Virus record (IMG/VR): IMGVR_UViG_3300029720_000461 | DNA length: 64,000 nucleotides | Origin: a virus | Taxonomy: Duplodnaviria > Heunggongvirae > Uroviricota > Caudoviricetes | Reading direction: 5' to 3' (one strand) | Part shown: in pieces, positions 1-64,000 of the stretch | Layout of the letters: each line of letters starts with the position of its first letter | Position numbering within the stretch: position 1 is the first letter of the stretch | Position numbers and translations under genes: made by a program | The notes under the pieces: generated by a model | The model's database searches: none | What the model saw: only the letters and a program-made list of their open reading frames with translations | Told to the model about the DNA's origin: nothing

Positions 1-2456
1 TAAAAATGAAGACGAACAGATAGTTGAACTGGAACATAAAAAAAGAGATTATTATAATTATATTGCAAATGAAATTAAAGATATACAGACACAGGCAGCA
101 AGCCTTAAGAATCCTGAAGATAAATATAAAGTATTAAATACATTATTAAAAATAAAGGATATATGTTCAAGCATTCAGAAAGCATATTCCCAGCTTGATG
201 ATATAGAAGATGAAAGCATATTTTTACTTAATAATCAGGAAAAAGAAAATGAAAAAAATCAGTATTGTGACGGTATGCAGTTTTTTCAATAATTTTTAGC
301 CAAAGGACTATAGGTACTTATTGTATTTATAGTCCTTTTTCTTTTATTTTCTCTATATACTAATAATCTTATTTAAAGTTTATTCAAATATTTTCACAAA
401 AAAGCTTAATTATAAAAGTTGAGATTTTTACTTTTGCTAAACTGCCTACAATGCTTAGATTTACTTTGCATACCTAATTTGAAGAGCATAGGATTCACGA
501 TAAAAGCTATCGTTAGATGCGGACTAAGAATTAGTACGCAGTGGCAATATAAACATATTACAGGTTGCTGCAATTTATTACACCTAAAGCTTGTTTTAAA
601 GCAAGACATTTGGCTTGTAAAAGCAAGACAATTTTATAGTTTGTTTTATATTAAATTTATTTATAGGATGCGTAAGCAGCATCATAAATAAATTTGGATA
701 GCTTTGCTTTAGCAAAGATGAGCAGCTATGAAATAGATGCAGGTATCCATAAAGCAAATTTGTACATCTCTACTTTGCGGAGATGTTGAGTTCTACGAAG
801 TAGAGATGTTTCTCCTATGCTGATTAAAACAGTTCAGAGCGTGAAAGTTTGAGAAATTGAATTAACTATTAACCAAACACTCATAACTCCACATTGAAGC
901 ATCTACCTAAAGGTAGATGCTGAACTGTTTTAACGGTTGCCAGACCGGATTAGATTTAATAATAATTATTTTGATAAGTATTTATATTGAAATAGGTCAA
1001 AGTTATTAAAAATAATCTATAGAATAACTGGAAGGCGGTTAATTGGTACATACTATACTTCATTTTCACGCTATCCGAGAGGCACAGTCGGTATATAAGG
1101 GAAGCATCACACAACTTAACTAATGAATGTGTGCGGCGATATCCAGACCAGACTTAAGACAGTCGTATTAACCATGCTGGATATTTTCGTAAGGAGCTGA
1201 AAGGTGAGCGAATGGCTTCGGTATGCCTACACTTAATCAGGTTATAAAAAACTCAAGACTGGATTAAGCAGGGTTAAATTTACGCACCGGTGGAAACCTG
1301 TTATCCCTATGGTATTAAGATGAGGGAAGGAGAACACGCAGACTGGAATTGTCGGTTTAATATATAACAAGCATTATATATTGGATACGGATTCGTTACA
1401 TCCGAAAGGGTCGATTGAGTAGATGACAGTGGAACTCATAGAAAGCGTGCTGATATGTTATTTTACTTTATATAAAATAAGCATATAAGTATATCATGTT
1501 ATACTTATATAATTATATACTTAAAAAATATATAAAGAAAGATAACCAAAATTTATATAATAAGATATAGTCAGTGAAATACTGGAATAATATCATATAT
1601 ATGACATTACAGTAGATATGATATTATACCTGTTTTGAAGAGAAATCTAAAAAACACTTTGCTTGAAAAGCAGTTGGTTTATCTTTAGAGTAGTATATTT
1701 ATAAATACTCATTTGCGTTTATAAGTACAGTGCTGTGAAGATAAATTTAAGATAAACAGGATATATGTATAGATATAAATTTTAGTATCAGGAAGCACAT
1801 GGTTGACATAAAAGGGAACAGAAACTTCATTGTACGGACGTTTATGTTTATCTGATATTTTATCAGATTTTTATGATAGGACAGCTTCTTTCTATAATTT
1901 ATATAGGAGAAGTGCGTCCACAAGTTAAAACATATTCTTATTACCGGACGTTTCCATTAATCATTTCGCTTTAAGTTTTTTTAAGAATATGAAAAATCAA
2001 AATATGCAATTACAATTTTTATTCATTTTGTCGCACGAAAGGGCGACAATACATAAATGTTTCACACTTATATATATCTTCTTTCAAAAAATTTATTTCA
2101 TCAATTCTTTAAAAATCTCTAAAAAATCCAGTTTTGAAAATTAAAAAATCATTTATTTTTGAAAGCAGTATTATGCTTTTAATATGAATCAGATATCATT
2201 TTTACCATTATATTTTCTGATTTATTATTATTTTACCTAACTATATTGTATACAATATACAATAAAATAGTAATATCATAACATCAATCGGCAGCAATCG
2301 AAAACTTTCGTTTCCTTAAAAGCTAATTTTCTAAAAAGTATATGTTATTCTCTTAGATTCCTACTTTTGTTTCAAAAACCATAAAAAAGCTTTTTTATAA
2401 CTTTTATAGTTTTTTAATTCTTTATAATACATATAAAGACAGGAGGATGGTGTAGT

Positions 2457-4160
2457 ATGAAATTAAGAGTATCAAAGAAATTAAGCTGCAAGGAAGGTTT
2501 TTATACATATCTTTTTAGTGACGGATATAAAGGAGCAAAGACTTATGTATTATCAGGGCTGCTTCCTGAATTTCCTAATAATTTATGGCTTGACATCAGT
2601 TTTAATAAAAACAGGCTTGTAACTGATTTTGATATAGATTATGCTGCACCCGCTACTATAAAGGTATTTAAAAATAAGGATTTAGACGAATATAAGAAAA
2701 ATGTAGAATTTTTTAAAAGCATGAAAAATCTTACATGGGAACAGGTACTTGCCGTAGGTGAAGGCAGGGCAGATTTTTATAACATGTTTGATTTTAAAAA
2801 GGCTGATAAGGTACATAAGGAAAAGGTTAATAACCCGAAGGATACCAAACGTATTAATGCAATCTTGGATAAGTGCATTGAAAAAGAAAGGAAAAAACGT
2901 CTTGCAATGTATTCACTTGAAGAATTGCTTTCCACTTTTATATCAATCGAAGAAGAAGGTGCTTATGACCTTTTAAGATATCCTGATAAGATAAAAAGCC
3001 TTATAAACTGCAATAAACTTACTATGGAAAATCTTAAGCTGCATGATAAAGACATAAAAGCAGCTGAAGAATGGCTTAATGAAGAGATTGATAAACGTAA
3101 TAAATCATATTATCCACTTGTAAGAGAAGATGAAATAACTGAATATCTTGCTTCCCACAGTTTTAATTTATCGGATGAACAGGAAGATGCAGTATACAGT
3201 TTATGTGATAACAGACCGGTTATTATAACAGGTGGTGCAGGCTCAGGTAAAACTACTGTTATTAAAGCAATAGCAGGCTGTTATGCAAAATATTACGGTG
3301 ATGATAAGATTCTGCTATTAGCACCTACCGGAAAAGCAAGCAGACGTATTTATGAACAGACACGATTTGCTAATTGCGGAACAATACACAGTAAATTAAG
3401 AAAAAGTGACGGATTTATATATTATAACGAAAAGAAGAAGTTACCTTACAGGCTTATTATTGTTGATGAAAGTTCAATGATAGATACGCTTTTAATGTCT
3501 GATTTATTAAAGGCTGTGGATACAGATGCCAAGATTATATTTATAGGCGACCATAACCAGTTATATCCGGTAAGCTATGGTGAACCATTTTTTGATTTTT
3601 TACATGTATTACCGGTTTACAGACTTACAATTAATTTCAGACAGGGAGACAATGCCATTTCAGAAAATGCTGACAGGGTTCTTAAAGGTCTGCCTCTTAT
3701 TGAAGGTAAAGGTTTTACTATTAAACATATCAAATATGAGGATATACCAGAGTATATAGATAAAGATATCCAGAATATGTCACCATATAATGAATTAAAT
3801 GATGCCATCAATCAGATTTTAAAGAAAGGCAATAATAAGTTTAATGTAGGTGACAATATAGTTACCCTTACTAATAAAGAAGAATACAGCAATGGCGATA
3901 CTGGAAAAATCATTGCCCTTAATGGTGGCGGAGTAAGCATTCAGATTAACAATCATATTGTTGATATTAAAAAGAAAGATATGTCAGATATAGCATTAGC
4001 ATATAGTATGACAATCCATAAAATGCAGGGTTCTGAATGTTTAAAGGCAAAATTATTCTTACCTGAAGGAGATTCATTTGTAGATAAACGTATGCTCTAT
4101 ACAGCCATAACAAGAGCAAAAGAAGAAATGGAAGTATATTATTATACTTCCGAAAAATAA
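2457..4160 (+). CDS. SF1B RecD/Dda-like ATP-dependent DNA helicase
   Basis: Walker A ITGGAGSGKTT; Walker B LIIVDESSMID; C-terminal UvrD_C_2-like AYSMTIHKMQGSE; AGGAGG RBS 8 nt upstream. Confidence 0.8.
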   Translation: MKLRVSKKLSCKEGFYTYLFSDGYKGAKTYVLSGLLPEFPNNLWLDISFNKNRLVTDFDIDYAAPATIKVFKNKDLDEYKKNVEFFKSMKNLTWEQVLAVGEGRADFYNMFDFKKADKVHKEKVNNPKDTKRINAILDKCIEKERKKRLAMYSLEELLSTFISIEEEGAYDLLRYPDKIKSLINCNKLTMENLKLHDKDIKAAEEWLNEEIDKRNKSYYPLVREDEITEYLASHSFNLSDEQEDAVYSLCDNRPVIITGGAGSGKTTVIKAIAGCYAKYYGDDKILLLAPTGKASRRIYEQTRFANCGTIHSKLRKSDGFIYYNEKKKLPYRLIIVDESSMIDTLLMSDLLKAVDTDAKIIFIGDHNQLYPVSYGEPFFDFLHVLPVYRLTINFRQGDNAISENADRVLKGLPLIEGKGFTIKHIKYEDIPEYIDKDIQNMSPYNELNDAINQILKKGNNKFNVGDNIVTLTNKEEYSNGDTGKIIALNGGGVSIQINNHIVDIKKKDMSDIALAYSMTIHKMQGSECLKAKLFLPEGDSFVDKRMLYTAITRAKEEMEVYYYTSEK

Positions 4161-4176
4161 ACAGAAAGGAAATTTT

Positions 4177-4674
4177 ATGTGGGAATATTTAGATATAATA
4201 AATTATAACCTGTTATATGAATATGCAGATGCGGTAATAAATAACAATAAATATATAGGAACAGGTCTTTCAATACCTAATCCTTATGTTGAAACAGAAA
4301 GCAGACAGGATATATTAAGAAAAAACAGTTATTATCTTCTTAATTTTATATTCAGATATATAGCAGGATGTAAAACGCTTGATGAATGCCTTGATTTTAT
4401 AAAATGTGATGAATATGAAGATTTTAGCAATAAATATTTTACGGAAAAGCTTGCAGGATATATATATATAGGCACAGATGATTACTTTATTAAACCTGAT
4501 GCAGGAAATATCAGCTGCATAATGGAAATCATATATAAAAAAGCAGATTTTATGGAACAGTTGAAAATTTACAGTAGTAAAGGAATTATAACTGCATCAA
4601 AGAGAAATAAACTGGAAAAGCTTATAAAGGTTTGCAATGGTCTTATGGAAAGAGAAACGAAATATGAAAAATAA
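4177..4674 (+). CDS. hypothetical protein
   Basis: 165-aa ORF co-directional with neighbours. Confidence 0.45.
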   Translation: MWEYLDIINYNLLYEYADAVINNNKYIGTGLSIPNPYVETESRQDILRKNSYYLLNFIFRYIAGCKTLDECLDFIKCDEYEDFSNKYFTEKLAGYIYIGTDDYFIKPDAGNISCIMEIIYKKADFMEQLKIYSSKGIITASKRNKLEKLIKVCNGLMERETKYEK

Positions 4675-5716
4675 ATTTTTAACATTAATACTGGTAATGT
4701 TTTCTATGTTTTTTTTAAGCGGAACAGTATACGCAGAAGAGATATATGATGCCGACAAGGACAGCTCATACAGTGAATATGGCAGCTTTAAATATAAAAT
4801 GACAGGCGGAGGAATAAATACTTATGACGGCGATATCTTTTATGGCAGCAGCAAAGATATTGACCAGCTTGAAAATATTATACAGTCTATGGGATATATA
4901 CTTCTTAATACAGATGCTTCAGATGTTGATGAAAGTATAAGAAATGATATAAAAAATTCAGGAAGATTTTCATATTCGGATTATCTTGATAAAGACAAGC
5001 CTTTTTACTGGAATATGCCGCTATATATACCCGGTGACTGGTATACTACTTTTATTAATTGTAATGAAGATGATAAACCTTTTATACTGAATGATTTGTC
5101 ACTGCTTGCTGTCATAATTGACAGGCAGATGATTAAAGACAGGGAGTTAAGCGGTACGGAAGGTGCTATTGATGATGATATACCTGTAGATGCAGCTACA
5201 GCAGAAATTACATTTATAAGCCGTGAAGACTGCAATCTTTACTTCTGGGGCGGTATGCAGCTAAGGCAGTATCACATACATGTAAATGCAAATGAGCCTA
5301 AAACCGTTAAAGTAATACAGGATGTATATGTCCTTAAAGAAATAAATGGAAAAGCGTGTAAGGATAAAAGATTTCTTGTTCTTAATAAAGATAACAGTCT
5401 TGATGATTATGAAGCAGAAATAAATATTGATTTTGATGTGGATAAGACTATTGAAGAAATTGAAAAAGAAGACGGATATATAAAAGAAGAAATCAAAGAA
5501 AAAAATATATTTGTCAGGGCTACTGACAGCCTGATAAAAAAGGCAGAAAAAAATAAAACCCTTTCAAGGCTTATAACATGTTTATTGATACTTGTTATCT
5601 GTATAGTTCTTCTAATCTTAATATATGAACATAGGCTTGATGAAGAAGAAAAGAAACAGGATGAGAGGGATTTGGAAAACACTAAGGACAGTGAAGAAAA
5701 CAGATTCAGGGATTAA
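4664..5716 (+). CDS. secreted/membrane-anchored hypothetical protein
   Basis: Start moved to MKNKFLTLILVMFSMFFLSGTVYA (signal peptide) overlapping the upstream stop; C-terminal TM helix LITCLLILVICIVLLILIY then a charged tail. Confidence 0.55.
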   Translation: MKNKFLTLILVMFSMFFLSGTVYAEEIYDADKDSSYSEYGSFKYKMTGGGINTYDGDIFYGSSKDIDQLENIIQSMGYILLNTDASDVDESIRNDIKNSGRFSYSDYLDKDKPFYWNMPLYIPGDWYTTFINCNEDDKPFILNDLSLLAVIIDRQMIKDRELSGTEGAIDDDIPVDAATAEITFISREDCNLYFWGGMQLRQYHIHVNANEPKTVKVIQDVYVLKEINGKACKDKRFLVLNKDNSLDDYEAEINIDFDVDKTIEEIEKEDGYIKEEIKEKNIFVRATDSLIKKAEKNKTLSRLITCLLILVICIVLLILIYEHRLDEEEKKQDERDLENTKDSEENRFRD

Positions 5717-5832
5717 AGAAATGCAAAATGTAATAAAAAGTATTTTTTATATATTATTTTTATGAATTTTGTGTTATTCTTTAATTGTAAAATAAGATAA
5801 ATAAAATTATATGAAGGAATAAGGTGATAACT

Positions 5833-6270
5833 ATGAAAATATATGAATATATAGATTTTTTACTTGATAAGAATAATGTAAAAAGTCTTGTACAGATGAA
5901 AAAAAGAAATTATCCGGTGAAAAAAGCTTATGAGCTTGTAAAGCCATATGAGCAGAATGTTAAAGACCTTTCAGCTTTTAAGGCAGCATTTGAAACGGGA
6001 TATGAACTTATTAATGATGAGCCGGATTGCGTATTTGAGATAATGGCAGAGCTTTATGAAAAGTATGAAGAAGGCTCAGTTATGTATGGTTACACGGCAG
6101 TAAAAAAAGAAAAATACACAAGGAAAAAGAAAAATAAAGATAAAGAAAAAATATCTGAAACTTTGGTTGAAGTATATATAAATCCTGATGATGACAGCTT
6201 AAAAAATGTATTAAAAAAGCATTTTACTGTTGTTGAAGAAACAGAAGAAAAGCTGATGCTGAAAAAATAA
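5833..6270 (+). CDS. hypothetical protein
   Basis: The listed ORF begins at a GTG; the ATG at 5833 has an AAGGTGA RBS. Confidence 0.5.
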   Translation: MKIYEYIDFLLDKNNVKSLVQMKKRNYPVKKAYELVKPYEQNVKDLSAFKAAFETGYELINDEPDCVFEIMAELYEKYEEGSVMYGYTAVKKEKYTRKKKNKDKEKISETLVEVYINPDDDSLKNVLKKHFTVVEETEEKLMLKK

Positions 6271-6287
6271 TCAGAATATAACTATAA

Positions 6288-6329
6288 AAAGAACTGTATG
6301 CTGTATGTTAGTGTATGGTTCTTTTTTGT
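6288..6329 (+). terminator. putative rho-independent terminator
   Basis: aagaac...gttctttttt hairpin plus a T-run right after the 6270 stop. Confidence 0.35.
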
Positions 6330-6382
6330 TATATAAAATAATACAACATAACACAAAATAACAAAAAAATAATGTAAAATAG

Positions 6383-6411
6383 TTGACATTGAACAAATCT
6401 TATGATATTAT
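6383..6411 (+). promoter_or_regulatory. sigma70-type promoter (TTGACA-17-TATTAT), copy 1
   Basis: ttgaca, 17-bp spacer, tattat; the element gttgacattgaacaaa is near-identically repeated at 9190. Confidence 0.5.
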
Positions 6412-6476
6412 ATATACAGTTAAAGAAGTAAGAAAAAAGCCTTTTTAAAATATATTATTGATTAAGGAGTGTTATA

Positions 6477-6794
6477 ATGGCAGATACGAATGTTGTTAAA
6501 AACTGGGTACTTAAAGTAATGCAGCAAAAAATTACTGAAGGTAAAGGATGTATGCTTAACTGTGCGTTAAATGGCAGGAAGAACCCTGATGGTACATATC
6601 CAAAGAGTATGTACATAAATGTATGGATAGACGGTAAGTGCGAATGTGAACCGGATGATTATACAGGAAAGTACATAGAAGTAGATGGAAGATTTACAAC
6701 AGGTGATTATATATCGAAAAAAACCGGTGAAACAGTGCTTACATTTACAATATTTGCAACTGAAGTCAGAACACATATCTGGACTAATAATTAA
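6477..6794 (+). CDS. hypothetical protein
   Basis: 105-aa ORF with AAGGAG RBS. Confidence 0.5.
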   Translation: MADTNVVKNWVLKVMQQKITEGKGCMLNCALNGRKNPDGTYPKSMYINVWIDGKCECEPDDYTGKYIEVDGRFTTGDYISKKTGETVLTFTIFATEVRTHIWTNN

Positions 6795-6822
6795 GGTTAA
6801 GTTTTTTGAGAGGGAATATTTT

Positions 6823-7242
6823 ATGGGAAAGAACAAACATTTTTCAAACATTGATGTAGCTATATGTAAGGTAAGCGGAAACAAATATTACAGTTTATCA
6901 GACCTTGATGTTGCAGACGGAACAATTGATTTTGATGTAGAAGAACCTGTTGAATCAGATTATGTGATTATACTTAATCCTTGGACTGATAAAATTGTAC
7001 TTCCTATATCAATGGAACAGATAATTGAACTCAGTCTTGTTAATCAGAAATTTTTAACAACAATCGGCGGACTGGATGATGAAGAAGATTTAATATATCT
7101 TATAGCTGCTAAAAAGATATATGCAAACACTAATTTAATGATAATTGAGAATAGTAATGAAGACGGTACTGTTACATATAATTTTTACCGCAACAGATTT
7201 TTTATTAAGAATAATCAGCCGACTGTTTCAATCACAAAATAA
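6823..7242 (+). CDS. hypothetical protein
   Basis: ATG at 6823 (MGKNKHF...) preceded by a GAGAGGGAA RBS; the longer listed ORF has no RBS. Confidence 0.5.
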   Translation: MGKNKHFSNIDVAICKVSGNKYYSLSDLDVADGTIDFDVEEPVESDYVIILNPWTDKIVLPISMEQIIELSLVNQKFLTTIGGLDDEEDLIYLIAAKKIYANTNLMIIENSNEDGTVTYNFYRNRFFIKNNQPTVSITK

Positions 7243-7249
7243 ATAAATT

Positions 7250-7318
7250 ACATCCGTGGTGTAATAGTAACATGACAGTTTCCACTGTAAGCTGAAGGTT
7301 CAAGTCCTTCCGGGTGTG
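7250..7318 (+). tRNA. tRNA-like, probable pseudogene (aberrant anticodon arm)
   Basis: Acceptor acatccg/cgggtgt, D stem gtgt/acat, T arm gaagg-ttcaagt-ccttc; the only good anticodon-arm pairing acagt/actgt leaves a 4-nt loop (ttcc); total 69 nt. Confidence 0.4.
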
Positions 7319-7440
7319 CTTTAAGGATATAACACTTGATATATCTGACAGTACTTAAAGATATTAAAAAGTGTATCGTGAAAGCGAAAGGGAAAATGTG
7401 CAAATAAGACCCTTATACGATTGCAATATATCCTTAATAA

Positions 7441-7511
7441 TCTGACTTAGTTTAATGGCAAAACACTGGCTTTGTAACCCAGTAATGTGAGTTCGATTCT
7501 CTCAGTCAGAA
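7441..7511 (+). tRNA. tRNA-Thr(TGT)
   Basis: Acceptor tctgact/agtcaga; anticodon arm ctggc-tttgtaa-cccag (anticodon TGT); T loop ttcgatt; T stem has one mismatch. Confidence 0.6.
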
Positions 7512-7545
7512 TTATACATATTAAATATTTATAAGGAGCTTTGAT

Positions 7546-7638
7546 ATGCCACCAATTATAGAAAATAAAGACTATGCTGTGATAGGTATAGTTGCAGCAG
7601 TTATTATCAGTATTATTGTTATAATAAAGCTGATTTGA
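7546..7638 (+). CDS. small hydrophobic peptide (30 aa, single TM)
   Basis: MPPIIENKDYAVIGIVAAVIISIIVIIKLI with AAGGAG RBS; below the ORF-track cutoff. Confidence 0.3.
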   Translation: MPPIIENKDYAVIGIVAAVIISIIVIIKLI

Positions 7639-7814
7639 GTAAACTTAAAAAGCATTGTATAGGACATATATTAATGTCTTATATGATGCTTTTTATTATG
7701 CTGTTAAAACACAAATCTTTTTGTTTTAAATTATATAAAAAAGCTTTTTTATATAAATTGTGATTTCTGACATTGATACAATATACAAAAAGATAATTAA
7801 AGGAAGTTAAAAAT

Positions 7815-8225
7815 ATGGAAATAACAATCAGTTGTACTAAGAAGCAGGCATTGCTTATACAGGAAGCAATGGAAGAATATTTTAAAATAAGACTTAACCA
7901 GTTTGACACACTTGCCAATGCACTTGCGTTTGACGGATACGAAAAGTGTGAGCAGGGCTTTGGAAGGCGTGTGGAAGTAAGACAACAGTTAGATAAGGTA
8001 TTTAAGGAAGCCGGAGAACTTCATATGAAAGCAACCGGTGAAGATGCATGTCCTAAAGGCTCTGTAGCTGTGAAATCTGATAACTGCATGGATATGATTA
8101 ATATATATAATGCGTTAAGAATTGCTTTAATTAAAGCTTCTAAGCCTGTAGGAAAGCCGGAAGAAGCTGTAACACTTGAAGACCTTGGCATACCGGTTAT
8201 TTTAGTCAGGAGTGCTGAGTATTGA
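7815..8225 (+). CDS. hypothetical protein
   Basis: 136-aa ORF. Confidence 0.5.
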   Translation: MEITISCTKKQALLIQEAMEEYFKIRLNQFDTLANALAFDGYEKCEQGFGRRVEVRQQLDKVFKEAGELHMKATGEDACPKGSVAVKSDNCMDMINIYNALRIALIKASKPVGKPEEAVTLEDLGIPVILVRSAEY

Positions 8226-8246
8226 GTATCAAGTTAGGAGTTGTTT

Positions 8247-8819
8247 ATGAGCGATATAAATGGTGTAAGTATAAAAAAGCTTACCATAAGCAGGGAAACA
8301 AATGAAGAAAAGAACAAAACTTATTTAACTGTAGCAGCAAGCATATATCTGTCAGGTAAAAAGCTTGGAAACTGGGAATATAAAAGCATATCTACAGGCG
8401 TGGAAAGCAGCAATTTTGATTTCGACTATAAGCTTTTAGAAGAAGCCGCCATGTCACATAAGGTTAAATACAGACCTTTTAAATCGCATGAATTTGAAGA
8501 TTTTGAAGAGAAAGATGTAACGGAGCTTTTAAAACATGTAGCAGACCTTACAATACAGGAAAATAAGTTTAATGAATATATCAAAGCCGGATATAAGGGT
8601 ATGTTAGATTTTACAAATGACAAGTACCATTTTTATGAGCCTTTAATGTATGGAGATGCTAAAGAATTTATGCGGCTTAATCCGGGCAAAGTAGCTCATT
8701 GTAAAAAATATTGTGGAGATAATATGCGTGTAGATACATATACGGATGTAAAACAGTTCAGCCTGCATCTAAAAGAAAAAAGCAGACAGTACAGTTTATT
8801 TGATTATATGATTATTTAA
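8247..8819 (+). CDS. hypothetical protein
   Basis: The listed ORF begins at a TTG; ATG at 8247 (MSDINGV) with AGGAG RBS. Confidence 0.5.
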   Translation: MSDINGVSIKKLTISRETNEEKNKTYLTVAASIYLSGKKLGNWEYKSISTGVESSNFDFDYKLLEEAAMSHKVKYRPFKSHEFEDFEEKDVTELLKHVADLTIQENKFNEYIKAGYKGMLDFTNDKYHFYEPLMYGDAKEFMRLNPGKVAHCKKYCGDNMRVDTYTDVKQFSLHLKEKSRQYSLFDYMII

Positions 8820-8838
8820 AAAAAGGATGTGAAGCAGT

Positions 8839-9159
8839 ATGAGTATATTTAATAAAAAGAAGGATAAAAAAACTGAAACAAATGAACTTGAGAATATACT
8901 TATTGAAATGACTTCACAGCTTAAAAGCTTAAGAGAAGATGTGGGAAAATTACAAAGCTTTGAAAAACGTATAACAGAGCTGGAAGTAAAATATACGGAG
9001 CTTAATCAGGAAATGTTAGACCGGTATGATTCATTAACAGAAAACATTAAAAGAACAGACGGTAGAAGAAGAATACATTCATCAGAACAGGAAAATGACG
9101 GACTGTTTAACAGCTTTGATTATGAGCAGATGAGAGCAAGATTAAGGAATAAGAAATAA
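8839..9159 (+). CDS. hypothetical coiled-coil protein
   Basis: 106-aa ORF, heptad-like charged sequence. Confidence 0.45.
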   Translation: MSIFNKKKDKKTETNELENILIEMTSQLKSLREDVGKLQSFEKRITELEVKYTELNQEMLDRYDSLTENIKRTDGRRRIHSSEQENDGLFNSFDYEQMRARLRNKK

Positions 9160-9190
9160 CATAAAATAATAAATAAATAACATATAAATG

Positions 9191-9219
9191 TTGACATTGA
9201 ACAAAAAGTATGTTATTAT
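9191..9219 (+). promoter_or_regulatory. sigma70-type promoter (TTGACA-17-TATTAT), copy 2, ahead of tRNA island
   Basis: Near-identical to the 6383 element: ttgacattgaacaaa...tattat. Confidence 0.45.
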
Positions 9220-9339
9220 ATAAGAGAAGTAAGAGAGTACATAATTAAAACAATATGGACAAAATGAACCGAAACTCCCTCCACCGGTTCAGCTTCCAAA
9301 TTATTTATGGATAAAGTTAATTGCCAAATTTTATCCATA

Positions 9340-9447
9340 CGGGATAAAACTTAAATTTAATTTTCTTTCAGAAATTAAATCGGTAAGTATAAACACTGGA
9401 CAAATAGTATGCTGTCCTATGTACAGGTTCGATTCCTGATATCCCGT
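9340..9447 (+). other. tRNA-like element of aberrant length
   Basis: Perfect 7-bp acceptor-like pairing cgggata/tatcccg and T arm (a)cagg-ttcgatt-cctg(a), but about 107 nt and no canonical D arm. Confidence 0.2.
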
Positions 9448-9779
9448 TTAGCTGCTTTTGCAGCAAATATTTCTTATTAAGTATTTATAAGATTATTGGA
9501 TATATAAAAAAAGGATATTGGTTGAATATATATTCAGTTGTCTTACTAACCAAATAAAAATCTGGTAAGGCACTCCTTTTTAAGTTTAGCTATAGTAGGT
9601 AAAATTTGATGTAATTCTTATGGCTAGTGTGGTGTGGTTAAAGTACCGTTCGATTCGGTTGTCAAACATCAAGAGTTAAGTTAAACCACATTAATGACTT
9701 AACTGCTATAGCTAAATGTACATTCTGACTTAAGTAATATATCAAGTATATTATTATACTTTTGACCTGCCGCCCATTT

Positions 9780-9852
9780 GGTTCTTTAGCTCAGTTGGTA
9801 GAGCATCCGGCTCATAACCGGAAAGTCTTAGGTTCGAGTCCTAGAAGAACCA
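9780..9852 (+). tRNA. tRNA-Met/fMet/Ile2 (CAT)
   Basis: Acceptor ggttctt/aagaacc; D arm tagctcagttggtagagca; anticodon arm tccgg-ctcataa-ccgga; T arm ttagg-ttcgagt-cctag. Confidence 0.8.
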
Positions 9853-10010
9853 CTGCTATATAGCTTTGGCACGAATAAGTTATATGGCACTGTTGTTTGA
9901 CTTTTTTTGTCATGTTTGAAATACAGATATTAGAAAGAACATTTTGCTGGGTGTATCTGTATTATTCTACTAGCAAATGAAAGTGTTCGGTAGAATCTTC
10001 TTTCTTTTAT

Positions 10011-10084
10011 TGGAATGTGGTCTAATTTGGTAAGGCGCTTGATTTGGGTTCAAGAAATTGTCGGTTCAAATCTGGTCATTCCAA
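10011..10084 (+). tRNA. tRNA-Pro(TGG)
   Basis: Acceptor tggaatg/cattcca (perfect); anticodon arm cttga-tttgggt-tcaag; T stem relies on G-U pairs. Confidence 0.65.
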
Positions 10085-10185
10085 CTAAAGCTTGTCACTT
10101 ATTAAATGCAAATAATACCTTTAAAAGGGAGAATAAAACTATGAGTGATGGATATGGATTGCTATTTTAATTAAGGAGACATGTT

Positions 10186-10518
10186 ATGCAAAAATTATCA
10201 AGAAATTTAGAGCAATTAAAAAATTCAGTAAATAGTTCTAAAAACCGAAATATACGATTTGTTAATGTTAAAGCTGTTAGGCAGTGTAAATATTGTGGAA
10301 GTATAATTGGTGTAGGTGATACTTGTCTTACTGTAAATAAGAAGAAAGAAGGCAGAAGATGGGTTTGTTTATCTTGTGCAAATGCTATTTTAGGATATAA
10401 GGAAACTAAAGTACAAATGAACTGTGTTCCATTTGGAGATGAAGGTGCTTACATGGCTTTATGTGATTTTGCAGCCGAGCAAGAAGCAGAATTATATGAC
10501 AGAGGTATTTTGTATTGA
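10186..10518 (+). CDS. hypothetical zinc-ribbon protein
   Basis: CKYCGS...CLSC Cys pairs; 110 aa. Confidence 0.5.
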   Translation: MQKLSRNLEQLKNSVNSSKNRNIRFVNVKAVRQCKYCGSIIGVGDTCLTVNKKKEGRRWVCLSCANAILGYKETKVQMNCVPFGDEGAYMALCDFAAEQEAELYDRGILY

Positions 10519-10523
10519 AGATT

Positions 10524-10621
10524 TGGTTAGATGACATTAGACCAGCACCAGAAGATTATGTGCAGTGTAAATATCTTCTTTGTTAATCTGTGTGTTGTGG
10601 GTTCGAGTCCCACTTAGCCAG
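10524..10621 (+). other. tRNA-like element / tRNA 3'-end fragment (possible att core or pseudogene)
   Basis: T arm gtggg-ttcgagt-cccac followed by ttagcca, which pairs with tggttag 90 nt upstream; no canonical D or anticodon arm. Confidence 0.2.
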
Positions 10622-10698
10622 CTTGTTGTTCTTTTTAAGAATGATATTATTCATTATCGTATCAGTAATGAGCGTAGTAAAAATAACAAGAAGGAGTA

Positions 10699-11001
10699 AT
10701 GATTATGAGTAATTGTGGTCTTGTTGTAAATAAAAACGATATTAACACATACTTTCAAAGTTTTATTAAACCTAGAATTTTTGACGCTGAATGGCATATA
10801 AGCTTAGCGTCAGATTTTCTTAATATAATTGATAAAGATGAATTTAAGTTAGATGATTTATGTAATCCTAAATACATAAAAGATGTTCTTAATGATAATA
10901 AAGATAATGAATACACTAAAGCTGTCCTCTATAGAAAAAATCCTGAAATGTATATATCGGGAATATTTAGATTGTATGATTTATACTTAAAGAGCAAATA
11001 A
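10699..11001 (+). CDS. hypothetical protein (paralog of 12829..13131)
   Basis: Shared motif D..FHI.LA..FL..ID.DE ... PE.YIS..F with the 12829 ORF. Confidence 0.5.
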   Translation: MIMSNCGLVVNKNDINTYFQSFIKPRIFDAEWHISLASDFLNIIDKDEFKLDDLCNPKYIKDVLNDNKDNEYTKAVLYRKNPEMYISGIFRLYDLYLKSK

Positions 11002-11092
11002 TCAAGGATGACGGTTACGGATTAGTATTTTAATAATAAAGGAGAGTGGTTTGTATGTTTAGTGATTTTAGAAATTCAATAGGAGTATAAAA

Positions 11093-11165
11093 GGATTGTA
11101 AGCTAACTCGGTAGAAGCGTCTGTCTGAAGAACAGAAGGAATTGGTTCGACACCAATACAATCCA
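11093..11165 (+). tRNA. tRNA-Phe(GAA)
   Basis: Acceptor ggattgt/acaatcc; anticodon arm tctgt-ctgaaga-acaga; T arm attgg-ttcgaca-ccaat; overlaps and invalidates the minus ORF 11030..11224. Confidence 0.8.
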
Positions 11166-11284
11166 TTAGCACTGCTGAAGTGGTTGTAAATGTAATTGTC
11201 TGAGTTCTTTACAATCAGGTGCAAAACAAAATCAGATATATCAGACTATTTCTTCAGCAATATATATCTGATTATATTAAATAA

Positions 11285-11813
11285 TGCGGGATAGAGCAGT
11301 TGGAAGCTCGCAAATGTATTATTTAAGTAAAGGAGAGGTATGTTTCATGGATTCTCCAAAAAATATGGGAAACAAAGCAGAGATAGTTGTTATATCAGAA
11401 TTTATTAAAAATGATATACCTGTTTCAATTCCTTTTGGACAAAATGAACCATATGATTTAGTAATTGATACAAAATATGGATTTAAGTCTGTTCAAGTAA
11501 AACATGGAACTTATAGAAATGGTTGCGTTGTTGTAGATATAAGACATCGAATAGGATATTCTAAAATAGAATATAGTACATATGATGGCAAAGCTGATTA
11601 TATCGCAATATGGTGCGAAGAATTAAATACTTGCTATTTATTAGATATTAAAGAATGTAATGGAAAAACCAATCTTAGATTAAGAATTGATAATCCTAAA
11701 AATAATTCTTGCATTTCAACTATAGTTTGGGCTAAAGATTATGAATTTTCTAATAAAGTTCTTTTACTAAAATAATACATTTGAGGTCACAGGTTCAAGT
11801 CCTGTTCCCGCTA
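11285..11813 (+). tRNA. interrupted tRNA gene (5' half 11285-11315, 3' half 11779-11813) split in the anticodon loop by a 463-bp ORF-bearing insertion
   Basis: 5' half has canonical geometry: acceptor tgcggga, U8A9, D arm gagc-agttggaa-gctc, G26, anticodon-stem strand caaat. 3' half: atttg, variable aggtc, T arm acagg-ttcaagt-cctgt, acceptor tcccgct. The two anticodon-stem strands extend into a perfect 12-bp helix caaatgtattat/ataatacatttg. Confidence 0.5.
11347..11775 (+). CDS. PD-(D/E)XK-like nuclease (Hjc/endonuclease-like) encoded inside the tRNA insertion
   Basis: Motifs EPYDLVID ... KSVQVKHG (PD...(D/E)XK spacing); AGGAGAGG RBS 8 nt upstream; fills almost the whole insertion. Confidence 0.45.
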   Translation: MDSPKNMGNKAEIVVISEFIKNDIPVSIPFGQNEPYDLVIDTKYGFKSVQVKHGTYRNGCVVVDIRHRIGYSKIEYSTYDGKADYIAIWCEELNTCYLLDIKECNGKTNLRLRIDNPKNNSCISTIVWAKDYEFSNKVLLLK

Positions 11814-11859
11814 CTGGTTGTTCCCCGACAGCCTATTTAGATTAAATATAAACACTCGT

Positions 11860-11933
11860 TCTGATTTAGTTTAATGGTAAAACACCTGTAGTCAAATACG
11901 GGAGATTAAGGGTTCGATTCCTTTAAGTCAGAA
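11860..11933 (+). tRNA. tRNA (paralog of tRNA-Thr at 7441) with 8-nt anticodon loop; identity uncertain
   Basis: Acceptor tctgatt/agtcaga and D arm near-identical to 7441; the best anticodon arm cctgt-agtcaaat-acggg has an 8-nt loop; one extra nt between T stem and acceptor. Confidence 0.4.
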
Positions 11934-11939
11934 TCGGTG

Positions 11940-12830
11940 ATGTCGGTATTATTATTGAGAAGTTGCTTGCAATAGTCAGTAATAGTATTGGATAAGCCGT
12001 AATAAAAAAATAACAGATACCCTAGTGAAGAAGGGCTGTCACCCTGCTAGGACATTCTTAGAGTAGTCTGTATTAAGAAGGATACCTTTTAATATAGGAT
12101 TTAAGTGACATTATAATTGATAAGTCCACTACTTATTAAGAAGATGGAGCTTGAAGGTTACGGAAAGTACCAATAGTTAGGAATGGTGTATCTATACAGT
12201 TTAATATAATGCCGCAACAGTGTGGGGAGAGCAATAGACGCTTGAGAAGAGAAGAACCTTAAGTCTTAGTCTTGTGGTGGGATTGAGCAGCTTAAGGAAT
12301 ACCAAACAATCTCCTTCGCTATGATGTTGTAGAAATACAACTATAACACACAGCAGCGGACAAGTAGCCCATAGGCGTGAAATGAGAAATTGGATGAATT
12401 AAACCAATATAAAATTCTGAATGATGGGTGAAAGTTGCAGGTAGAAAATCCTGTCATAGCATTGGGGAGAAATCCTGTGGTAAGAAGTTTAGAGGTCGCT
12501 CCTTTAAGCTCAGACTTATCATCTATGTAGCATAATAATAGCGGACTGTATAGGATAAGGCGAAAGCCTATCTGTTTTTATAATATTAGTCCTTTTGATT
12601 TAGGTTCTAGTTCCGTAAGGAGTATGGGTTCGACTCCCATAGAGGGCATTCACCTTAGCTCAATTACAATAAGTCTTAATAAGTAGCTATGATGACGATT
12701 ATACTGAAAATTTAGAATAGTTGTATACCTTTTGGGTGATTGACTATAGCGGTATCCATTTGTAGAGCAACCCCTTGTTGCGGGGTAGTATTCGGTAGAA
12801 GTCCGAGGGTGATTTATAAGGAGAAAATAT
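11940..12830 (+). ncRNA. candidate large structured non-coding RNA (GC-enriched, ORF-free block beside tRNAs)
   Basis: About 890 nt with no ORF of 60 aa or more on the gene strand, visibly higher GC than flanks, many GNRA-like and paired segments, a tRNA-like T arm plus acceptor-like 3' end (atggg-ttcgact-cccat agagggc) at 12615-12647. Confidence 0.25.
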
Positions 12831-13131
12831 GAAACTAACAAAGAAACAAATAATTGAATATATGAATAAATATATTCGAGGGTATTTATATGATGCTGAT
12901 TTTCACATATGTTTAGCAACAGAGTTTTTGAAATTGATTGACTGTGATGAAGTTGATATTGTTGAATATCAGAATATACCGTTAATTTTGCAGGTTATAT
13001 CTGAGCATAGTGAGACAGAAACCGCAAAATCTATTCTATGTCGCAAAACGCCTGAGTTGTATATTTCAGCATTGTTTGCAACATTAGAAAGACGTATCAA
13101 TGAGTATATTAATATGACGAAAACAGTATGA
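12829..13131 (+). CDS. hypothetical protein (paralog of 10699..11001)
   Basis: AAGGAGAA RBS; shared motifs with the 10699 ORF. Confidence 0.5.
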   Translation: MKLTKKQIIEYMNKYIRGYLYDADFHICLATEFLKLIDCDEVDIVEYQNIPLILQVISEHSETETAKSILCRKTPELYISALFATLERRINEYINMTKTV

Positions 13132-13178
13132 GTAAATCCTATAAAAACCCGGATATACATTAGAATTAAGTATTATTT

Positions 13179-13251
13179 GTGTCACTAGCTCAGTTGGTAG
13201 AGCATACGACTTTTAATCGTAGGGTCACGGGTTCAAATCCCGTGTGACACA
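13179..13251 (+). tRNA. tRNA-Lys(TTT)
   Basis: Acceptor gtgtcac/gtgacac; D arm gctcagttggtagagc; anticodon arm tacga-cttttaa-tcgta; T arm acggg-ttcaaat-cccgt. Confidence 0.8.
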
Positions 13252-13494
13252 CTTAATCCGGTACAGGATGCAGATTATAAAAGCAGAATTGTATTGGATA
13301 TCAGTGGAAATCTGAATTATTAAGTGCAATATGTAATGGGACAACGTATTGTATGATAGCTGTGATAATCAGTATTTGCGAACAAAGAACGATGGGAAAA
13401 ACATGTCAGCAGGTGCAGGGTAAGTGTGCATAGCTTATCACAGAGGTTTCGATACCAAAGGGCATGTTTTCGTTCATTCCCGAAAGGAGAAGAT

Positions 13495-14073
13495 ATGTAT
13501 TATTTACTGGATTATGAAAATATTGGTTCGTTAGGGCTTAAAGGGATTGACAGCCTTACAGATAAAGATATTGTGTGTATATTTTATTCAGAAAATGCTC
13601 ATACAATTGATTTGGAAGCAATAGAAATGTTTAAGAGTACAAAGGCGGCAGTCAAATACATAAAAGTAAAGAAAACCGCACCGAATTATGCAGATTTTCA
13701 GATTGTTACCCTTACAGGCTTAATTTTAGGAAAAGACAGTAAAGAAAAGGTTGCAATTATAAGCAATGATAAAGGCTATGTAGCAGTTATTGATTATCTT
13801 AAGGAAGACTGTGTAACAGGAACAAACAGAATAATTGAGCTTGCATCTACAATTGCAGATGTTAAAGGAAGTAACAGAAAAATAGAAAACAATGATTTAA
13901 AACAGAATCATAATTTCTATGATATTAATGATAAGAGAGTGAAAAATGTCATAAAAAGAAGTACAAATAAAGGTATGCTGAAATTAAACCTTATTGAAAG
14001 CTTTGGACGAATAGACGGACTTGAGCTTTTTAACAGACTTGAAAAAGATTTCAGACCTAGAAAAAGAGTGTAA
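13495..14073 (+). CDS. NYN/PIN-like domain protein (putative RNase)
   Basis: ATG at 13495 with AAAGGAGAAG RBS; N-terminal YLLDYENIG and later ISNDKGY resemble the NYN (LabA-like) acidic motifs. Confidence 0.4.
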   Translation: MYYLLDYENIGSLGLKGIDSLTDKDIVCIFYSENAHTIDLEAIEMFKSTKAAVKYIKVKKTAPNYADFQIVTLTGLILGKDSKEKVAIISNDKGYVAVIDYLKEDCVTGTNRIIELASTIADVKGSNRKIENNDLKQNHNFYDINDKRVKNVIKRSTNKGMLKLNLIESFGRIDGLELFNRLEKDFRPRKRV

Positions 14074-14316
14074 ATGAAAGACCTGATATTAAGACTGACA
14101 GATAAAGGAGTGGCATCTATGACCGGAAATAACAACCATATATTTTTAAAAGAGCTTAAAGAAAGAGAAAAGATGTCATATGCAGAATTAAGTGAATTAA
14201 CAGGCATACCAAAGGATACACTTGCTAACTGGATACTTGGCAGGCGTGAACCGCCTGACTATGTTATAAAGCTGCTAAAAGAAAAACTTACAGTATCTAA
14301 AGGAGACACGTTATGA
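14074..14316 (+). CDS. XRE-family helix-turn-helix transcriptional regulator
   Basis: MSYAELSELTGIPKDTLANW HTH; C-terminal PDYVIKLL motif shared with the 53389 regulator. Confidence 0.6.
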   Translation: MKDLILRLTDKGVASMTGNNNHIFLKELKEREKMSYAELSELTGIPKDTLANWILGRREPPDYVIKLLKEKLTVSKGDTL

Positions 14317-14522
14317 GAGATTATGTAAAAACATTTATTAATGCTGATGCAGATAAGAAAAAAGACATGATGAATACAATGACAACAGCTGATGCAATAG
14401 AATTGAATAAGGCAGGATATTTTCTTACACTTGAAGATGGAAAAGTAACAGATGTTACAAAAGAGACAGTAGTGCGTTCAAAGCATGTAAAAAAAGCAGA
14501 TGAAATCGAAAAAGCAATCTGA
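14313..14522 (+). CDS. hypothetical small protein
   Basis: 69-aa ORF overlapping the upstream stop (ATGA). Confidence 0.4.
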   Translation: MRDYVKTFINADADKKKDMMNTMTTADAIELNKAGYFLTLEDGKVTDVTKETVVRSKHVKKADEIEKAI

Positions 14523-14574
14523 TATGAAAGAACATAAATAAATACAATTTAACATATTATAACACATATTTTCG

Positions 14575-14603
14575 TTGACAAAATGTAAAATATAGGTTTA
14601 TAT
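14575..14603 (+). promoter_or_regulatory. putative sigma70-type promoter
   Basis: ttgaca-17 bp-ttatat upstream of the 14685 gene. Confidence 0.35.
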
Positions 14604-14684
14604 TTATTTATAGGGAAGGACATCATGTGAAAGCATCTTGCCTTTCCCTTTTTGTATACTGATAAATAGAAAGGAGTGTTATAT

Positions 14685-15692
14685 ATGCGTAAAAAGAAAA
14701 AATCCAAGCTTATAAAATGTGAAAATAATAAATATATATATGTATATAATGATTGGGAAACTTTAGGAAGCGTAAAAAGGATTTTAAGTTCAAGTGAAAA
14801 AGAAGCAAACGATAAAAAAGAAGCAGATGATATAAAAAAATATGAATACCTTGAAAAATTGAGAAAAGAAGGAACTCTAACAAGTGCCGTAAAATATTAT
14901 ATTCTGGCTTATGTAATAGAAACTTATACATTAAGTGAAATCATTCCTTATAGAAACCGGTGTGAGAAGCGTATATGTGATAATATCGGTTATTTAAAGG
15001 CGGATTTAATTACATCAGCTCAGGTAAATGATTATTTGTCAGGTATCACACATCTGTATAATGATTCAGGTCTTAAAAGCATAGCAGCATGTATTAAAGA
15101 ATCTGTCAGATGCATGACAGGTAGGGAACTGGATATTACTGTTCCTAAAAGCAGGCTGAACAACAGATATATTCTTAGTAATGAAGAAAAGAAAGATTTT
15201 GAAAAATATTGTATCAGCATTAATAATATAGAAGAAAAAACATTGTTATTTTCACTGTATACAGGAATTAAAATTGCAGATATCATAAACCTTGCATGGA
15301 AAGATTATAAATGCAATTCTGTAACGGTTAATAAAAAAATAATTCAACTGGATAAAAAAAGCAGGGATTTAATCAGCCAATTAAAACAGGAAAATCAGGA
15401 GAAAATATTTGTAAGAGATGGTCTTCTTTCTGATTCTTATTATTACACACTTGGAAGACATTTAAGAAATATAATTAATTATACAGGTATACCTGATGCT
15501 GTTAATTTCTTAAGTCTTAGAAATACCAAAATAATAGAGATGTATAATGAAGGTTTACCTTTTGCACAGATAAATAATAGTATAGGTTTTAATTTTGACA
15601 GAGAAAGGCAGGAAATATATAAAGCAAAAAAATATATTGAAAATATTGTAGAAAGCAATAGAATATATGAAGAAAGAAAAAAAGATATTTAA
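14685..15692 (+). CDS. tyrosine-recombinase-like protein with degenerate catalytic residues
   Basis: C-terminal segments resemble integrase box I/II (LYTGIKIADIINLAW; LSLRNTKIIEMYNEGLPFAQINNSIGF) but R->K, H->L, H->F substitutions; ATG at 14685 (listed ORF starts at a GTG). Confidence 0.35.
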   Translation: MRKKKKSKLIKCENNKYIYVYNDWETLGSVKRILSSSEKEANDKKEADDIKKYEYLEKLRKEGTLTSAVKYYILAYVIETYTLSEIIPYRNRCEKRICDNIGYLKADLITSAQVNDYLSGITHLYNDSGLKSIAACIKESVRCMTGRELDITVPKSRLNNRYILSNEEKKDFEKYCISINNIEEKTLLFSLYTGIKIADIINLAWKDYKCNSVTVNKKIIQLDKKSRDLISQLKQENQEKIFVRDGLLSDSYYYTLGRHLRNIINYTGIPDAVNFLSLRNTKIIEMYNEGLPFAQINNSIGFNFDRERQEIYKAKKYIENIVESNRIYEERKKDI

Positions 15693-16032
15693 GAATGACC
15701 AGAAAGAGAAGAAAATGAATAACGGAACAATTACAGTAAATGACATTATTTTGAAATATATGAATGGTGAAGAGTATGAATTAAAAATAGTCAATATATA
15801 TAATGAAAATATGTTTAATTTCTGGGCTGAAATAATGCTTGAAGAGAAATGCGTATTAAAATTATGTACTGTGCATAATGCTGTATTTGCCAGCATATAT
15901 GATGATACTGATGTGTATATTTTAAAAAGCAAAATGAAACTAAAAAAAGAATGGTTTGATAAATATGATTTTGCTGTGCCGGATGTAATAGATATTGTAT
16001 ACAAAAAGCTTTTAAAAATCACTGAAATATAA
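15667..16032 (+). CDS. hypothetical protein
   Basis: 121-aa ORF overlapping the upstream gene's end. Confidence 0.4.
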   Translation: MKKEKKIFKNDQKEKKMNNGTITVNDIILKYMNGEEYELKIVNIYNENMFNFWAEIMLEEKCVLKLCTVHNAVFASIYDDTDVYILKSKMKLKKEWFDKYDFAVPDVIDIVYKKLLKITEI

Positions 16033-16084
16033 ATCATTTTTATTTTTTGTAATTAAGACAAGACATAAACAGTGAGGTAATAAT

Positions 16085-16570
16085 ATGAAAGTATATGACA
16101 GTTATATAACAATCAATATAGACAGTAAAGAAAAAGAAATGCTTAATAAAATTGCCATTAGAAAAGGAAAAAAATTAAGCAGAATGATATATGAAGAATA
16201 TATAAAAAAGCTGTTGGAAGATGAGAATAAAAGTAAAAAAAGGGAAGAATCGTATAACCAGTATCAGGAAGTGATAAAAAGACTGCGTGGATATAATTCA
16301 AAAAAAGAACATAAAGAAATGTATGGCATAGTTGTATTTTCACAGGATAATTTTGATAAACAGTATTCAAAAGAAAGCAGAACTTATGTATTCAGTAATA
16401 ATAATGAAGCATTTTTAAAAAACTCCGACAGTGAGACAATATATGGTTCAAATCTTGACGGAACAGATGTAAATGTAAGAATAGATAAATGCGTAAAAGA
16501 ATGGATTATTGAAGAAGCTTATATGGCAGAAAGTATTAAAAACGGTTATGATGCAAAGAAGTACATATAA
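16085..16570 (+). CDS. hypothetical protein
   Basis: 161-aa ORF. Confidence 0.5.
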   Translation: MKVYDSYITINIDSKEKEMLNKIAIRKGKKLSRMIYEEYIKKLLEDENKSKKREESYNQYQEVIKRLRGYNSKKEHKEMYGIVVFSQDNFDKQYSKESRTYVFSNNNEAFLKNSDSETIYGSNLDGTDVNVRIDKCVKEWIIEEAYMAESIKNGYDAKKYI

Positions 16571-16825
16571 GAATAATTAATATATAAAATTGAAGAATAA
16601 TTATAATTCTTATGAAAGGACAGCAGATTATTTTGCTGTTCTTTTTTATACAAGTATAAATGAATTACACTTATTTAAAGCATTAGAAAAATCTGAAAGA
16701 GCAGATTTTGACAGTGCTTTATTTTTTTGCTTGTTTTTGGAAATAAGCCTTATTAAAGCGTTTATAAAAAGTGATTTTAGTATCATTAAGTAAAGAAAAT
16801 AAATGCTGATAAGAGGGCAATAGAT

Positions 16826-18712
16826 ATGGATAAACAAAAATTTACTTATAAAGTATATGATGCTAAAACAAGAAGCTTCATATATGAAGAGGATTTCACA
16901 AGTGATAATCCTTTTAAAGATATAGCAGAACGGATGAGTAAAGAAGACATATCACATGGGAGTCTTTATATCGTGGCAGAAAATGAAAACGGACAGGAAG
17001 CTGCATATACGATTGTAAAGAAAAGTGGTACAAAATTCGTTAAGTATGAACATTGTGATTTTCCTTTATCATATATAGATTTTGATATTGAGCCAAGATA
17101 TCTTACATGTATTGATGAAGTGTATAACCACTATAAGTATTATGAGATAACCTTTGATAAGGATAATTTAAGGACAAATGTAAGATATGGACGTATAGGT
17201 GCTGATAAGAATGATACATTTGGTGAGCGTGAATATGATTATCCTTTATCTATGTACTGGGTTAAATATTATGAGAAATTGTCAAAAGGCTATGAAGATA
17301 AAAGTGAACTTAAGGATTTTGATAACAGGCAGAAAAAAGGAACTGAATATGAACCTGTTAAGGATAAATACTCAAAATCACTTATTGAGTTCCTTATAAG
17401 AAAGCAGAAAGACTATGTTGAAAGTAATTATTCAACCGGTGCAGCATTTTCAATGGAAGCTGTAAAAAAATCTGAAAAGATACTGGAAGAGTTAAAGGCA
17501 TATGCTGATTCATCATTTTCAAATAAACAGTTTAAAATAAGAGAACTCTTTAAGGAGCTTGTAACAATATTGCCAAGAAGAATTGCAGATGTATCAAACT
17601 ATCTTAATTATATAACAGGTTTAAGTTCTGAAGCTTTAATGGAACATATTGAACAGGAAGAAGACCTGCTTAATAACTTTAAGGACTTATATGTTAAAAA
17701 AGAAAATGAAGCTGAAGAGAAAGCTGATAATAAAGACATACTTGAAGCTAATAATTTAACAGCCACATGTACGGATTATAAAGACATACATATGATAGAA
17801 GATAAGCTTGATAAAGATATGGCGGCAATGAAGACAGTATTAGCTGTTAAAAATAAATATACTAATGACCGTTACATAGCATGTAAAAAAGAAAAAGGCA
17901 TTGAGAACAGGGGATGTCATTTATTATGGCACGGAAGCCGTACAGAAAACTGGTGGAGTATATTTAAGAATGGTTTAACACTTAATAATAACGCAATAGT
18001 AACAGGAAAGATGTTCGGACAGGGATTATACTTTGCTCCTAAAGCTGAAAAGAGTATGAATTATACATCAAGTTTAGGAAGCTATTGGACAGGCGGTAAT
18101 GATAAAACTGGCTTTATGGCGTTATATGCAGTTGCTATGGGTAAACCTTATGAAATTGACCATGCACTTAGTTCATATTTTACTGAAAAGGATTTAAAGC
18201 ATGGCTGTCATTCAGTATGGGGAAAAGCAGGAAGACATTTAAGAAATGATGAATGCATTATTTATGATGAAAGACAGTGTGACATTAAGTTTTTGCTTGA
18301 GGTTGACAGGGAAAGAGAAAAGTATCTTACACCTGAATTTATAAAAGCTGCAAGGAATATAAAACTCAATCAGTTAAAAGCAGATAAAAACGGATTAAGA
18401 GCTTATATGAGCTTAAGAACTCCTGACAGTACTTTTAGCAGACTGAATATGGATAAAAATAATAAAGTCGAATTTATTTATACTTATGATAACACACTTA
18501 CAATCAAGACATATGATAAGGAACTTAAATCAAGTGAAAAGGAACTTAAATTTAATTCATATCAGACTGATTATCTTAAAATGATGTTTAAAGAAAATTT
18601 CACTTCTAATGACAGGGAATTTGATATGTTACTTGAAGAAAAACAGAAGGAAGTACAAAAGCCAAAGACTAAAGTAAAAAAGAAAGAAATTGAAATGTCT
18701 CTGCTTGCATAA
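16826..18712 (+). CDS. WGR-like + PARP-catalytic-domain ADP-ribosyltransferase
   Basis: N-terminal YYEITFDKDNL...VRYGRIGAD (WGR-like); catalytic H-Y-E signature: LLWHGSRTENWWSIFKNGL, GQGLYFAPKAEKSMNYTS, NDECIIYDERQCDIKFLLEV (cf. PARP1 HGS / GIYFA / NEYIVYD). Confidence 0.75.
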   Translation: MDKQKFTYKVYDAKTRSFIYEEDFTSDNPFKDIAERMSKEDISHGSLYIVAENENGQEAAYTIVKKSGTKFVKYEHCDFPLSYIDFDIEPRYLTCIDEVYNHYKYYEITFDKDNLRTNVRYGRIGADKNDTFGEREYDYPLSMYWVKYYEKLSKGYEDKSELKDFDNRQKKGTEYEPVKDKYSKSLIEFLIRKQKDYVESNYSTGAAFSMEAVKKSEKILEELKAYADSSFSNKQFKIRELFKELVTILPRRIADVSNYLNYITGLSSEALMEHIEQEEDLLNNFKDLYVKKENEAEEKADNKDILEANNLTATCTDYKDIHMIEDKLDKDMAAMKTVLAVKNKYTNDRYIACKKEKGIENRGCHLLWHGSRTENWWSIFKNGLTLNNNAIVTGKMFGQGLYFAPKAEKSMNYTSSLGSYWTGGNDKTGFMALYAVAMGKPYEIDHALSSYFTEKDLKHGCHSVWGKAGRHLRNDECIIYDERQCDIKFLLEVDREREKYLTPEFIKAARNIKLNQLKADKNGLRAYMSLRTPDSTFSRLNMDKNNKVEFIYTYDNTLTIKTYDKELKSSEKELKFNSYQTDYLKMMFKENFTSNDREFDMLLEEKQKEVQKPKTKVKKKEIEMSLLA

Positions 18713-18735
18713 AAACATCTTTGCACGGCTTACTA

Positions 18736-18868
18736 ATGTCTTATTACATAAGCCATATCTTATTACATAAGCCATGTAAGACGTTGGTAAAGCTGTGCCA
18801 GTTTTGCTTATTAGAGTAATGCATACTTCGTAGACATTACTCTAATAAGCAAAACTTAGAATCACTAT
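18736..18868 (+). repeat. intergenic repeat block: 18-nt tandem direct repeat x2 and 16-bp inverted repeat around tacttcgtag motif
   Basis: tcttattacataagccat x2; gcttattagagtaatg / cattactctaataagc flanking catacttcgtagaca. Confidence 0.6.
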
Positions 18869-18955
18869 GATAATAAAATTGTTTTTTAAAAAGTAATGAG
18901 TTTATTTTTAATTCAATTCAAAAAATATTAACTATATCATAAAAAGGAGAAAGAT

Positions 18956-19711
18956 ATGAAGTATACAAATAAAGATTTTAAATGGGATTTTAGCAGTATT
19001 GACCCAGAATGTTTATACAGTGAATACAAGAAAGTAAGAATAGGTATTGAAGGAGTATATGCTAATGGAACAGGATATCTGGTTGATAAAACTGCATTTG
19101 AAAGAGAGTTATATCCAGAACTTGCAATAGCCGGATATCTGGTTAATTTTTCAAGAACTTATGGTGTCTGTGATGAATTAAGGCTTGTAAGTAAAGACAG
19201 TTTAAGAAATAATATACGTCTTAATCCTGAAGCATTATTTAATGTGTATATGCATCCAGAAGAATTTACAGGATATATGAAAGATAGTGATGTTGAAGAA
19301 ATCACTGAAATTTTAAAGAAAAACAGCTTTGTTAAAGATGTAGAAGTCACATATAAAAAGCCGGTACTTAATCTTACAAATAATGAATATGAAAAGGTCA
19401 TAAGAGATAATTTCACAAATATCTGTAAATATATAGCACATTTAAAGGAATTAAAATATTCAAATATAGATGCAGCATTTGAATTTGCAAGAAATTATGG
19501 CAATATAACATTGGAAGACCCTAAGACTGTTCTTAGCAGTGATACTGTAGAAATAAGGTATATAACAGACTTTTTGAAAAACTTAAAGAGTTTAAATGTA
19601 ACTATGGAAGATATTTTAAAAAGGTCAGAGGAAAACAGAAATCTGGCAATTTTAGATAGAAATTTACAGAAAGAATATGAAAAGAGAAGAAAAAATGAAA
19701 GGGAGAGATAG
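18956..19711 (+). CDS. hypothetical protein
   Basis: 251-aa ORF, AAGGAGAAAG RBS, ends ...KNERER. Confidence 0.5.
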   Translation: MKYTNKDFKWDFSSIDPECLYSEYKKVRIGIEGVYANGTGYLVDKTAFERELYPELAIAGYLVNFSRTYGVCDELRLVSKDSLRNNIRLNPEALFNVYMHPEEFTGYMKDSDVEEITEILKKNSFVKDVEVTYKKPVLNLTNNEYEKVIRDNFTNICKYIAHLKELKYSNIDAAFEFARNYGNITLEDPKTVLSSDTVEIRYITDFLKNLKSLNVTMEDILKRSEENRNLAILDRNLQKEYEKRRKNERER

Positions 19712-19713
19712 TT

Positions 19714-21057
19714 ATGTTAATTGATACAAAGAGATTTGATGATTTTTTAAGAAAGCATAGCTGCCACATAATAAACGAAGAGAAGACCTTGGAAGATAAG
19801 GTAACTTATCCGGATTTTACCACAAACAGATATGAGAGTGTATTTAAGCAGTTACAGACTGATATTGAAGTTGAAAAAGCTTATGATGCACTTGAGGATG
19901 TATTGTTTGCTGAAGATGAAGACGGAAGGCTTGTACTTAACAGCCCGTATGAATTTATTGCAGGCGGCAGGACATATTCATACGAAGCAGGTACACCGCA
20001 GGAAACAATCTGGGAAGACATGTTTAAGCTTCACAGCAAGGGAGCAGAGTTTACATATAGTACAGAATATGAAGATGTTAATTATGAAACAGCAGAGATA
20101 AATAACAATAAAGAAACTCCTAATATGAATATACTTGATAATCAGGATTTAAAGAAGAAATATGACAGTGGTGAAATAAAAATACCAGATAATATTATGA
20201 CAAAATATATGAATGGAAAAGCTGTATTTGTAATAGATAATGAGGAAGAAAGAGATATATTAGCTTATAATATAGCTAGATTCCCTTATCCCGGAATTAT
20301 TCCTGAATATAATTCAAATAATCCTTACTGGTTTAAAAATAATGATATAGCTTGCAGCAACTTTAAGACAATTCCATTTGAGTTTAAACTTATGCTTTAT
20401 ACAGATTTTTCAGTAATACTTGAACAAAGTAAATATGAGTCAATGTGTTTTGAGAATAAAAAAATAGCTGAATATGGTTATGAATTTAATGATGGCGACC
20501 AAATATGGAGTGATACAGCAGAAATTTATAAGACGGATAACGATAGCCTTTTTATAAAAAAATATGAAGCTGGATATACAAGTGAAGTTAAATATTCTAC
20601 AATAAGTCTCAACAACTTAATAGAAGAAATCCAACAGTATAAGGAAGATGAAGGCAAAAGTAAAAGAGGCGGTTGTTTCATTATAAAAGACCTTCCACAG
20701 GATATTATAAAACCGATACCGGATACAATGCTTGATAAATTTCTTAACAGCGAAGTTGCAATAAAAATATATAACGGAAAACAGCATGATGCGATTATGA
20801 GCCAGCTTAAGGAAACCGGCATTGATTTAAAGCTTGAAGAGTTTGGGGACTATGATAAAGACTATCCTTATTATCATATTGATAAGAATGTGAATAGCAG
20901 TAAAAGAAGTCTTAATGCCTCTATGGATATGCGTCATGTTATTGAAAGTAAAGGTATCAGATGGTGTGTTGATTTTGACAGCTTGGACAGAATCAGAAAA
21001 AACACAGAAGAGAAAGAAAAAACTGTTAAGAAAAATAAAGACCAGTACGAAAGATAA
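19714..21057 (+). CDS. hypothetical protein (QYER-tail family; C-terminal region paralogous to 21921..22614)
   Basis: Translationally coupled to the upstream gene; shared motif YDKDYPYYH/Y.DK; ends KNKDQYER. Confidence 0.5.
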   Translation: MLIDTKRFDDFLRKHSCHIINEEKTLEDKVTYPDFTTNRYESVFKQLQTDIEVEKAYDALEDVLFAEDEDGRLVLNSPYEFIAGGRTYSYEAGTPQETIWEDMFKLHSKGAEFTYSTEYEDVNYETAEINNNKETPNMNILDNQDLKKKYDSGEIKIPDNIMTKYMNGKAVFVIDNEEERDILAYNIARFPYPGIIPEYNSNNPYWFKNNDIACSNFKTIPFEFKLMLYTDFSVILEQSKYESMCFENKKIAEYGYEFNDGDQIWSDTAEIYKTDNDSLFIKKYEAGYTSEVKYSTISLNNLIEEIQQYKEDEGKSKRGGCFIIKDLPQDIIKPIPDTMLDKFLNSEVAIKIYNGKQHDAIMSQLKETGIDLKLEEFGDYDKDYPYYHIDKNVNSSKRSLNASMDMRHVIESKGIRWCVDFDSLDRIRKNTEEKEKTVKKNKDQYER

Positions 21058-21092
21058 TAAAAAATGAAATATTAAAAGGGGGGTAGAGGTTT

Positions 21093-21383
21093 ATGAATCT
21101 AAATAGGAACGAAAGGCAGGACGATACAATGGATTTTGAATGGAAAGTAGAAGACATGGCACTTATGAATGAAAAAGGCAATATATATATTTGCAATGAA
21201 AAAATTTATAAGGCTGAGAATGAATTAACAAGAGAAGAGAAGATTGAATTCCTTGACAGTATGAATGATGGGCTTACAAGCTATATACTTAATCTTGCTG
21301 ATAAACTTAAGGAAGATAAAGCAAATGGAGTTATCAAAAAAGATAAATATGGACAGATGAATACAATATCTTTCGCTGCATGA
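21093..21383 (+). CDS. hypothetical protein (N-terminal-module paralog of 23067..23828)
   Basis: NERQDDTMDFEWKVEDMALMNEKGNIYICNEKIYKAENELTREEKIEFLD close to the 23067 N-terminus. Confidence 0.45.
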   Translation: MNLNRNERQDDTMDFEWKVEDMALMNEKGNIYICNEKIYKAENELTREEKIEFLDSMNDGLTSYILNLADKLKEDKANGVIKKDKYGQMNTISFAA

Positions 21384-21488
21384 ATAAAGAAGAATGACAC
21401 AAGAAATTGTGTTGATAGTACATATGATAGGGGGGAAATTCGTTTTTCTCCATGTAGAAATATAAACAGACTTGATACAAATGTAAGC

Positions 21489-21908
21489 ATGTTTAGAAGC
21501 TCAATATATACAGATTATGTAGACGAAGCATTTCATATAAAGCTTAAAGACTTTGAGAAACAGGAAAGGCAGTATTTTAAGAGCCATGATGAATATGAAA
21601 TATTAAAGACTAAAGTATCTAAATATTCAGATAAATATGGAACTTTCGGACTTAATATCTGGAAAACAAGCAGAGGTTTATATTTCTATAAAAATGATGA
21701 TGCTAACAGTTTAGGAAGACAGATTACACTTGATGAACTTAAATTGTTTTATAGTAAATATGAAGAAATGGATAAGCTTTATGCAAAGATAACTAAAGAG
21801 CTTCCACGCATTGATTATGACCATGAATATATTGCAGAAAAGAGTGAAGAAACCCAGCCAGAAAAGAAGCCACTCCGTAAGAACAGAAATCAGTATGAAA
21901 GAGAATAG
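21489..21908 (+). CDS. hypothetical protein (C-terminal-module paralog of 23067..23828; QYER tail)
   Basis: FHIKLKDFEKQERQYF...NRNQYERE aligns with the 23067 C-terminal half. Confidence 0.45.
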   Translation: MFRSSIYTDYVDEAFHIKLKDFEKQERQYFKSHDEYEILKTKVSKYSDKYGTFGLNIWKTSRGLYFYKNDDANSLGRQITLDELKLFYSKYEEMDKLYAKITKELPRIDYDHEYIAEKSEETQPEKKPLRKNRNQYERE

Positions 21909-21920
21909 AGGTGAAAAGTA

Positions 21921-22614
21921 TATGAGAGAATTTAAAGATTTGACAGATGAAGAAATTAAATATTTTTGTAAGGATGTTTTTGGAGCTTTTAAGTTTGACA
22001 AGATAAAAAGGACTTTTAACGAACATATAGAATGTATTGATGTTAGTTTTTATGCTATAGAAAGTGAACCTAATATATCAGATAGAATTTGTTTACAGAT
22101 AAATGGTCTTAGTTCTAATGACTATAACATTGGAAAAGAAGATACATTATGGCAGCAGTTTCTATATGCAAGAGGAATCTGCTCTTTAGCAATAGATAAT
22201 CCTTATTTAGATATTGATATTAAAAAAGAAAAGAATACAGATAAATTAATACATAATGAAGATGAAAGGACATCTAAAATTATAGATGATTTTTGTAATG
22301 GATTAACTACAATCAGAATAGACTCTCAGAAAGAATTAAATAAATTTATAAAAATGGTAAACACAAAAGTTAATTGTCAGATAGAAGGAACTAATAGATA
22401 TGACAAAGACTATCCATATTATTATGTAGATAAAACCGATACATTAGATGCAGTATGTGATTTTAATTATCTTCTTGCTGGAGATTATCACTGTAATTTA
22501 AAGAATGAGAATATAACAAGATATGTAAAATTTAATACATTAAAAACAAAAGATATAAGTGCTATAAAAAATGAAAATAAGCTGGTGAAGAATAAAACCC
22601 AGTATGAAAGATAA
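21921..22614 (+). CDS. hypothetical protein (QYER-tail family)
   Basis: ATG at 21921 with GAGGTGAAAAG RBS; YDKDYPYYYVDK motif; ends NKTQYER. Confidence 0.5.
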
Positions 22615-22631
22615 CCACATTTACTGGCAGC

Positions 22632-22672
22632 TATGAAGTAACACTCATGGCTGCTTTTTTGTTTAAAGAATC
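22632..22672 (+). terminator. rho-independent terminator
   Basis: gcagctatga...tcatggctgc hairpin followed by TTTTTTG. Confidence 0.55.
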
Positions 22673-23066
22673 AGCTCATAAGGAACTCAGCCGTCTGGCT
22701 TTTATACTGCTTATGTTTACTGACCACTATAAGCTGTTTATCATTCAGAATATTTTTAGTACTTGAAATACTGAAATTAAGATACAGCCCGTGAAGGATA
22801 AAGGAAGAAAGAAAATGAAACGGATACACACCTTATAAGCCTGTTTTTTTAAAAAAAATATCAATGCCATAATAAGACCTTTTTGCAAAAATTTTAAAAC
22901 TATAAACAGATAAAATGATAATAGCTTATGAAGCAGAAAGGGATTACAAATTATGGCAAGTATAGAGGAAAAAGTAGAGAAATGTTATAAAAATAAACTT
23001 GATACACTTAATGTAAGACACTAGATAACAGACATAAAGAACAGGAATGAAAGGCAGGACAATACA

Positions 23067-23828
23067 ATGTTTGAATGGTATGTACAAGTCATGGAGCTGA
23101 TGAATGAGAAAAGCAATATCTATATTGGCAATGAAAAGATTTATAATGCTGAGAATAAATTATCAAGAGAAGAAAAGATTGAATTTCTTGATAAAATGAA
23201 TGATGATAAAATAAGTTATATGTTAAAGCTTGCTGATAAGTTTCAGGAAGACAAAGATAAGCTGTCAAAAGATGAATATGGATTCTATAAAGATGCATCA
23301 TTAAGAGCATGGTTAAAAAAGAATGATTACAGGGAAATTGTTGATACCAGTAAGCCATATATAGGAAGCATTACTCTTGTAGGCTATGATTCTTTTGGTT
23401 GTGGCAGAAGAAACATACAGAATATTAATTTACAGGCTAGAGATGATTGTCGTAAAGATTTTGTAGATGAATTATTTCACAGACAGTTAAAGGAATGTGA
23501 AAAGCAGGAAAAACAGTATTTTGCTGAATATGATGATTATAACATCTTATCAAGAAAAGTATCTAATTATATGTACAAATACAATATATCATTTGGTAAA
23601 GAAATCTGGCAAAGCGGAAACAGATTATTTTTTAAAGACCGTCAGACTGATGATGAAAGAGACCTTACAATGGATGAGCTTAAGGTACTGGAAGCTGCTT
23701 TTGAAAAAATAAAAGGTACTATGGATAAAATAATAAAGTCATTACCTGAAATGGATTATTATAATGAATATAAAGCAGATAAAAGTGATAAACAGATTAA
23801 AAGAAAGCAGCTAGAGCCTGAAAGGTAA
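23067..23828 (+). CDS. hypothetical protein (apparent fusion of the 21093 and 21489 modules)
   Basis: N-terminus matches the 21093 ORF and C-terminus matches the 21489 ORF; ends QLEPER. Confidence 0.5.
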   Translation: MFEWYVQVMELMNEKSNIYIGNEKIYNAENKLSREEKIEFLDKMNDDKISYMLKLADKFQEDKDKLSKDEYGFYKDASLRAWLKKNDYREIVDTSKPYIGSITLVGYDSFGCGRRNIQNINLQARDDCRKDFVDELFHRQLKECEKQEKQYFAEYDDYNILSRKVSNYMYKYNISFGKEIWQSGNRLFFKDRQTDDERDLTMDELKVLEAAFEKIKGTMDKIIKSLPEMDYYNEYKADKSDKQIKRKQLEPER

Positions 23829-23833
23829 CTAAT

Positions 23834-24361
23834 ATGGAAGATAATAAATTTACTGAACAACTATCAGGGCATGATACAACAATAACTGAAGATAAAATGG
23901 CACATTGTAAAGCTGTGGCAGAGCATATGAAGAAGGTTGCCAAGATACAGGGGAAAGATGACCTGACGGCTGATATATATTATGTAGTGGGGCTGCTGCA
24001 TGATATTGGATATCTAAGAGGCAGAAAAGAGCATGAAATAAATGGTGCGGTTATTTTAAAAGCAATGGGAATGAAAGATGAGTATGCACAGGCAATACTT
24101 AATCATGGAACTAATCCATATACTTTAAAGACAAATGAACAGACTGACATATTAATAGCATTGCAGGATGCTGATATGAGTGTAGATAAGTACGGTAGGG
24201 ATGCAGGCTTTAAGAAACGTCTTGAGGATATTAAATTAAGATACGGTGCTGATAGTGAAGCTTATGATACCGCCACCAAAACAGTTCAGTTCCTTAAAGA
24301 AAAATATAATGATGAACAGTCAAAGTCTATGAAAAGATATAGTAATTATGAAAGAATATAA
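23834..24361 (+). CDS. HD-domain phosphohydrolase
   Basis: H...HD motif: HCKAVAEHM ... GLLHDIGY ... NHG; ends YSNYERI. Confidence 0.6.
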   Translation: MEDNKFTEQLSGHDTTITEDKMAHCKAVAEHMKKVAKIQGKDDLTADIYYVVGLLHDIGYLRGRKEHEINGAVILKAMGMKDEYAQAILNHGTNPYTLKTNEQTDILIALQDADMSVDKYGRDAGFKKRLEDIKLRYGADSEAYDTATKTVQFLKEKYNDEQSKSMKRYSNYERI

Positions 24362-24491
24362 TTTTTAAGTGGTGTGATTAATTTCATGCCACTTTTTTAC
24401 TTTACAAATACAATAAAAAAGCTTTATTACAATATTTCCTGATTTTATACCTGTTAAAATTACATTATCAAGCAAATAAGGAGTCCTGATT

Positions 24492-24722
24492 ATGAGAAAT
24501 AATGTAATTGAAATATGGCAGCCAAAATATATGACAGATACATGTTTAATAGCAGCATATAAGGTTAAGGAAGATAATATCATTAAATTTACAAAGGCAA
24601 AGCATTTGGAAGGTATGAAATTTAAAATAAGCGGTAATGATATCCGAAGCTGTGAAATTGTTTCCAATGGTAAGATTGACTGCTATAACGTACCTATGAG
24701 TATGTTGAAGAGAGTGGATTAA
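24492..24722 (+). CDS. hypothetical small protein
   Basis: 76-aa ORF with AAGGAG RBS. Confidence 0.4.
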   Translation: MRNNVIEIWQPKYMTDTCLIAAYKVKEDNIIKFTKAKHLEGMKFKISGNDIRSCEIVSNGKIDCYNVPMSMLKRVD

Positions 24723-25525
24723 TGAGATGCGGAGTATGTGGCACAGTTATACCTTTTACTGATATCCTGTGCCTTAAATTTGGAAAAGTAAAAGACGGGT
24801 GCATCTGCAAATACTGTAAAGAAAAAACAGTAAAGATAATTCCCTTTAATACTTTAAGTTTATATGATGTCAAGCAGCTTATTATTTATAATTTAAGCCT
24901 TAATGAAGAACTAAGCAGAAAACCTTTTAATGCCACATCAGAACTTGGCATGTTAAAACTGGATGAGATTAACAGATATTTAAAAGTGGTTGAAAGCAGA
25001 CATAAAGAAATGGCTGTAAGAATGAAAGATATTACTGATTTAGCACTTGATTTATCAAAGCCAGTGATAAAAGGAAGAAATATATCAGGTGACATAATAT
25101 TTTCAATGAGGCTTAATAATGGTTTAAATATCACTAAAAGGATTAAAACAGGTGTAAGAATAGATTACAGTATCATAGGCAATAAAATCCAATATAATGA
25201 GCCGGGTGAACTTATAGTTATGAAATGTCTTATAAGTCAGGTTTATGAAAATATGTCATCAGAACTAAAGAAAAATATATATGAATATAATGCTTGTAAA
25301 GATATTGAAAATGATTCATTCACCACACAAGGCAGTATAGAACGGATAAAAGCATTAAGCCTTTTTGGACTGGATGATAAATATACCGGTGATGAACTTA
25401 AAAGCAGATACAGATTACTTATGAAAATGTTTCATCCGGACAGTCAGACAATTAATAACAGTATATTAACAGATTATACAGAAAGGATAAATGCAGCTTA
25501 TGAACTGCTGAAAAACAATTTATGA
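24722..25525 (+). CDS. zinc-ribbon + C-terminal J-domain (DnaJ-like) protein
   Basis: CGVCGT...CICKYCKEK; C-terminal LKSRYRLLMKMFHPD (J-domain HPD motif). Confidence 0.55.
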   Translation: MRCGVCGTVIPFTDILCLKFGKVKDGCICKYCKEKTVKIIPFNTLSLYDVKQLIIYNLSLNEELSRKPFNATSELGMLKLDEINRYLKVVESRHKEMAVRMKDITDLALDLSKPVIKGRNISGDIIFSMRLNNGLNITKRIKTGVRIDYSIIGNKIQYNEPGELIVMKCLISQVYENMSSELKKNIYEYNACKDIENDSFTTQGSIERIKALSLFGLDDKYTGDELKSRYRLLMKMFHPDSQTINNSILTDYTERINAAYELLKNNL

Positions 25526-25699
25526 AAAAATATATAACAGGTCTTATTTTAAATATCCTATTAATACTTTTTCCTATAGGTTTATTAACTGCCGGTGTAA
25601 TGACAGGGCAGAATATATTTTATAAATTAGGGATTGTTTCATGCGTGATAGCTTTTATGTTAATGAAACAAATTTATAAAATTGCAAACACACACTCGT

Positions 25700-27140
25700 G
25701 ATTTTAGCCATGACTAAGTGAGCATTTACAAAAAATCAGAATATGCTGAAATATGTATTTAGTGATAAATACATAAAATAAATATGTTTTATTGAATCTC
25801 GATTACATCTTCTATTTTACATTTAAGTTTACAGATGTTTTCAATAGTTTCAAGTGAAATTATTATATTTAAGAAGGAAATGATATTATGGCAGAAAAGG
25901 CTTATAAATATAGAATATATCCAAATAAAAATCAGAAAGAACTTATTGCTAAAACATTTGGATGTTGCAGATTTGTGTATAACTATTATCTTGATAAACG
26001 AATAGAAATGTATGAGAATGATAAGACCACATTTACATATTACATGTGTTCCAAAGATTTGACACAATTGAAGAAAGAATATGAATGGCTTAAAGAACCA
26101 GATAAAGATTCTTTACAAAAGTGTTTAAAAGATTTAGATATGGCATATCAGAAATTTTTTAAGGAACATACTGGTTATCCGAAATTTAAGTCAAAAAAGA
26201 ATAGGTATCAGTCTTATAGAACAAGTTACACAAAAACAACTGCTGGCGGGAATATAATGTTTTTAAATAAACATATAAAACTTCCAAAGTTAGGATTAGT
26301 TAAAATAAGAGATAAACAAGTTCCACAAGGAAGAATATTAAATGCCACAATATCACAAGAACCAAATGGACACTACTACTGTTCTCTATGTTGTACAGAT
26401 GTAGAATTTAAACAGTTGCCAAAAACCAATCAGAATATTGGAATAGATTTAGGGCTAGTGAATTTTGCAATATTATCTGATGGAAAAACAATTGATAACC
26501 TTCATTTTTTTGAAAAATCAGAAAAGAAACTTGCTAAATTACAACGTGAATTATCAAGAAAAGCAATTGGTAGTAATCGTTGGAATAAGGTGAGAATCAA
26601 GGTTGCAAATTTACAGAAACATATTTCTAATCAAAGAAATGATTTCTTACAGAAACTCACAACAGAAATTATAAGAATGTATGATGTAATTGCTATTGAA
26701 GATTTAGATATCAAATCTATGAAAGAAACAGATTCTATCATTCGCAATAAACGAATTGGAGATGTATCTTGGTCTGAATTTCGTAGAATGTTAGAATATA
26801 AGTCTCAATGGTATGGAAAGAAATTATCTGTAATAGACAGATATTATCCTTCTTCACAAATTTGTCATTGTTGTGGTTATAAAGATGGTAGAAAATCAGA
26901 AGATATTCGGTCTTGGGCTTGTCCTAAATGTAATTCAAAATTAGATAGAGACATTAATGCTGCTATAAATATTTTGAATGAAGGATTAAGAGTTATAAAT
27001 GTTTAAATAGTATATAAGAACCGTAGGAACTACGGGGATAGCTCGGTGATACTTAACTCAATAGAGTTATTGACCGAGAATCATGTGACTTTAATCATGT
27101 GAGGTTCAAAAGCATACATTAAATTATGCTGAAGAAAAAA
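25700..27140 (+). mobile_element. IS200/IS605-family element carrying solo tnpB (no tnpA); boundaries approximate
   Basis: tnpB with hairpin-rich flanks; no Y1 transposase ORF adjacent. Confidence 0.4.
25888..27006 (+). CDS. tnpB: TnpB (IS200/IS605-family OrfB, RuvC-like RNA-guided nuclease)
   Basis: OrfB N-terminus YKYRIYPNKNQ; RuvC-I GIDLGL; C-terminal zinc finger CHCCGY...CPKCNSKLDRDINAAINI. Confidence 0.85.
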   Translation: MAEKAYKYRIYPNKNQKELIAKTFGCCRFVYNYYLDKRIEMYENDKTTFTYYMCSKDLTQLKKEYEWLKEPDKDSLQKCLKDLDMAYQKFFKEHTGYPKFKSKKNRYQSYRTSYTKTTAGGNIMFLNKHIKLPKLGLVKIRDKQVPQGRILNATISQEPNGHYYCSLCCTDVEFKQLPKTNQNIGIDLGLVNFAILSDGKTIDNLHFFEKSEKKLAKLQRELSRKAIGSNRWNKVRIKVANLQKHISNQRNDFLQKLTTEIIRMYDVIAIEDLDIKSMKETDSIIRNKRIGDVSWSEFRRMLEYKSQWYGKKLSVIDRYYPSSQICHCCGYKDGRKSEDIRSWACPKCNSKLDRDINAAINILNEGLRVINV

Positions 27141-27149
27141 TATCAGAAG

Positions 27150-27420
27150 AAGATAAGTTTAAACTGCTTGGCATTGACATAAATGTCTCTATTTCATAGA
27201 GCCATGACAGTTTATTTTATGATACTAATATCTTTGTTAAAACAAAGCTATCCAAGTTTGCCTTATGATACTAACATTTCTACTTCGTAGAACTGTACAA
27301 GTTCATTTTATGATATTTGCCTTTGGCAAATCTAATAAAGTGAACTTAAAAATTCGGTAAATCTAATAAAACAAACTTCGCATCCTAATAAAATAAACTT
27401 AAAACCACTATAACTATAGA
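27150..27420 (+). repeat. hairpin and direct-repeat cluster 3' of tnpB (omega-RNA/right-end region, iteron-like repeats)
   Basis: ttttatgatactaa x3; short 5-6-bp-stem/3-nt-loop hairpins (ctctat-ttc-atagag, tctac-ttc-gtaga, ttgcc-ttt-ggcaa); direct repeats ctaataaaRNRAACTT x3. Confidence 0.5.
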
Positions 27421-27497
27421 ATCGTTTCTAAAAGGGTAAAAATTACATTTTATTTAATTTTAAAAAATTATAAAAATAAAAAGGAGAAAAAAGAGAT

Positions 27498-27749
27498 ATG
27501 AGAATTGCAAAGAGAGATGGAATTTCATTAGAAGAAATAAATAATATGTTTAAGTATGGTCAGGAAGTCAAGACAATAAGAGCAGATGTGACTTATAAAG
27601 GTATTATAAAGGAGATTTATCCGCATGTGCTTGTATGTGAATGTACAGTTGTTAATTCAGATATTGATGAAGTCAGAATTGGACTTAAACGTACATTAAC
27701 AATAAATAAAATAAGCTTTATCGGTGAAAAAGCAAATTCATATATTTAA
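27498..27749 (+). CDS. hypothetical protein
   Basis: 83-aa ORF with AAGGAGAAAAAAG RBS. Confidence 0.45.
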   Translation: MRIAKRDGISLEEINNMFKYGQEVKTIRADVTYKGIIKEIYPHVLVCECTVVNSDIDEVRIGLKRTLTINKISFIGEKANSYI

Positions 27750-27764
27750 AGGAAATAAAAAATT

Positions 27765-29600
27765 ATGGACTATATAGAACACGGGCTTGCAGTACTTGCA
27801 ATTATTATGTATTTTTTTAACGGACATAAAAAGCTTGGTACTTATTCAGAAAAATTATTTAATGCATATCTGGTTGTTAATATGCTGTATCTTTTATTGG
27901 ATGCAGCATTACTTTTATGTGCTAAAAAAGCATTTAATACAGATGTTTTATGCAGGATACATACAGCAGCACTTGTTGTACTGATATACTTTATGCTTTT
28001 ATATACACTAGCTGAGACAGGAAACTTAAAACAGAATGGAAAATTGTATATTATAAATGCAGGAGTATTGATTATAACTCTTACGCTTGTATTTGTTCTG
28101 CCTGTAAAAAATGCAAGAGGATTGTCAGTGACAGCAGGACTTTTAGTGTCTCTTTATTATGTGTGCTTTATTTTTATAACAGGTATAATAAGAAACAGTG
28201 TAATGACAAAGAAAAAGATTAAAACAATGATGTTCTGGATATTGCTGTGGTATTGTGCAATAATAACAGAACTTAAGTTTTCTAACACACATGTTACAGG
28301 ATTTGCAGGATTTATGGGAGCATTGGCAGTATTTTTTGAACTGGAAAATCCCCAGACAAGGCTTGACAGATGTGGTCTGTTTAATCTTGCAGCCTTTGAA
28401 GAATATTTTCTTTACCTGAAGGATAACGGTAAAAAATGTAATCTGATATTTTTAAAGATATATGATTTATCACATGACGAAAGCCTGAAAATATCAAAGC
28501 TGATAACGGATTATCTTCTAAGCCTTGAAATTGGTTTATGCTTTAAAAAAACAGAATGCAGTTATATTATAATTGTTCCATCAAACGTATCAGTCAAATC
28601 TGTTTATGAAGATGTAAGAAAACATACAAAAACGTATGTAAAAGAAATAATGAAGGAAAGGGCTGATGAGTTTTATCCTTCTTTTACCATTGTTAAGGAT
28701 GCTGAAATAATCAATGAAGCAGCCAGACTGTTAAAACTGGTAGATGAGCAAAAAGAAGGAAAATTAAAAAAGAATGATACATATTCAGTTATGGATAAAA
28801 ATGATTTTAAATTGCAGGCTGAATATGAAAATCTGAAGAGTAAAATAGAAAAAGCTGTTAATGATGACAGGATTACAATTTTTCTACAGCCTATATACAG
28901 TACAAAAGAAAAAAGAATAATTTCAGCAGAAGTCCTTATGAGGCTTATTAATGAAAATGGAGAAGTTCTGCCACCGTATAAGTTTATAACAGCAGCAGAA
29001 AAATCAGGGCTTATCATACAGCTTGAAAGCATTGTATTTAAAAAAGCATGTGAGTTTATTAAAACACATGATATGGATGCTCTTGGGCTTAAGTATCTTG
29101 AAATTAATCTGTCTGTAAAAAAGGGTGAAAGTAAAAAGCTTGTAAAAGAATATGAAGAAATTGTCAGGGAATACGGCATTGAACATGAAAAAATAAATCT
29201 TGAAATAACTGAATCTGCTTCACTTAATGAAAAACACAGCCTGTTGGATAATATGTCGAAATTTATTGAAAAAGGAATAAAATTTTCATTAGATGATTTT
29301 GGAAGCGGTGAAAGTAACTTGAATTATATAATTGATATGCCGGTATCCATTATAAAATTTGATAAAGATATGACAGATGCATATTTTAAATCGGAAAAAG
29401 CAAAAATAGTTATGGACAGTGCAATTAATATGATACATAAGCTTGGACTAAAAACAGTTGTTGAAGGTGTTGAAACAAAGGAACAGTTTGACGCAATGTT
29501 AAAAATACAGACTGATTATATACAGGGATATTATTTTAGCAAGCCTCTTGATGTTAATGATTTTGTAGAATATGTTTTAACATCTGAAACAAAAAAATAA
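27765..29600 (+). CDS. membrane-anchored EAL-domain c-di-GMP phosphodiesterase
   Basis: About 6 N-terminal TM helices; EAL-domain motifs FLQPIYS, EVLMRL, LEITES, FSLDDFGSGESNLNY, QGYYFSKP. Confidence 0.75.
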   Translation: MDYIEHGLAVLAIIMYFFNGHKKLGTYSEKLFNAYLVVNMLYLLLDAALLLCAKKAFNTDVLCRIHTAALVVLIYFMLLYTLAETGNLKQNGKLYIINAGVLIITLTLVFVLPVKNARGLSVTAGLLVSLYYVCFIFITGIIRNSVMTKKKIKTMMFWILLWYCAIITELKFSNTHVTGFAGFMGALAVFFELENPQTRLDRCGLFNLAAFEEYFLYLKDNGKKCNLIFLKIYDLSHDESLKISKLITDYLLSLEIGLCFKKTECSYIIIVPSNVSVKSVYEDVRKHTKTYVKEIMKERADEFYPSFTIVKDAEIINEAARLLKLVDEQKEGKLKKNDTYSVMDKNDFKLQAEYENLKSKIEKAVNDDRITIFLQPIYSTKEKRIISAEVLMRLINENGEVLPPYKFITAAEKSGLIIQLESIVFKKACEFIKTHDMDALGLKYLEINLSVKKGESKKLVKEYEEIVREYGIEHEKINLEITESASLNEKHSLLDNMSKFIEKGIKFSLDDFGSGESNLNYIIDMPVSIIKFDKDMTDAYFKSEKAKIVMDSAINMIHKLGLKTVVEGVETKEQFDAMLKIQTDYIQGYYFSKPLDVNDFVEYVLTSETKK

Positions 29601-29610
29601 AGCATATTAT

Positions 29611-29639
29611 TTGACATGTGTATTTACATGTGATATATT
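29611..29639 (+). promoter_or_regulatory. putative sigma70-type promoter
   Basis: ttgaca-17 bp-tatatt upstream of the 29693 gene. Confidence 0.4.
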
Positions 29640-29692
29640 AAAAATATATTATAACGCTGTATACAAATAACTTTGTTTAAGAGGAATTAATT

Positions 29693-30304
29693 ATGTTAAT
29701 GATTATAACAGGAAAAAGTGCAAGTGGAAAAGACACCATAAAGAAAGAATTAGTAAAAAAGGATTATGAGCCTGTATTAAGCCTGACTACAAGGCAGCCA
29801 AGAGAAGGTGAAAAGTACGGGTTAGATTATATATACACAGTAAACGAATATTTTGAAAGCTTATTAGAGCAGGATAAATTATATGAAAGCAGAAAAGCAG
29901 GAAATATATATTATGGTACATTAAAATCAGACCTTGATATGGTAAAGCATAATCCTGAAAAAAATTATATAATGATAAAAGACCTTGAAGGTGCTGAAGA
30001 TATAATTGACTATATAGGGCAGAAGAATGTATTTGTCGCATACATAGATGTATCAGATGATATAAGAAAGAAAAGAGCATCTATACGCAATGATTTTTCT
30101 GAAGAGAAATGGAATGAAAGGCTTGAATCGGATAATAAGCAGTTCACACATGAAAATATAGACAAAGTAGTTGATGTAATCTTTTATAACAATAAGGATA
30201 TGGACAATCTGGTAAAGGATATAGATGAAACTATGAGCAGGATAAAAGCTAATATATCAGTACCAAAAGGAAGATTCAGAGACACATTTGATAGAGAACT
30301 ATAA
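29693..30304 (+). CDS. guanylate-kinase-like nucleoside-monophosphate kinase
   Basis: P-loop ITGKSASGKDT; GMP-binding-like LTTRQPREGEKYGLDYIY. Confidence 0.6.
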   Translation: MLMIITGKSASGKDTIKKELVKKDYEPVLSLTTRQPREGEKYGLDYIYTVNEYFESLLEQDKLYESRKAGNIYYGTLKSDLDMVKHNPEKNYIMIKDLEGAEDIIDYIGQKNVFVAYIDVSDDIRKKRASIRNDFSEEKWNERLESDNKQFTHENIDKVVDVIFYNNKDMDNLVKDIDETMSRIKANISVPKGRFRDTFDREL

Positions 30305-30495
30305 AAATTAAATATATAACCTAAAAAAGCCTTTTTGCAATATTTTGTAGAAGGGCTTTTATTATAATGTAAGTACAAAAAATAATAGGAGTAATTATGA
30401 CCGTTTTAAAGCCGGTGTGATTAGGAATCCTAAATTATTAAAAAACAGAATGAAAAATATTGAAAGGTAAATGATTATAGCTAAAGGAGAGAAAT

Positions 30496-30792
30496 ATGTT
30501 AAATAAAGAAGTATTTGAAAAGTATGGAACAGAAAACTGGGTTATAGAAGAAAACTTATGTTATCTTTTACAAAAGTATGCGGAAAAGTTAGGAGTCTCA
30601 AATCCATATAATCCGGTAACATTTGTAAAGGATTTTATGAAAGAAGAGACTTATGTAAATACTGAATATGCTGAAATGAGTGCCATTGATACGGCAAAGA
30701 AGAATATTGTAGCTGATTATATAGAAGGGGAATATAAAGAATCAACAAATAAAAGCTTCAGGAGAGATTCTTATGCAGATAAATGTAGATAA
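30496..30792 (+). CDS. hypothetical protein
   Basis: 98-aa ORF with AAAGGAGAGAAAT RBS. Confidence 0.45.
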   Translation: MLNKEVFEKYGTENWVIEENLCYLLQKYAEKLGVSNPYNPVTFVKDFMKEETYVNTEYAEMSAIDTAKKNIVADYIEGEYKESTNKSFRRDSYADKCR

Positions 30793-31069
30793 AGAAGATA
30801 TAATTAATATGATAAAAGGCGGTGGAACTCATGGCAGTTATTTATGGCTTAACTGGCTCGAAAGTAATGGCTATGTACGCTACTATGACCAATACAGTAA
30901 AATGGACTGGAATGAGGAAAATCTTCGTAAGCTGAGTATAGAAGAATTATATGAATTATATATAGATATGAAAACTAAAGATAAGTGTGATAGACCATTT
31001 CCGGTAAAAGAAACTGATGGAACTGAAGGAATGGCGACAGCTGCACTTCTTCAATTTTTGAATAAATAA
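30773..31069 (+). CDS. hypothetical protein
   Basis: 98-aa ORF overlapping the upstream gene's end. Confidence 0.4.
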   Translation: MQINVDKEDIINMIKGGGTHGSYLWLNWLESNGYVRYYDQYSKMDWNEENLRKLSIEELYELYIDMKTKDKCDRPFPVKETDGTEGMATAALLQFLNK

Positions 31070-31238
31070 TATTATTTTTATTTCTAAATATTATAAAAAG
31101 ACTTTTTTATAATATAAAGAAAGCAAGCATATGATAAACTCCATATGTACTAATAAGTAAACATTAGTACAAACATTAATAAAACAAAAAAGGAAGGATT
31201 TTTAAAGATATCTCTTTAAAAAGCAAGGTAAAAGAAAC

Positions 31239-32798
31239 ATGGGAATTGGAATTACTATTGGAGTTGTAGCAGTTGTATTAATTGCGTTATTATTTGCAAG
31301 TTATATTAAAGCTCCGACAGACAAGGCACTTATTGTATCAGGACTTAGAAAGACACCTAAGTATGTAATTGGAAGGTCATCACTTAAGATACCATTTTTA
31401 CAGAGAGTTGATAAACTTGATTTAAAGATGATTTCCGTTGATGTTAAGACAAAGGAATCAGTACCAACAAATGAGTATATCAATGTTAATATTGATTCTG
31501 CTGTAAAGATTAAGGTTGGTTCATCACCTGAAATGCTTGGAAAGGCTGCAAGTAACTTCCTTAATAAGAACTCAGATTATATCAGAGAATCAGTTGTAGA
31601 TGTGCTTGAAGGTAATGTCCGTGAAATTATAGGACAGATGAAGCTTGAGGATATTGTACAGGACAGAAAGTTATTTGCTGAAAAGGTACAGGAGAATGCT
31701 GCTCCTGATATGGAAAGAATGGGTCTTGAAATTGTAAGCTTTAATGTTCAGAATGTTACTGATGAAGGTAATGTTATTGAAAACCTTGGTATTGACAGGG
31801 TTGTAAGTATCAGTAAGTCAGCACAGATATCAAGAGCAGAATCAGAAAGAGATATTGCAGTTGCAAAAGCTAATGCTGAAAAGCAGGCTAATGATGCAAG
31901 GATTGAAGCTGAGACAGCTATTGCAGAAAGAAATAACGAACTTGAGATTAAGAAGCAGGAATTAAAGAGAGCAGCAGATGTCAAGAAGGCTGAAGCTGAT
32001 GCGGCATATGAAATCCAGCAGCAGGAACAGAGAAAGACAATTGAAATCACTACTGCCAATGCTAATATTGCAAAGCAGGAGAAAGAGATTGAATTAAGAG
32101 AAAAGGAAATCACTGTTAAGGAAAAGACACTTGATGCTGATATCCGTAAGCAGGCTGAAGCTGAAAAGTATGCAGCACAGCAGAAGGCAGATGCAGAACT
32201 TTATCAGAGACAGAAGGAAGCAGAAGCAAAGCAGTTTGAAATTCAGAAGCAGGCTGAAGCCAAGAAATCACAGGCAGAAGCAGACAGATTTGCTAAGGAG
32301 CAGGAAGCTGAAGCAGTTAAGGCACAGGGCTTTGCTGAAGCAGAGAGTATTAAGGCTAAGGGTGTTGCTGATGCTGAAAGTATTAAAGCAAAGGGATTAG
32401 CTGAAGCTGAAGCTATGGAGAAGAAAGCAGATGCCATGTCTAAGTATGGTAAAGCTGCCATGACTGAAATGATTATCAAGGTACTTCCTGAGATGGCAGG
32501 AGCTATTGCAAAGCCATTAGAAGCTATTGATAAGGTAACAATTATTGACAGTGGTAATGGAGAAACCGGAGTAGGTTCATTCAGTGGTAATGTACCATCA
32601 GTACTTGCTAAGACAATTGAATCCGTTAAGGAAACAACCGGTTTTGACCTTACAGAAGTCATGAAGGCTAATACATATGATGCCAAGACTACTAAGAATG
32701 TGAATTTTACAGGACTTCCGGAAGATGCTGACCCGGAGATTAAGGTAACTGTAAAGAATATTCCTGAAAAGGTATCTAAAACAGAAAAGAATAAGTAA
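31239..32798 (+). CDS. flotillin / SPFH (band-7) family membrane protein
   Basis: N-terminal TM then SPFH-like region (KALIVSGLRK...VDVKT) and long EA-rich coiled coil typical of FloT/YuaG. Confidence 0.7.
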   Translation: MGIGITIGVVAVVLIALLFASYIKAPTDKALIVSGLRKTPKYVIGRSSLKIPFLQRVDKLDLKMISVDVKTKESVPTNEYINVNIDSAVKIKVGSSPEMLGKAASNFLNKNSDYIRESVVDVLEGNVREIIGQMKLEDIVQDRKLFAEKVQENAAPDMERMGLEIVSFNVQNVTDEGNVIENLGIDRVVSISKSAQISRAESERDIAVAKANAEKQANDARIEAETAIAERNNELEIKKQELKRAADVKKAEADAAYEIQQQEQRKTIEITTANANIAKQEKEIELREKEITVKEKTLDADIRKQAEAEKYAAQQKADAELYQRQKEAEAKQFEIQKQAEAKKSQAEADRFAKEQEAEAVKAQGFAEAESIKAKGVADAESIKAKGLAEAEAMEKKADAMSKYGKAAMTEMIIKVLPEMAGAIAKPLEAIDKVTIIDSGNGETGVGSFSGNVPSVLAKTIESVKETTGFDLTEVMKANTYDAKTTKNVNFTGLPEDADPEIKVTVKNIPEKVSKTEKNK

Positions 32799-32842
32799 AA
32801 ATAATATTGGTGTTCTGTGTTTTACAGAAACAAAAGGACAGG

Positions 32843-32873
32843 TTGAAAATAATCAGCCTGTCTTTTTTAAGCT
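32843..32873 (+). terminator. rho-independent terminator
   Basis: gacagg...cctgtc hairpin + TTTTTT. Confidence 0.5.
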
Positions 32874-32944
32874 TAATTATATAAATATGTTTTCTTGAAT
32901 TTTGTATAATGAAATAAATCAAATATATAAGGAGAGAAACGGAT

Positions 32945-33694
32945 ATGGTAGAAGTAATAAAAGAAGATTCATTTGCAAAAAGTGATATAAGATTATTAAT
33001 GAATGATAGAAACATAAAGATAACTGAATTATGCAATCCTACAGGCAACAGACTGGCAAGAGAAAAAGAATATAAGAATTATTATAATAAGCATATAAAA
33101 GGCAAAGATGATACAGTATTTCTTACAAGAGCTTATATATTAGAAGAAGAGTTTCCTAGAGATAAATGGTGCTTAGACTATGAAAAGCAGTATGAAAACA
33201 ATAAAGATAAGAATGTAATTAATGATGCAGAAATACTTGCTAGAGAAAGTGATATGCTAAAAAGAGCAGGCTTTGTGGATATTAATGAATTATCAGGCTT
33301 TGAATATAGCAGATTGTTTGTATATCCAAATGCAGCCGGTAAGGAAGTAATTGATAAGGTCTATGGTGATGATGAAAGAAAAAAGCTGTTTGCCATGATT
33401 GAAACGACAACCCAAAATGATATACAAAAGATAATAATGGATTTTGATAATGACATTATAGACATCAAAGAGCCGAGAGATGAGCATGGTGAGCCGGATT
33501 ATTATGGTGAGTTTGAGCTATCCCTTTCTAAAGGCTATAAAAAAACAGGACTTGAGATGCCTGTACTTATGTGGATGAATGATTATTGTGGCTTTGAAAC
33601 ACTTTTAGAAGAGTGTAAAGAATATGAAAACGACAGGAATGAATTATTAAAGAAAAAAACAGTTAAGAAAAATTTTGAAGATAAAGAGATGTAA
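32945..33694 (+). CDS. hypothetical protein
   Basis: 249-aa ORF with AAGGAGAGAAACGG RBS. Confidence 0.5.
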   Translation: MVEVIKEDSFAKSDIRLLMNDRNIKITELCNPTGNRLAREKEYKNYYNKHIKGKDDTVFLTRAYILEEEFPRDKWCLDYEKQYENNKDKNVINDAEILARESDMLKRAGFVDINELSGFEYSRLFVYPNAAGKEVIDKVYGDDERKKLFAMIETTTQNDIQKIIMDFDNDIIDIKEPRDEHGEPDYYGEFELSLSKGYKKTGLEMPVLMWMNDYCGFETLLEECKEYENDRNELLKKKTVKKNFEDKEM

Positions 33695-33969
33695 ATACAC
33701 ATGTGTAAGGATAGGTGTAAAAGCCTATCCTTTTTATTTTTTTTAGGGAAAGATTATGGTAAAGGATGTGATTATATGAGTAATGGAACATATTATTTAA
33801 TGCATAAAGATATTCCAGTTGCAAGATAAGAATAAGTTCAAATCAATAAAAAATAATTGAAGAAATTGTAATTTTTATCAAAATATATTAATTAGTCCTT
33901 TTTACAGCTTTTTATTAAAGTTGAAATGCTAATATAAGTTTAAGAAAAATACAGAAAGGACTAATAAAA

Positions 33970-34701
33970 ATGATTAAGAAAATATTAGCAGCAGCACTGG
34001 CAGCTGTATGTCTTATAGGTACAGGATGTGATTATTATAAACAGATGCCTATTGAAACAGGTGAAACGAAAGCACTTACATTACAGGATAAAATTAAAGG
34101 AACATGGTATTATAAAGAAGAGACAGAGTATAATGAAAATGTTCTTAATCTTGTTAAAATTACAGAAAATGAAGTATATCTTATTATAAGCGGGCAGATT
34201 TATACAAAATATAGTTATAAGCTTCAGGAAGATACCCTGATTATGTTTGCAGATAATCTGTTTGGTGGTACAAGTTCAACTGCAATGAAGGTTGAAGATG
34301 TAAGCAGCACTGTTATGACAGCTAAGACAGATGGCAAAACTGTAACGCTTTTCAAAGCTTCTGGAATGCCTGATGTATTAAACGGTTATTATATAGCATG
34401 TGAAGACAGTGGTTCAGACATGGGTGCATCTATACAGTTTTTATTTAATAATGATGCTAAGACCGGCTCAGTTAATGAACTTGGTAACAGTCTTTTATTT
34501 ACATATGAGGATACCGGCAGCACTTTAAAAATATCATTTGACAAAGGTGTATCAGATGATGCGGCTAAAAATATGGCAGAAATGCTTACAGGTATGCAGT
34601 ATGATGGAAACAGTATTACCCTGAATAAAAAAATAGCAGATAACCAGCTTATTCTTTCCAGTGAAACAGTAAGACTTATCTGTGATTATGTTCCTTATTA
34701 A
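33970..34701 (+). CDS. lipoprotein
   Basis: Signal peptide and lipobox MIKKILAAALAAVCLIGTGC. Confidence 0.6.
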   Translation: MIKKILAAALAAVCLIGTGCDYYKQMPIETGETKALTLQDKIKGTWYYKEETEYNENVLNLVKITENEVYLIISGQIYTKYSYKLQEDTLIMFADNLFGGTSSTAMKVEDVSSTVMTAKTDGKTVTLFKASGMPDVLNGYYIACEDSGSDMGASIQFLFNNDAKTGSVNELGNSLLFTYEDTGSTLKISFDKGVSDDAAKNMAEMLTGMQYDGNSITLNKKIADNQLILSSETVRLICDYVPY

Positions 34702-34707
34702 AATTAT

Positions 34708-34736
34708 AACAGCCTTCGGGCTGTTATTTTTTCATT
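34708..34736 (+). terminator. rho-independent terminator
   Basis: aacagcc-ttcg-ggctgtt + ATTTTTTC. Confidence 0.7.
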
Positions 34737-34966
34737 AAAAAGCTTTATTACAATATTTTAAAAAACGAAAAAAATTATAATAAAGAAAAATGTAGGAAAG
34801 GAATTTTAATTATAATGAAATTATCAGATATATTAAAGCTATATGATTTAAGTATAATGAAAGATACAACTATATATCCGGTTAAGAAACATGTAAAAAC
34901 ACAGGATATAGAAAGATAGTAAAACAACGTCCTTTTGAAACGAAGTGTAGAAAGAAAGGTAATATT

Positions 34967-35947
34967 ATGGATAAAATAAAATTGTCAGATATATTTAAAC
35001 GGAAATTTCTAAATATTATAAAGGATACAAACGGAGATTTCTATATAAAAGGCAAAATGTGTTTTCTTTATGATAATCTAAAAGATTGGACATATGCAGG
35101 TAATAATTTGCGTAGCGTTATAGATGCAATTAATGATACTGTGGTTAAACCAGAAATAGAAGATATACTTTACATAAATATGCCTGATGGAATAATTAAA
35201 ATGATAATTAAAGATAGAGGAATCCCTAAAACGGTAGAAGAAGCTGTGAATTTTCTTGAAACTGCTAAGAAATATGCTGGAAATTTAGCAAATAAATTAA
35301 ATCTGTATGGAAATGTAGAAGATGCATTAAGTCTATTAAGAGCATTTGCTGACCCAGAAAAGTATGTAGAAGATGATATTAAACCAGAGTTTATAACTAA
35401 AGATAAATATGTGAGACACCCTGATTTTAGATTTAATTTTACGGATATAGGACAGGGTGTTGGATATAAGGCAGACACATCAGGATATAACTGGAAAGAT
35501 ATACCTGATGATGCGATTCTTTATATACCGGAATGTTATGCCGGAACTTGGGGATGCAAAGCATCATATGTATATACAAAATCAGATTTAGAAAAATGCA
35601 TAAATGACAGGATAATGGATGATGAACATTTCATAGACACTGAAACAATGTATGATGAATTGTCATGGGAGATGCCGGAAGACTTCTTAGACGGACTTGA
35701 TTTTGATTACAAGAAAATAGCATATTGCATAGGAGATAAGCTGTATTACAACCTTAACGAATTTGATAGCCCGGCACATTCACTTTTAGTTACGGTTACT
35801 GAAGTAAATGAAGATAATATTGTCTGTAAGGACAGTACTGGAATATCATATATGTTTGATGAAGATATGCTTGATTGTCTTACGAATAACCCTATATATC
35901 CGGTTAAGAAAATTAAAATAAAAGATTCTTTTGAAAAAGATATCTAA
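34967..35947 (+). CDS. hypothetical protein
   Basis: 326-aa ORF. Confidence 0.5.
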   Translation: MDKIKLSDIFKRKFLNIIKDTNGDFYIKGKMCFLYDNLKDWTYAGNNLRSVIDAINDTVVKPEIEDILYINMPDGIIKMIIKDRGIPKTVEEAVNFLETAKKYAGNLANKLNLYGNVEDALSLLRAFADPEKYVEDDIKPEFITKDKYVRHPDFRFNFTDIGQGVGYKADTSGYNWKDIPDDAILYIPECYAGTWGCKASYVYTKSDLEKCINDRIMDDEHFIDTETMYDELSWEMPEDFLDGLDFDYKKIAYCIGDKLYYNLNEFDSPAHSLLVTVTEVNEDNIVCKDSTGISYMFDEDMLDCLTNNPIYPVKKIKIKDSFEKDI

Positions 35948-36104
35948 ATGATTAAGGCAGGGAATTTTCTCTGTCTTTTTTATATGTATTTTAAAATTTT
36001 TTAATGGTGCGTTAAAAAGGCTTTTTTAAAATAGTTGGAAACAAGAAAAATAGTAACATATTAACATAAAAGAATATAAAACAAAAAAGGAAGGAATTAA
36101 ATTT

Positions 36105-36527
36105 ATGTTAGAACCAATCACATTACACGAACTTGAAAATTTTTTAGGAGCATTAGCCGGTGTTGCAGAACCTTCTAAGATTATTATTGAAGAAATTCCA
36201 CTTGAAAAAGTAAAGCACTGCAATCACTGTAACAATTGTAAGACAGCTCCAAAGCAACAACCCGAAGCATTGTCACCTGTGAAGAATGTTATTTTTGATG
36301 CACCTTACACAACTGTTATATGGAAAGATGGTACAAGAACTATATCAAAGTGGCATGGTGAAGGCTTTAATAAGTATGCAGGTTTTACCGCATGTATTGC
36401 CAAGAAGTATCTTGGAACATCACTTTTTAAGCAGGAACTTTCAAGGTGGTGCAAAGACACAAAGGAAGATATGAATAAAGATGCATCCGGTTTTTCAGAG
36501 TATTTAAAGGCAATTGATATAAGATGA
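36105..36527 (+). CDS. hypothetical protein
   Basis: 140-aa ORF with AAAGGAAGGAA RBS. Confidence 0.5.
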   Translation: MLEPITLHELENFLGALAGVAEPSKIIIEEIPLEKVKHCNHCNNCKTAPKQQPEALSPVKNVIFDAPYTTVIWKDGTRTISKWHGEGFNKYAGFTACIAKKYLGTSLFKQELSRWCKDTKEDMNKDASGFSEYLKAIDIR

Positions 36528-37252
36528 AAAGAACCAATTATACAGTATTAAAAATAGTAGCAGTACTTACCATGATTGCAGGAGATATGGGATATCTGTT
36601 TATACATTATTTAAGTGATACATGGATAATGATTATGGCTGCGGTGGGAAATTTATCTTTCCCACTGTTTGCCTTTATGCTCACAGAAAGTTTTTTAAGA
36701 TGCAGGAATAAGAACAGATACAAGTATAAATTAATTACACTTATATTATTAGCGGTATTAAGTGAAATACCATTCAACATATTTGTATCAGGCATGTGGA
36801 AATATCCTTTTAAAAACAATGTGTGTTTCACACTTTTTTTAGGATTCCTTATGCTCATATTGCTTGATAAAGACTGGCTGCAAATATGCAGATATTTTAA
36901 AAAGCATAAGAAGCTAAAAAAAATATACAGTTTTTTAATTAAAACAGTAATAACAAGTACATTTATGCTTGTAAATTATTTGTTGTGCAATGATTATTCA
37001 TATACAGGAATACTTCTTATAGCACTTTTTTATTTGTTTAGAAATCATAAGCTGTTAAGGGCGGTACTGCCACTTTTAATACTTATTATATCTGAAGCAA
37101 ATATTCTTTATATACCGGTCATTATTGATATGATTCTAATAGCAATATATGACAGCAAAGATGTAAATATGCCAAAGCCTTTTAAATACGGATTAAGATG
37201 TATATATCCGGTGATGTTAAGCATTATGGCAGTCATAAGTAAAATAATTTAA
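36524..37252 (+). CDS. polytopic membrane protein, TraX-like
   Basis: About 7 TM helices; N-terminus LKIVAVLTMIAGDMGYLF resembles the TraX-family start (LK.IA...M..DH.G). Confidence 0.35.
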   Translation: MKRTNYTVLKIVAVLTMIAGDMGYLFIHYLSDTWIMIMAAVGNLSFPLFAFMLTESFLRCRNKNRYKYKLITLILLAVLSEIPFNIFVSGMWKYPFKNNVCFTLFLGFLMLILLDKDWLQICRYFKKHKKLKKIYSFLIKTVITSTFMLVNYLLCNDYSYTGILLIALFYLFRNHKLLRAVLPLLILIISEANILYIPVIIDMILIAIYDSKDVNMPKPFKYGLRCIYPVMLSIMAVISKII

Positions 37253-37275
37253 TTACAATGGAAGGATTAAATATT

Positions 37276-37455
37276 ATGGAAAAAGAATTTTATTCAATCA
37301 GAGAATTACAGACAATATTCGGATGCGGCAGAAATAAGATATATCAGATTGTGAGAACAGAAGAGTTTCCTAAAATTATGATAGGAAAGAAAATCTATAT
37401 ACCTATTAATGAATTTAATGAATGGAAGAAAAAGCATATAGGAGCAAAAGTATGA
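37276..37455 (+). CDS. excisionase-type (MerR-like HTH_17) DNA-binding protein
   Basis: YSIRELQTIFGCGRNKIYQIVRTEEFPKIMIGKKIYIPINEFNEWKK matches the Xis/AlpA-type HTH pattern; start set at the second ATG with GGAAGGA RBS. Confidence 0.55.
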   Translation: MEKEFYSIRELQTIFGCGRNKIYQIVRTEEFPKIMIGKKIYIPINEFNEWKKKHIGAKV

Positions 37456-37751
37456 TTTTAAAAGAATACTGTGATAGATTAAAAAACATATTGGAAGAAC
37501 ACGAACAGGTATACACAAGGATAGCACCTACTTTTATATGGCTGTATGACATTAATACAAAGCCTGTAGGAGCGATTGAAGTTACACCGTATGGAGCATG
37601 TAAGGGAATCAATTTTATTGACAAGGAAAAGGGCATTATGGCAGGTAAAAAAATGCCTGAAGAAAAAATAAAAGAAATACAGGAAAAAGAAATAATTTCA
37701 GTAAACGGTGGCAGCAGATATGGTTTTTTGGAAATGTATTTAAGGGAATGA
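37452..37751 (+). CDS. hypothetical protein
   Basis: ATGA overlap with the upstream stop. Confidence 0.4.
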   Translation: MILKEYCDRLKNILEEHEQVYTRIAPTFIWLYDINTKPVGAIEVTPYGACKGINFIDKEKGIMAGKKMPEEKIKEIQEKEIISVNGGSRYGFLEMYLRE

Positions 37752-37755
37752 TGAT

Positions 37756-38331
37756 ATGGGAAAAATGATAGCAATAGACGGAAGTACAACTAAAACCGGA
37801 ATAGCTGTTTTTAATTTGAACAGCAAAAAACTTTGTATGCATACTGTAATAGCACCTGATAATATCGTAAAGCCTCTTTCAAAAAAAGACAGAAAAGGAT
37901 TAACGAAAACTCAGCTAAAAATCAGGCAGAGACAGATAAAGAAAGAAAATATCGACTACCGTATATCTGAAATGATTAAAGAGCTGGATAAGGTGTTTAA
38001 TGACTATATGCCGGAAGTAATTGTTATGGAAGATACATATGCAAATAAAGATATGTATGCATATAAAAAATTATGTCATTTACAAGGGCTTGTCCTTAGT
38101 TATTGCATAACAAAAAAAGTAACATTTATATTAAAACCGCCTCAAAGCTGGCGGAAGGATTTAGACTTTGAAATTACTGAAAATGGGATGCAGCATACCA
38201 GAAAAGATTATAAACTTATGTCCGTTAAATACATTAAGGATAAGTATGGTATAGAAGTGACAGATGATGAAGCTGATGCGATATGCATAGGAGACAGTTA
38301 TTTTGCATCAGTGCAAAGAGACCAGCTTTAA
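37756..38331 (+). CDS. RuvC-like Holliday-junction resolvase
   Basis: MIAIDGSTTKTGIAVF (RuvC motif I), EVIVMEDTY, DEADAICIGDSYFA (RuvC C-terminal catalytic Asp). Confidence 0.65.
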   Translation: MGKMIAIDGSTTKTGIAVFNLNSKKLCMHTVIAPDNIVKPLSKKDRKGLTKTQLKIRQRQIKKENIDYRISEMIKELDKVFNDYMPEVIVMEDTYANKDMYAYKKLCHLQGLVLSYCITKKVTFILKPPQSWRKDLDFEITENGMQHTRKDYKLMSVKYIKDKYGIEVTDDEADAICIGDSYFASVQRDQL

Positions 38332-38466
38332 ATAAGTTTAATTCATTTATACTTGTTTATACTTGTATACTTATATACTTATTCATACTTATGTATTCAC
38401 ATATAAGTTTATGCCTTCAAACATTCTGAATGGTAAATATATTTTGATGCTATAAAGGAGCTACAT

Positions 38467-39645
38467 ATGTTTGATAAGAAAAATAAAACATCTGATACAA
38501 AAGAAAATTCAACAGACAAGGAATTTGCAGCATTAAAAGAAAAAGACAAAAACAATCAGCAGGATAAAATGTCTATTGAAGAATTAATTAACAACATAAA
38601 AGATACATTATTTATAGAACTTACAGAAGAGATGAATGATGATTCAATTACTGATATAGAATGGGATGGTGACTGTCTATGGCTTAAACAGATAGGCACA
38701 GGATGTTATTTATCGCCTAAAAAGTTGTCAAAAAATTATGTTGATAACTTGGCAATCCGTTTAAGTAATATCATGGGAAGAAATTTCAATCAGGCAAACC
38801 CTGTACTGGAAGCAGATACAAAAACACTCCGTATATCAATTACACATGAAAGCAGAAGTGGGAAAAAATCAATTACAATCAGAAAGCTGCCGGTTGTAAT
38901 GAGATACGGACATGAAGATTTGGTAAATGCAGGAACTATTCCTGAAAAGCTTCTGAATCTTTTAGAAAACTGTGTAATAGCACACTGCACCGTGCTGATA
39001 GGTGGTACACCACAGGCAGGAAAGACAGAACTGCTTAAATACCTTACCAACTTTATACCGGCAAATGAAAAGGTTATGACAATTGAAGATAATTCAGAGA
39101 TTCATTATAAGGAGCTTCATCCAAATAAAAACTGTACGCCGTTTATCGTTGATAAAAGGTTTGGATACTCAGAGGCTATCAAGATGTCTTTAAGGCATAA
39201 CACCGACTGGGTACTGATTTCAGAATCACGAGGCAAAGAAGTTAAGGAACTGATTAACGTACTCAATACAGGTCTGCATTGTATGACAACCCTTCATCTT
39301 GATGAAGTAAGTGATATACCTGACAGATTATTTAGTATGCTTGAAGACCAGAAGAACAGCAGATTTATTGATAACGTATATAAATACATTGATGTTGGAC
39401 TTGTAATTGCTGTTGATAAAAAGCAGGAAAGAAAAATTATTGATTTTGGCTTTTTTGAGCGTAATGAAACAGGCAATCATTACAGACCTTTTTATAACAT
39501 AGATGACGGAGTAATTCCTGAAAAGGACATGCTTCCTGAAAACATGAAGAAGATATTTAAAAGGGCGGGAATAGATAATCCATATGAAAGACCAAAAGCT
39601 TGTGCAGGAGCAATACCGGTAGAAAAGGAAAGGAGTGCTGAGTAA
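38467..39645 (+). CDS. CpaF/TadA/VirB11-family secretion ATPase
   Basis: Walker A GGTPQAGKTE; TIEDNSEI (Asp box); His-box-like region; family-typical N-terminal domain. Confidence 0.7.
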   Translation: MFDKKNKTSDTKENSTDKEFAALKEKDKNNQQDKMSIEELINNIKDTLFIELTEEMNDDSITDIEWDGDCLWLKQIGTGCYLSPKKLSKNYVDNLAIRLSNIMGRNFNQANPVLEADTKTLRISITHESRSGKKSITIRKLPVVMRYGHEDLVNAGTIPEKLLNLLENCVIAHCTVLIGGTPQAGKTELLKYLTNFIPANEKVMTIEDNSEIHYKELHPNKNCTPFIVDKRFGYSEAIKMSLRHNTDWVLISESRGKEVKELINVLNTGLHCMTTLHLDEVSDIPDRLFSMLEDQKNSRFIDNVYKYIDVGLVIAVDKKQERKIIDFGFFERNETGNHYRPFYNIDDGVIPEKDMLPENMKKIFKRAGIDNPYERPKACAGAIPVEKERSAE

Positions 39646-41201
39646 TGGAAGGAAATATAAAAACAACATATGATAATGATAAAAAGCCTAATCTGTTTGA
39701 AGAAAAACTGGTGCAGATATTACATTATTTTTCATTCAAGCAAATGAAGAAAGATATCTATGATTACGGATACAGCATTTCACCTTTTAAATATTTCCTT
39801 GGATTTGTGGTCGGAATAATTCTTGTTGCAGCATACTGTATATTCAGTAAGCTTGATTTTGTATACATAATATTTGAAATTGTACTTCTGATATGCCTTA
39901 TGCCATTTATAGTAAGAACGAAATTTAAAGGAATGTATCAGGAAAAAAGATTTAATGAAGTTGATATATACCTGCATCAGATGATTTTTTCATTTCAGAA
40001 GCAGCCTAAAATATTATCTTCATTGGAAGATACAGAGAAGGTAAGTACAGGAAAGTTAAAAAATGTAATAAGAAAAGCAATAATCTGTTTAAGACAGACA
40101 GAAGCAGCGGATGCATATGAAGAAGCTCTTGATATCATATACAAGGCATATCCAAATGACCGAATAAAAAACTTAAATAAGTTTATGATACAGATTGAAA
40201 GACAGGGCGGTAATTATGGAACTTCACTTGATATTCTGCTAGGGGATATTGATAACTGGGTAAACAGAACATATAAGGAACAGACAACTGTTAAAACAAT
40301 AAAGACCACGATTGTTATAGGAACAATAATAAGTTTTATCATTTCCAGTGCAAGTATGATATTTTCAATAATAATACATTACAATGATACCATGTCAATT
40401 ATGAGTTTAGGAAATCTTGAAGACATATTATTATATCAGGTAACTACTGCTATATTTATAGCCGCAAGTATGCTGTTTTTAATATATGCCTTTACAAAAT
40501 ATAATTATGACTGGATTACAAAATCGGTTGATGAAAAAAGCGTTCTAAGAAATTACAAAAACGCAACAGACTTTAATCCGACAGTTTTCAGAATAAAAAG
40601 CATTCCTGTATATCTTGTATTTGCGTCTGTGTCATTGTCAATGTTTTTTATTAATGCAGTACCGTACAACAAAGGAATATCTGTATTTTTAGGTATATTT
40701 ACATTTTATCTTATAATCAGTCCGTCATTTACCAAAAAGAGTGCTTATAAGATAACACAGAAAAATATACAGAACTCATTTTCAGAGTGGTTGAGAGATG
40801 TATCAATTAATCTTCAGAGAGAACCGTTATTATCAGCTGTAACAGACAGCTATGAAAACTGTCCTGTCGCAATAAAGCCGGAGCTTGAAATATTTATCAG
40901 ACGAATACAGGAAGAGCCTACGGCAGTTGAACCGTATTATGAGTTCTTGGCTAGATTTCATTTAACTGATGTATCAAGTGCCGTGCGAAATCTTTATTCA
41001 TTGTCAGATATGGATGATGAACGTAAGGAAGAAAACCTTGGACAGCTCACAAAGCGTAATTATGCAATAATTAATGACAATGAGATAAAATCAATGAATG
41101 ACACAACATCTGCAATGCGTTTTTCTGAATACATACCAGTGTTTATTGCATGTGGAAAGCTTGCATTTGATATTATGAATCTTTTGGAATGTATGATGTA
41201 A
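39645..41201 (+). CDS. TadB/TadC-like (T2SS-F family) polytopic membrane protein
   Basis: 518 aa, several TM-helix clusters, directly downstream of and coupled to the CpaF-like ATPase. Confidence 0.45.
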   Translation: MEGNIKTTYDNDKKPNLFEEKLVQILHYFSFKQMKKDIYDYGYSISPFKYFLGFVVGIILVAAYCIFSKLDFVYIIFEIVLLICLMPFIVRTKFKGMYQEKRFNEVDIYLHQMIFSFQKQPKILSSLEDTEKVSTGKLKNVIRKAIICLRQTEAADAYEEALDIIYKAYPNDRIKNLNKFMIQIERQGGNYGTSLDILLGDIDNWVNRTYKEQTTVKTIKTTIVIGTIISFIISSASMIFSIIIHYNDTMSIMSLGNLEDILLYQVTTAIFIAASMLFLIYAFTKYNYDWITKSVDEKSVLRNYKNATDFNPTVFRIKSIPVYLVFASVSLSMFFINAVPYNKGISVFLGIFTFYLIISPSFTKKSAYKITQKNIQNSFSEWLRDVSINLQREPLLSAVTDSYENCPVAIKPELEIFIRRIQEEPTAVEPYYEFLARFHLTDVSSAVRNLYSLSDMDDERKEENLGQLTKRNYAIINDNEIKSMNDTTSAMRFSEYIPVFIACGKLAFDIMNLLECMM

Positions 41202-41217
41202 AGGAGTGAACAGATTT

Positions 41218-41325
41218 ATGGATGAGATTATAGAGCTTTATGGAGATTTTATACTTGGAATTATGGGGCTTGTAACACCGATAACAATATTTTCATTTGC
41301 ATTATTTAAGGTGCTTATGGCATAG
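41218..41325 (+). CDS. mini-pilin-like hydrophobic peptide (35 aa)
   Basis: MDEIIELYGDFILGIMGLVTPITIFSFALFKVLMA; AAAGGAG RBS; Flp-pilin-like size and position. Confidence 0.4.
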   Translation: MDEIIELYGDFILGIMGLVTPITIFSFALFKVLMA

Positions 41326-41339
41326 GGGGAAGAAACAAT

Positions 41340-41477
41340 ATGGGTGAAATAATTGATGTATATGGTGATGCAATAAAAGTATTTTTTGGAGTAGCATTAG
41401 CAGGCGGTTTAATGGCTGCCTGCGGCTACCTTTATGGGCAGACAATTACAAATGTATTTACGGCATTACTAGGCTAA
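41340..41477 (+). CDS. mini-pilin-like hydrophobic peptide (45 aa), paralog of preceding
   Basis: MGEIIDVYGDAIKVFFGVALAGGLMAACGY...; shares the (D/G)EIIxxYGD N-terminus with the 41218 peptide. Confidence 0.4.
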   Translation: MGEIIDVYGDAIKVFFGVALAGGLMAACGYLYGQTITNVFTALLG

Positions 41478-41502
41478 TTAAGCGGAAAAAGGAAGAATAA
41501 TT

Positions 41503-42072
41503 ATGAAAATAGTATTAGAATCAAGCATATATGCCATATTTCTTGCAATCATATGTTTTATAAGCTGTGACCTTATAATGATGAATATGAAGGTATCAAA
41601 GGTAAATGAAGATGTACAGTATGTAGAAAATTATATTGAAGCATATGGAACAGCAGAAACAGAAAATGATAAAAAAATATATGTATGGTATAAAGCAGAT
41701 GAAAACGGAAATACAGTATATGAAACTGTAAAAAGTAACGGAAAAGATGTAACAAGACCGGCAGTATTATATAAAGGCATGGCTGCGGATTCATATGAGG
41801 CACAGTATAAGGCTTATATCAACAGCACTGTAAAAGCAGAATATAGAAACAACATAAATACCAAAGGTATTCCCATGCTTAAGGAAGACGCTCTTGCAGC
41901 TTTGCAGGAAGTATTAAAGAAAAACGGAATGGAGCTTAATATAAAGTATATAGACGAAACAAACTCATATGTGTATATGGAATATACGGTAAGCTACAGG
42001 CTGTCAAGTGGATTCATTAAATATAATAAAGTACATAATTATACAGGGATTGCAAGATTTTCAGCGGTATAG
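41503..42072 (+). CDS. TadE/TadG-like pseudopilin (N-terminal TM)
   Basis: N-terminal hydrophobic helix MKIVLESSIYAIFLAIICFISCDLIMM followed by a soluble domain. Confidence 0.4.
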   Translation: MKIVLESSIYAIFLAIICFISCDLIMMNMKVSKVNEDVQYVENYIEAYGTAETENDKKIYVWYKADENGNTVYETVKSNGKDVTRPAVLYKGMAADSYEAQYKAYINSTVKAEYRNNINTKGIPMLKEDALAALQEVLKKNGMELNIKYIDETNSYVYMEYTVSYRLSSGFIKYNKVHNYTGIARFSAV

Positions 42073-42101
42073 AATTAAGCGACCATTAAAAGGAGAAGAG
42101 T

Positions 42102-42596
42102 ATGAAACTTATTATGACATCAGGTGGGCTTATAGTGAGCATAATGCTGATAATTTTTATACATTTAACAGTAGTAAGTGACAATATTATTGAGCATGAA
42201 ACAAGCAGCTCACTTAATTCAAGTATGGATTATGCGTATGATAAAATGATGGATGATTATGAAGATATAAGCTTTGTAGAGTATTATAAATCACCATGTT
42301 TTGTATGGTTTGACAGTGATGGTTTTATTAAACATATATCTAAGGATAATACATATAATAATGCTACGGGTACATATTATGAAAAAGGTGAAGACGTTCT
42401 TACAGATGATTTAATGAAAAAATTCTGTGAAATACTACAGAGCCGTATAAAGAGTGAAAATTCAGAATTGACAGTACAGCTTGTGTATAGGGATTTTGAT
42501 ACCGGTACAATGCAGATAAGGGTAATTGAAAAATATACAACACCTGCACATGTAACTAAAAGCTGTTTTTTTGAAAAGACATATAGTTTGATATAA
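42102..42596 (+). CDS. TadE/TadG-like pseudopilin (N-terminal TM)
   Basis: N-terminal TM LIVSIMLIIFIHLTVV; size and position. Confidence 0.35.
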   Translation: MKLIMTSGGLIVSIMLIIFIHLTVVSDNIIEHETSSSLNSSMDYAYDKMMDDYEDISFVEYYKSPCFVWFDSDGFIKHISKDNTYNNATGTYYEKGEDVLTDDLMKKFCEILQSRIKSENSELTVQLVYRDFDTGTMQIRVIEKYTTPAHVTKSCFFEKTYSLI

Positions 42597-42607
42597 ATAA
42601 GAAGGCT

Positions 42608-42643
42608 GTCTGATTATTACAGACAGTCTTTTTTAAATTATCA
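42608..42643 (+). terminator. rho-independent terminator
   Basis: ctgtctg-attatta-cagacag + TCTTTTTT; shares ggctgtctgatta with the terminator at 45127. Confidence 0.6.
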
Positions 42644-42775
42644 ACAGAAAATCTGTTTTTAAATTATAAAGAGCTTTATTTTTATAGCTTGTAAAAGCTC
42701 ATAAAAAACTGTATGATTTAAAAGAAGAGATTGAAAACAAGAAATTAAATTAATTATAAAATTTTATTATTTTTG

Positions 42776-42804
42776 TTGACATGTACCGTAATAAGGTATA
42801 TAAT
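42776..42804 (+). promoter_or_regulatory. sigma70-type promoter (TTGACA-17-TATAAT)
   Basis: Perfect consensus hexamers; spacer contains ataaggta, also in the 53329 promoter. Confidence 0.6.
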
Positions 42805-42853
42805 ATAATCAAAGTTAAGGAAGAAACATTCATAAACAAGTGAGGTAATTGAT

Positions 42854-43954
42854 ATGAGAAAGAACATATTTAAAACAACAGTAATAGCAATGGCAGTACT
42901 TACAGTAGCCTTTGGAATGACAGCCTGTGGTAATAAAAAGGCAGGTAACACTGATGCTACACAGGTTAAACAGGAACAGCCAAGTGTAGCTGATAATAAT
43001 AATACAGCTAAGACAAAGACAGGCATTGTAACATTTACAGCAACAGATACAGACGGTAATACTGTAACACTTGAGGGTAAAGCAGTAGTACAGGCAGATG
43101 GAAGTGCTGAAATAGAAGTTACTGACAATGCAGGTAATAAGGTGACATTCACAGGTAAGGGGAATGTTAAAGATGATAAGATTACTGTAACAGATGTGAA
43201 GGTAAAGGATGCAGGAACACTTGTAAAGGCAGATGGTACTGAAATCAAGATTACAACAGATACTAAGACTGAGAAAGCAGAAGAAAGCACTGGTAGTTCA
43301 GAAACTTCAGATGTAAAGGTATCAGAAGATGTAATTAAAGAAGTAGAGACAGCTAAGGAAGAAGAAAGCAAGGCTGATAACAATGTAATTGTAGGAGATA
43401 ATACTTCAGACAATAAGACTGATGTACCTGAACAGTCAGATAATGGTAGTTCAGATAATGGTACAGTAGAACCTACACCTGAACCTACTCCAGAGCCACA
43501 GCCTACTCCTGAACCAACACCTACACCAGTTGAACCTGAACCACAGCCAGAACCTACTCCTGAGCCAACACCTGAGCCAGAAGAACCTGATGTGCAGACT
43601 AAAACACCAGTATATTGTATGATGAATTTCAGAACAAGTGACGGATATGAAGATACAGAAGGTGGAGTTGGTGAATATATTTTTAAGAAATATATTAACG
43701 GTGAAATCACTGAATCAGAAGCAGAAAGCCTTATGCTTAACGGAGCATTAATTAATATTAAGGTAAGATATGATGACGGTTCAGAAGAAATAATTGATGA
43801 AATTAAACCTAAGTCAGTGAAAATGTATATTATAGATGATGATGAGGATGAAGGGGTTGGAAGCTGGCATATACCCGGATACACATATGTAGATTATTCT
43901 CGTTGGAGTACTTTACATGCTGAATATTATATCCTTATCTATTATGATATCTGA
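42854..43954 (+). CDS. lipoprotein with Pro/Thr/Glu-rich linker
   Basis: Lipobox AFGMTAC; (PTPE)n linker; AGGTAATTGAT RBS. Confidence 0.6.
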   Translation: MRKNIFKTTVIAMAVLTVAFGMTACGNKKAGNTDATQVKQEQPSVADNNNTAKTKTGIVTFTATDTDGNTVTLEGKAVVQADGSAEIEVTDNAGNKVTFTGKGNVKDDKITVTDVKVKDAGTLVKADGTEIKITTDTKTEKAEESTGSSETSDVKVSEDVIKEVETAKEEESKADNNVIVGDNTSDNKTDVPEQSDNGSSDNGTVEPTPEPTPEPQPTPEPTPTPVEPEPQPEPTPEPTPEPEEPDVQTKTPVYCMMNFRTSDGYEDTEGGVGEYIFKKYINGEITESEAESLMLNGALINIKVRYDDGSEEIIDEIKPKSVKMYIIDDDEDEGVGSWHIPGYTYVDYSRWSTLHAEYYILIYYDI

Positions 43955-44319
43955 TGAATAAATAGAATAATAATGAAACAATGAGACTGTCATAAATGCA
44001 GATTGCATAAATGGCAGTCTCTTGATAAAAAGATAATAGCAAAGGAGAATAACATTATGAGAAAAGCATATGGGAATATTATTTTAGAAGAAAGAAATTG
44101 GTAACTATACAGAAGTAGCATTTACTTATCTCAGACCATGATAGGCAAAATATATAAAACAATAAGTAAGGGGTTGTGAATCATCATAGCCCTTTATTTT
44201 TATATATGAGGGAATAATATTGTATAAAAAAATAATAAATAACACAAAATAACAGTATCTATTATTTATAACGTATGATAATATAATAGTGAAAAGAAGT
44301 GCTTATGGAGGTGATTGAC

Positions 44320-44478
44320 ATGATTAAAAGAAATGTTTTACCTATTAGAGTAGAATTACCTGTTATATCAGCAGAAAAAAGTGATTCTTTTATAAGGTTA
44401 GCAAATAAAACAAAATTAAGTAAACAATCATTAAAAAAATGTGCAAATACTCTTAATAAGTTTAATCGTGTAAAATGA
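44320..44478 (+). CDS. small putative antitoxin (DUF1778/RHH-like)
   Basis: 52 aa; ...SAEKSDSFIRLANKTKLSKQSLKK...; overlaps the downstream GNAT-like gene by 4 nt. Confidence 0.3.
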   Translation: MIKRNVLPIRVELPVISAEKSDSFIRLANKTKLSKQSLKKCANTLNKFNRVK

Positions 44479-45110
44479 TGAAAAATAGAAAATATATAGA
44501 TGATTTTAATTTTAATATAAGGATTTTTTCTGAAAAAGATAGGATTCTTGCTCAATCGTTTAATACTGGAAAAGAATATCCAGAAAAAGGAATTGGCGAC
44601 TATCTTAAGTCTGATGAAATTTTTAAAGATATGGCAAGTAGTGATGCAATAACATACATTGTAACATGCATCAATAAGATTAATGACACAGAAGAAATAG
44701 TTGCATATTTTTCTATAACGTCTTCATCTTTACCATATTTTTATAGAGATATTGATGATTCAGGAAATTATGTTATAAGCGATATTTTATGTGGAATATC
44801 AGCAATAAAAATTAATATGTTTGGAGTTGATTGTAAATTTCAAAATGTATTTTATAAAGATAGTATTGAAGAAAAGCCTGTATCAGCATGGATTTTTGAA
44901 GCTATTATTGGTATGATTGATGAAATGGCAACAAATACATTGGGAATAAAAGCAATTTACCTTCATACATTGCCTAGTGCTAAAGATTTTTATTGTAAAA
45001 ATTATATGAAGCCCGCAGGAAGTTATTTTTATCCATTAAGTGATAATGATGATGAATTAGAAATTCTCTATACACTAATTAGAGAAGTAAAAGGATTAAA
45101 TGGTAAATAA
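44475..45110 (+). CDS. GNAT-family acetyltransferase-like protein (possible TacT-like toxin)
   Basis: GNAT-like segments VAYFSITSS, GISAIKINMFGVDCKFQN, AIYLHTLPSAKDFYCKNYMKPA. Confidence 0.35.
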   Translation: MMKNRKYIDDFNFNIRIFSEKDRILAQSFNTGKEYPEKGIGDYLKSDEIFKDMASSDAITYIVTCINKINDTEEIVAYFSITSSSLPYFYRDIDDSGNYVISDILCGISAIKINMFGVDCKFQNVFYKDSIEEKPVSAWIFEAIIGMIDEMATNTLGIKAIYLHTLPSAKDFYCKNYMKPAGSYFYPLSDNDDELEILYTLIREVKGLNGK

Positions 45111-45126
45111 TATAAATTTTAGGCTG

Positions 45127-45166
45127 TCTGATTAATTTCAGGCAGTCTTTTTTTATGCTCTGAACA
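45127..45166 (+). terminator. rho-independent terminator
   Basis: aggctgtctgattaatttcaggcagtc + TTTTTTTAT. Confidence 0.5.
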
Positions 45167-45425
45167 ATAAAAAAGCCTTAATGCAACACATAAAGATACT
45201 AAAAAATGTAACATAACTATTATAGGCAGATATTTTTACATAAAATTCATCAAAAATGATTATAGTGTCTGTCATATATAAGATGTAGTAGTTGTAGGAA
45301 GATATTTTTAAAATAGATATGTAAATTTATCCCTTAAAAAATAATATCTTACACTATTATAATACAGGCTTAATATAGCCAAGTCAGCTAAGAGAAAGAC
45401 TTAGCAGGAAGGAGAAAGAGAGATT

Positions 45426-48400
45426 ATGAAATTAAAGAGAACTTTTAAGACACTGTTAATGATAATCGCAACAGTAATGAGTGTTGTATCAGGCATACTT
45501 ATTGATTCAGGAACACTTGCATATGCAGCCACGACTTATACCTTAACGCTTAACTGGGATGATGGTGTTGAATGGGTTGCTACTGATAAAGATGGTATTT
45601 ACAGGTGGGAAAAAGGCGGTTCAAAGACATTTCAGGCAGGTTCTAAGGCTTATACTTATGTCAAGCTTAAAAATGGTGCAACAGTCAAATCATTCTTTTC
45701 AAGGCAGGAAAATAAAGACTGGACTGATTATACATATACGTCAGGAAGCATATGCTATGATACATGGACAATGTACAATAACAGAAACGTGGACATATAT
45801 ACATCTGTATCATCTTCAGCAGATGTGTCTTATGACTGGGATAACCTCGTAACAAGCTCAAAACATTATCATTCAAGCAATGGAAATGAAGCATCTTGGA
45901 GTAATTTAAGGGATGACCTTGGAAGGTCTCCTGCACCGATTTATTCAATTTACTATAAGCTACAGGAAAATAGGTACAGGGAAACCTGCTATGGAGATAA
46001 TCAGGAAGATAAAGACTTCGGCGGTTATGAAATAATGTTAAGGACAGAAGACAGCCATAACAGTTATTGGTATGGACAGTCCTCATATGCAAATGGAGAT
46101 AGATTTGACGACTGGTACAGGGATGAATTTGAAGGAATAAAGCTTTCAAATCTTGCAATTGTACCTGTCCAGATAAAGGGAGATAAGTTTTTACAGATTA
46201 ACATAAGCGTTAAGAACACCAATTCATATGCAAAAGAAATATCACTGGCAACATGCAGTGATATACAGGTTGCAGATGATGATAATGCAGCTACATTCTT
46301 TAATGGTAACGGCTTTACAATGACAAACATGTACTGCGAAACATCAGACAATTATCATGGTGGCACAATTCCTGCGGCAACACTTAATGTATATGCGAAG
46401 GATGTACCGGGATATGTAACTGATGCGGATGCAGTATATATAGGACATTTTGTATACAGAAAAGAGCATGTATGGTTAAACAATGTACTTGGTGATAAGG
46501 CAACGAATTATAACAAGTATAAGCATGGCGGAACATCAGGAGAAGGTGAATTGGATTCAGGTTTTTCAATTGCATGGAAGAACAGAACAATTGCAGCAGG
46601 TCAGACACAGACTTACAGCTACATCATAGGCATAGGAAAGTACAATTCAGATAATAAGATAACATTTAATGCAAATGGTGGAGAATTAAAGACTCCGGGA
46701 ACAAGCATCAATAACCCAAGCGGAAATTACAGTAATAAAGTTACGGTAACATATGGTACAGATACATATTCATCAATGAGTAATGATATACCAGAAAGAG
46801 CAGGTTATACATTTGACGGATGGTGGACAACACCTAATGACAGCAATGCAAGCGTAATGGTATATGATGCATCAGGAAAATGTAATAATGACTGTAATTA
46901 TTGGAAAAATAATCAGTGGCAGGGAACTAATGATTTAACCGTATATGCACACTGGAAAGCAAACACATATACAGTACGTCTTAACACAGGCGATATCCCG
47001 TCATCAGAATTGACAAAACTGACAGAAACAGCATCAACTGAAGGATGGACATGGAATGAGAACGGCAGATATTTTTCAAAGGCATTTGTACAGAATGAAA
47101 ATAATTACCTTCCGGGAGTAAATAAGTTCTTCAGTGCTAATAATTATGAATCAGTAGGCAGTAAAGTAACAGACAAGTATTTTGTACAGGATAAGACAAA
47201 GAATCCTACCAAGGTATTGTATAACTGGTGGACATCAGCATCAGGTGGTACTGATATAGGCAGGGGAAAAAAGATTTATAACAACTTGTATGAGATATCA
47301 AAGGACAACAGTGGAATTGTTAATCTTTATCCGCACTGGATGGGATATACAACAGTGTTTAATTACACAGACAATGCCCCTGCTAATACAGCCGGTCTAA
47401 CGGTAACAATCAACAACAGCATTAATGATGGCATGGATAACTGTCTGTATCAGGTATATGGAAGCTGTTTCTTTTATAAGGGAACAGACGGCGAGTATCA
47501 CGATTATGAAGGTACAAATCCTGACTTAAAGGTAACAGCAAGTATTCCAGACAGTAACGGATATAAATACATCTTTAATGGCTGGCATCATAAAAACTGG
47601 AATTACCTTACAGATGGATTAGGAAAGCTTACATATAAGAATAATTATAATATCGGACAGGGTAAAACTTCATACAGTTTATCACCACATTTTTCAAGAG
47701 TAGGAATTAATTATAACGTAAGACTTAACGCAAATGTACCTGATACAGAAAGTACATTACAGGTACTACATCAGAATGGAATATCATCATACATTTACAA
47801 CAGCACTAGCAGATACTTTTCAAGAGAACTTACATATGATGATTCGCAGGATATGTTATCACCTGACGTATATTCACTTAAGGGATATCATTTGGTAAGC
47901 AGAAGTAACTGGTATACGGAAAAAACAGGTGGTAATACAGTATTAGCACCATGCAATAATACGGAAGCAGAATATCCGGACTGGGCTGAAAACAACTGGA
48001 ATCTTACAACTGAAGATGGAGCAACAGTAGACCTGTATGCAAGATGGCAGGCAAATAATTATAAGATAGCATACAACTTAGATGGTGGTACATATGGTAC
48101 ATCACATCCGACAAGTGCAGACTATGATACAATGGTAACAATAGATAACCCGTCAAAGGCAGGTTATACATTTACAGGATGGACAATTACAGGGTATGAC
48201 AGTACTGCTTCAGGACACAATGCATCTGCATGGACAGAAGAGACTGGTACATCTTATAAGAATTTAACTGCAACAGACGGAGCAACAGTTACATTTACTG
48301 CTACATGGAAAAAGGAAGCTCCTAAGACAGCTAATTTACAGACAACAGGTGATGTGGGAATAAAAGCAACATCACATTCTGATAAGACTGTTGTAAATAT

Positions 48401-51400
48401 TGGAAGCCATGTACAGGTAAGTGCAGTTCTTAATACCGGTTATGTATTTAAGGGATGGTACAATGGAAATGTTAAGGTATCTGATGATTTAAGCTTTGTA
48501 TATACAATGCCTAATAAAGATACGATACTTACAGCTAAGACAGAGATTAAATGGTATACAATGACATTTGACCCAAATGGCGGTATATTAAAGAATCCCG
48601 GTAATAATCTTTATAATGCAGAGTGGAAGAATGGAAACACCGTGTCAGTTGGATGGAATATAAACGACTTCTGTTACATGAATGGTGATATACCAACACG
48701 AAAAGGCTACAGATTTACAGGCTGGTATCTGGGAAGTGAAAGCGTATATAATAAGTACGGAATAGCAATAAAAAATTCAAGCCTTTACAGTTATGATACA
48801 GATTATCATTGGAGATATGATGGAAATGTAACAGTAAAAGCAGGATGGGATGCTATAAATTACAAGATATCATACAAAGTAGTCACTGGTGCAGGAAGCA
48901 TACCTTCACAGACAGTACATTATGGTGATTCATTCACATTGGCAGATGGAAATGCATTTACATATACAGGACATACATTTAGCCACTGGTATGTAAGACG
49001 AAGCTCTGATAAGAAAGTATTCTGTTATGATGGTAACTGGCATACTACAGATGGAAGTGACTTGTATGGTTCAGATGTTTCAAACTGGTATCCGTATAAT
49101 AATAGTGGACTTACATTTGAAATGAATGATTCATGGATAAGAAGTGACATAGATGCAGATGAAGAATTTGTTTTCTGGGGATTCTGGGCAGCAGATGAAT
49201 ATAATATCATTTATAACTTAAATGGTGGTACATTAAATGGTAAGACTAATCCAGATACTTATAATATAGAAACACCTACATTTACACTTAATAATCCAAC
49301 AAGAACAGGATATATATTTGCAGGATGGTGTGAAAGTAAAGATACATCATATGTATATAACAGAAATGCTAATGAAGTTATTAAAAAAGATGAGTCAGAT
49401 TCAACATCCTGCTTTATCCCTGAATGTTATGCGTCTTTAGATTACGCACCAGTATTTGACCCTGCATATTATCTTGCAAAATATCCGGATTTAAAATCGG
49501 CATACGGAGATGATGCAAATAAAGCATTAAGCCATTTTGTAAAGTACGGAATGAAAGAAGGTCGTCAGGGTTCAGCAGAATTTGAAGTGAATGCATATAA
49601 AGCCAAGTATAAAGATTTAAAAGATGCGTTTGGTGATAATTTGCCGAAATATTATATACACTATATACTGGCAGGCAAATCAGAAGGAAGAACGATATCA
49701 CAAGCATCAATTAGTATATATCAGGGAAGCATAGGTAACAGAACTTATACTGCTACATGGACACCTATTAATTATACAATCAACTATGACCTTAATGGTG
49801 GAACAGTTGCGGTAAGTAATCCTACAAGTTACAATATTGAAACACCTACATTTGCTCTTAATAATCCTATCAGATTAGGATATGTGTTTGCCGGATGGAC
49901 AGGCAGCAATGGTACTACACCACAGAAAAATGTAAGTATATATAAAGGCAGTACAGGAAACAAGTTTTATAAAGCTAACTGGACAGCGGCAGATGTAGGA
50001 TATACCGTTAATCATTATGTAATGGATATAAATGGTAATTATCCAAGTACACCTACAAAGACAGAAAGACTGTCAGGATTTACGGATACTTCAGTTACAG
50101 CAAAAAGATTAAGCCTTGGAAACGGATTTACTTATCCTGATGTACAGACTGTAAAAATAAAAGCAGATGGAACTACGGTAGTAAAATATTACTATACAAG
50201 AAACAAATACACATTAGACCTTAACGGACTTATAAATGGAACACTAAGGGGAAATCTTGTAGACGTAGTAAAAAATCCGATAACAGGAGCAGAAGACAGA
50301 CATACAGCCGGTACAGCGGTTGTTACTGTAAATGGAACTGTTGTAGGAAATAAAGTCACTGATTACTGTAATGAAGTTTACTATGGAAGCAGTATAAGCA
50401 TTATCACAACAGCTGAAAGCGGATATAATATTATTGATAACAGTAATGTAAACTTTAAAATGCCGGCTGAAGGCAAAACTGTAACAGTTACAATAAATGC
50501 AAAAGATACCAAGTATCTTGTAAGGCACTGGAAGAAAAATGTTAATACTGACAGTAAGACTTATAATGAAAACAGTTTAAATGACAGCAATTATACAATG
50601 TATGATGCTGAATATTTAAACGGCAAGGCATACAGCTGGGTAAAACCTGTTGTAAGGACACTGGAAGGATTTACATATAAAGGAGTTCTTCCAAGTGAAG
50701 GAACGGCTTATGTGAAGCCTGACGGTACAACAGTAATTGATGTGTATTATGCAAGAAATACATATACAATAAATGGTGGTAACGTAAATGCCAATGTTGA
50801 ATATGGTAACGGAATAAGCAGTGTAAGCGGATTAAAGACATATGAATATGAGCAGAAGGTAACACTTACGGCTAATTTAAAAACAGGATATCACTGGCAT
50901 GGTACAGATAAATGTGCTTCATCAGGTAAGTATCCTACAGGCTGGTATAGCAGAAACAATTCAGGTGTTGACGGCATCTTAACAGACAATACAACATATA
51001 ATTCACAGACAATTAAGTTTAATATGCCTGCAAGAAATGTTTATCTTGGAGTTAAGGCTACAAACAACAGCTATACGGTTGTATATAATAAAAATCAGCC
51101 GGTAGAGCCTAAGTCAATAAGTAACGTAACAGGAAGCACTGAAAGCCAGACATTTATTTATGATGAGAGTCAGAATTTAAGGAATAACGGATTTACTCTT
51201 ACAGGTTATACAAGAAAGTCAGGCTGGATGACAAAGCCAAGTAAGAACGGTAATGGAACAGCAGATTTTTCTTACGGACAGTCTGTAAAGAACCTTACAA
51301 CTGTTAATCTTGGTACGGTTAATCTTTATGCAATATGGGAAGACAATGCACCGGAAGAGATTAATATAAGCAGTACAAATAATTTTGCAGCCGCACAAAC

Positions 51401-53267
51401 AGTTACACTTACAGCTAGGGATTACGGAAGCGGTATAGATTATATAAGCTTTGAAAAAGATGAAAAATATGAAAAGGTTACATGTAACGCTGATGGTTCA
51501 GTAACATTTACAAGAAAAGTAAATGCATCAGGTACTTATATATTTAGTGTTAAAGATAAGAACGGAAAGGTAAGCAAAAAGACCATTACGTTTTATCAGA
51601 CAACATTAAATACAAATAAGAATAACATTGTATCATCAGACGAAAAAAATGTAATTGAATCAGATTTCACATCAGTACCGGAGACCTTGAGTACATACAT
51701 TAGCATTAATGAAGCAGGAAAGAGTATTACACCTGTAACTAAAAGAGATGGTGTTGATTTCCTTGGATGGAGTACAGACAGAAAAGGAAAGACAGGCATC
51801 ATAAGTATTAAGGCTGATGATAATAAGACCTATTACGCCGTATGGAAAGATACAAAAAAGCCTGTAGCAGTGCTTGAAAATGTGACAAGTAATTTATCAG
51901 CATCACAGACCATTACGTTTAAACTGTATGACACAGCAGAAGGAAAAACTAATACAGGCTCGGATATTGCGGGATATTATATTGGAACAAATCCTGATGC
52001 AGAAAGCAATACAAAGAAAAATGTAACGGCTGATAAAAATGGTACATACAGCGGCAGTGAAACAATTACACTTAATGGAGAAACCACATATTATATTTTC
52101 CCTTATGATAAAGCAGGAAATATAGGTGATACCATTAAGCTTAAGAGTACAGGAAATAACAATACACCTGAAATAACACCGGGTATATTGTTCCACCGTG
52201 TTGATTTTAATGCTAATGGAAGTACTGACAGCCCTGCAACAGTGAATATACCATATGCGGTTATACCACATGGAAGTACAATAACAATGCCAACAGCATA
52301 CAGGCTTGGATACCATGATTATACAGGCAGTGATGAACAGACAGCCGATAATGACGGTAAGACATCTTACTGGGGTACAGACAGTAAGGCAGTAACCGGA
52401 TTTAATACGCTTAAAGTTACTAAATCACAGACATGTTTTGCATTATGGAAAGCCAATAAATATACCATTACATTAGTAAGCAATAAGCCAGACACTAAAA
52501 ATGGTTACAGGGTAAATTCAACTTATTCACCGGAAAACGATACAAAGATAACTGTTACATTTGATGAAGTAATACCTTTCAGCAAAGCAAAGAATCCTGA
52601 AATTACAGGATGGACATTTAAAGGTTATGCTTTTAATGAATTGAGTACTTCAGATAATAATAACAGCAAAACTGTAGTAAGCACTAATCAGAAATTCGGA
52701 TTACAGTTTGTAAAAGACTGGTATAAAGATGCCGGAAAGACATTTGAGAATGTAAGTGATATAACGCTTTATGCAGCATGGAGTGAAAACAGATATACAG
52801 TAAATTACAATACGACAGGTGGTACAGCACTTAAACTTAACCGTATAACATACTGGTATGAAGATGAATTTTCACTTCCTGATGCAACAGGAGATTATTA
52901 TAATACATTTATGAAGCTTGAAGACAACAAAAAAGCAGTCACAACATACCGTCCGGCACATCATTTTGTTATGTGGAAATGTGTATCAGATGAAAACAGC
53001 AACGGTGATGTATACAGTTCAGGCGGAAAAGCTGTAAGACTTGTATCAAAGAATAATGGTGAGTGTACTTTAAATGCGGTATGGAAACAGAAACAGATAG
53101 TTACACTTAACATTACAAGTGATACATTTAAAGAAAGCATGACTAATGATTATGCAGCACTTGCAGATGCAATGTGGGCTGAAAAAGGTACTGGATATAT
53201 AAAAGACCAGACAGCCATTAAGGAATACACATTTACAAAAACAAGTGATATAAAAGAAACCAAGTAA
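45426..53267 (+). CDS. giant secreted surface protein (2613 aa) with Listeria-Bacteroides-type repeats
   Basis: Signal peptide; many repeats of the AGYTFxGW(x)T motif (YTFDGWWTTPND, GYTFTGWTITGYD, GYRFTGWYLGSE, GYIFAGWCESKD, GYVFAGWTGSNG, DFLGWSTDRKG, FKGYAFNE); internal tandem 40-aa motif PVFDPAYYLAKYPDLKSAYGD...GRQG / FEVNAYKAKYKDLKDAFGD...EGR. Confidence 0.75.
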   Translation: MKLKRTFKTLLMIIATVMSVVSGILIDSGTLAYAATTYTLTLNWDDGVEWVATDKDGIYRWEKGGSKTFQAGSKAYTYVKLKNGATVKSFFSRQENKDWTDYTYTSGSICYDTWTMYNNRNVDIYTSVSSSADVSYDWDNLVTSSKHYHSSNGNEASWSNLRDDLGRSPAPIYSIYYKLQENRYRETCYGDNQEDKDFGGYEIMLRTEDSHNSYWYGQSSYANGDRFDDWYRDEFEGIKLSNLAIVPVQIKGDKFLQINISVKNTNSYAKEISLATCSDIQVADDDNAATFFNGNGFTMTNMYCETSDNYHGGTIPAATLNVYAKDVPGYVTDADAVYIGHFVYRKEHVWLNNVLGDKATNYNKYKHGGTSGEGELDSGFSIAWKNRTIAAGQTQTYSYIIGIGKYNSDNKITFNANGGELKTPGTSINNPSGNYSNKVTVTYGTDTYSSMSNDIPERAGYTFDGWWTTPNDSNASVMVYDASGKCNNDCNYWKNNQWQGTNDLTVYAHWKANTYTVRLNTGDIPSSELTKLTETASTEGWTWNENGRYFSKAFVQNENNYLPGVNKFFSANNYESVGSKVTDKYFVQDKTKNPTKVLYNWWTSASGGTDIGRGKKIYNNLYEISKDNSGIVNLYPHWMGYTTVFNYTDNAPANTAGLTVTINNSINDGMDNCLYQVYGSCFFYKGTDGEYHDYEGTNPDLKVTASIPDSNGYKYIFNGWHHKNWNYLTDGLGKLTYKNNYNIGQGKTSYSLSPHFSRVGINYNVRLNANVPDTESTLQVLHQNGISSYIYNSTSRYFSRELTYDDSQDMLSPDVYSLKGYHLVSRSNWYTEKTGGNTVLAPCNNTEAEYPDWAENNWNLTTEDGATVDLYARWQANNYKIAYNLDGGTYGTSHPTSADYDTMVTIDNPSKAGYTFTGWTITGYDSTASGHNASAWTEETGTSYKNLTATDGATVTFTATWKKEAPKTANLQTTGDVGIKATSHSDKTVVNIGSHVQVSAVLNTGYVFKGWYNGNVKVSDDLSFVYTMPNKDTILTAKTEIKWYTMTFDPNGGILKNPGNNLYNAEWKNGNTVSVGWNINDFCYMNGDIPTRKGYRFTGWYLGSESVYNKYGIAIKNSSLYSYDTDYHWRYDGNVTVKAGWDAINYKISYKVVTGAGSIPSQTVHYGDSFTLADGNAFTYTGHTFSHWYVRRSSDKKVFCYDGNWHTTDGSDLYGSDVSNWYPYNNSGLTFEMNDSWIRSDIDADEEFVFWGFWAADEYNIIYNLNGGTLNGKTNPDTYNIETPTFTLNNPTRTGYIFAGWCESKDTSYVYNRNANEVIKKDESDSTSCFIPECYASLDYAPVFDPAYYLAKYPDLKSAYGDDANKALSHFVKYGMKEGRQGSAEFEVNAYKAKYKDLKDAFGDNLPKYYIHYILAGKSEGRTISQASISIYQGSIGNRTYTATWTPINYTINYDLNGGTVAVSNPTSYNIETPTFALNNPIRLGYVFAGWTGSNGTTPQKNVSIYKGSTGNKFYKANWTAADVGYTVNHYVMDINGNYPSTPTKTERLSGFTDTSVTAKRLSLGNGFTYPDVQTVKIKADGTTVVKYYYTRNKYTLDLNGLINGTLRGNLVDVVKNPITGAEDRHTAGTAVVTVNGTVVGNKVTDYCNEVYYGSSISIITTAESGYNIIDNSNVNFKMPAEGKTVTVTINAKDTKYLVRHWKKNVNTDSKTYNENSLNDSNYTMYDAEYLNGKAYSWVKPVVRTLEGFTYKGVLPSEGTAYVKPDGTTVIDVYYARNTYTINGGNVNANVEYGNGISSVSGLKTYEYEQKVTLTANLKTGYHWHGTDKCASSGKYPTGWYSRNNSGVDGILTDNTTYNSQTIKFNMPARNVYLGVKATNNSYTVVYNKNQPVEPKSISNVTGSTESQTFIYDESQNLRNNGFTLTGYTRKSGWMTKPSKNGNGTADFSYGQSVKNLTTVNLGTVNLYAIWEDNAPEEINISSTNNFAAAQTVTLTARDYGSGIDYISFEKDEKYEKVTCNADGSVTFTRKVNASGTYIFSVKDKNGKVSKKTITFYQTTLNTNKNNIVSSDEKNVIESDFTSVPETLSTYISINEAGKSITPVTKRDGVDFLGWSTDRKGKTGIISIKADDNKTYYAVWKDTKKPVAVLENVTSNLSASQTITFKLYDTAEGKTNTGSDIAGYYIGTNPDAESNTKKNVTADKNGTYSGSETITLNGETTYYIFPYDKAGNIGDTIKLKSTGNNNTPEITPGILFHRVDFNANGSTDSPATVNIPYAVIPHGSTITMPTAYRLGYHDYTGSDEQTADNDGKTSYWGTDSKAVTGFNTLKVTKSQTCFALWKANKYTITLVSNKPDTKNGYRVNSTYSPENDTKITVTFDEVIPFSKAKNPEITGWTFKGYAFNELSTSDNNNSKTVVSTNQKFGLQFVKDWYKDAGKTFENVSDITLYAAWSENRYTVNYNTTGGTALKLNRITYWYEDEFSLPDATGDYYNTFMKLEDNKKAVTTYRPAHHFVMWKCVSDENSNGDVYSSGGKAVRLVSKNNGECTLNAVWKQKQIVTLNITSDTFKESMTNDYAALADAMWAEKGTGYIKDQTAIKEYTFTKTSDIKETK

Positions 53268-53273
53268 CACATG

Positions 53274-53322
53274 AAAAGGACTACCGTATCAAACTGGTGC
53301 GGTGTCCTTTTTTTATAAACAG
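53274..53322 (+). terminator. rho-independent terminator
   Basis: aaggac...gtcctt hairpin + TTTTTTT right after the giant gene. Confidence 0.5.
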
Positions 53323-53328
53323 CAATGA

Positions 53329-53357
53329 TTGACATATCCTTTAATAAGGTATACAAT
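53329..53357 (+). promoter_or_regulatory. sigma70-type promoter (TTGACA-17-TACAAT)
   Basis: Spacer contains ataaggta, as in the 42776 promoter. Confidence 0.5.
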
Positions 53358-53388
53358 ATATTAAAATAAACGCATGAGGTGAATAATA

Positions 53389-53625
53389 ATGAGTATAGAG
53401 ACAACAAAAATAGTAAAATCAAATATAAACAATTGTATACCTAAAAGCACAGGAGAAAAAATAAAAGAAATAAGGAGCATTACAGGGTTATCACAGGCAA
53501 AATTTTCTAATGAGTATCATATACCATTAAAAACTCTTACACAGTGGGAACAGAACTGTGCAAAATGCCCGGACTATGTAATAGAGCTTTTAGAGTTTAA
53601 AGTAAAGTATGATTATTCAAAATAG
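53389..53625 (+). CDS. XRE-family HTH transcriptional regulator
   Basis: IKEIRSITGLSQAKFSNEYHIPLKTLTQWE HTH; PDYVIELL tail shared with the 14074 regulator. Confidence 0.6.
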   Translation: MSIETTKIVKSNINNCIPKSTGEKIKEIRSITGLSQAKFSNEYHIPLKTLTQWEQNCAKCPDYVIELLEFKVKYDYSK

Positions 53626-53636
53626 GAGATTTTAAT

Positions 53637-53810
53637 ATGGACGAATTAAATGTAAAAGTAGGAGATAAGGTACTGGTGTCAAAGGGTAGTAGGTATTATA
53701 AGAATAATGACTTTATAGCGGAAGTAGAAAAGGTAACGCCTACAGGTAGAATACGATTTACAATCGTGATGCAAGAACCAATCCTAAATATTATGAAGAA
53801 TTATTATTAG
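53637..53810 (+). CDS. hypothetical small protein (57 aa)
   Basis: AATAGGAGA RBS; below the ORF-track cutoff. Confidence 0.3.
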   Translation: MDELNVKVGDKVLVSKGSRYYKNNDFIAEVEKVTPTGRIRFTIVMQEPILNIMKNYY

Positions 53811-54064
53811 GAGCGAAGCAATTAATAAAATATCATAAAGAACTGAAAATAAAAGAAGAAAGAAAAAAGAAATTTTGTTGGATTTAACATCTATTAAGCA
53901 TTGTATAAGGCTTGAAACCTTATATGATGCTTTTTTTATACTTAAAAATATTTCTAAAATCTATAAAAAGTCCTTTTTGCAACTTTTTAGAAGCATGTGA
54001 TTGTTACAATATATATGAATTAAAAATAAAAGTAGTCATAGGCTGCTTAGAATAGGAGAAATGT

Positions 54065-55003
54065 ATGAGAGACAATCTTTTAAAATTTACAGACAGTTTC
54101 AATGATATCAAATCAGAAGTAACAGCAATTGCAGATACAGAAAACTCATATGAAGTAAGAAATGCTACAGGCAGGCTTAACAGGGCAGCTAATTATTCAC
54201 CATATGGGCTTATAAGTATGGGAAGACTGGTTAAGTTTCCACCTGATTTTGTAAAGACATTAACAGACAGTGATGAAACACTATCAGAGCTTGTTATTGA
54301 GAACAGGATTAATAATTACTGTAAGAATGGCAGAAGTTTCACTGTAAGAGAATATAACGGTAAGATTTGCGGTGCGGTTACAGATAAGTATGCGTTTTTT
54401 GATGATAAGGAAGTAATTGATATTGTAGAAAACAGCAGATTATCTGAAATGAAGTATCAGGCACAGGTAAGTCCTGAAAGACTTCATATAAGAGCAATTG
54501 ATGATGAAGAGTTTTATATTCCTAATGATAAATCACCTTTAAGATTTATGTACTATATTGATAACAGCAATGTAGGCAGGAGTTCTTTTAAGATTAACTT
54601 AGGAATTTACAGACAGGTATGTACAAACGGTATGATTGTAAGTCAGAAGGATTTTGTAATCTGTAAGCATGTTCATAAGGGGACAAAGGGATTCAGTACA
54701 GATGTTGACATGACCTTAAAGGCAATGGATGACAGAAAAGAAACCATTAAGATGCTCGTTATTAATTCAGCACTTAAGGACAGTTCAATAAGTAAAATTA
54801 AAGAAGATTACAGACTTGAATATCTTTCAAAGAAGCTTAATCTTCCAAAGAAGGAAACTGGAAAGGTAATAAAGCTTTTTAATGAAACTTATGATGGAAA
54901 GACTAAGTGGGGGCTTACAAATGCCATAACAGAGTATGCGAGAGATTTATCAGATATTGATAAGCGTGAGTATCTTGAACGTCAGGCATTTATAGTGGCT
55001 TAA
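54065..55003 (+). CDS. hypothetical protein
   Basis: 312-aa ORF with AATAGGAGAAAT RBS. Confidence 0.5.
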   Translation: MRDNLLKFTDSFNDIKSEVTAIADTENSYEVRNATGRLNRAANYSPYGLISMGRLVKFPPDFVKTLTDSDETLSELVIENRINNYCKNGRSFTVREYNGKICGAVTDKYAFFDDKEVIDIVENSRLSEMKYQAQVSPERLHIRAIDDEEFYIPNDKSPLRFMYYIDNSNVGRSSFKINLGIYRQVCTNGMIVSQKDFVICKHVHKGTKGFSTDVDMTLKAMDDRKETIKMLVINSALKDSSISKIKEDYRLEYLSKKLNLPKKETGKVIKLFNETYDGKTKWGLTNAITEYARDLSDIDKREYLERQAFIVA

Positions 55004-55042
55004 GATTTGAAAGGCGGGCAATTAGTGAAAAATAAATGTTAT

Positions 55043-55666
55043 ATGCCAGTGGTTGTATTATTACTTGCACTGGCATATCCGACAACTAGACAACCTGATA
55101 AAGTAAATTGTATGGCAGCCGATTTGGATAATTTCACATCAGCAAAAATAAATGAAGAAGAGACCGTTTATGTGGCAGGTAATGAAAATCCTGAAATAAT
55201 CGAACCGGATGAAGATACGGAAAATGAAGAGAATACATCAGATTCCTTAGAGGCAGATGTAAGCAATGAAATATCATCCATAGATATTGATGAAGAAATA
55301 TATAAAGCAGTTGTAAAGTATTCAGCTGAGTATGAAATAGATGAAAAGCTTATATTAGCAGTAATAAGAACTGAGAGTGATTTTAACCAGTATGCTTTAA
55401 GCTATGCAGACTGTAAAGGGTTAATGCAGTTAAATGATGTATTTTTTAAAGAAGAAATGGAAGAATTTGGAATAACGGATGTATATGATATAGACAGTAA
55501 TATTCATCTTGGAACTTATTATTTAAGAGATTGTATAAATAAGAGTAATGGTGATATAAAACTTGCTCTTATGATGTATAACGAAGGTTATTCCGGTGCA
55601 TTACAAAGCTTTAAGAAATCCGGCTACAGCAGCTATGTACAAAAAGTATTAAGCAATATTTTATAA
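55043..55666 (+). CDS. secreted lytic transglycosylase (SLT domain)
   Basis: Signal peptide MPVVVLLLALAYP; SLT motifs AVIRTESDFNQYALSYADCKGLMQL ... YN.GY. Confidence 0.65.
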   Translation: MPVVVLLLALAYPTTRQPDKVNCMAADLDNFTSAKINEEETVYVAGNENPEIIEPDEDTENEENTSDSLEADVSNEISSIDIDEEIYKAVVKYSAEYEIDEKLILAVIRTESDFNQYALSYADCKGLMQLNDVFFKEEMEEFGITDVYDIDSNIHLGTYYLRDCINKSNGDIKLALMMYNEGYSGALQSFKKSGYSSYVQKVLSNIL

Positions 55667-55796
55667 AGGGGAAAACATGTTAAAAGAAAAAATATTAAAG
55701 GATATGCTTCCGGTGGCAGTAAGTGCAATTATTACTTCTGTATTAATGACAGTATATGCTTTATGCGTGAATATTTTATAAAGGATGGAAAGATAA

Positions 55797-55991
55797 ATGA
55801 AAATGGATATAACAAACGGACTTAATAATTGTAAGGTATATGCATATCTTCATGGAAGAAAAAAACTTGTATATACAAACAGTATGGAAAATTGTGAAAA
55901 ATATTGTGAAGAACGAAACTATGAATTTATGGACAATGACGGTAATTTATGGCAGTTACAGATTGATGACAGCGAGCTTTATGAGGAGTAA
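55797..55991 (+). CDS. hypothetical small protein
   Basis: 64-aa ORF. Confidence 0.4.
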   Translation: MKMDITNGLNNCKVYAYLHGRKKLVYTNSMENCEKYCEERNYEFMDNDGNLWQLQIDDSELYEE

Positions 55992-55993
55992 AA

Positions 55994-56497
55994 ATGAAAG
56001 AGACAAGCATATATGATATTTATGAACAGACAGCACAGAAAATTAAATATAAGTCACGTTTAACAGAAACCATATCATCTGTAATGGCATTAATTAATAC
56101 GGTAGCATTTAGCCTGATTCTTTATTTTGGAATACATAGAAAAAGCACTGTAATAATATTATGCATATTAACAGGATTTGCAGCAGTATTTTTTCTGTAT
56201 GATTTGTATTTGACAAAAGCATCAGATAATAAAACAATAAGCAGGCTGTTTTATTCAAAGCCTAAATTAAGAAGTGCCAAGATAGTAAGTTTTACGGATG
56301 ACAAGAAAATAAGAACGGTGATTATTAATGACGGCATTAATGATAATGATTACCCTGTTTATTTAAAAATTACTGATGCAGTTAAGATAAAAGAAATGAA
56401 GCCGGGAGATAAGGTAGAAGTTTTATCATATCAGGAGTATTTTGGAAGCACATCAAAAACCCGAAAGGTACTTGTAATAAACGGTACTGTATTATAG
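55994..56497 (+). CDS. hypothetical membrane protein (2 TM)
   Basis: TM segments VMALINTVAFSLILYFGI and VIILCILTGFAAVFFLY. Confidence 0.45.
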   Translation: MKETSIYDIYEQTAQKIKYKSRLTETISSVMALINTVAFSLILYFGIHRKSTVIILCILTGFAAVFFLYDLYLTKASDNKTISRLFYSKPKLRSAKIVSFTDDKKIRTVIINDGINDNDYPVYLKITDAVKIKEMKPGDKVEVLSYQEYFGSTSKTRKVLVINGTVL

Positions 56498-56505
56498 GAG
56501 AAATT

Positions 56506-56895
56506 ATGAAAAGTAATGTAAAATATTCAGATATACTTGCAATGTCTATGGAAAGCCTTTATGAATGGTACAGTGAAGACTTTATTATGGAAATCCCTGA
56601 TATAAAGGATTTAACTACTCAGGCAGACCTTATAAGCCATATGCTTACGCATTTTGCCAACAGCTTTGTGTATTTTGATTGTATGGCAAGTATGTTTGAA
56701 AGTGTGGTAAGGCAAAATAAATATGTAAAAGCAGAAACAGATACAAAAAAGAATGATGTGAAGCTTCTTATAAATAAAAGAGATGCACTCATACATTTTG
56801 CAGACCAGATGAAATTCTGTTATAACGCACTCAGCAGGCAGTGTACAGTAAAGATTGAAAGTAATAAAGAACTTAATATGTTAAACAAAGCGTGA
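56506..56895 (+). CDS. hypothetical protein
   Basis: 129-aa ORF. Confidence 0.45.
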   Translation: MKSNVKYSDILAMSMESLYEWYSEDFIMEIPDIKDLTTQADLISHMLTHFANSFVYFDCMASMFESVVRQNKYVKAETDTKKNDVKLLINKRDALIHFADQMKFCYNALSRQCTVKIESNKELNMLNKA

Positions 56896-56943
56896 TTAAA
56901 ATATTTTAAAATTATGTAAGAAAAAATAATATAAAAAGTGATA

Positions 56944-56978
56944 AAAAGGACTTTATATAACAAGTCCTTTTTTTATTT
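56944..56978 (+). terminator. rho-independent terminator
   Basis: aaggact...agtcctt hairpin + TTTTTTTAT. Confidence 0.55.
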
Positions 56979-57042
56979 ATTCTAAAATTAAACTGTAACG
57001 ATAAATGAATTTATTAAATAAGTTTAGTTAAGGAATAAAATT

Positions 57043-58821
57043 ATGCCAGATATAAAAACATTAATTCAGAATATAAAAATAAAAAATAATTTATCAAGAA
57101 ATGACTTGGCAAAAATACTTGGAGTTTCATCTGCTACAGTAAAAAGGTGGGAATATGGCACAATGCCATCATTTGATAATATAAAAAAGTTACAGAATAT
57201 GTCAGACAGTTGTAACAGCAGACATATTAAAGCCCCAAAAGCATATGCAGCTGATATTAAAAATGCGTATGGAGTAAAGCCAGCCGACAGTGTAGATTCA
57301 GCTTCCAAGGCAGTATTAAGTGAAAAAATAACAGCAGATACACTTAATGATGAACAGTCAGATATTTTTAAAGAACTTGTAAATGGGAAAAATATATTTC
57401 TTACCGGTAATGCAGGAACAGGCAAAAGTTATCTGGTAAAGGCATTTAGTGATTACTGTGATGAAAAGGAGATTAATCTTGTAAAAACAGCTCCAACCGG
57501 AATTGCTGCAAATGAGATAGGCGGTGCAACACTTCATTCACAGTTTAAACTTGATTTAGGCATACTGATAAATAAGCCCAGATGGAAAAGTATATATGAT
57601 TTTCTACTGGATACAGATGTACTTCTTATTGATGAGATAAGCATGGTACGTCTGGATACATTTGATTATCTTGCACAGATACTTATGCTTGCAGATAAAA
57701 AAAGACATGAAGACGGTAAGAAGGATATACAGCTTGTTTTTGTAGGAGACTTTTATCAGTTAGCACCGGTAATAAATAAAAAAGCAGAAGAGGATAAGAT
57801 TCTTGAGCAGCATTATGGCTGTGATATAGGTGACGGCTACGCTTTCCAGAGTAAATACTGGAAGATATTTAACATTAAATTAAGATGCCTGTTACAGATT
57901 ATGAGGCAGGATGATAAGGATTTCTGTAATGCACTTGATAAATGTAAAACAGGTGATAATACATGTATACGGTATTTTTCAGAAAATACATCAAGAGAAG
58001 AAAATGAAGGTATATGGGTATGTGGAAAGAATGATACAGCACGAAAGAAAAATGAAGACGAACTGGAAAAAATTAACAATGAACTTTTAGTATCTGAAGC
58101 TGAATACAGTGGAGATGTAACAAAGGCTGACGGACTTGTAGAAGATAAGTTTATATACAAGATTGGTGCAAGAGTAGTAATAACTGCTAATGACAGTGCA
58201 GGCGAGTATAATAACGGTTCACTTGGCACGATTACAGGCACTAATGGCATAGGCAGTGGATTATTTACCAGTGTCATTACCGTTAAGCTTGACAATGGAC
58301 ATACAGTAATGATTGAAAAGAAAGAATCAGACAAGTATAAGTATGAAGCTGTTGAAGAAGAAAAAGAGATTGAAGTAAAAAATAAAGATGGAACTGTAAC
58401 AAAGAAAAATGTAACTGAAATAAAGCTAAAAAAGAAAAAGACCGGAAGTGCAATGCAGTTTCCATTAAAGCTTGGATATGCAGTAACGATACATAAGTCG
58501 CAGGGTCAGACGTATGATGCTATGAATTTAAAGCCTGAGATATTTGCAAATGGACAATTATATGTAGCTTTAAGCAGATGTAAAAGTGTAAATGGTATAT
58601 ATGTAGAAGGATATTTAAGTAAACGTATGGTAATGGCTTCTATGGAAGTTGTTAAATATTACAGCAGCCCTGAAAGCTATAATTTCTTTGATAAGGGTGA
58701 AGAAATGACTGAAATTGTTATACCGCTTAAATATAAGGAAAAAATAGAACAGCTTATTAAAGAATGGAACGAAAAAGATAATGCAAACACCGCTATTAAA
58801 CCATTATGGAAGTTTTCATAA
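57043..58821 (+). CDS. HTH-domain + PIF1/RecD-like SF1B helicase
   Basis: N-terminal HTH LSRNDLAKILGVSSATVKRWE; Walker A LTGNAGTGKSY; Walker B LLIDEISMV; C-terminal YAVTIHKSQGQTYD. Confidence 0.75.
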   Translation: MPDIKTLIQNIKIKNNLSRNDLAKILGVSSATVKRWEYGTMPSFDNIKKLQNMSDSCNSRHIKAPKAYAADIKNAYGVKPADSVDSASKAVLSEKITADTLNDEQSDIFKELVNGKNIFLTGNAGTGKSYLVKAFSDYCDEKEINLVKTAPTGIAANEIGGATLHSQFKLDLGILINKPRWKSIYDFLLDTDVLLIDEISMVRLDTFDYLAQILMLADKKRHEDGKKDIQLVFVGDFYQLAPVINKKAEEDKILEQHYGCDIGDGYAFQSKYWKIFNIKLRCLLQIMRQDDKDFCNALDKCKTGDNTCIRYFSENTSREENEGIWVCGKNDTARKKNEDELEKINNELLVSEAEYSGDVTKADGLVEDKFIYKIGARVVITANDSAGEYNNGSLGTITGTNGIGSGLFTSVITVKLDNGHTVMIEKKESDKYKYEAVEEEKEIEVKNKDGTVTKKNVTEIKLKKKKTGSAMQFPLKLGYAVTIHKSQGQTYDAMNLKPEIFANGQLYVALSRCKSVNGIYVEGYLSKRMVMASMEVVKYYSSPESYNFFDKGEEMTEIVIPLKYKEKIEQLIKEWNEKDNANTAIKPLWKFS

Positions 58822-59008
58822 AATTACATATAAAAAATATTTTTTCTTCTTTTTACATAAAAAGGATTTTTTATAATAAATCTGATTTTAAAAAAATATA
58901 AAATGTAATCAGAAAAAAGAAAGGAAGCTTGTATGATAATAAGACAGAAGGAAAAACTCTATAACACAGGCTGGATAATCTAATTTATAAATATAGGAGA
59001 AAAAGATA

Positions 59009-59641
59009 ATGAGAAAAATCAAAAGAATAATTTCAGCTGTAATATTAACAGTAGGTATTTTATCGCTTACCGGATGTGAATTTATGAATAGTAAGGTACA
59101 GAGTATGAAAGGAAGTATATCAGGTAATGAATATATAGCATCCTTTTATTCAAACGATGGAGAGAAGTTTATGACAATGCATGGAGAACGCATTGATTTA
59201 AGTCCTAACACTGTAAGGGAATATGACTATGTTGACGGCGGATATAATAAGGTGCTTTCTTCAGTTGTAACAATAACTATTGACGGTAAGGAAGTTGAAA
59301 ACTGTGGTAGTACAGCAATCTTTGCAGAAGAAGGATTAAAGCCGGATGTAGACTTTACTATGAATAATATAAAGAACATCAACAGTAGTTCAGATGGCAG
59401 TGTAGGGAAAAGTACATTTGTCGCCGGTATTGTAAACAAGTATAAGAATATGTTTGGTAAATCAAGAGTTGTAGTAATCCAGTCACAGCTTGGAGACCCT
59501 ATATGTGCTTATTCAGGCGACAGCGTTTTCTATGAAGTATGTGAAGACCTTCCTAAGACAACCAAGTTATCAGTAGATGGCAAGGCATTGTACATTCATA
59601 GAGCTAATTTTCAGATTATAGATACATCACTGCTTAACTAA
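59009..59641 (+). CDS. lipoprotein
   Basis: Lipobox ILSLTGCE. Confidence 0.55.
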   Translation: MRKIKRIISAVILTVGILSLTGCEFMNSKVQSMKGSISGNEYIASFYSNDGEKFMTMHGERIDLSPNTVREYDYVDGGYNKVLSSVVTITIDGKEVENCGSTAIFAEEGLKPDVDFTMNNIKNINSSSDGSVGKSTFVAGIVNKYKNMFGKSRVVVIQSQLGDPICAYSGDSVFYEVCEDLPKTTKLSVDGKALYIHRANFQIIDTSLLN

Positions 59642-59658
59642 GAAAGGAGAAAATAAGC

Positions 59659-60081
59659 ATGAGTACAGAATTATACACTGTAATTATTCTAATAATGTTT
59701 TTTGGAGCAATGTTTCTAACTATGATTTTTTCAATACATTTTGAAGATGTATTAATATATTTAATGTCCGGTTTGATTTCTAGTGTTATTGCATTTATAG
59801 CAGTTATACCGGTAATGTCTTTTGATGAGTTTTCTCATACATCATCAACATCACAAATTTCAGTACAGGAAATAAATAAAATAAGTCCAAAGGATAACTC
59901 TGACACATTATTTAATGTCACATATACGGATACAGAAAATATTGACAGAAGGATAACTGTTAAAGAAATAGTTTACGATTCAGATACTACATATATTGAA
60001 AAGGCAAGAAAAACATTTCTATTTCTTTATGAAGATAGCTATGTGTTACATGAGCCACAGGAATTTATAAATAATAATTAA
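59659..60081 (+). CDS. small membrane protein, paralog family member 1
   Basis: 2 N-terminal TM helices; C-terminal conserved block ...RITVKEIVYDSDTTYIEKARKTFLFLYEDSYVLHE. Confidence 0.5.
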   Translation: MSTELYTVIILIMFFGAMFLTMIFSIHFEDVLIYLMSGLISSVIAFIAVIPVMSFDEFSHTSSTSQISVQEINKISPKDNSDTLFNVTYTDTENIDRRITVKEIVYDSDTTYIEKARKTFLFLYEDSYVLHEPQEFINNN

Positions 60082-60093
60082 AGGAGATATATT

Positions 60094-60543
60094 ATGGAAA
60101 CAATAATATTTTTATGTGCATTTTTAGCATGTATTTCAGCGGTACTTTTCGTAACCGGAATCATAATGCTAAAGAATGATTGTAGCTTTTATAAAAAAGA
60201 AATGCAGGAAACAGATAAAGATATTTTAAAGAAGGAAATAAAATTTGATTTTATTTTACTAGGTATAGGTCTGGTATCTTTTGTAATATTCCTGTCGGGC
60301 TATTTAATTCCTACAAGACACTATAAAAATATAATTAAGCCAGCTATAAAGGCTGAATATGGAAATGTATATGAGTATAAGTACAGTACCATGCTTAATG
60401 AAGGAAGCTTCTTATACAATAATGAAAAATACAGCATAGAGATTATTAAGGATATTGATAATAATAAATATATCAAGATAACAAAGACTGATGATAATAA
60501 TGATAGTGATGAAAGTTTGAATTTGCCATTAAAGAATAAGTAG
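60094..60543 (+). CDS. hypothetical membrane protein
   Basis: 2 TM helices. Confidence 0.45.
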   Translation: METIIFLCAFLACISAVLFVTGIIMLKNDCSFYKKEMQETDKDILKKEIKFDFILLGIGLVSFVIFLSGYLIPTRHYKNIIKPAIKAEYGNVYEYKYSTMLNEGSFLYNNEKYSIEIIKDIDNNKYIKITKTDDNNDSDESLNLPLKNK

Positions 60544-60554
60544 AAAGGAAAATT

Positions 60555-60911
60555 ATGATGACATTAATTGAGTATGAACAGTTTTTAAAGGATTTTGATA
60601 TTCATTATAAAGAAACTGATTTTGGAATAGATAATACATTTTCAGAATGTCTTTTAAAACAGACTTCAAAAAGCTGTATAAACGAATTTTATAATAAGCG
60701 TCACGATTTGATAAATCGTATAAATGAAAACACGGATAATACTGAAAAAATATATCAGTATAGAATTGCAGCATTATTAATATATCACATAAACGAACAT
60801 CCAAGCACATTATTGAAAATAGCAGAAGAATCAGATTTAGATTATTCCTCAATAATGAAACTTGGTGATGCTTATAGGGATATGGGAATATCATTTGATT
60901 CCTTATATTAA
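60555..60911 (+). CDS. hypothetical protein
   Basis: 118-aa ORF. Confidence 0.45.
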   Translation: MMTLIEYEQFLKDFDIHYKETDFGIDNTFSECLLKQTSKSCINEFYNKRHDLINRINENTDNTEKIYQYRIAALLIYHINEHPSTLLKIAEESDLDYSSIMKLGDAYRDMGISFDSLY

Positions 60912-60977
60912 ATGCTAGAAAAAATTATGATTAAGAATAAACAGAATAAAATAGAAAAAGATTAAGGAGAAAATATT

Positions 60978-61412
60978 ATGAGTGTTGATACACTATATGT
61001 AATGGTAGCTATTATTGATTTAATTATATGTATTACACTGGCTTATATTGGACTCAGTAGAGAAATGAGTACTGTTAAATTTTTTGGCTTATTGACTTTA
61101 GCTACATGTCTTAGCTTATTTATTGTTATAGTGTCTGCTGAAAACATTAAGCGGACTGACAATATTGATACATATAATGTTTCTGTGGCATCAATACAGA
61201 ATATAGAAAGACAAACAAGCGGAGACAGAGTTAAATATACAGATGATTCTGGTAATAAGAATAAAGTTGTAATTAGTGCTACAGCGTATGATTCTGATAA
61301 AACATATATAGAAATGAAAAGATATAAGTGGTGGTTCTTATACGAAGATAAGAATGTTTTACATATGGGATTAAACTATGAAGATATTCAGAAAAATATA
61401 GAAAAAGATTAG
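60978..61412 (+). CDS. small membrane protein, paralog family member 2
   Basis: ...VVISATAYDSDKTYIEMKRYKWWFLYEDKNVLHM. Confidence 0.5.
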   Translation: MSVDTLYVMVAIIDLIICITLAYIGLSREMSTVKFFGLLTLATCLSLFIVIVSAENIKRTDNIDTYNVSVASIQNIERQTSGDRVKYTDDSGNKNKVVISATAYDSDKTYIEMKRYKWWFLYEDKNVLHMGLNYEDIQKNIEKD

Positions 61413-61424
61413 AGGATAAAAAAT

Positions 61425-61820
61425 ATGGATATTTATACTTTTTCTTCAATTTTAGACGTTGTTTTTTTAATAAGTATTGCAATTATGATATTTCTTTCAA
61501 ATGAAAATCATAACAAAGCAGCTTTAATGGTATTTATTGCTGATATTATCATATTGATTTTTTCAGTAATAGCTTCAGGCAGAATTAAAAAAGGAAATAA
61601 CTTTGAAGCCTATACAATTCCGGTAACACATATACAGGAAACAGAAAAAAAAGAATGGAGCGATAAAGTAGTAAGGATTACTGATGATACAGGCAGTGAA
61701 AAAGAAGTTGCAATAAATGAGACAAAGTATGATGCAGATTCAACATATGTAGAAATGAAGAGATTCAAGTGTCTCTTTATCTATAAAGATAAAAATATAC
61801 TGCATATTAAAGCAAATTAA
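61425..61820 (+). CDS. small membrane protein, paralog family member 3
   Basis: ...VAINETKYDADSTYVEMKRFKCLFIYKDKNILHI. Confidence 0.5.
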   Translation: MDIYTFSSILDVVFLISIAIMIFLSNENHNKAALMVFIADIIILIFSVIASGRIKKGNNFEAYTIPVTHIQETEKKEWSDKVVRITDDTGSEKEVAINETKYDADSTYVEMKRFKCLFIYKDKNILHIKAN

Positions 61821-61830
61821 GGGGGGATAC

Positions 61831-62028
61831 ATGGAAGATAAAAAATACAGATACAATGTTTATTTAATGGCTGAAGAATATTCATCCGGATATGTAGAGC
61901 TTACTAAAAAGGAAGCTGAAATTGTCGAATATGCAACTAATACATCTAACTGGAAAGACAAAGAAATTGAGCCTTATAGTGGATTTTTTGGTATAGATAC
62001 AGAACATCCTGAAGAGATAGAAAAATAA
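61831..62028 (+). CDS. hypothetical small protein
   Basis: 65-aa ORF. Confidence 0.4.
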   Translation: MEDKKYRYNVYLMAEEYSSGYVELTKKEAEIVEYATNTSNWKDKEIEPYSGFFGIDTEHPEEIEK

Positions 62029-62046
62029 ATATTTTAGGAGATTATT

Positions 62047-62337
62047 ATGGAAGAGATTATTAATGAAGAGTATGAAATATTCTTAGAAGATATGGATAGA
62101 GGGATAACCTTTAATAGATTTCTTATGGTTGATGATTATGAAGATGAATACTCACATAATGAAATTGCTGAAGCAATGAATACCTTAGCATCCCGTATTA
62201 GACAATGGCTGCATGAAAATAAACCGGGGAAGTACATAGTATCAGTATCGCCTGACTACTGTATATTCGTTATGACTGTTAAGGAAGCACAGATGCGTAA
62301 TGTAAGTACTTATACGTTGCTTAGTATTGTTAAGTAA
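62047..62337 (+). CDS. hypothetical protein
   Basis: 96-aa ORF. Confidence 0.45.
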   Translation: MEEIINEEYEIFLEDMDRGITFNRFLMVDDYEDEYSHNEIAEAMNTLASRIRQWLHENKPGKYIVSVSPDYCIFVMTVKEAQMRNVSTYTLLSIVK

Positions 62338-62349
62338 AGGAGAAAGATT

Positions 62350-62874
62350 ATGAGTATAGAAGTGATAAGTTTTATATTATTAAGAATAATGCCTGTTATT
62401 TTTATAATTTGCTTTGCATCCTATCTGGTAAATGCATTTAGGTATCGTGAGATTGCATTCAGGTATCTGCTTAATGCAGACTGGATTCCTTATGAATGCA
62501 AGGCTGGCATATGTTTAGCCGGAGTAATTTTATTGATGTGTGTGGATTTATTAGAGATAAAGAATTTAGTTGTTCTTATAGTGATATTGGGTCTTACAAT
62601 TATATTACTTATATGGAATATATTTACCAATATTTTTCATAAGCAGGAAGAAAAGAACAGACTGTATAGAGAATTAATATATGTCTGGAATCAGGAAGAT
62701 TTAACAGACTTCCAAAAGCATATGAGCCGTGAAGAACAGATTGCATTCTTAAAATCCATTAAGAAGACTATTCACTTAAATGGAAAGGAAGAAGAGATAT
62801 ACGAAGAAATACATTTAATTGCTGATGATGCACAATTAAAACTTTTTGAACCAATTCTTAGGAAGGAGCAATAA
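62350..62874 (+). CDS. hypothetical membrane protein
   Basis: 3 TM helices. Confidence 0.45.
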   Translation: MSIEVISFILLRIMPVIFIICFASYLVNAFRYREIAFRYLLNADWIPYECKAGICLAGVILLMCVDLLEIKNLVVLIVILGLTIILLIWNIFTNIFHKQEEKNRLYRELIYVWNQEDLTDFQKHMSREEQIAFLKSIKKTIHLNGKEEEIYEEIHLIADDAQLKLFEPILRKEQ

Positions 62875-62878
62875 GGCA

Positions 62879-63154
62879 ATGAATATATTAGTTAAATTAA
62901 TGATATTAATGATGTGTGTTTCGTTTGTTTTATATATTTATTTTTCTATAAAGTCAATTAGATATCATTCTTTTAACAATGAAAACCCTTATTCAGATAA
63001 AGCAGGGATTTTATTTTCATGGCTTATGTTAGTATCAATTATAAGGGCTGCATTTGAAATAAATAATTCCTATATTATTATGATTTTTGTAATTGTAGGT
63101 ACAATAATCAATATATGGGTCACATTTACTAAGTTTTTTAGAAAAAGACAATAA
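62879..63154 (+). CDS. hypothetical membrane protein
   Basis: ATG at 62879 with AGGAAGGAG RBS; 2-3 TM helices. Confidence 0.4.
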   Translation: MNILVKLMILMMCVSFVLYIYFSIKSIRYHSFNNENPYSDKAGILFSWLMLVSIIRAAFEINNSYIIMIFVIVGTIINIWVTFTKFFRKRQ

Positions 63155-63191
63155 AGACTATTTTATATGATAACTAAGTATGGAGAACTTA

Positions 63192-63365
63192 TATGAAACT
63201 TACAGGAAGTAATGCTGTTGGTTTTCTTAAATCAATGCAGCATCCGGATGAAAAACAGCAGGAAATATTATCTAAGATTAAAAGCAATATAGCCTTAAGG
63301 GATATTCCTAATGGGTATGAAGCTGATATAAAGAATTTGGATATGTCTTTTTTAGAAGAAAAATA
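63192..63365 (+). CDS. hypothetical small protein (57 aa)
   Basis: AAGTATGGAGAA RBS. Confidence 0.3.
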
Positions 63366-63499
63366 ATGACATTTAAAGAAGCTAGAAAAGAAGCAAGAAA
63401 AATAGCACAGCGAACCGGATATTGGGGATATATTTTTAAGGATAAATAATCTTCCAATTAATTTTGGATAACATAGTGAATAAAAGTTAAGGAGAAATT

Positions 63500-64000
63500 A
63501 TGAGTATAAATATTGAATATAAAATTAAACCATATTTTACAAAAGATACTCTTATGTCATTTTTGTGCAAAGATATTAATTATATAGATACAGATAAGGC
63601 TAAAAACTATGTAGAAGGATATTTAAGTAAAATTCCAGTTCAGATATTAAAAGCGTTTGATAGTGAAAATTGGAAAATAATAATAACTAACGAAGAACTA
63701 AAAGAGAAGTTTGGATTCACTTATGATATATACGGAGTAACTGATTATGATACCAAAACAATCTATACATATGCGTCCGAAGATGCGATTCAGTATGGAT
63801 TAGGTCATGAAATAGGACACTTTGTAGATATGTATATGGGAGATTTATCTCAAACTTTAGAATGGAACAAATTAGTAAAAACAATTAACCCTCAATATAC
63901 TCCTGCATATTATTTTACTTTAGGAAATAATGAAAATAAAGGACTTGAATATTTTGCAGATAGCTTTTTGCTCTACATAAATGACAAATTGTTATTAACC
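63500..64000 (+). CDS. HExxH zinc-metallopeptidase-like protein (3' truncated by window end)
   Basis: AAGGAGAAAT RBS; HEIGH motif in ...AIQYGLGHEIGHFVDMY... Confidence 0.45.
   Translation, partial: MSINIEYKIKPYFTKDTLMSFLCKDINYIDTDKAKNYVEGYLSKIPVQILKAFDSENWKIIITNEELKEKFGFTYDIYGVTDYDTKTIYTYASEDAIQYGLGHEIGHFVDMYMGDLSQTLEWNKLVKTINPQYTPAYYFTLGNNENKGLEYFADSFLLYINDKLLLT

Follow-up and report, generated by a model that had tools for sequence, protein, structure and literature searches.

The window, by which we mean the whole 64,000-nucleotide stretch of DNA analysed here, carries on its + strand a gene for a PARP-family ADP-ribosyltransferase (16826..18712, stop codon included), which opens with ATG, encodes 628 aa in the list of open reading frames and is preceded by a Shine-Dalgarno-like AAGAGGG (16812..16818, + strand, read from the sequence) 8 nt before the start codon. 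A first-pass annotation had described this reading frame, which exists exactly as claimed. The product matches Pfam PARP (PF00644) with E = 1.7e-22 and 80.4 bits, for a family cut-off of 26.7 bits, and its best solved relatives in a phmmer search of the PDB are the human PARP1 catalytic domain (E = 7e-14) and, ranked after it, PARP2, PARP3 and tankyrase. PHROG 23333 matches residues 102-493 (E = 7e-29). An AlphaFold model (pLDDT 87.4, pTM 0.83) was aligned by Foldseek with the PARP1 WGR-CAT chain on a DNA double-strand break (E = 2.7e-19); alignments to PARP1 WGR-HD-ART chains extend over ~500 columns, PARP2-DNA complexes are also matched, and the nearest viral structure model is a phage 'NAD(+) ADP-ribosyltransferase' (TM 0.84). 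These matches lie far outside what chance would give, and by Pfam, PDB relatives, residues and fold, the product is a genuine PARP1-like ADP-ribosyltransferase. Pfam assignment and comparison of an AlphaFold model with PARP1 had been proposed beforehand as checks of this identification, and both came out in its favour, with the catalytic Glu retained and the model superposing on PARP1 WGR-CAT.

The DNA that hosts the gene is a giant conjugative element of Gram-positive type, roughly 300 kb in size, from gut Firmicutes. A T4SS coupling protein and PrgI are encoded just upstream of the window (~10 kb upstream, on contigs of 294-328 kb), and the window itself contains TraX, a pilus ATPase (T2SSE/F-type pilus genes), an SLT hydrolase, DUF932 and PIF1, which bears out the mobile-element setting that had been suggested; a RecD2/TraA-like helicase and a PD-(D/E)XK nuclease are also encoded on the element. 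Scattered tRNAs, a ROOL RNA, single-strand gene orientation and an ORF of 2613 aa had pointed to a phage. A phage origin was rejected because conjugation genes were found and matches to capsid, terminase and portal were not, and because the window has no near-DNA match in INPHARED or PLSDB and the exact peptide patterns of its PARP have no close copy in IMG/VR. The sole gut megaplasmid to emerge from a literature search, the Bacteroidales plasmid pMMCAT, does not match the element.

The PARP gene appears to form its own transcription unit within the element's accessory region. Upstream lies a terminator-like hairpin with a U-run (16614..16645, + strand; fold -17.4 kcal/mol, z = -6.6), and 88 nt past the stop codon there is an inverted repeat (18800..18856, + strand) with 27-nt arms that are 93% complementary, a strong fold (-31.9 kcal/mol, z = -9.65) and no U-run. 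The gene is followed, as the first-pass annotation had noted, by uncharacterised paralogous genes, and its neighbours in the window have no anti-defence domains recognisable by Pfam, PHROG and further profile searches. Six genes next to the PARP gene, among them an HD-domain gene discussed below, encode a C-terminal tail composed of a basic linker, a hydrophobic residue and Glu-Arg. Such ER-tails are found on ~59% of genes around PARP homologues, some PARPs included, and are absent from the PARP neighbours on the Butyrivibrio megaplasmid pCY360. Mere overlap with ribosome-binding sites was considered as their origin and explains the tails only in part.

Domain plan and catalytic site

Five regions can be distinguished in the protein. 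Residues 1-90 (16826..17095, + strand) form a beta-beta-alpha-beta-beta-beta domain modelled at pLDDT 90-97, which has no Pfam, PDB or PHROG match and no recognisable fold, and whose conservation in the alignment is limited to the long-form homologues. The WGR domain follows at residues 91-161 (17096..17308, + strand), assigned from Pfam, invariant motifs and structural superposition. The first-pass annotation had called the N-terminus WGR-like on the basis of a segment, YYEITFDKDNL...VRYGRIGAD, which is present and contains Y121-G122-R123. The Pfam WGR score of 21.2 bits is borderline, just below the cut-off of 22 bits; close homologues pass, with 27.8 and 28.2 bits, and the structure confirms the assignment, the WGR of the AlphaFold model superposing in Foldseek on those of PARP1 and PARP2. 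Three motifs, N101-x-x-K104-x-Y106 (NxxKxY), Y121-G122-R123-I-G125 (YGRIG) and K151-x-x-K154-G155-Y156 (KxxKGY), are invariant across 36 sequences, and correspond in position to the three WGR regions tied to DNA-dependent activity (PMC5966428).

The helical domain (residues ~175-334; 17348..17827, + strand) is probably, by AlphaFold and Foldseek, the equivalent of the regulatory, autoinhibitory helical domain of PARPs. Its helices in the model span residues 181-201, 210-227, 234-248, 256-264, 268-289 and 318-334, and the Foldseek matches of this predicted structure with PARP1 and PARP2 extend across the bundle 181-334; PARP_reg was not detected by Pfam sequence search. The ART catalytic domain (residues 335-494; 17828..18307, + strand) holds H369, Y402, K409, S410, Y413 and E476, and is followed by a C-terminal domain without recognisable fold (residues 495-628; 18308..18709, + strand), which consists of a beta-sheet, two long helices and a Lys-rich tail.

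The catalytic H-Y-E signature reported previously is real, resting on the Pfam match, the PARP1 match in the PDB and an invariant triad. The peptides that had been quoted for it were all found, namely LLWHGSRTENWWSIFKNGL (with H369), GQGLYFAPKAEKSMNYTS (with Y402, K409, S410 and Y413) and NDECIIYDERQCDIKFLLEV (with E476), and the codons of the triad lie on the + strand at 17930-17932 (H369), 18029-18031 (Y402) and 18251-18253 (E476). In the phmmer alignment to the PDB these residues fall on the PARP1 triad, the counterparts being H862, Y896 and E988. K409, S410 and Y413, within GQGLYFAPKAEKSMNY as aligned with GKGIYFADMVSKSANY, are the equivalents of PARP1 K903/S904/Y907 at the nicotinamide site. 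H369, Y402, E476, K409 and Y413 are invariant in an alignment of 36 homologues of 29-46% identity.

From the intact Glu the first-pass annotation had gone on to conclude that chain elongation is possible, which overstates the case. E476 is intact and necessary, but it is not sufficient. Relative to PARP1, the window PARP lacks ~28 residues just ahead of its catalytic Glu, after the last aligned strand: the two aligned blocks are separated by 5 residues here and by 33 in PARP1. Furthermore, the position of PARP1 Y986, in the acceptor site for chain elongation and branching, is occupied by N474, which is invariant in the family. The examples of PARP3 and PARP4 demonstrate that an H-Y-E triad is no guarantee of polymer synthesis.

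Relatives, contexts and the question of an eraser

Prokaryotic and phage PARPs had been described as rare, a view that is overstated in the light of a survey of the family, which comprises at least 250 protein clusters, with relatives at 159 loci in species-representative genomes and at 264 loci on IMG/VR viral contigs. Bacterial and phage PARPs have, moreover, already been reviewed (PMC5966428, PMC8120803, PMC9503650), and pCY360 carries a PARP that has been described before. Public assemblies contain 199 and 174 members of the near-identical protein clusters. The literature already describes the domain plan as well as PARPs borne by plasmids and phages, and the bare annotation is ordinary.

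The window PARP shares with human PARP1, PARP2 and PARP3 the H-Y-E triad, the K903/S904/Y907 equivalents, the D-loop region and the WGR fold, and its predicted helical bundle resembles their helical domain. Unlike these human enzymes, it has neither zinc fingers nor a BRCT domain nor a basic N-tail, its WGR signature begins with Tyr rather than Trp, and it carries two extra domains. The bacterial enzymes HaPARP and CdPARP, which have the WGR-helical-ART plan that is also predicted here, perform DNA-dependent PAR synthesis and are reversed by PARGs from the same genomes (PMC5966428, PMC8120803), while the 'Clade 1' PARPs of Clostridiales have no Pfam-detectable PARP_reg and yet a helical domain could be modelled (PMC5966428). 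Bacterial PARPs share the Tyr as first WGR residue with the window PARP, which differs from them by its added domains (1-90 and 495-628) and by the lack of a PARG or macrodomain gene in the window. BpPARP, like the window PARP, is part of a co-directional run of hypothetical genes; its 361-kb plasmid was typed as MPF_T. The two proteins are only 27% identical over 68% of the length. The phage PARPs or PARTs (Cellulophaga phages phi17:2 and phi4:1, Klebsiella phages, jumbo phages) have the same core and belong to PHROG 23333, a Cellulophaga phage PARP aligning by tblastn at 26% identity over residues 88-491. These are short forms of ~400 aa, mostly preceded by a macrodomain, whereas the window PARP is a long form without macrodomain on a conjugative element.

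Several long-form homologues have informative surroundings. At one locus (L002) there are the polyvalent-protein domains ArdC-N, LPD1 and LPD11 together with NT5C, NADAR, RNase T and a second PARP; another homologue has an AcrVA2-like protein directly downstream, and also YodL; a further one sits in the same type of co-directional array of unannotated genes, with matches to NT5C, DUF5688 and DUF6273 only. One short-form homologue (P0089) has a PemK toxin and further mobile-element genes in its vicinity. Polyvalent proteins, as reportedly described by Iyer et al. in 2017 (PMC5512222), are very large polypeptides with many effector domains and LPD domains. The window PARP was rejected as a polyvalent protein, being 628 aa long with one enzymatic domain; at L002, LPD1, LPD11, ArdC-N and NT5C are found in proteins that flank the PARP homologue.

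The true eraser in this family is a TARG1-like macrodomain. A gene for a TARG1/OARD1-like macrodomain stands directly upstream of the PARP gene on the same strand in 73 of 80 cases among phage (viral) loci and in 16 of 80 among loci from genomes, and in one case (P0068) the macrodomain is fused to the PARP. This partner matches human TARG1 with E = 1e-25, DarG macrodomains being weak PDB matches. DarT-DarG resembles the relatives of the window PARP in pairing an ADP-ribose writer with a TARG1-type macrodomain eraser that is encoded first; DarT itself differs in belonging to a distinct ART family without WGR or helical domain, whose target is thymidine in single-stranded DNA, and the window differs from DarT-DarG in having no macrodomain. 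No eraser for the PARP is encoded in the window: a macrodomain HMM found nothing in six frames of the window or of three related contigs (L001, L002 and L003), and Pfam found no Macro, PARG, ARH or NADAR domain among the called window ORFs of at least 55 aa. An HMM search of the window did not find the ~100-aa downstream partner of Bacteroidota type. The long-form lineage has dropped the TARG1-type eraser while gaining two domains.

The first-pass annotation had looked for the eraser elsewhere, in an HD hydrolase encoded at 23834-24361, co-directional with the PARP gene and 5 kb apart. The gene exists, and its HD domain is intact (Pfam HD, 36 bits). The supposition was a single operon-like unit in which ADP-ribose attached by the PARP is removed by the HD hydrolase, or in which the latter breaks down a related nucleotide signal. 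Both genes are retained in the near-identical contig L001, and the HD protein has the '...YER' class of tail that is also seen on five genes between it and the PARP, but the remaining evidence makes the pairing highly improbable. By its profile match (TIGR00277, 35 bits) the HD protein is a generic HDIG phosphohydrolase, with weak similarities to HD domains of YqeK/NadD type and to Cas3 HD; known ADP-ribose eraser folds are macrodomain, PARG, ARH and NADAR, and HD is not among them (PMC9503650). Besides the strong hairpin after the PARP gene, a predicted intrinsic terminator (22626-22655) separates the two genes, and a further one is predicted 3' of the HD gene. No HD gene is found near the PARP homologues at L002, L003, L093 and L089, and the conserved partner of the family is the macrodomain. 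The HDIG type, the terminator and the absence near homologues speak against the HD protein as eraser of this PARP.

Proposed mechanism and role on the element

From the observed domains, catalytic residues, fold and genomic setting, and by homology, we infer a DNA-break-sensing enzyme that would be activated by DNA. With modest confidence, we propose an active NAD+-dependent enzyme of PARP1-3 type (bacterial/phage PARP, PART clade), the most likely role of which would be in conflict or establishment of the element. By homology with PARP1/2, HaPARP and CdPARP, the WGR domain would bind a DNA discontinuity, that is, a nick, a double-strand end or a 5'-phosphate, and this binding would unlock the helical domain. 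NAD+ may then enter a donor site of H369, Y402, S410 and Y413, and E476 would catalyse the transfer of ADP-ribose onto the enzyme itself, nearby proteins or DNA termini. PARP2 and PARP3 have been reported to be able to modify the termini of DNA breaks with ADP-ribose (PMC5861426, PMC5725667). In this manner the enzyme might sense ends of element or host DNA during transfer or nuclease attack, and there tag proteins or DNA ends or block them. Counter-defence and host takeover had been proposed earlier as its function, and from context a role in these or in establishment is plausible. The missing eraser counts against this explanation, given that 73 of 80 phage relatives keep one, and so does the lack of recognisable anti-defence domains among the neighbours in the window.

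A different role for DNA sensing would be defence of the abortive-infection type, in which the PARP senses incoming phage DNA ends and responds by consuming NAD+ or by ADP-ribosylating targets in phage or host, and so protects the host population of the element, like NAD+-depleting defences or DarTG. Defence genes are frequently carried by mobile elements, and depleting NAD+ is a common strategy of defence (PMC9503650); the macrodomain-then-PARP pairs of the relatives resemble the antitoxin-toxin pair DarG-DarT, with DarG as a weak PDB match of the partner, and there is the PemK toxin beside P0089. We nevertheless regard this as unlikely. No model of PADLOC-DB v2 matches the window PARP, and its neighbours yield only the weak Cas3-HD similarity of the HD protein, so that a known anti-phage defence system is rejected; most relatives lie in large phage genomes themselves (the 264 IMG/VR loci), the long-form contexts bear domains of anti-restriction and anti-CRISPR type (ArdC-N, AcrVA2-like) rather than defence genes, and the window copy is without its macrodomain 'antitoxin'.

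Maintenance of the element, with a PARP1-like damage signal that brings the host's repair machinery to breaks in a large replicon and is reversed by a host macrodomain or PARG, corresponds to the canonical function of WGR-HD-ART PARPs. It accords with the DNA-activated HaPARP and CdPARP, reversed by PARGs of their own genomes, and with the RecD2-like and PIF1 helicases and PD-(D/E)XK nuclease of the element. However, no repair genes consistently adjoin the PARP relatives and no PAR readers were identified, and the patchy distribution of the family, concentrated in phages and mobile elements, argues for conflict rather than housekeeping, which leaves repair a low probability. Lower still is the chance that the protein is a DNA-independent effector that mono-ADP-ribosylates a specific host protein, its WGR being a vestige or a targeting domain. 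The shortened stretch before the catalytic Glu and the replacement of PARP1 Y986 by N474 would suit such an enzyme, the extra N- and C-terminal domains could bind a target, and many phage and plasmid ARTs are mono-transferases against host proteins. Yet the three WGR motifs of DNA-dependent activity are invariant and a helical domain is retained in the predicted structure, from which we argue that DNA-gated regulation has probably been kept.

Returning to conflict and establishment, we can extend this proposal, as an improbable elaboration, to an arsenal of small effectors that giant conjugative elements of gut Firmicutes would express or deliver on cell entry, with ADP-ribosylation at DNA ends as an anti-defence activity. 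There, the WGR domain would detect the strand as it enters or the cuts that host nucleases make, and the PARP would ADP-ribosylate host nucleases or DNA termini; the ER-tail could serve as a shared label for recognition, such as a signal marking T4SS substrates. If true, this would be an enzymatic mechanism of anti-defence or establishment that is new to conjugation. We know of no demonstrated biological role for any bacterial, plasmid or phage PARP, and to our knowledge in-vitro activity is known for two bacterial PARPs only. A PARP1-like DNA-break sensor on a widespread conjugative element would be a tractable system for ADP-ribosylation in the conflict between element and host, and the loss of the eraser together with the gain of two domains in the long-form lineage offers a tangible starting point for understanding the control of the enzyme.

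Architecture of the PARP and its structural relatives

The open reading frame at 16826-18712 (+) encodes a protein of 628 amino acids from an ATG start, eight bases 5' of which the sequence reads AAGAGGG on the same strand, and it contains all of the peptide strings quoted in the first-pass annotation. The PARP catalytic domain that was assigned there to the C-terminal half is borne out by PF00644 (E = 1.7e-22; 80.4 bits against a Pfam cut-off of 26.7 bits), by human PARP1 as best solved sequence relative (E = 7e-14, followed by PARP2, PARP3 and tankyrases) and by a match of residues 102-493 to PHROG 23333 (E = 7e-29), the family of Cellulophaga phage 'poly(ADP-ribose) polymerase'. The proposed WGR domain scores 21.2 bits, slightly below its cut-off of 22 bits, and passes it in homologues at 32-46% identity (27.8 and 28.2 bits).

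When 36 diverse homologues at 29-46% identity are aligned, H369, G370, S371, Y402, K409, Y413 and E476 are invariant in the catalytic domain, as are N101, K104, Y106, G122, R123, G125, K151, K154, G155 and Y156 in the WGR domain, where Y121 is nearly so. The conserved WGR residues group into three motifs, coinciding with three regions tied to the DNA-dependent activity of bacterial PARPs by García-Saura et al. (PMC5966428); the first 'W' position is usually Tyr in bacterial enzymes (PMC5966428). Built from this alignment, an AlphaFold2 model reached a mean pLDDT of 87.4 and a pTM of 0.83, a confident prediction, and the suggested comparison with PARP1 was positive: the top Foldseek match in the PDB is 7s6m_D (E = 2.7e-19, approximately 510 aligned columns), a PARP1 WGR-helical-ART chain on a DNA double-strand break, with PARP2-DNA and PARP2-nucleosome complexes ranking after the PARP1 chains. 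Pfam sequence search of the protein did not find the helical regulatory domain; it appears to be present structurally in the model, as judged from the Foldseek alignment to PARP1 and PARP2 chains. In 'Clade 1' of Clostridiales and Cytophagales the helical domain is likewise structural and missed by sequence (PMC5966428).

The catalytic glutamate is intact, as first reported, but its presence had also been taken to imply chain elongation, and this does not follow. Polymer versus single units is not settled by the glutamate, because the stretch from the last aligned strand to the catalytic-Glu block spans 33 residues in PARP1 and 5 here, and PARP1 Y986 corresponds to N474, invariant among the 36 homologues. 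The PARP annotation is correct and robust, and that this is a WGR-helical-ART PARP enzyme we regard as close to certain.

Distribution of the family and nature of the host element

Prokaryotic and phage PARPs had been described as rare, a view now outdated because a scan of species-representative genomes yields 159 relatives and a scan of IMG/VR 264 on viral contigs, mostly of 90-290 kb. At least 250 protein clusters in a large protein database are related at E 1e-5 or better, and near-identical protein clusters contain 199 and 174 member sequences. Three forms occur: a long form of approximately 650 aa, to which our protein belongs, one of approximately 560 aa with the C-domain only, and a core-only form of approximately 400 aa. 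The closest genome relatives are in gut Clostridia MAGs, then in Cytophagales and Saprospiraceae, and the closest named precedent is BpPARP, from the 361-kb Butyrivibrio proteoclasticus megaplasmid pCY360. One homologue-bearing contig (L002) carries two PARPs approximately 4.5 kb apart, a 559-aa WGR-PARP (3771-5450) and a 657-aa long form (10001-11974), separated by genes for an ArdC-N and an LPD1 protein.

The host is a giant conjugative element of Gram-positive type, and the mobile setting first proposed for the gene stands. All large ORFs in the window lie on one strand, GC content is approximately 30%, and no phage structural genes were seen. The window encodes TraX, T2SSE-type ATPase and T2SSF-type platform proteins, an SLT transglycosylase, a DUF932 protein, PIF1 and RecD2/TraA-like helicases, an EAL protein, guanylate kinase, flotillin, TnpB and an InlB B-repeat protein of 2613 aa; identical proteins on contigs of 294-328 kb place PrgI and a 938-aa coupling protein of the TraG/VirD4 type approximately 10 kb upstream of its start. 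Sample names, such as XIEH16, suggest a human gut origin. TraX, the T2SSE- and T2SSF-type proteins and the 2613-aa Listeria-Bacteroides (InlB B) repeat protein cluster at 36524-53267, likely the element's pilus or adhesin apparatus.

Seven tRNA genes are dispersed among small ORFs at 7250-13252; two of these tRNAs (7250-7319 and 11860-11933) ARAGORN reports as 'tRNA-???' with two-base anticodon calls, and a full-length ROOL RNA (RF03087, 331 bits) lies at 11997-12589. An IS200/IS605-type TnpB (OrfB_IS605 plus Cas12f-like TNB domain; 25888-27006) is followed by short direct repeats (27175-27378), and within 14-38 kb only this segment has nucleotide matches in PLSDB or INPHARED. At 20711-22570 the window is approximately 1.5 kb longer than a 98%-identical contig (L001, at 13987-14303); this additional sequence is made up of paralogous copies, with 21093-21383 and 21489-21908 resembling 23067-23828, and 21811-22614 resembling the C-terminus of 19714-21057.

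Predicted transcription boundaries and eraser partners

The HD protein (23834-24361) had been proposed as an eraser paired with the PARP, a reading that finds no support here. Its 175 aa carry a generic HDIG domain (TIGR00277, 35 bits), other similarities being weak (YqeK/NadD-associated HD domains and Cas3 HD); a predicted intrinsic terminator (22626-22655) separates the two genes, with a second predicted 3' of the HD gene; and no HD gene occurs in the four homologue neighbourhoods inspected (L002, L003, L093 and L089). The PARP gene is itself flanked by hairpins, a terminator-like one with a U-run on its 5' side (16614-16645; -17.4 kcal/mol, z = -6.6) and one with 27-nt arms and no U-run on its 3' side (18800-18856; -31.9 kcal/mol, z = -9.65). 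In the 244-nt 3' spacer the latter, very stable hairpin is preceded by the 17-mer CTTATTACATAAGCCAT, present twice, two bases apart (18740-18775); together these may be an operator or RNA element.

Clustering of ORFs neighbouring the homologues revealed a different partner. Directly upstream of the PARP in Firmicute-type loci lies a protein of approximately 145 aa, a TARG1/OARD1-type macrodomain (human TARG1, E = 1e-25) with weaker matches to DarG macrodomains. Its HMM has matches in 73 of 80 large-phage loci (L096-L174) and in 16 of 80 genome loci (L007-L047). In the phage loci the gene almost always lies on the PARP strand and abuts the PARP start; with short-form WGR-PARPs it makes a tight two-gene module. 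In the homologue P0068 a macrodomain forms a C-terminal fusion to the PARP, and in L002 a NADAR gene lies second downstream of the long form, after an RNase_T gene. From these associations, macrodomain or NADAR proteins are the genuine erasers of the family. The window has no macrodomain HMM match in six frames, and in none of its called ORFs of at least 55 aa does Pfam detect a Macro, PARG, ARH or NADAR domain. In 26 Bacteroidota loci (L030-L084; Cytophagales, Saprospiraceae) the gene immediately 3' of the PARP encodes a conserved protein of approximately 100 aa that has no Pfam match and is distinct from the macrodomain.

Gene neighbourhoods and possible role

Long-form homologues (approximately 40-44% identity) lie in long co-directional arrays of small uncharacterised genes. 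In L002 these include ArdC-N, LPD1 and LPD11 polyvalent-protein domains, NT5C, RNase T, NADAR, GGDEF and the second PARP; in another array an AcrVA2-like protein is immediately downstream of the PARP and YodL also occurs; comparable arrays surround the homologue P0020. Such markers are typical of mobile-element conflict or establishment regions (PMC5512222, PMC11541004). Cyclic-di-GMP enzymes recur beside long-form PARPs, as an EAL phosphodiesterase here (27765-29600) and GGDEF proteins in L002 (13780-15525) and L003 (8470-9543).

The six genes directly downstream of the PARP (18956-24361) end in NERER, QYER, QYERE, QYER, EPER and NYERI; pCY360 lacks such endings. Around long-form homologues (L002, L003, L093, L095, L006 and L121), 44 of 75 ORFs have [E/D]-R at the C-terminus, with or without one further residue (Asp, Glu or Gly after Glu-Arg), against an internal background of 1.7% (P = 6e-58). 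These tails span unrelated protein families, including some PARPs; 41 of 66 come after a linker, basic or acidic, plus one hydrophobic or aromatic residue, and the tails are retained where the next gene is at least 40 nt away (22/64) and ahead of a terminator. Their Arg codons are skewed to AGR (P = 3e-7), which fits Shine-Dalgarno-like pressure as a partial component; there seems to be a protein-level signal as well.

The PARP might act in abortive defence, and for its locus PADLOC returned no match. It might be a repair or maintenance factor; or it might be a DNA-independent mono-ART effector, to be weighed with the shortened stretch before the glutamate and with the WGR motifs shared with DNA-dependent enzymes. 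The markers beside long-form homologues, with the negative PADLOC result, therefore favour a role in conflict or establishment; on the analysis as a whole a conflict role is tentative, at a little under even odds, and the enzyme identity and the conflict or establishment role taken as one statement are marginally favoured. The protein is a variant architecture within a known class, and its context is informative. In the favoured reading DNA ends would activate the ADP-ribosyltransferase, which would serve the conflict or establishment of the element.

Follow-up and report, generated by a model that had tools for sequence, protein, structure and literature searches.

A putative C-terminal docking tag on unrelated proteins of an apparently conjugative large element of the human gut

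Signals at the C-terminus mark the substrates of type IV secretion systems (T4SS), and conjugative systems also transfer establishment proteins encoded by the plasmid (PMC11288057, PMC8406263). Like the tails described here, T4SS signals are short, unstructured, uncleaved peptides at the C-terminus of otherwise unrelated soluble proteins. They are positively charged in VirB/D4-type systems and Glu-rich in Dot/Icm, whose 'E-block' has position -3 or -4 occupied by a hydrophobic residue; basic and acidic flavours with a hydrophobic position are likewise found here, the charge of the basic ones being ordinary for the window. T4SS signals are less sharp, the motif here lying at the extreme C-terminus in the form hydrophobic-E/D-R/L-(D/E). 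Unlike them, the tails are present on about 46% of the sampled genes of one element and absent from relatives with similar coupling proteins; translocation is here a candidate role only. To our knowledge such a C-terminal signal has not been reported from Gram-positive conjugative elements, and a literature search found no described C-terminal motif of this kind.

Encapsulin cargo-loading peptides and phage capsid-targeting tails such as the C-terminus of the HK97 protease are also short C-terminal peptides borne by unrelated enzymes after a flexible linker. They direct these enzymes to one shell protein, whereas the tails have no GSL-type consensus and none of the ~55 proteins scanned in the window (the whole stretch of 64,000 nucleotides analysed here) matched a capsid, encapsulin or terminase family. 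SSB (DDDIPF) and T7 gp2.5 and gp4 have in common, though non-homologous, a docking peptide at the very C-terminus, made of an acidic run and a hydrophobic residue. In this type the tail is on the hub and ends with an aromatic residue, whereas here it is on the enzymes, its terminal residue is usually charged (R or D), and the window tails are basic. Iyer, Aravind and colleagues reportedly described in 2017 polyvalent proteins of phages and conjugative elements and proposed their delivery with the DNA; these are said to contain the same kinds of counter-defence and nucleic-acid-processing domains and to undergo rampant domain shuffling, but the domains are fused in one giant protein instead of being separate proteins with a common tail. 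Membrane-anchored sorting signals (LPXTG, PEP-CTERM) were rejected because the tails are hydrophilic, with the stop codon directly after them, and ssrA-like degrons (..LAA, a non-polar end) because the tails end with R, D, E or L, following an acidic residue.

The six-tail cluster studied here belongs to what looks like a large conjugative element with a T4SS, found in human-gut metagenomes, rather than like a virus, although IMG/VR classes related elements as viral. A 938-residue VirD4/TraG-type coupling protein (T4SS-DNA_transf, TrwB_AAD_bind and TraG-D_C domains) and PrgI are encoded upstream of the window's first large gene (2457-4160), at most 10 kb away, a position read in a related contig that bears the window's helicase gene. 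Over the 20.8 kb compared, the window and a 294-kb ENA scaffold are 100% identical. DNA and protein similarity searches in annotated plasmids and phages gave no match, and no close relatives of the window's TadA-like ATPase were found in IMG/VR. For the cluster proteins, Pfam and PHROGs yielded the HD domain and one weak match to a PHROG family without known function, nothing more, and a PDB sequence search yielded nothing. The region 18956-24361 consists of two operons of accessory genes (18956-22614 and 23067-24361), with the following features:

18736..18856, plus strand: intergenic control region 5' of the first operon, with repeats found in the sequence
18956..19711, plus strand: gene of a 251-residue protein without family match above threshold, tail ..KNERER (NERER at 19694-19708)
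19714..21057, plus strand: gene of a 447-residue mosaic protein, tail KNKDQYER (21031-21054)
21093..21908, plus strand: family B copy 1, 271 codons with a nonsense codon inside, tail RKNRNQYERE (21876-21905)
21922..22614, plus strand: gene of a 230-residue two-domain protein, tail KNKTQYER (22588-22611)
22626..22655, plus strand: intrinsic terminator at the end of the first operon
23067..23828, plus strand: family B copy 2 (B2), intact, 253 residues, tail KQLEPER (23805-23825)
23834..24361, plus strand: gene of an HD-domain phosphohydrolase of 175 residues, tail ..SNYERI (NYERI at 24344-24358)
24367..24394, plus strand: intrinsic terminator at the end of the second operon

The control region has a 19-nt tandem repeat (18736-18773), in two copies in the window and three in relatives, and a 27-nt inverted repeat spanning 18800-18856, directly 3' of which the relatives have an 83-nt insertion that is missing from the window.

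The six ..ER-type tails claimed in the initial annotation are all present at the expected places, the only amendment being that the ATG of the 230-residue gene is at 21922 and not at 21921. Among the 73 plus-strand ORFs of the window, ER is found within the last three residues of 6/7 consecutive genes (18956-24361) and of 0/~66 others (Fisher p = 4e-8). The enrichment is weak at the level of the whole window-type element, where 8 of 98 genes have a tail against 3.5% expected (p = 0.02), and it is confined to this one cluster. An unusual positive charge of the window tails was rejected, their net charge of +2 to +3 being within about 1 sd of the window mean.

The annotation also took the tailed genes for non-homologous neighbours, which does not apply to four of the six: they belong to one module-sharing superfamily, their products being pieced together from a small number of freely recombining orphan modules. 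For this reason the window holds few independent tails, those that do not serve as a Shine-Dalgarno sequence (SD) amounting to about two events, one in the A/B superfamily and one in the HD gene. The YDKDYPYY motif noticed in 19714-21057 and 21922-22614 was confirmed and is part of a larger C-terminal module of ~100 residues common to both proteins (28% identity over 117 residues, E = 1e-9). A profile of this YPYY module has 12 matches among 1.84 billion representative proteins, all in this group of elements. The protein of 19714-21057 is composed of an N-terminal module, the YPYY module (20728-20988) and the tail, and its two parts are separate genes, coding for 324 and 316 residues, in the related locus L001. 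The protein of 21922-22614 has an NTF2/cystatin-like N-terminal domain followed by a disordered linker, the YPYY module (22261-22545) and the tail. Since the four genes are mosaics of shuffled modules, the three K-N-K/R-x-Q-Y-E-R tails were probably inherited together, deriving from a single linker-plus-tail cassette. Variants of tailed genes with module insertions or deletions still end in a tail. Orthologues of 21922 have ..EQEDIELD or ..LEDYDRD where the window has KNKTQYER; in a 95%-identical one, ending with ..AIKNELEQEDIELD where the window gene ends with ..AIKNENKLVKNKTQYER, QYER is exchanged for DIELD at the same position.

Comparison with related elements establishes the tail as a lineage-specific, protein-level C-terminal motif: a hydrophobic residue, E/D, R/L and an optional D/E, preceded by a disordered linker. 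Not counting tails next to a start codon, 15 of 116 protein families carry it in loci of the lineage and 4 of 619 in control loci (p = 9e-10). In the 244-kb element IMGVR_UViG_3300045988_184161 it is carried by 31 of the 67 genes sampled, against 3.7% expected from the rate at random internal positions (p = 1e-26), and acidic residues make up a fraction of 0.31 over the last 8 positions versus 0.16 in the protein body. Control elements with tail-less homologues of the same family are at background (5.4% observed versus 4.5% expected). The carriers have unrelated folds and include homologues of RtcB, CCA-adding enzyme, RecJ, topoisomerase IA, UvrD, NADAR-RNase T, guanylate kinase, HipA, HD phosphohydrolase and DnaQ-like exonuclease. 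In both AlphaFold models the tails have pLDDT <50. Leu is encoded by TTA, CTT, CTG, TTG and CTA in the ..ELD tails, and Arg in the tails by AGA, AGG and CGC; tail-bearing genes are found on both strands and the SD follows the stop codon in most cases, which places the constraint on the protein and not on the DNA. A DNA-level motif at gene ends was likewise rejected, codon use being free and no similarity being found downstream of the stops. Elements with coupling proteins 57-72% identical have no tail enrichment. The tail is thus not a general trait of coupling-protein-bearing relatives: none was found in coupling-protein neighbourhoods, and control loci are at background. The tail-rich 244-kb contig yielded no coupling protein. 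The window has basic tails and the sister lineage acidic ones, their hydrophobic residue being at -3 or -4 (DDDFDLDL and EEEGIDLD are examples), hence a single receptor is not assured.

The suggestion of a shared tag, made in the initial annotation, is strengthened by these related elements; the sorting, packaging or processing role attached to it is not, and the QYER tails of the window itself are best attributed to shared ancestry. We give about even chances to the hypothesis that the tail is a putative docking tag, shared by unrelated proteins and bringing them to one common partner, possibly the transfer machinery. Selection would maintain the motif, and the tail would act as a short docking peptide recruiting unrelated soluble proteins to this partner. 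The preferred candidate is the element's transfer machinery, i.e. its T4SS coupling protein, which comes into question because it is encoded just upstream of the window; in that case the tail may label those proteins of establishment and counter-defence that are to be delivered with the DNA. A wider proposal is tentative: large (about 150-300 kb) mobile elements of human-gut Firmicutes might use a new C-terminal peptide, borne by as many as about half of their soluble proteins, as an address tag on the scale of the proteome, to steer DNA/RNA-repair and counter-defence enzymes to one receptor, for co-delivery by the T4SS or towards another element-specific compartment, the six genes of the window being a local tagged set.

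Could the peptide be a mere by-product of ER codons (GAR AGR) selected as SD of the downstream gene? This translational coupling accounts for the 18956 and 23067 tails and partly for that of 21489. The codons of NERER in 18956 are gaaagggagaga, with their end 5 nt before ATG 19714, and are the SD of that gene (the junction is gaaagggagaga, then tag tt ATG); EPER of 23067 is encoded by gaaagg, whose end is 8 nt before ATG 23834 and which is the SD of the HD gene (gaaagg, then taa ctaat ATG). The same overlap is found in distant HD homologues with ER tails, where the tail is 2-7 nt before the next ATG and works as SD, and among control elements, junctions of <=12 nt have ER-type endings about four times as often (8/151) as other places (7/595). 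The other three tails do not coincide with the next ribosome-binding site: the 19714 tail is separated from the next start by a 35-nt gap with its own SD downstream of the tail, and an intrinsic terminator comes after that of 21922 and after that of the HD gene. The QYER tail of 21922, with terminator 22626..22655 behind it, is therefore no ribosome-binding site. Moreover, ..ELD, ..DLD and ..YEL tails are not SD-like, and a 25-40-fold enrichment remains at gaps >12 nt to the next start, both for the ER form (16/122 in the lineage, 3/595 in controls) and for the ELD form (14/122 and 2/595, respectively). Coupling is refuted as a complete explanation, for which we see hardly any chance left. A hidden start codon in 'cagtATGAAAGA' was rejected as well: the 19714 tail reads TAC there and no ORF follows.

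It is also conceivable, though unlikely, that the tails are functionless leftovers of history, the cassette having spread with the shuffled modules while the other tails are old ribosome-binding site relics or chance K/E/R-rich matches. The three QYER tails, with their common string of 8-9 residues on one module-shuffling superfamily, fit such hitch-hiking, as does the modest window-wide enrichment. The B2 gene body has 95% DNA identity to the L010 copy in an alignment that ends just before the divergent linker-tail region, suggesting recombination at this junction, and a 51-residue remnant in L001 still ends with ..EPER only because the SD of the HD gene lies there. Yet at least 15 unrelated families, captured housekeeping-type enzymes among them, have the motif with free codons and no DNA similarity near the stops, control elements of the same base composition are without it, and orthologues exchange tail variants at one site instead of losing the tail. 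A docking tag might, with a somewhat lower probability, serve another partner: a replisome/DNA-processing hub, on the model of the SSB, T7 gp2.5 and T7 gp4 tails, or the J-domain protein (24722-25525) and a membrane-anchored SpoVK/CbbX-type AAA+ ATPase, whose genes adjoin the cluster in all window-type loci. The tailed RecJ, topoisomerase IA, UvrD and DnaQ-like enzymes resemble, as a set, the known SSB interactome, and the acidic tails with their hydrophobic residue resemble DDDIPF. However, the tails of the window are not acidic and persist although a TnpB insertion interrupts its AAA+ gene, and the loci L003 and L004, though rich in tails, showed neither a J-protein gene nor an AAA+ gene. 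A stability signal is less probable still. Charged C-termini stabilise bacterial proteins and non-polar ones such as that of ssrA, ending in LAA, destabilise them. The exposed, disordered tails could be a degron that sets when early proteins are turned over, or a charged cap against host proteases reading the C-terminus. The fixed hydrophobic residue at -3 or -4 is not accounted for by a generic charge cap, the motif is unlike any known Firmicute degron, and both its restriction to one lineage and its absence from same-composition controls would be left without a reason.

Should the docking tag that we favour prove to be a genuine address tag, Gram-positive conjugative or phage-like elements would have their first protein-targeting signal defined by sequence. 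It would also give a simple predictor of the proteins sent ahead of or along with a mobile element's DNA, and a portable tag for protein delivery. It would bear on how large gut elements beat recipient defences, since the tagged set includes tRNA-repair, ADP-ribose-processing and nuclease/helicase enzymes. Even with a functionless tail, the locus clearly exemplifies how modules shuffle and paralogues decay in an element that is very common in the human gut.

Within family B, the collinearity of 23067-23828 with two upstream ORFs, proposed from the initial reading, is borne out by pairwise matches of residues 2-81 to 21093-21383 (62% identity, E = 2e-29) and of residues 125-253 to 21489-21908 (42% identity, E = 9e-28). 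It had been left open whether one copy was split or the other fused: copy 1 is the split one, by a single TGG>TGA change and not by evolved fission. The segment 21093-21908 is one reading frame with TGA at 21381-21383, where five related assemblies read TGG (Trp). Copy 1 is intact in L001, L035, L037, L038 and L039; the split allele is found only in L036, a locus 100% identical to the window, and the ATG at 21489 has no SD before it. Because of the single TGA, the missing SD and this restriction to L036, 21093-21908 is a nonsense allele or pseudogene. The assembly frameshift feared within 21383-21489 is absent by comparison with the related assemblies, and a frameshift or assembly error was rejected as cause of the split, the two ORFs being in frame and the break being one G>A substitution. 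Reading of TGA as Trp (genetic code 4) was also rejected because other genes stop at TGA and long ORFs hold under code 11. The intact B2 protein has no known fold; in the assembly collection, 438 indexed blocks contain its exact sequence.

The six C-terminal tails reported in the initial annotation are all present as described, with a sole correction to its list of gene starts: the fifth gene begins at 21922, not 21921. Of 7 consecutive genes, 6 have ER among the final three residues, versus 0 of about 66 other plus-strand ORFs (p = 4e-8). The proposal that such tails are by-products of ribosome-binding sites holds for two of them and fails for three. gaaagggagaga codes for the NERER tail and runs into tag tt ATG, and gaaagg codes for the EPER tail and runs into taa ctaat ATG; both are themselves ribosome-binding sites. 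The SD of gene 21922 (agaggtg; genes are named by start position) adjoins the QYERE tail of 21489. In contrast, 35 nt separate the 19714 tail from the next start, and that start is served by a separate SD; the tails of 21922 and of the HD gene (23834-24361) are followed by intrinsic terminators (22626-22655 and 24367-24394, respectively); none of these three is a ribosome-binding site. The three QYER tails share K-N-K/R-x-Q-Y-E-R with synonymous codon differences (tac/tat, aat/aac), a pattern that fits a linker-plus-tail cassette of common descent in a mosaic superfamily better than recent gene conversion; they were probably inherited together. The tail observation is partly a ribosome-binding site effect and partly shared ancestry, and it also points to an unexplained motif.

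This motif is a hydrophobic residue, E/D, R/L and an optional D/E, placed at the extreme C-terminus after a disordered linker. In sister-element loci the same kind of tail is found on most neighbouring, unrelated proteins (..EEYER, ..DVELD, ..DIELD, ..GIDLD, ..DYEL, ..IEIER, ..DFDLDL, ..NEYDDLEL). Across the lineage R is enriched 4.1-fold at position -1, E 3.2-fold at -2 (25% of proteins) and Y 2.1-fold at -3; the same positional profile is flat in controls, a set of large elements alike in composition, among them many with tail-less homologues of family B (the family of 21093-21908 and 23067-23828). Tails away from a start occur in 15 of 116 lineage families versus 4 of 619 in controls (p = 9e-10). 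When only genes with a gap of over 12 nt to the following start are counted, 16 of 122 have the ER form and 14 of 122 the ELD form in the lineage, against 3 and 2 of 595 in controls. Counts of tailed genes were:

Related 244-kb element IMGVR_UViG_3300045988_184161: 31 of 67, 3.7% expected, p = 1e-26
Window-type element: 8 of 98, 3.5% expected, p = 0.02
Control elements: 43 of 803, 4.5% expected, p = 0.23

Tail Leu codons (TTA, CTT, CTG, TTG, CTA) are spread at least as evenly as genome-wide, Arg is coded by AGA, AGG and CGC, tails are found on both strands, and the sequences 3' of the stops are dissimilar. The constraint therefore acts on the protein. Carriers include homologues of RtcB, CCA-adding enzyme, RecJ, topoisomerase IA, UvrD, NADAR-RNase T, DUF488-SLOG, guanylate kinase, HipA and HD phosphohydrolase. 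Orthologues of 21922 swap tails at the same site (..NKLVKNKTQYER, ..LEQEDIELD, ..LEDYDRD), and variants that gained or lost a module kept a tail. In distant HD homologues, too, ..ER falls in the final one to three positions, though it overlaps the SD of the next gene in the two contexts examined. These data show that the C-terminal motif is real, lineage-specific and at the protein level, on a disordered tail. A literature search for a prior description found no comparable motif.

The YDKDYPYY motif noticed in both 19714 and 21922 indeed belongs to a shared C-terminal module of about 100 residues (E = 1e-9), hereafter the YPYY module. It is an orphan: its profile, run against 1.84 billion representative proteins, gave 12 matches. 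Five modules recur: the 19714 N-terminal part, the YPYY module, the 21922 N-terminal domain and the two halves of family B. Homologous proteins combine family B with the 21922 N-terminal domain (P0016) or with the YPYY module (P0030), and the 19714 N-terminal part with the 21922 C-terminal part (P0056); P0049 has one extra YPYY-like module and P0102 has three. The 447-residue product of 19714-21057 is chimeric relative to related locus L001 (7979-9928): its N-terminal part matches a 324-residue gene there and its C-terminal part the 316-residue gene beside it, as would follow from recombination or a deletion between repeated YPYY modules. Paralogy among the tailed genes, as read from such arrangements, is module shuffling typical of mobile-element accessory regions.

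Collinearity of 23067 with two upstream ORFs was confirmed, at 62% identity over 82 residues with 21093-21383 and 42% over 132 residues with 21489-21908. The copy is split as proposed, by an ordinary nonsense mutation and not by an evolved fission or fusion. Translated in one frame, 21093-21908 is a continuous family-B protein whose sole interruption is a TGA at 21381-21383. In five related assemblies, otherwise identical across a 160-nt stretch, this codon is TGG (Trp) and copy 1 is called intact, with 271 or 260 residues. Family-B homologues in the protein database are mostly single proteins of 220-260 residues, and no Shine-Dalgarno precedes the ATG at 21489. Among the assemblies compared, the split allele is found only in the one matching the window, which also has the TnpB insertion cutting the neighbouring AAA+ gene. 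The fission/fusion part of the finding is ordinary. Decay is reciprocal in L001: there copy 1 is whole, with copy 2 (23067-23828 in the window) down to a 51-residue remnant, which suggests that the two copies are redundant.

G+C content of the window is about 30%, and almost every gene is on the plus strand. Its other features are:

7250-13252, seven tRNA genes
11997-12589, plus strand, full-length ROOL RNA (331.6 bits, E = 1e-75), inside the tRNA cluster
16826-18712, WGR-PARP protein of 628 residues (WGR and PARP catalytic domains), directly upstream of the tail cluster
25888-27006, TnpB, IS605-type
36524-41201 and 45426-53267, TraX, T2SSE/VirB11-like (Tad-like) ATPase, T2SSF-like platform protein, then a 2613-residue surface protein
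Within the window, EAL protein and flotillin-like protein
Within the window, DUF932, lytic transglycosylase, PIF1-like and RecD-like helicases

ARAGORN gives unusual anticodon loops in two tRNA genes (7250-7319, 11860-11933). The WGR-PARP protein is kept in all related loci and ends in ..EIEMSLLA, without the tail motif. TnpB is inserted in the gene of a membrane-anchored SpoVK/CbbX-type AAA+ ATPase (site 25522-27006), leaving only a 59-residue N-terminal remnant (25522-25701); the gene is whole (370 residues) in L001, L035, L038 and L039. A zinc-ribbon and J-domain protein (24722-25525) lies directly upstream. TraX and the ATPase and platform proteins suggest a Tad-like pilus, and the 2613-residue protein, with Listeria-Bacteroides repeats, is probably a mating adhesin.

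Window 13067-33828 is 100% identical to part of a 294-kb human gut scaffold (ENA ERZ28656368, XIEH16-1 scaffold_23), which carries the window's 62350 gene on a second locus. The assembly collection has 438 indexed blocks with the exact 23067 protein; their contigs reach 475 kb, and one measures 1.59 Mb. A related 328-kb contig that has the window's helicase gene (2457-4160) encodes a VirD4/TraG-type coupling protein (938 residues) and PrgI at most 10 kb upstream of that gene. We therefore treat the element as a putative T4SS-bearing conjugative element, megaplasmid or ICE. Contigs of 92-244 kb classed as viral by IMG/VR (L010, L011, L047 and L049, of IMGVR_UViG_3300045988_184161, and also L026-L029, L034 and L050-L057) carry either VirD4-type coupling proteins or cargo such as topoisomerase IA, RecJ and UvrD typical of plasmids and ICEs, and may be conjugative elements, not phages.

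We infer that the tail motif is under selection as a shared docking peptide. The favoured candidate partner would be the transfer apparatus, because the element encodes a coupling protein, because C-terminal signals are typical of T4SS substrates and establishment proteins are co-transferred by conjugative systems (PMC11288057, PMC8406263), and because the tagged enzymes are of a kind that would help once a new cell is reached. However, enrichment is weak in the window-type element, relatives with similar coupling proteins lack tails, the tail-rich 244-kb contig yielded no coupling protein, and window tails are basic versus acidic in the sister lineage. Three rival readings are each less likely: neutral hitch-hiking of the tails; with a somewhat smaller chance, docking to a different hub, SSB-like or formed by the adjacent J-domain and AAA+ proteins; and, with a smaller chance still, a role as stability signal.

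Upstream of the first operon lies one further feature:

18736-18856, 19-nt tandem repeat and 27-nt inverted repeat (93%-complementary)

These repeats may act as an operator or, as single-stranded DNA, in some other regulatory role. The tandem repeat has 2 copies in the window versus 3 in L001 and L040. Just downstream of the inverted repeat, L035 and L001 carry 83 inserted nt that include another hairpin.

Follow-up and report, generated by a model that had tools for sequence, protein, structure and literature searches.

Organization of the Locus

The window analyzed here, a 64,000-nt stretch of DNA from an uncultivated human-gut replicon, carries an insertion sequence within a gene for an AAA+ ATPase, part of which is deleted. 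The element and the remains of the interrupted gene are organized as follows (evidence in parentheses).

25522–25677, plus strand: AAA+ ATPase gene, 5′ stub with the initial 52 codons and the N-terminal membrane segment (alignment with locus L079, element-free loci)
25678–27109, plus strand: whole insertion sequence, 1432 nt (∼60 related copies, filled versus empty alleles)
25678–25734, plus strand: left end with subterminal hairpin (family alignments, direct reading of the sequence)
25735–25766, plus strand: group I intron stub, ∼30 nt from its 5′ part, catalytic core deleted (alignment with locus L003, Rfam)
25789–25860, minus strand: remnant of a Cro/C1-type HTH gene with its final 23 codons (ISLETIENICKLKCKIEDVIEIQ) and stop (translation, alignment with L003)
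25888–27006, plus strand: tnpB, 372 amino acids (Pfam, match to ISDra2 TnpB)
27012–27109, plus strand: omega-RNA scaffold and right end (RNAalifold, shuffles, covariance model)
27110–27125, plus strand: omega-RNA guide, AAGCATACATTAAATT (the 16 nt adjoining the right end)
27110–27195, plus strand: AAA+ ATPase gene, 3′ stub with the final 28 codons (KHTLNYAEEKISEEDKFKLLGIDINVSIS) and stop (element-free alleles)

We interpret 25678–27109 as a single non-autonomous insertion sequence of the IS200/IS605 family, belonging to the ISDra2/group A IStron lineage, that encodes TnpB and an omega-RNA and is followed on its 3′ side by host DNA; we give this reading a probability of about 0.85. The kind of element is already known: it is an ordinary RNA-guided-nuclease transposon (an IS605-family TnpB with its guide RNA) and a worn-down relative of the Clostridioides difficile “IStron.” The window gave no match in phage and plasmid collections, and no relatives of the neighboring DnaJ-domain gene were found in viral contigs. 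A role of the neighboring genes in anti-phage defence was considered and dropped, as they give weak generic AAA or HD matches only.

Boundaries of the Element

The ends were set by comparing the element with ∼60 related copies and the locus with its counterpart in 12 copies of the replicon that lack the insertion. The left end begins at 25678, directly after TTTAT, and the right end is 27109 (…GAGGTTCAA). Similarity across the ∼60 related copies is lost sharply at 27108/27109, after GAGGTTCA(A/G), and the right junction is fixed by locus L086, which reads GGTTCAG at the right end followed by AAGCATAC. Other copies, as anticipated by an earlier reading of the sequence alone (the sequence-only reading), exist at more than 50 loci, and more than 25 distinct right flanks occur among 51 of them, which is evidence for mobility of the family. 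The lack of other copies, which that reading had named as a refutation, thus does not apply. Within the window, pattern searches and covariance-model searches with filters off revealed no second right end or second omega-RNA.

The sequence-only reading had assigned the entire 3′ flank of tnpB, up to 27420, to a right end plus omega-RNA. Both are indeed present, confined to 27007–27109, where the homology stops; the boundary alignments and the element-free alleles lead us to reject the remainder.

At the left TAM position (25673–25677), the window reads TTTAT, in ungapped register with the TTGAT of the homologous host site (L079 1983–1987). The left-end hairpin (∼25694–25713, CTCGTGAT-TTTA-GCCATGAC) differs by three substitutions from the family consensus CTCGTGAC-TTTA-GTCATGAG, with two or three pairs gone. 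The right-end hairpin (stem-loop SL3 of the omega-RNA) is intact and covarying. Group A IStrons have published target sites of TTGAT, ATTAT, or TTTAT and a 3′ terminus of TCAG (PMC4227781), and CdiIStrons use TTGAT as their TAM (bioRxiv 10.1101/2023.11.20.567912).

TnpB and the Absence of TnpA

The tnpB reading frame is apparently intact and contains the Pfam domains HTH_OrfB_IS605, OrfB_IS605, and Cas12f1-like_TNB, all three above cut-off. The protein aligns with the solved ISDra2 TnpB (8EXA/8H1J) over residues 3–367 (E = 8e-87). The RuvC triad is intact, with Asp-187, Glu-271, and Asp-355 aligned to Asp-191, Glu-278, and Asp-361 of ISDra2. The GIDLGL motif and the C4 zinc finger (Cys-326, Cys-329, Cys-345, and Cys-348; CHCC…CPKC), both noticed in the sequence-only reading, lie in this frame. 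To judge from these conserved residues, the nuclease is apparently active.

No TnpA partner accompanies TnpB, as also proposed earlier: tblastn with IS608 and IS200 TnpA sequences returned no TnpA match in the 64-kb window at E ≤ 1, and none in 20 of the replicon's loci. The same queries detected TnpA in loci L059 and L066. Because no TnpA was found, we regard the element as non-autonomous. Most tnpB genes occur without tnpA, and this is the commonest state of tnpB (PMC10055086). TnpA-dependent mobility of the window copy is doubtful, given the TTTAT at the left TAM position and the lost pairs of the left hairpin.

The element shares with ISDra2 the full-length protein homology, the TTGAT TAM, an omega-RNA from the 3′ end of the element, and a guide taken from the flank, together with the retention/homing logic of Meers et al. 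(PMC10055086). It differs from ISDra2 in having no TnpA in cis, a decayed left end, and an omega-RNA sequence that is specific to its family.

Omega-RNA Scaffold and Guide

The omega-RNA scaffold extends at minimum from 27012 to 27109, and its 5′ end probably lies inside the 3′ end of tnpB. It comprises stem-loops SL1 (27021–27035), SL2 (27042–27079, with an inner stem at 27054–27070), and SL3 (27082–27101) and terminates in the same GAGGTTCAA motif that marks the right end. RNAalifold predicts 4 helices with 24 pairs, 13 of which show compensatory changes. In this consensus 97.8% of cells are paired, compared with 28–49% in slid controls, and none of 500 shuffles reaches any of the measures. 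A covariance model scores 119 bits at 27012–27109, and no other part of the window exceeds 13.7 bits. In Rfam, the omega-RNA gives only a weak sub-threshold match (Ref70).

The guide, which we take to be 16 nt long from what is known of ISDra2, would be AAGCATACATTAAATT, and the same sequence stands 3′ of TTGAT in the intact ATPase gene of element-free alleles. Scaffold and guide could hence be predicted as the sequence-only reading had proposed, with the scaffold running to 27109 and the guide supplied by the flank. The further guide targets that it had envisaged were not found: neither the guide nor TTGAT plus the guide recurs in the window.

The Disrupted ATPase Gene and Its Empty Alleles

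Upstream of the insertion, the window follows the element-free locus L079 closely (24000–25670 corresponds to L079 310–1980, with 98% identity). The 5′ stub of the ATPase gene ends in TTTAT, and the called 59-residue frame (25522–25701) extends 8 codons into the transposon. An intact gene for a protein of 370/371 residues is found in 12 element-free loci of the same replicon, where the window sequence from 27110 onward stands directly 3′ of TTGAT. Two of these empty alleles (L082 and L084) read GGCAATTGAT followed immediately by AAGCATACATTAAATT, a perfect guide match after TTGAT. The other 10 of the 12 continue with AAACATAC and carry one mismatch, at guide position 3, which probably weakens cleavage; this mismatch is the ancestral state and is common to locus L094.

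Relative to the intact gene, 867 nt (289 codons) between two in-frame TTGAT sites are missing, and the element stands in their place. The deletion most likely arose by recombination between two copies or by another element-mediated adjacent deletion. Searches of JGI metagenome contigs for the two presumed intermediates, the fourth TTGAT joined to the left end with an intact upstream gene and the right end beside the flank of the first TTGAT (right end followed by TTTTTATTAGC), both returned 0 matches.

Downstream of the insertion, L079 and L087, which both lack the element, match 27110–27423 at 99% identity, and we therefore assign 27110–27420 to host DNA.

IStron Ancestry and Decay

The TnpB belongs to the same lineage as that of the group A IStrons (CdISt1/CdiIStron), with ∼70% DNA identity to tnpB of C. 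difficile and of a Clostridioides plasmid. The left end is homologous to that of these IStrons, and the TTGAT/TTTAT target pentanucleotide and the TCAG/TCAA 3′ terminus are common to both. In close relatives of the window copy (77–88% DNA identity), a group I intron separates the left end from tnpB, as in IStrons. Some also carry an antisense Cro/C1 HTH gene, which term searches of the two IStron papers did not turn up.

In the window, stubs of both are visible. Positions 25668–25766 align to L003 2116–2216; in L003 the intron itself is recognized by Rfam Intron_gpI at 2185–2511 (65.4 bits), whereas window positions 25500–27600 gave no Intron_gpI match at E ≤ 1. At its gathering threshold, Rfam missed the intron in the relatives, and a permissive scan detected it. 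The full 64-residue HTH gene lies at L003 2653–2847 on the minus strand (Pfam HTH_26, 61.7 bits), and window positions 25768–25864 are 88% identical to L003 2631–2732.

On the evidence of its sequence, the window copy is a decayed IStron derivative, since it retains only stubs of the group I intron and the small HTH gene that its close relatives possess. The signs of decay are the loss of the intron core and of most of the HTH gene, the drift of the left hairpin and of the left TAM position, and the lack of a TnpA nearby. The 867 nt missing from the host gene are a further such sign. Together with the loss of the intron core, they rule out splicing that restores the host reading frame here. 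Unlike in group A IStrons, the host gene has therefore been destroyed and not preserved. The layout of left end, tnpB, and right end without tnpA is shared with solo-tnpB (IS1341-type) elements and is found exactly in L001, L004, L007, L015, and L026, whereas the window copy reached it by deletions from an intron- and HTH-bearing form.

Palindromes in the Host Flank

The DNA beyond the right end and two distant sites of the window contain the palindromic features listed here.

764–809, no strand: hairpin of 46 nt with the inverted 15-mer (790–804) in its 3′ arm (fold, exact repeat)
18800–18856, no strand: member of a host palindrome family, AGTTTTGCTTAT…ATAAGCAAAACT with 22-bp perfect arms (located downstream of the PARP gene)
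27186–27400, no strand: host intergenic palindrome array (repeat search, RNA and DNA folds, element-free alleles)
27401–27497, plus strand: leader/promoter region of an 83-residue gene at 27498–27749 (strain comparison)

The array consists of four small hairpins (27187, 27232, 27279, and 27316) interleaved with three nested inverted repeats: an outer one (AGTTTATTTTAT, 27209–27220 pairing with 27388–27399), a middle one (AAGTTTGCCTTAT, 27254–27266 with 27366–27378), and an inner one (AAGTTCATTTTATGATATTTGCC, 27299–27321 with 27325–27347). It folds with exactly this nesting, as RNA (z = −5.5) and as DNA (z = −5.9). The stop codon of the ATPase gene lies within the hairpin CTCTATttcATAGAG (27187–27201). 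The array is present in the element-free loci L079, L087, and L093, with structural variants in L080, L090, and L091, and the differences among strains consist of entire palindrome units at the apex: L090 is simple, L080 and L091 have another apex, and the window and L079 have one extra nested unit. In other strains, the leader together with the last palindrome arm forms a ∼45-nt repeat that flanks an optional cassette with a 209-residue gene. This intergenic module of nested palindromes and leader is recombination-prone and has a paralogue at 18800–18856. The apex of the latter carries cATACTTCGTAGAc; its arms and the leader that follows them have paralogues in L094, in the palindrome and leader that precede an 85-residue gene.

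Many of the repeats described in the sequence-only reading are real. Short hairpins with 3-nt loops occur at 27022, 27188, 27279, and 27317. The iteron-like repeat CTAATAAARNRAACTT is confined to three sites of the window (27332, 27363, and 27385), and 0 of 100 shuffles reach three copies. The local repetition of TTTTATGATACTAA exists as a 46/91-nt direct repeat, although with one exact copy and one that has two mismatches; window-wide, 6 occurrences at ≤2 mismatches compare with 4.3 expected, which is chance level. The shared palindrome TCTACTTCGTAGAAC is exact at 27279–27293 (plus strand) and 790–804 (minus strand), and the near-copy TACTTCGTAGA is exact at 18824–18834, within the inverted repeat 3′ of the PARP gene. 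The copy at 790–804 is an exact 15-mer but not a self-contained 5-3-5 hairpin, as it forms part of the 3′ arm of the 764–809 hairpin, and the relationship of that hairpin to the other two sites is uncertain. A possible third family member at 638–761 was discarded: it has the arm motif, but in the predicted fold this arm pairs elsewhere.

The dispersed repeats stand out less than the sequence-only reading had suggested. Exact repeats of ≥15 nt number 79 in the window, compared with ∼24 expected under a first-order Markov model, and the shared 15/16-mer is one of them. The 11-mer TACTTCGTAGA occurs three times and ranks seventh among over-represented 11-mers, which is suggestive and not significant, because a single k-mer that extreme is found in 3 of 20 random sequences.

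That the whole flank to 27420 belongs to the transposon, as a right end, a long omega-RNA, and a replication or partition site, with the dispersed palindromes as TnpB targets or miniature IS relics, is extremely improbable. The local over-representation of hairpins and repeats and the three copies of TACTTCGTAGA speak for it, but the homology of the ∼60 copies ends at 27109, and the hairpins, the TTATGATA repeats, the “iterons,” and the 15-mer all lie in intergenic DNA that alleles lacking the element share at 99% identity. The three “iterons” are the 3′ arms of the nested inverted repeats, and the 15-mer is the third small hairpin. Cumulative GC skew is monotonic across the window, without a turn, and no rep or par gene adjoins the array, whose neighbors encode the 83-residue protein of unknown function and an EAL protein; this argues against a replication or partition site. 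As targets, the palindrome copies have no TAM and no similarity to the guide, and as relics they fail because the right-end and omega-RNA searches detect only one copy in the window. Instead, the palindromes constitute a small host repeat family unrelated to TnpB, the alternative that the sequence-only reading had itself set against its proposal. For annotation, it follows that the omega-RNA stops ∼100 nt past the tnpB stop codon and that conspicuous hairpins farther downstream should not be credited to the element.

As to the function of the array, we would guess, at low confidence, that it combines a hairpin at the gene end (terminator or insulator) with the promoter/leader of the next gene. 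The hairpins have no U-tracts, and on neither strand are their mismatches consistently compatible with G-U pairing. A consensus scan for sigma-70 promoters or terminators as the source of the repeats showed no excess. Integron attC sites have the layout RYYYAAC…GTTRRRY; with GTT…AAC on either strand, the arms here have this layout reversed, and attC-like sites were rejected.

We consider it quite unlikely that the array and its paralogue at 18800–18856 are functional DNA sites and not RNA hairpins at gene ends, be it for cassette recombination, as Frpo-like single-strand promoters of a conjugative leading region, or as REP-like mobile palindromes; in the REP-like variant, small palindromic units would insert into each other's loops. 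The cassette idea draws on the presence or absence of the 209-residue gene between the two ∼45-nt repeats, with a crossover inside AAACTTAAAA, yet homologous recombination between short repeats suffices for this polymorphism, and no recombinase is adjacent. Single-strand promoters would suit the strength of the DNA fold and a window whose genes all share one strand and include some of conjugation type (T2SSE/F and DUF932 in the window, TraX in overlapping loci). However, promoter-like sites are not in excess, no −35/−10 pair lies inside the stems, and the best pair (TAAACT-17-TAGAAT, 27385–27422) has its −10 hexamer outside the hairpin. The Frpo-like candidate was accordingly rejected on direct reading, with hexamers outside the stem (Frpo paper, PMC11541004), and neither an oriT nor a relaxase was located. 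With REP/BIME palindromes and Frpo promoters the flank shares intergenic, imperfect palindromes that are nested or clustered, strain-variable, and of strongly negative folding energy, and the variation by whole units fits mobile palindromes. In contrast to REP/BIME, there are two sites in 64 kb and not hundreds per genome, far too few for REP elements; no RAYT/TnpA homologue was found in the window, and the family was found neither elsewhere in the compared loci nor in viral contigs (0 matches for the palindrome unit). There is a small chance that the nested modules are a new kind of small self-inserting hairpin unit.

Proposed Retention or Homing and the Fate of the Filled Allele

We infer nuclease activity and homing in the following form. 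TnpB with its omega-RNA would recognize TTGAT followed by AAGCATACATTAAATT in the uninterrupted ATPase gene and cut there. In a cell that harbors both alleles, the cut could be repaired from the element-bearing copy, which would amount to transposon retention or homing.

Among 12 filled loci, variable sites number 4.9 per kb inside the element and 41.7 per kb in the left flank; this low variability supports a single recent origin of the filled allele. The TnpB protein is identical in 246 metagenome contig blocks, always at the same site. To the left of the element, a 63-nt tract contains 10 mostly synonymous substitutions that are specific to filled alleles, and it looks like an imported conversion tract.

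These observations could also be read as domestication of TnpB and its omega-RNA, with an immobile element kept for a host function such as excluding or converting rival replicons with an intact ATPase allele, or RNA-guided regulation. Such a reading would account for an element that has lost its intron, its HTH gene, and the integrity of its left end and left TAM, and that has no TnpA, yet keeps tnpB, the catalytic triad, and the omega-RNA intact. It would likewise suit the identical protein at the ATPase site in all 246 blocks, the near-invariant element within mosaic flanks, and the apparent conversion tract at the left border. Nevertheless, it is very unlikely: a recent single insertion and the lack of homologous partners for recombination inside the element explain the low diversity equally well, the guide is no more than the adjoining DNA, as it is for every IS605 element, the prevailing empty allele has the seed mismatch as an ancestral state, and an element almost without variation offers no measurable sign of selection. 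It is unlikely, too, that the filled allele acts as a naturally occurring RNA-guided gene drive for the spread of a gene deletion. In that case, the intact ATPase allele of co-resident replicon variants would be cut at TTGAT-AAGCATACATTAAATT, and repair from the filled copy would install the element and the 867-nt in-frame deletion together. The near-invariant element in mosaic flanks, the 63-nt tract, and the matched and seed-mismatched empty alleles would then be traces of conversion.

The insertion sequence thus represents an IStron lineage that has lost its intron and retained its nuclease and guide RNA, with the host gene lost alongside. In degenerate IStrons, according to Tourasse et al. 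(PMC4227781), the splicing part is always kept and the IS part decays; the decay of the window copy is the reverse of this published pattern. Because a filled allele and an empty allele with TAM and perfect target both circulate in one gut replicon, the homing/retention model becomes testable on real populations.

Ends of the element and its TnpB

The ends of the element, an insertion sequence at 25678-27109 (+), were set by aligning its other copies. We fetched 67 loci encoding relatives, and in ∼60 of them the region similar to the window begins shortly before tnpB and ends abruptly at window position 27108/27109. The right end (RE) terminates in the motif GAGGTTCA(A/G), and the sequences 3' of this motif fall into more than 25 unrelated groups. 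The conserved left end (LE), ATTGCRAACRCACACTCGTGACTTTAGTCATGAGTAAGTGAGC, is preceded by TTGAT in most loci and by TTTAT or TTAAT in a few; in the window, the LE begins at 25678, with TTTAT directly before it. Judging from these comparisons, the TnpB element family is, or recently was, mobile. Group A IStrons and CdiIStrons are described as homologous to ISDra2, with TTGAT/ATTAT/TTTAT as targets and TCAG at the 3' terminus (PMC4227781; bioRxiv 10.1101/2023.11.20.567912); the ends and target of the window element agree with these accounts.

The identification of the open reading frame 25888-27006 as TnpB is borne out, as it carries all three Pfam domains. It aligns over its full length with the solved ISDra2 TnpB (E = 8e-87), Asp-187, Glu-271, and Asp-355 align with the catalytic Asp-191, Glu-278, and Asp-361 of the latter, and the C4 zinc finger is intact. 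A TnpA partner, absent also according to the sequence-only reading, was not detectable in the window with IS608 and IS200 TnpA queries (E ≤ 1); the same queries recover TnpA beside distant relatives (L059 and L066). tnpB genes are usually solo, without TnpA (PMC10055086).

The omega-RNA

The 98 nt at 27012-27109 fold as four helices (SL1, SL2 outer, SL2 inner, and SL3). Among 33 sequences, both partners have changed at 13 of 24 pairs, and paired cells make up 97.8%; pairing falls to 28–49% in a slid-partner control, and 0 of 500 shuffles attain any of five measures. A covariance model of this region scores 119 bits at 27012-27109 and at most 13.7 bits elsewhere in the window. The only Rfam signal, at 27015-27103, is a match to Ref70 (Enterococcus sRNA 70) that stays below threshold (30.6 bits versus a gathering score of 115), and this “sRNA” may itself be the omega-RNA of a related element. 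The proposal that the 3' flank of tnpB comprises a right end plus omega-RNA holds for 27012-27109 but not from 27110 onward, which is present in element-free loci. Likewise, of the short hairpins with 3-nt loops noted there, SL1 (ccgtag-gaa-ctacgg) lies within the element, whereas all others lie outside.

The empty site and the 867-nt deletion

Element-free loci were located through the 83-aa protein encoded downstream, taking exact matches as well as relatives at 90% and 78%, which yielded 12 loci of the same replicon. All 12 carry an intact gene for a 370/371-aa AAA+ ATPase (Pfam AAA and AAA_lid_6) 3' of a DnaJ-domain gene. The window aligns to this gene up to 25670 and again from 27110; between these positions, the element stands in place of L079 1988-2854. 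Compared with this empty allele, the filled allele has lost 867 nt, or 289 codons, leaving two stubs.

Remnants of the ATPase gene in the window
25522-25701 (called as a 59-aa ORF): 5' stub, first 52 codons (the last two altered), reading on into the LE
27110-27195: 3' stub, last 28 codons, with the stop codon inside the hairpin ctctat-ttc-atagag

At the right junction, empty alleles read GGCAATTGAT followed by AAGCATACATTAAATT, that is, the target-adjacent TTGAT-type pentanucleotide (TAM) and then the same 16 nt that adjoin the RE in the window (27110-27125), which identifies these 16 nt as the guide (length assumed from ISDra2). Locus L086, which reads …GGTTCAG and directly thereafter AAGCATAC, fixes this junction. 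On the left, the junction aligns without gaps to another in-frame TTGAT of the ATPase gene (L079 1983-1987), where the window has TTTAT. Because both junctions fall at TAM positions, an element-mediated deletion is favored over a random one. Such a loss would have occurred, for example, by recombination between two copies of the element, one at each site, or by transposase-mediated adjacent deletion. A metagenome scan for the presumed intermediates, namely an element at the right-hand TTGAT with an intact upstream gene and an RE beside the flank of the left-hand TTGAT, found neither.

Filled and empty alleles in populations

Across 12 filled loci, variation is low in the element, at 7 sites in 1439 nt (4.9 per kb), and higher in the 3 kb to its left, where 128 variable sites (41.7 per kb) form strain-specific blocks. 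The 63 nt immediately left of the element (25608-25670) carry 10 substitutions, two of them non-synonymous, that are common to all filled alleles and occur in no empty allele, including the outgroup-like L094; the strains otherwise differ by 1–2% around this stretch. This pattern is consistent with the filled allele having arisen once, in a relative that had diverged somewhat, and having then spread into, or recombined with, other backgrounds. It does not distinguish between TnpB-stimulated homing and ordinary recombination of the flanks. TTGAT is kept in 12 of 12 empty alleles; the match to the guide is perfect in two, and the other 10, L094 among them, have A for G at guide position 3.

Decay from an intron-bearing ancestor

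The relatives assume three layouts: LE-tnpB-RE, LE-intron-tnpB-RE, and LE-intron-HTH(antisense)-tnpB-RE. Their intron is of group I, scoring 65.4 bits in L003 (gathering score 50), where it was recovered with permissive Rfam filters only.

HTH gene of the IStron relatives
L003 2653-2847 (-): 64 aa, Cro/C1-type, Pfam HTH_26 (61.7 bits); antisense, between the group I intron and tnpB

An antisense 64-aa HTH gene is also found in L002, L008, L009, L022, and L049. By analogy with the Arc repressor of IS605 elements (bioRxiv 10.64898/2026.09.24.754181), it may encode a transposon-borne regulator.

Alignment of the window to the third layout gives two blocks (25668-25766 with L003 2116-2216, and 25768-25864 with L003 2631-2732), indicating that the window lacks the intron core (414 nt) as well as the first two-thirds of the HTH gene and its upstream region (238 nt). 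Of the HTH gene, the final 23 codons can still be read on the minus strand, and the left hairpin differs from the consensus at three positions. An Rfam scan found no group I intron signal left in the element, which is therefore no longer an IStron. An insertion without an intron cannot be spliced out, consistent with the loss of the host ATPase gene.

The palindrome array 3' of the element

Window 27110-27423 is 99% identical to the element-free L079 and L087 and is therefore host sequence. Here, 3' of the ATPase stub, small hairpins (5–7-bp stems, 2–4-nt loops) and the arms of three inverted repeats alternate. These repeats are nested, and folding reproduces exactly this arrangement (z = −5.5 as RNA and −5.9 as DNA).

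Nested inverted repeats
27209-20 with 27388-99: outer, 12/12 paired
27254-66 with 27366-78: middle, 11/13 paired
27299-321 with 27325-47: inner, 20/23 paired

The three CTAATAAARNRAACTT repeats, the 15-mer, and the 11-mer near-copy are all located where the sequence-only reading placed them. The three repeats, taken there for iterons, do not form an iteron array; they are the 3' arms of the nested inverted repeats, and the TTATGATA repeats make up a portion of their 5' counterparts. As for the 15-mer, it forms the third small hairpin and is paralogous to the one that includes the ATPase stop codon (repeat D1: 70% identity, 50 nt, spacing 91). Origin, partition, Frpo-like, and REP-like sites were each checked on their defining feature, and the array displays none of these.

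The array varies between strains: L090 has a simple palindrome in place of the window's two nested ones, L080 and L091 have a different apex, and L068, L078, L082, L084, and L086 lack the array. Many strains possess an additional gene that is absent from the window.

Optional gene
L069 11537-12253 and L079 3169-3885: 209 aa, between the equivalents of window 27423 and 27383; no Pfam match

It ends in its own palindrome of the host family and, where present, is flanked by two ∼45-nt direct repeats. The crossover falls in AAACTTAAAA, and the one copy of the repeat in the window is chimeric, combining both. The palindrome modules could be gene-end hairpins joined to the leader of the next gene in a recombination-prone region, a reading held with low confidence because the hairpins show neither U-tracts nor a consistent strand-specific wobble pattern.

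The host family has the consensus AGTTY-N3-TTAT … ATAA-N3-RAACT. One further member in the window (18800-18856, 3' of the PARP gene) bears the 11-mer at its apex and, with the following leader, is paralogous to the region upstream of an 85-aa gene in L094. The suggested palindrome link between 27281 and 18826 is therefore a true paralogy of host intergenic modules, but the copy near 800 belongs to an arm of another hairpin, and this 15-mer match (790-804) may be a coincidence. The statistics are weaker than the appearance of the repeats: the window contains 79 exact repeats of at least 15 nt (∼24 expected), the shared 15/16-mer among them, and the 11-mer (three copies) ranks 7th among over-represented 11-mers, a single k-mer this extreme occurring in 3 of 20 random sequences. 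Immediately before the 18800-18856 palindrome lies a second long hairpin (18723-18797) in which the 19-nt unit TCTTATTACATAAGCCAT is repeated in tandem (18739 and 18758); strains vary here as well, with overlapping alignment blocks at 18853-18876.

The replicon

The window has ∼30% G+C, a GC skew that stays steadily positive, and nearly all of its genes on the + strand. It encodes seven tRNAs, one ROOL RNA, and proteins including a RecD-like helicase, T2SSE/T2SSF-type proteins, a PIF1 helicase, and a DUF932 protein. The PARP/WGR and 2613-aa proteins are unusual cargo.

Selected features of the window
11997-12589: ROOL RNA (331 bits), inside a cluster of seven tRNA genes (7250-13251)
16826-18712: PARP/WGR protein, 628 aa, WGR and PARP catalytic domains
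45426-53267: 2613-aa protein, Listeria-Bacteroides repeats

No match to the window was found among deposited phages and plasmids, and the same DNA was recovered from human-gut metagenome contigs of 0.26–1.6 Mb (up to 0.7–1.6 Mb for L087 and L091), indicating that the replicon is uncultivated. L070 is 100% identical to the window across 21 kb, and the replicon is common in human-gut metagenomes, where the 83-aa protein occurs in ∼1,500 contig blocks. It may be a chromosome, a megaplasmid, or an integrated element.

The 22-mer AAAAAGCTTTATTACAATATTT, or an overlapping version, occurs three times in intergenic DNA (24416, 34737, and 54866(-)), with related motifs, AAAAAGCTTTTTTATA, at 2381 and 7735; it may act as a promoter or terminator motif specific to the replicon. 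Positions 692-2456 comprise ∼1.8 kb without a convincing ORF. The stretch 560-945 folds far more stably than its shuffles (z = −6.1), forming a number of long hairpins as well as one long-range stem (822-837 with 913-930), and Rfam at E ≤ 0.1 gave no family for this stretch, which may be an undescribed structured RNA close to the ROOL/tRNA region.

Placement of the element

The element is a member of the IS200/IS605 TnpB–omega-RNA elements in the ISDra2/group A IStron lineage, and its nuclease, RNA, TAM, and layout are all within what is known. Noteworthy are the natural filled/empty polymorphism with a target that matches the guide perfectly, the in-frame TAM-to-TAM deletion within a host gene, the survival of the nuclease when the intron was lost, and the antisense HTH gene of the relatives, reminiscent of the IS605 Arc repressor (bioRxiv 10.64898/2026.09.24.754181).

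What the first reader, a model, noticed from the sequence alone, without database searches (positions are those of the whole stretch)
27765..30304. Element-encoded c-di-GMP turnover pair: membrane EAL phosphodiesterase and guanylate-kinase-like gene
A membrane-anchored EAL phosphodiesterase with complete catalytic motifs (EVLMRL, LEITES, DDFGSG, QGYYF) is followed directly, behind its own promoter, by a guanylate-kinase-like NMP kinase (TTRQPREGE..GLDY). Together they could lower host c-di-GMP and recycle the GMP product. This would reprogram host biofilm and motility state, or blunt cyclic-nucleotide-based defences.
Basis: partly seen in the sequence, partly recalled or inferred. Interest (0 to 1): 0.55.

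Follow-up and report, generated by a model that had tools for sequence, protein, structure and literature searches.

The report
Adjacent EAL phosphodiesterase and guanylate kinase genes
A giant, unclassified mobile element from human gut metagenomes carries an intact membrane-bound c-di-GMP phosphodiesterase gene next to an intact guanylate kinase gene, but nothing beyond their adjacency suggests they work together, and each gene type is already common on plasmids or phages.

Summary
Both genes are real, intact and under purifying selection (dN/dS about 0.10 and 0.12). The 611-aa protein is a multi-pass membrane domain, then a degenerate GGDEF-like domain, then an EAL domain with every catalytic motif present. 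Its nearest relatives outside this element lineage are full-length chromosomal proteins of Lachnospiraceae (33-36% identity). The 203-aa protein is a divergent guanylate kinase with P-loop, GMP-site and LID residues intact. Its nearest relatives are housekeeping gmk genes of Clostridia and guanylate kinases of large Firmicute phages.

The "c-di-GMP turnover pair" reading is not supported.
- EAL enzymes release pGpG, not GMP, and the window has no Orn/NrnA-type nuclease, GGDEF, PilZ, HD-GYP or c-di-GMP riboswitch.
- The partner gene is absent from 14 viral EAL loci, 80 viral kinase loci and 16 chromosomal loci.
- A mosaic relative of the element carries a paralogous EAL gene with no kinase nearby.
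- A conserved promoter-like site lies between the two genes.

They are most likely two independent cargo genes. One is a signal-gated c-di-GMP phosphodiesterase. The other supplies GDP/dGDP for replication. Host and element class are unresolved. This is an ordinary finding on an interesting element.

The parts
27498..27749 (+). Conserved 83-aa ORF of unknown function, ending 15 nt before the EAL start codon. Probably co-transcribed with the EAL gene.
   Evidence: Present immediately upstream of the EAL gene in every related contig that reaches it. No Pfam, PHROG or PADLOC hit.
27765..29600 (+). 611-aa membrane protein with a degenerate GGDEF-like domain and an EAL domain. Predicted signal-regulated c-di-GMP phosphodiesterase.
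   Evidence: dN/dS 0.10.
27765..28340 (+). N-terminal multi-pass membrane domain, residues 1-192 with about 7 helices. No known sensor family assigned.
   Evidence: AlphaFold helices at 2-20, 27-54, 60-85, 88-111, 120-142, 149-171 and 178-192. Hydropathy. Conserved across Lachnospiraceae homologs. dN/dS 0.12.
28350..28757 (+). Middle alpha/beta domain, residues 196-331, with a GGDEF-like fold but no GG(D/E)EF motif. KKTEC probably occupies the signature position (my reading of the family consensus). Presumably non-catalytic and regulatory.
   Evidence: Foldseek aligns 430-470 columns to tandem GGDEF-EAL structures: 4rnh, 5m3c (TM 0.71) and DosP. No Pfam GGDEF hit. No GGDEF-like motif.
28842..29546 (+). 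EAL domain (Pfam residues 360-594) with a complete catalytic set: E389, R393, N448, E480, E483, D510, D511, K531, E567, Q587.
   Evidence: Matches solved EAL domains at TM about 0.9 and rmsd 2.2-2.6 A.
29611..29639 (+). Promoter-like site TTGACA-17-(TG-n)TATATT in the 92-bp intergenic gap. Possible separate promoter for the kinase gene.
   Evidence: Both hexamers are unchanged in the diverged variant L030. Not experimentally supported.
29680..29685 (+). Shine-Dalgarno-like AGAGGA, 7 nt upstream of the kinase ATG.
   Evidence: Read directly from the sequence.
29693..30304 (+). 203-aa divergent guanylate kinase with a C-terminal extension of about 20 aa.
   Evidence: dN/dS 0.12.

Best explanation
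These are two independent cargo genes that happen to be neighbours in a variable block of a giant (contigs 0.19-0.7 Mb, one of 1.59 Mb), 30% GC, mosaic mobile element from human gut metagenomes. Its host is probably a low-GC Bacillota.

Gene 1 encodes a membrane-bound phosphodiesterase with a multi-pass sensor domain, a degenerate GGDEF-like domain and an EAL domain. It was captured from, or shares ancestry with, a chromosomal family of Lachnospiraceae/Clostridia. I infer that it hydrolyses host c-di-GMP to pGpG when its membrane domain is triggered by an unknown signal. That would push the host toward the low-c-di-GMP state.

Gene 2 encodes a divergent but catalytically complete guanylate kinase, probably transcribed from its own promoter. 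I infer that it raises GMP/dGMP to GDP/dGDP flux for replication and transcription of the very large element, as guanylate kinases of large Firmicute phages are thought to do.

Shown: gene integrity, domain architecture, conserved catalytic residues, purifying selection, and lack of recurrent pairing. Inferred: both enzyme activities, the physiological effect and the host.
For: - EAL catalytic set is complete and invariant across the family.
- Confident model (pLDDT 86.7) matches solved GGDEF-EAL tandems and EAL domains.
- Full-length homologs at 33-36% identity occur in Lachnospiraceae MAGs, in housekeeping contexts without gmk.
- The kinase keeps the P-loop, R34, R37, E40, Y46, Y74/G75, R128, R132 and R143, plus Ser30 and Glu64 as in cellular Gmk.
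- The kinase's nearest relatives are housekeeping gmk genes in yicC-remA-rpoZ-gmk-priA-def-fmt contexts, and phage guanylate kinases (phrog_1815, 87 phage records).
- In Enterococcus phage 9183 the guanylate kinase lies among Pol III alpha, dUTPase, RusA and topoisomerase IV genes.
- No partner gene within 6 kb in 14 + 80 viral loci, or in the 16 other loci L014-L029 (flanks 5-10 kb).
- EAL proteins match at least 5000 plasmid records and 69 phage records.
- An intact EAL paralog without a kinase occurs in a relative that is 90% identical in nucleotide sequence where the two align.
- A conserved promoter-like site lies between the genes.
- No Orn/NrnA, GGDEF, PilZ or HD-GYP domain, and no c-di-GMP riboswitch, in the window.
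Against: - The two genes are adjacent, on the same strand and with no terminator between them in all 22 related loci that cover both. Indels occur on both sides (TnpB in place of an AAA ATPase upstream; extra or missing small ORFs downstream) but never separate them.
- Those loci are close variants of one lineage, so this is weak evidence, but it is compatible with a unit.
- The mosaic relative L139 lacks both genes at the flotillin locus, which also fits gain or loss as a block.
- Both enzymes act on guanine nucleotides.
- The host is unknown, so it is not shown that c-di-GMP signalling exists in it.
- Loop 6 of the EAL domain reads DDFGSGESN rather than the usual DFG(T/A)GYSS, so activity is predicted, not certain.
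Confidence: 0.6

Rival explanations
1. One reading: a functional c-di-GMP turnover pair. The EAL enzyme lowers host c-di-GMP and the adjacent kinase recycles the guanine nucleotide product to GDP.
For: Invariant adjacency on the same strand, with no terminator, in all 22 related loci. Both enzymes look catalytically competent. The kinase keeps cellular-type guanine-recognition residues.
Against: The EAL product is pGpG, not GMP (product complexes 5mfu and 3u2e; established knowledge that Orn/NrnA-type nucleases are needed). No such nuclease was found in any window ORF tested. c-di-GMP pools are micromolar against millimolar guanine nucleotide pools, so recycling would be quantitatively trivial (my own knowledge). 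The pairing is not seen in 110 loci of relatives, in chromosomal contexts or in phage 9183. An EAL paralog in the same element family has no kinase nearby. A conserved promoter-like site separates the genes.
Confidence: 0.1
2. Anti-defence enzyme: the EAL protein destroys c-di-GMP made by CdnE-type CBASS systems that signal to TIR-STING effectors, protecting the element when it enters a new host.
For: The gene is on a mobile element among other nucleotide-directed genes: a PARP-like ADP-ribosyltransferase with WGR, and an HD hydrolase. The element family carries more than one EAL paralog. That bacterial STING senses c-di-GMP is my own knowledge and was not tested here.
Against: The protein keeps the full membrane-sensor plus GGDEF-like architecture of a chromosomal signalling family, unlike known small soluble anti-CBASS nucleases. 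No PADLOC hits nearby. No evidence about host defence content.
Confidence: 0.05
3. The EAL domain is a non-catalytic c-di-GMP receptor, as in LapD or FimX, that couples c-di-GMP binding to the membrane domain.
For: The GGDEF-like domain is degenerate, as in LapD and FimX, and those proteins are among the structural matches. Loop 6 deviates from the consensus.
Against: Every metal-binding and catalytic residue that is lost in LapD and FimX is retained here and invariant in the family. Sequence scores to active enzymes (DosP, MorA, 108-112 bits) far exceed those to FimX and LapD (42-57 bits).
Confidence: 0.07
4. The kinase is a regulatory bypass rather than a simple booster: a (p)ppGpp-insensitive guanylate kinase that keeps GTP/dGTP synthesis running when the Firmicute host's stringent response shuts down its own Gmk. 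Alternatively, it may prefer dGMP or a modified nucleotide.
For: It diverges strongly from housekeeping Gmk (35-38% identity; TIGR03263 86 bits against a cut-off of 160) and has a C-terminal extension. The S. aureus Gmk entry 4qrh is among the sequence matches. That it is a ppGpp complex, and that Firmicute Gmk is a (p)ppGpp target, is my own knowledge.
Against: No sequence feature examined here speaks to (p)ppGpp sensitivity. The GMP-site residues where (p)ppGpp binds are all conserved. The host is unknown.
Confidence: 0.15

Closest known systems
Membrane-anchored GGDEF-EAL / EAL c-di-GMP phosphodiesterases (e.g. E. coli DosP, P. aeruginosa MorA, RbdA and PA0575; uncharacterised 625-640 aa Lachnospiraceae 'EAL domain-containing proteins')
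   Same: EAL TIM-barrel with the complete catalytic set. A GGDEF-like domain precedes it and an N-terminal sensor module precedes that. Full-length collinearity with the Lachnospiraceae family at 33-36% identity.
   Different: The GGDEF domain has lost its signature motif. The membrane domain matches no Pfam sensor family. The gene is carried on a giant mobile element, not a chromosome. Loop 6 reads DDFGSGESN.
Plasmid- and phage-borne EAL proteins (e.g. 'EAL domain-containing protein' of Enterobacteriaceae conjugative plasmids; phrog_11823; Citrobacter phage Chris1 'diguanylate cyclase/phosphodiesterase')
   Same: c-di-GMP turnover genes carried as cargo on mobile elements are very common: at least 5000 plasmid records, 2741 of them conjugative, and 69 phage records.
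   Different: Only 25-45% identity, mostly restricted to the EAL domain. Different hosts (mostly Proteobacteria) and different N-terminal modules.
Guanylate kinases of large Firmicute phages (phrog_1815; Enterococcus phage 9183, Staphylococcus phages PMBT8 and Fi4S2)
   Same: Short (about 175-200 aa) divergent Gmk-fold kinases encoded by large mobile genomes of low-GC Gram-positives. Profile match 1.5e-37.
   Different: 29-31% identity. The window protein keeps the cellular-type Ser30 and Glu64 guanine contacts, which the two phage proteins aligned here lack. It has a 20-aa C-terminal extension. It sits next to an EAL gene, not in a replication module.
Housekeeping Gmk of Clostridia (TIGR03263)
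   Same: Nearest sequence relatives outside the element (35-38% identity). All catalytic and GMP-site residues are shared.
   Different: Scores below the equivalog cut-off (86 against 160 bits). It is not in the rpoZ/remA/priA neighbourhood.
Giant human-associated elements: Inocles (oral, about 32% GC, 245-395 kb), Hodor megaplasmids (gut, 44-47% GC), Jug phages (gut, 27-30% GC, 360-402 kb)
   Same: Very large, prevalent and previously unbinned. One-strand gene blocks, IS elements, RecD-like helicase and surface-protein genes as in Inocles. GC and habitat as in Jug phages (PMC12340149, PMC12934698, PMC12880540).
   Different: Hodor is excluded by GC. Inocles are rare in faeces, whereas these contigs come from gut metagenomes. 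No virion gene, InoC-like gene or VirB4/VirD4 was seen in the window. Contigs reach 0.5-0.7 Mb. Membership of any of the three is unproven.

Membership tests
EAL-domain c-di-GMP phosphodiesterase (catalytically active class) | Pfam PF00563 match above the gathering score | tested here: met
   197 bits against 31.3, covering 234 of 236 profile positions.
EAL-domain c-di-GMP phosphodiesterase (catalytically active class) | Complete metal-binding and catalytic residue set: E of EAL, R, N, ExxE, DD, K, E of EGVE, Q | tested here: met
   E389, R393, N448, E480, E483, D510, D511, K531, E567 and Q587 are present, invariant in 40 homologs, and aligned to DosP and MorA.
EAL-domain c-di-GMP phosphodiesterase (catalytically active class) | Loop 6 motif DFG(T/A)GYSS | tested here: inconclusive
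   The sequence is DDFGSGESN: D, F, G, G and S are kept, but Y is replaced by E and the last S by N. The Y position is variable in this family. DosP, described as a phosphodiesterase, has F there.
EAL-domain c-di-GMP phosphodiesterase (catalytically active class) | EAL TIM-barrel fold | tested here: met
   Foldseek target TM about 0.9 and rmsd 2.2-2.6 A to BifA, MorA, TBD1265 and PdeA EAL domains. Model pLDDT 86.7.
EAL-domain c-di-GMP phosphodiesterase (catalytically active class) | Hydrolysis of c-di-GMP to pGpG | not testable with these tools
   Requires an enzyme assay.
GGDEF diguanylate cyclase | GG(D/E)EF active-site motif and a Pfam GGDEF match | tested here: not met
   No such motif anywhere in the protein. 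No Pfam GGDEF hit at E <= 0.01. Only the fold is GGDEF-like.
Guanylate kinase (Gmk) | Pfam PF00625 match above the gathering score | tested here: met
   57.3 bits against 25.2, profile positions 5-180 of 182.
Guanylate kinase (Gmk) | NCBIfam equivalog TIGR03263 cut-off (housekeeping Gmk) | tested here: not met
   86.4 bits against a cut-off of 160.45.
Guanylate kinase (Gmk) | P-loop, GMP-binding residues (yeast S34, R38, R41, Y50, E69, Y78, S/T80, D100) and LID arginines | tested here: met
   Alignment to 1ex6, 2j41 and 1z6g. G7, G12, K13, R34, R37, E40, Y46, Y74, G75, R128, R132 and R143 are invariant with housekeeping and phage kinases. S30, E64 and T76 are present.
Guanylate kinase (Gmk) | Housekeeping genomic context (remA/rpoZ/priA neighbourhood in Clostridia) | tested here: not met
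   The nearest homologs have that context. The window gene lies between an EAL gene and small ORFans.
Phage guanylate kinase family phrog_1815 | Profile match over the full length | tested here: met
   1.5e-37, 130.8 bits, residues 1-187 on profile positions 4-189 of 197.
Hypothetical 'c-di-GMP turnover pair' (EAL + Gmk as a functional module) | Adjacency recurring in independent lineages | tested here: not met
   0 of 14 viral EAL loci, 0 of 80 viral kinase loci and 0 of 16 other loci contain both genes. The pairing is seen only in close variants of one lineage.
Hypothetical 'c-di-GMP turnover pair' (EAL + Gmk as a functional module) | Product of enzyme 1 is the substrate of enzyme 2, or the bridging enzyme is encoded alongside | tested here: not met
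   The EAL product is pGpG (5mfu, 3u2e). No DHH/DHHA1, Orn-type or HD-GYP domain in any window ORF tested.
Hypothetical 'c-di-GMP turnover pair' (EAL + Gmk as a functional module) | Co-transcription | tested here: inconclusive
   No terminator-like site between the genes, but a conserved 11-of-12 extended -10 promoter-like site lies in the gap. No expression data.
Inocle giant extrachromosomal elements | InoC marker (about 454 aa, PF13814), VirB4/VirD4, oral habitat, about 32% GC | tested here: inconclusive
   GC of 30% and one-strand gene blocks fit. No PF13814, VirB4 or VirD4 in the 64-kb window, but most of the element lies outside the window. The contigs are from gut metagenomes, whereas Inocles are rare in faeces (PMC12340149).
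Hodor conjugative megaplasmids | GC 44.6-47.1% | tested here: not met
   The window is 27-37% GC throughout. Hodor values are from PMC12934698.
Jug jumbo gut phages | 360-402 kb, 27-30% GC, virion and terminase genes, Bacteroides/Phocaeicola host | tested here: inconclusive
   GC and gut prevalence fit. No virion hallmark in the window. Contigs of 0.5-0.7 Mb exceed the Jug size range. The best homologs of both genes are from Clostridia, not Bacteroidota.

The most novel reading that the evidence does not exclude
The 83-aa ORF, the EAL gene and the kinase gene form an anti-defence or host-takeover cassette. The EAL enzyme would erase c-di-GMP used as an immune signal (CdnE-type CBASS with STING effectors), or as the host's surface-behaviour switch, on entry of the giant element. 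The kinase, possibly insensitive to (p)ppGpp, would keep guanine nucleotide supply uncoupled from host control. EAL paralogs in sister elements would then reflect an arms race.
Probability: 0.05. Interest if true: 0.65.

Novelty: new member of a known kind. Interest (0 to 1): 0.22.

Why it matters
As a "turnover pair", very little. Mobile-element EAL phosphodiesterases and phage guanylate kinases are both well-known kinds of cargo, and nothing beyond adjacency links them here. The modest value is that a very prevalent giant gut element, present in over 1000 index blocks yet absent from every GTDB representative genome scanned, carries a selectively maintained, sensor-linked c-di-GMP phosphodiesterase. 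A mosaic relative carries a second paralog. This suggests the element family adjusts its host's c-di-GMP-controlled behaviours. That could be tested once the host is identified.

Tried and rejected
1. Apparent truncation of the EAL gene in the 92%-identical variant L030. Rejected: the scaffold has N-gaps, and the gene aligns along its length at 90-94% nucleotide identity.
2. Identifying the element as an Inocle, Hodor or Jug phage from the literature. Hodor is excluded by GC. The other two remain unproven, and no supplementary tables were available.
3. Host identification:
   - The GTDB genome scan found only Treponema EAL domains at 37%.
   - tblastn of the RecD-like helicase against plasmids gave only matches below 30% identity.
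   - The TnpB search gave 99%-identical copies only on the element itself, plus one 2.7-kb 'Cetobacterium sp.' contig in the same 90% cluster.
   - A megablast of L137 against phages found nothing informative.
   The host stays unresolved.
4. Megablast of 20 kb around the finding against phages and plasmids found only IS and flotillin fragments.
5. Search for virion genes, and for Orn/NrnA, GGDEF, PilZ and HD-GYP domains, in the window ORFs tested, plus a c-di-GMP riboswitch search. All negative.
6. PADLOC scan of the pair and its neighbours. Only a marginal HD-to-Cas3 HD-domain resemblance.
7. Looking for a second EAL gene just past the window end in the window's own lineage. None within 10 kb.
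8. Considered and rejected: the 175-aa HD protein at 23834-24361 as an HD-GYP enzyme. It is an HDIG-type HD domain without a GYP motif (and direct reading), and it lies 3.4 kb away behind a DnaJ-domain gene and the TnpB insertion.
Full report
**Observation**

The first ORF matches Pfam EAL at 197 bits over residues 360-594. The second matches Pfam Guanylate_kin at 57 bits over its whole length. Every quoted motif is present.

The 92-bp gap contains TTGACA, a 17-nt spacer, then TG-n-TATATT, at 29611-29639. This is the best + strand promoter-like site in the 4.3 kb scanned. No terminator-like hairpin lies between the genes. An AGAGGA ribosome-binding site sits 7 nt before the kinase ATG. Promoter-like matches are frequent in this AT-rich DNA (46 found, 26 expected), so the promoter remains a plausible inference.

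**The EAL protein**

A 40-sequence alignment gave an AlphaFold model with mean pLDDT 86.7. It has seven helices in residues 2-192, an alpha/beta domain at 196-331, and a C-terminal barrel.

- *Middle domain.* Foldseek's best matches are tandem GGDEF-EAL structures (MorA 4rnh, PA0575 5m3c at target TM 0.71, DosP), aligned over 430-470 columns. Isolated EAL domains match at TM about 0.9 and rmsd 2.2-2.6 A. The middle domain therefore has a GGDEF-like fold. It has no GG(D/E)EF motif and no Pfam GGDEF hit, so it is degenerate.
- *Catalytic residues.* E389, R393, N448, E480, E483, D510, D511, K531, E567 and Q587 are all present and invariant across the family.
- *Caveat.* Loop 6 reads DDFGSGESN instead of the usual DFG(T/A)GYSS.
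- *Score comparison.* Scores to active enzymes (DosP, MorA; about 110 bits) greatly exceed those to the degenerate receptors FimX and LapD (42-57 bits).
- *Relatives.* Apart from its own 98% cluster, the closest relatives are 625-640 aa proteins, 33-36% identical over 96-99% of the length. The named ones come from Lachnospiraceae MAGs such as Blautia and Acetatifactor. They sit in ordinary chromosomal contexts with no guanylate kinase nearby.

**The kinase**

It aligns end to end with solved guanylate kinases. It retains the P-loop, the GMP-site residues (yeast S34, R38, R41, Y50, E69, Y78, S/T80, D100 equivalents) and the LID arginines.

It scores below the housekeeping equivalog cut-off (TIGR03263, 86 against 160 bits). 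It matches the phage family phrog_1815 strongly (1.5e-37).

Its nearest relatives outside the element are bona fide housekeeping gmk genes of low-GC Clostridia, 35-38% identical, in yicC-remA-rpoZ-gmk-priA-def-fmt neighbourhoods.

Eighty-seven phage records encode homologs, mainly large phages of Staphylococcus, Enterococcus, Bacillus and Listeria. In Enterococcus phage 9183 the gene lies among Pol III alpha, dUTPase, RusA and topoisomerase IV genes.

**Selection**

A variant with about 7-10% nucleotide divergence (L030) allowed a dN/dS estimate:

| Region | dN/dS |
|---|---|
| EAL gene, whole | 0.10 |
| Membrane domain | 0.12 |
| GGDEF-like domain | 0.07 |
| EAL domain | 0.11 |
| Kinase gene | 0.12 |

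The promoter-like hexamers in the gap are unchanged in that variant. Both genes are therefore functional and maintained.

**Is it a pair?**

Four lines of evidence say no.

1. *Chemistry.* EAL domains produce linear 5'-pGpG, as in the product complexes among the structural matches (5mfu, 3u2e). Conversion to GMP needs an Orn/NrnA-type nuclease (established knowledge). No such domain was found in any window ORF tested. Nor was any GGDEF, PilZ or HD-GYP domain, or any c-di-GMP riboswitch at Rfam gathering scores.
2. *Co-occurrence.* Within 6 kb, 0 of 14 IMG/VR loci with EAL homologs have a kinase, and 0 of 80 loci with kinase homologs have an EAL gene. None of 16 other loci has both.
3. *The element family itself.*
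   - IMG/VR contig UViG_3300045988_184161 (244 kb) shares window 59069-61838 at 90% nucleotide identity.
   - It also shares the flotillin gene (98% amino-acid identity), ORF 42854 and the giant surface protein.
   - It has neither this EAL gene nor this kinase upstream of flotillin.
   - Instead it has an intact paralogous EAL protein (623 aa, 37% identity) elsewhere, with no kinase within 6 kb.
4. *Transcription signal.* A conserved promoter-like site separates the two genes.

In favour of linkage, the 83-aa ORF, the EAL gene and the kinase gene stay together in all 22 related loci, despite indels on both sides. Those loci are close variants of one lineage, so this evidence is weak.

**The element**

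The window is 30% GC, with strong GC skew and all genes on one strand. It contains:

- a RecD-like helicase
- a PARP-like protein with a WGR domain
- an HD hydrolase and a DnaJ-domain protein
- a TnpB insertion
- a flotillin
- TraX with a T2SSE-type ATPase and a T2SSF-type platform protein
- a 2613-aa protein with Listeria-Bacteroides repeats
- DUF932, an SLT transglycosylase and a Dda/PIF1-like helicase
- a 7-tRNA array with a full-length ROOL RNA

No virion gene was found.

The exact kinase sequence occurs in 1031 index blocks. Contigs carrying the locus range from 188 kb to 709 kb, plus one of 1.59 Mb. Several are explicitly labelled human gut metagenome. No GTDB representative genome contains it.

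It is not a Hodor megaplasmid, which has 44-47% GC (PMC12934698). It resembles Inocles in organisation, but Inocles are oral and rare in faeces (PMC12340149). It resembles Jug phages in GC and prevalence, but I found no shared gene content (PMC12880540). Element class and host remain open. The best homologs of both genes point to Clostridia.

**Most likely mechanism**

- *Gene 1.* A signal-gated c-di-GMP phosphodiesterase of host-like architecture that lowers host c-di-GMP.
- *Gene 2.* A guanylate kinase that supports nucleotide supply for a very large replicon, possibly with altered regulation.

The two activities, and any physiological effect, are inferred. The architecture, residue conservation, selection and lack of recurrent pairing are shown.

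**Comparison and verdict**

EAL proteins on plasmids (at least 5000 records) and phages (69 records), and guanylate kinases on phages (87 records), are established kinds of cargo. This locus is a new member of each kind, not a new system.

- Observation: confirmed.
The individual functions are supported. The coupling and the anti-defence role are not.
- Interest: low, about 0.2.
- Most novel reading not excluded: an anti-CBASS or host-takeover cassette, at about 5% probability.

The surrounding giant element is more interesting than this gene pair.

Noticed in passing
window 11997-12589 (+); tRNAs at 7250-13252: A full-length ROOL RNA (RF03087, 331.6 bits) lies inside an array of 7 tRNA genes: Thr-TGT, Met-CAT, Pro-TGG, Phe-GAA, Lys-TTT, and two with abnormal anticodon loops at 7250 and 11860. 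A PD-(D/E)XK gene (11284) and a PIN7-domain gene (13426) are interspersed.
   Followed up: partly
whole window; loci L001-L013, L034-L042, L145-L148: The window belongs to a very prevalent, unbinned giant element of the human gut. The exact kinase sequence is in 1031 index blocks. Contigs run from 188 to 709 kb, plus one of 1.59 Mb (GCA_964261755.1). It is absent from every GTDB representative genome scanned. It has no virion genes in 64 kb and does not match the GC of Hodors or the habitat of Inocles.
   Followed up: partly
L044 5977-7848 (IMGVR_UViG_3300045988_184161, 244 kb): A mosaic relative of the element (90% nucleotide identity to window 59069-61838) carries a second, intact paralog of the membrane EAL protein (623 aa, 37% identity). 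It sits in a different neighbourhood with no kinase. The window's own lineage has no such gene within 10 kb past the window end.
   Followed up: yes
window 25888-27006 (TnpB) and flanks about 25700-27150: The IS200/IS605-type TnpB is an insertion polymorphism. Sister contigs have an AAA ATPase (370 aa) and a 209-aa gene at this site, or TnpB plus the 209-aa gene. A 99%-identical TnpB cluster includes one short contig labelled Cetobacterium sp..
   Followed up: partly
window 31239-32798; L137, L138: The flotillin gene (SPFH/Band 7 + Flot) is 97-98% identical at the protein level to genes on otherwise unrelated 95-103 kb IMG/VR contigs. This indicates recent exchange of this single gene between different elements. 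Those contigs also carry a distant (26%) guanylate kinase homolog about 6 kb downstream.
   Followed up: partly
window 16826-18712: A 628-aa protein with a WGR domain and a PARP catalytic domain (PF00644, 1.7e-22), a eukaryote-like poly(ADP-ribose) polymerase architecture. It is split into two ORFs in one variant (L034).
   Followed up: no
window 36524-41201 and 45426-53267: A pilus- or secretion-like cluster (TraX, HTH_17, RuvC-like protein, T2SSE-type ATPase, T2SSF-type platform protein) is followed by a 2613-aa protein with Listeria-Bacteroides repeats. This suggests a surface or transfer apparatus. The cluster is missing from the mosaic relative L139.
   Followed up: no
window 59659-61820; L145 14752-16502: A family of paralogous small ORFs (140, 144 and 131 aa; 33-43% identical to each other) follows a DUF5052 gene. 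Called genes of the same sizes recur about 5 kb further downstream in the same lineage; their sequences were not compared.
   Followed up: no
window 27498-27749: An 83-aa ORFan ends 15 nt before the EAL start codon. It is conserved in every related contig and is probably the first gene of the EAL transcription unit. It has no detectable homology.
   Followed up: partly
window 23834-24361: A 175-aa HDIG-type HD-domain protein (not HD-GYP) lies 3.4 kb upstream of the EAL gene. It shows a marginal resemblance to Cas3 HD domains in PADLOC. Its substrate is unknown.
   Followed up: partly
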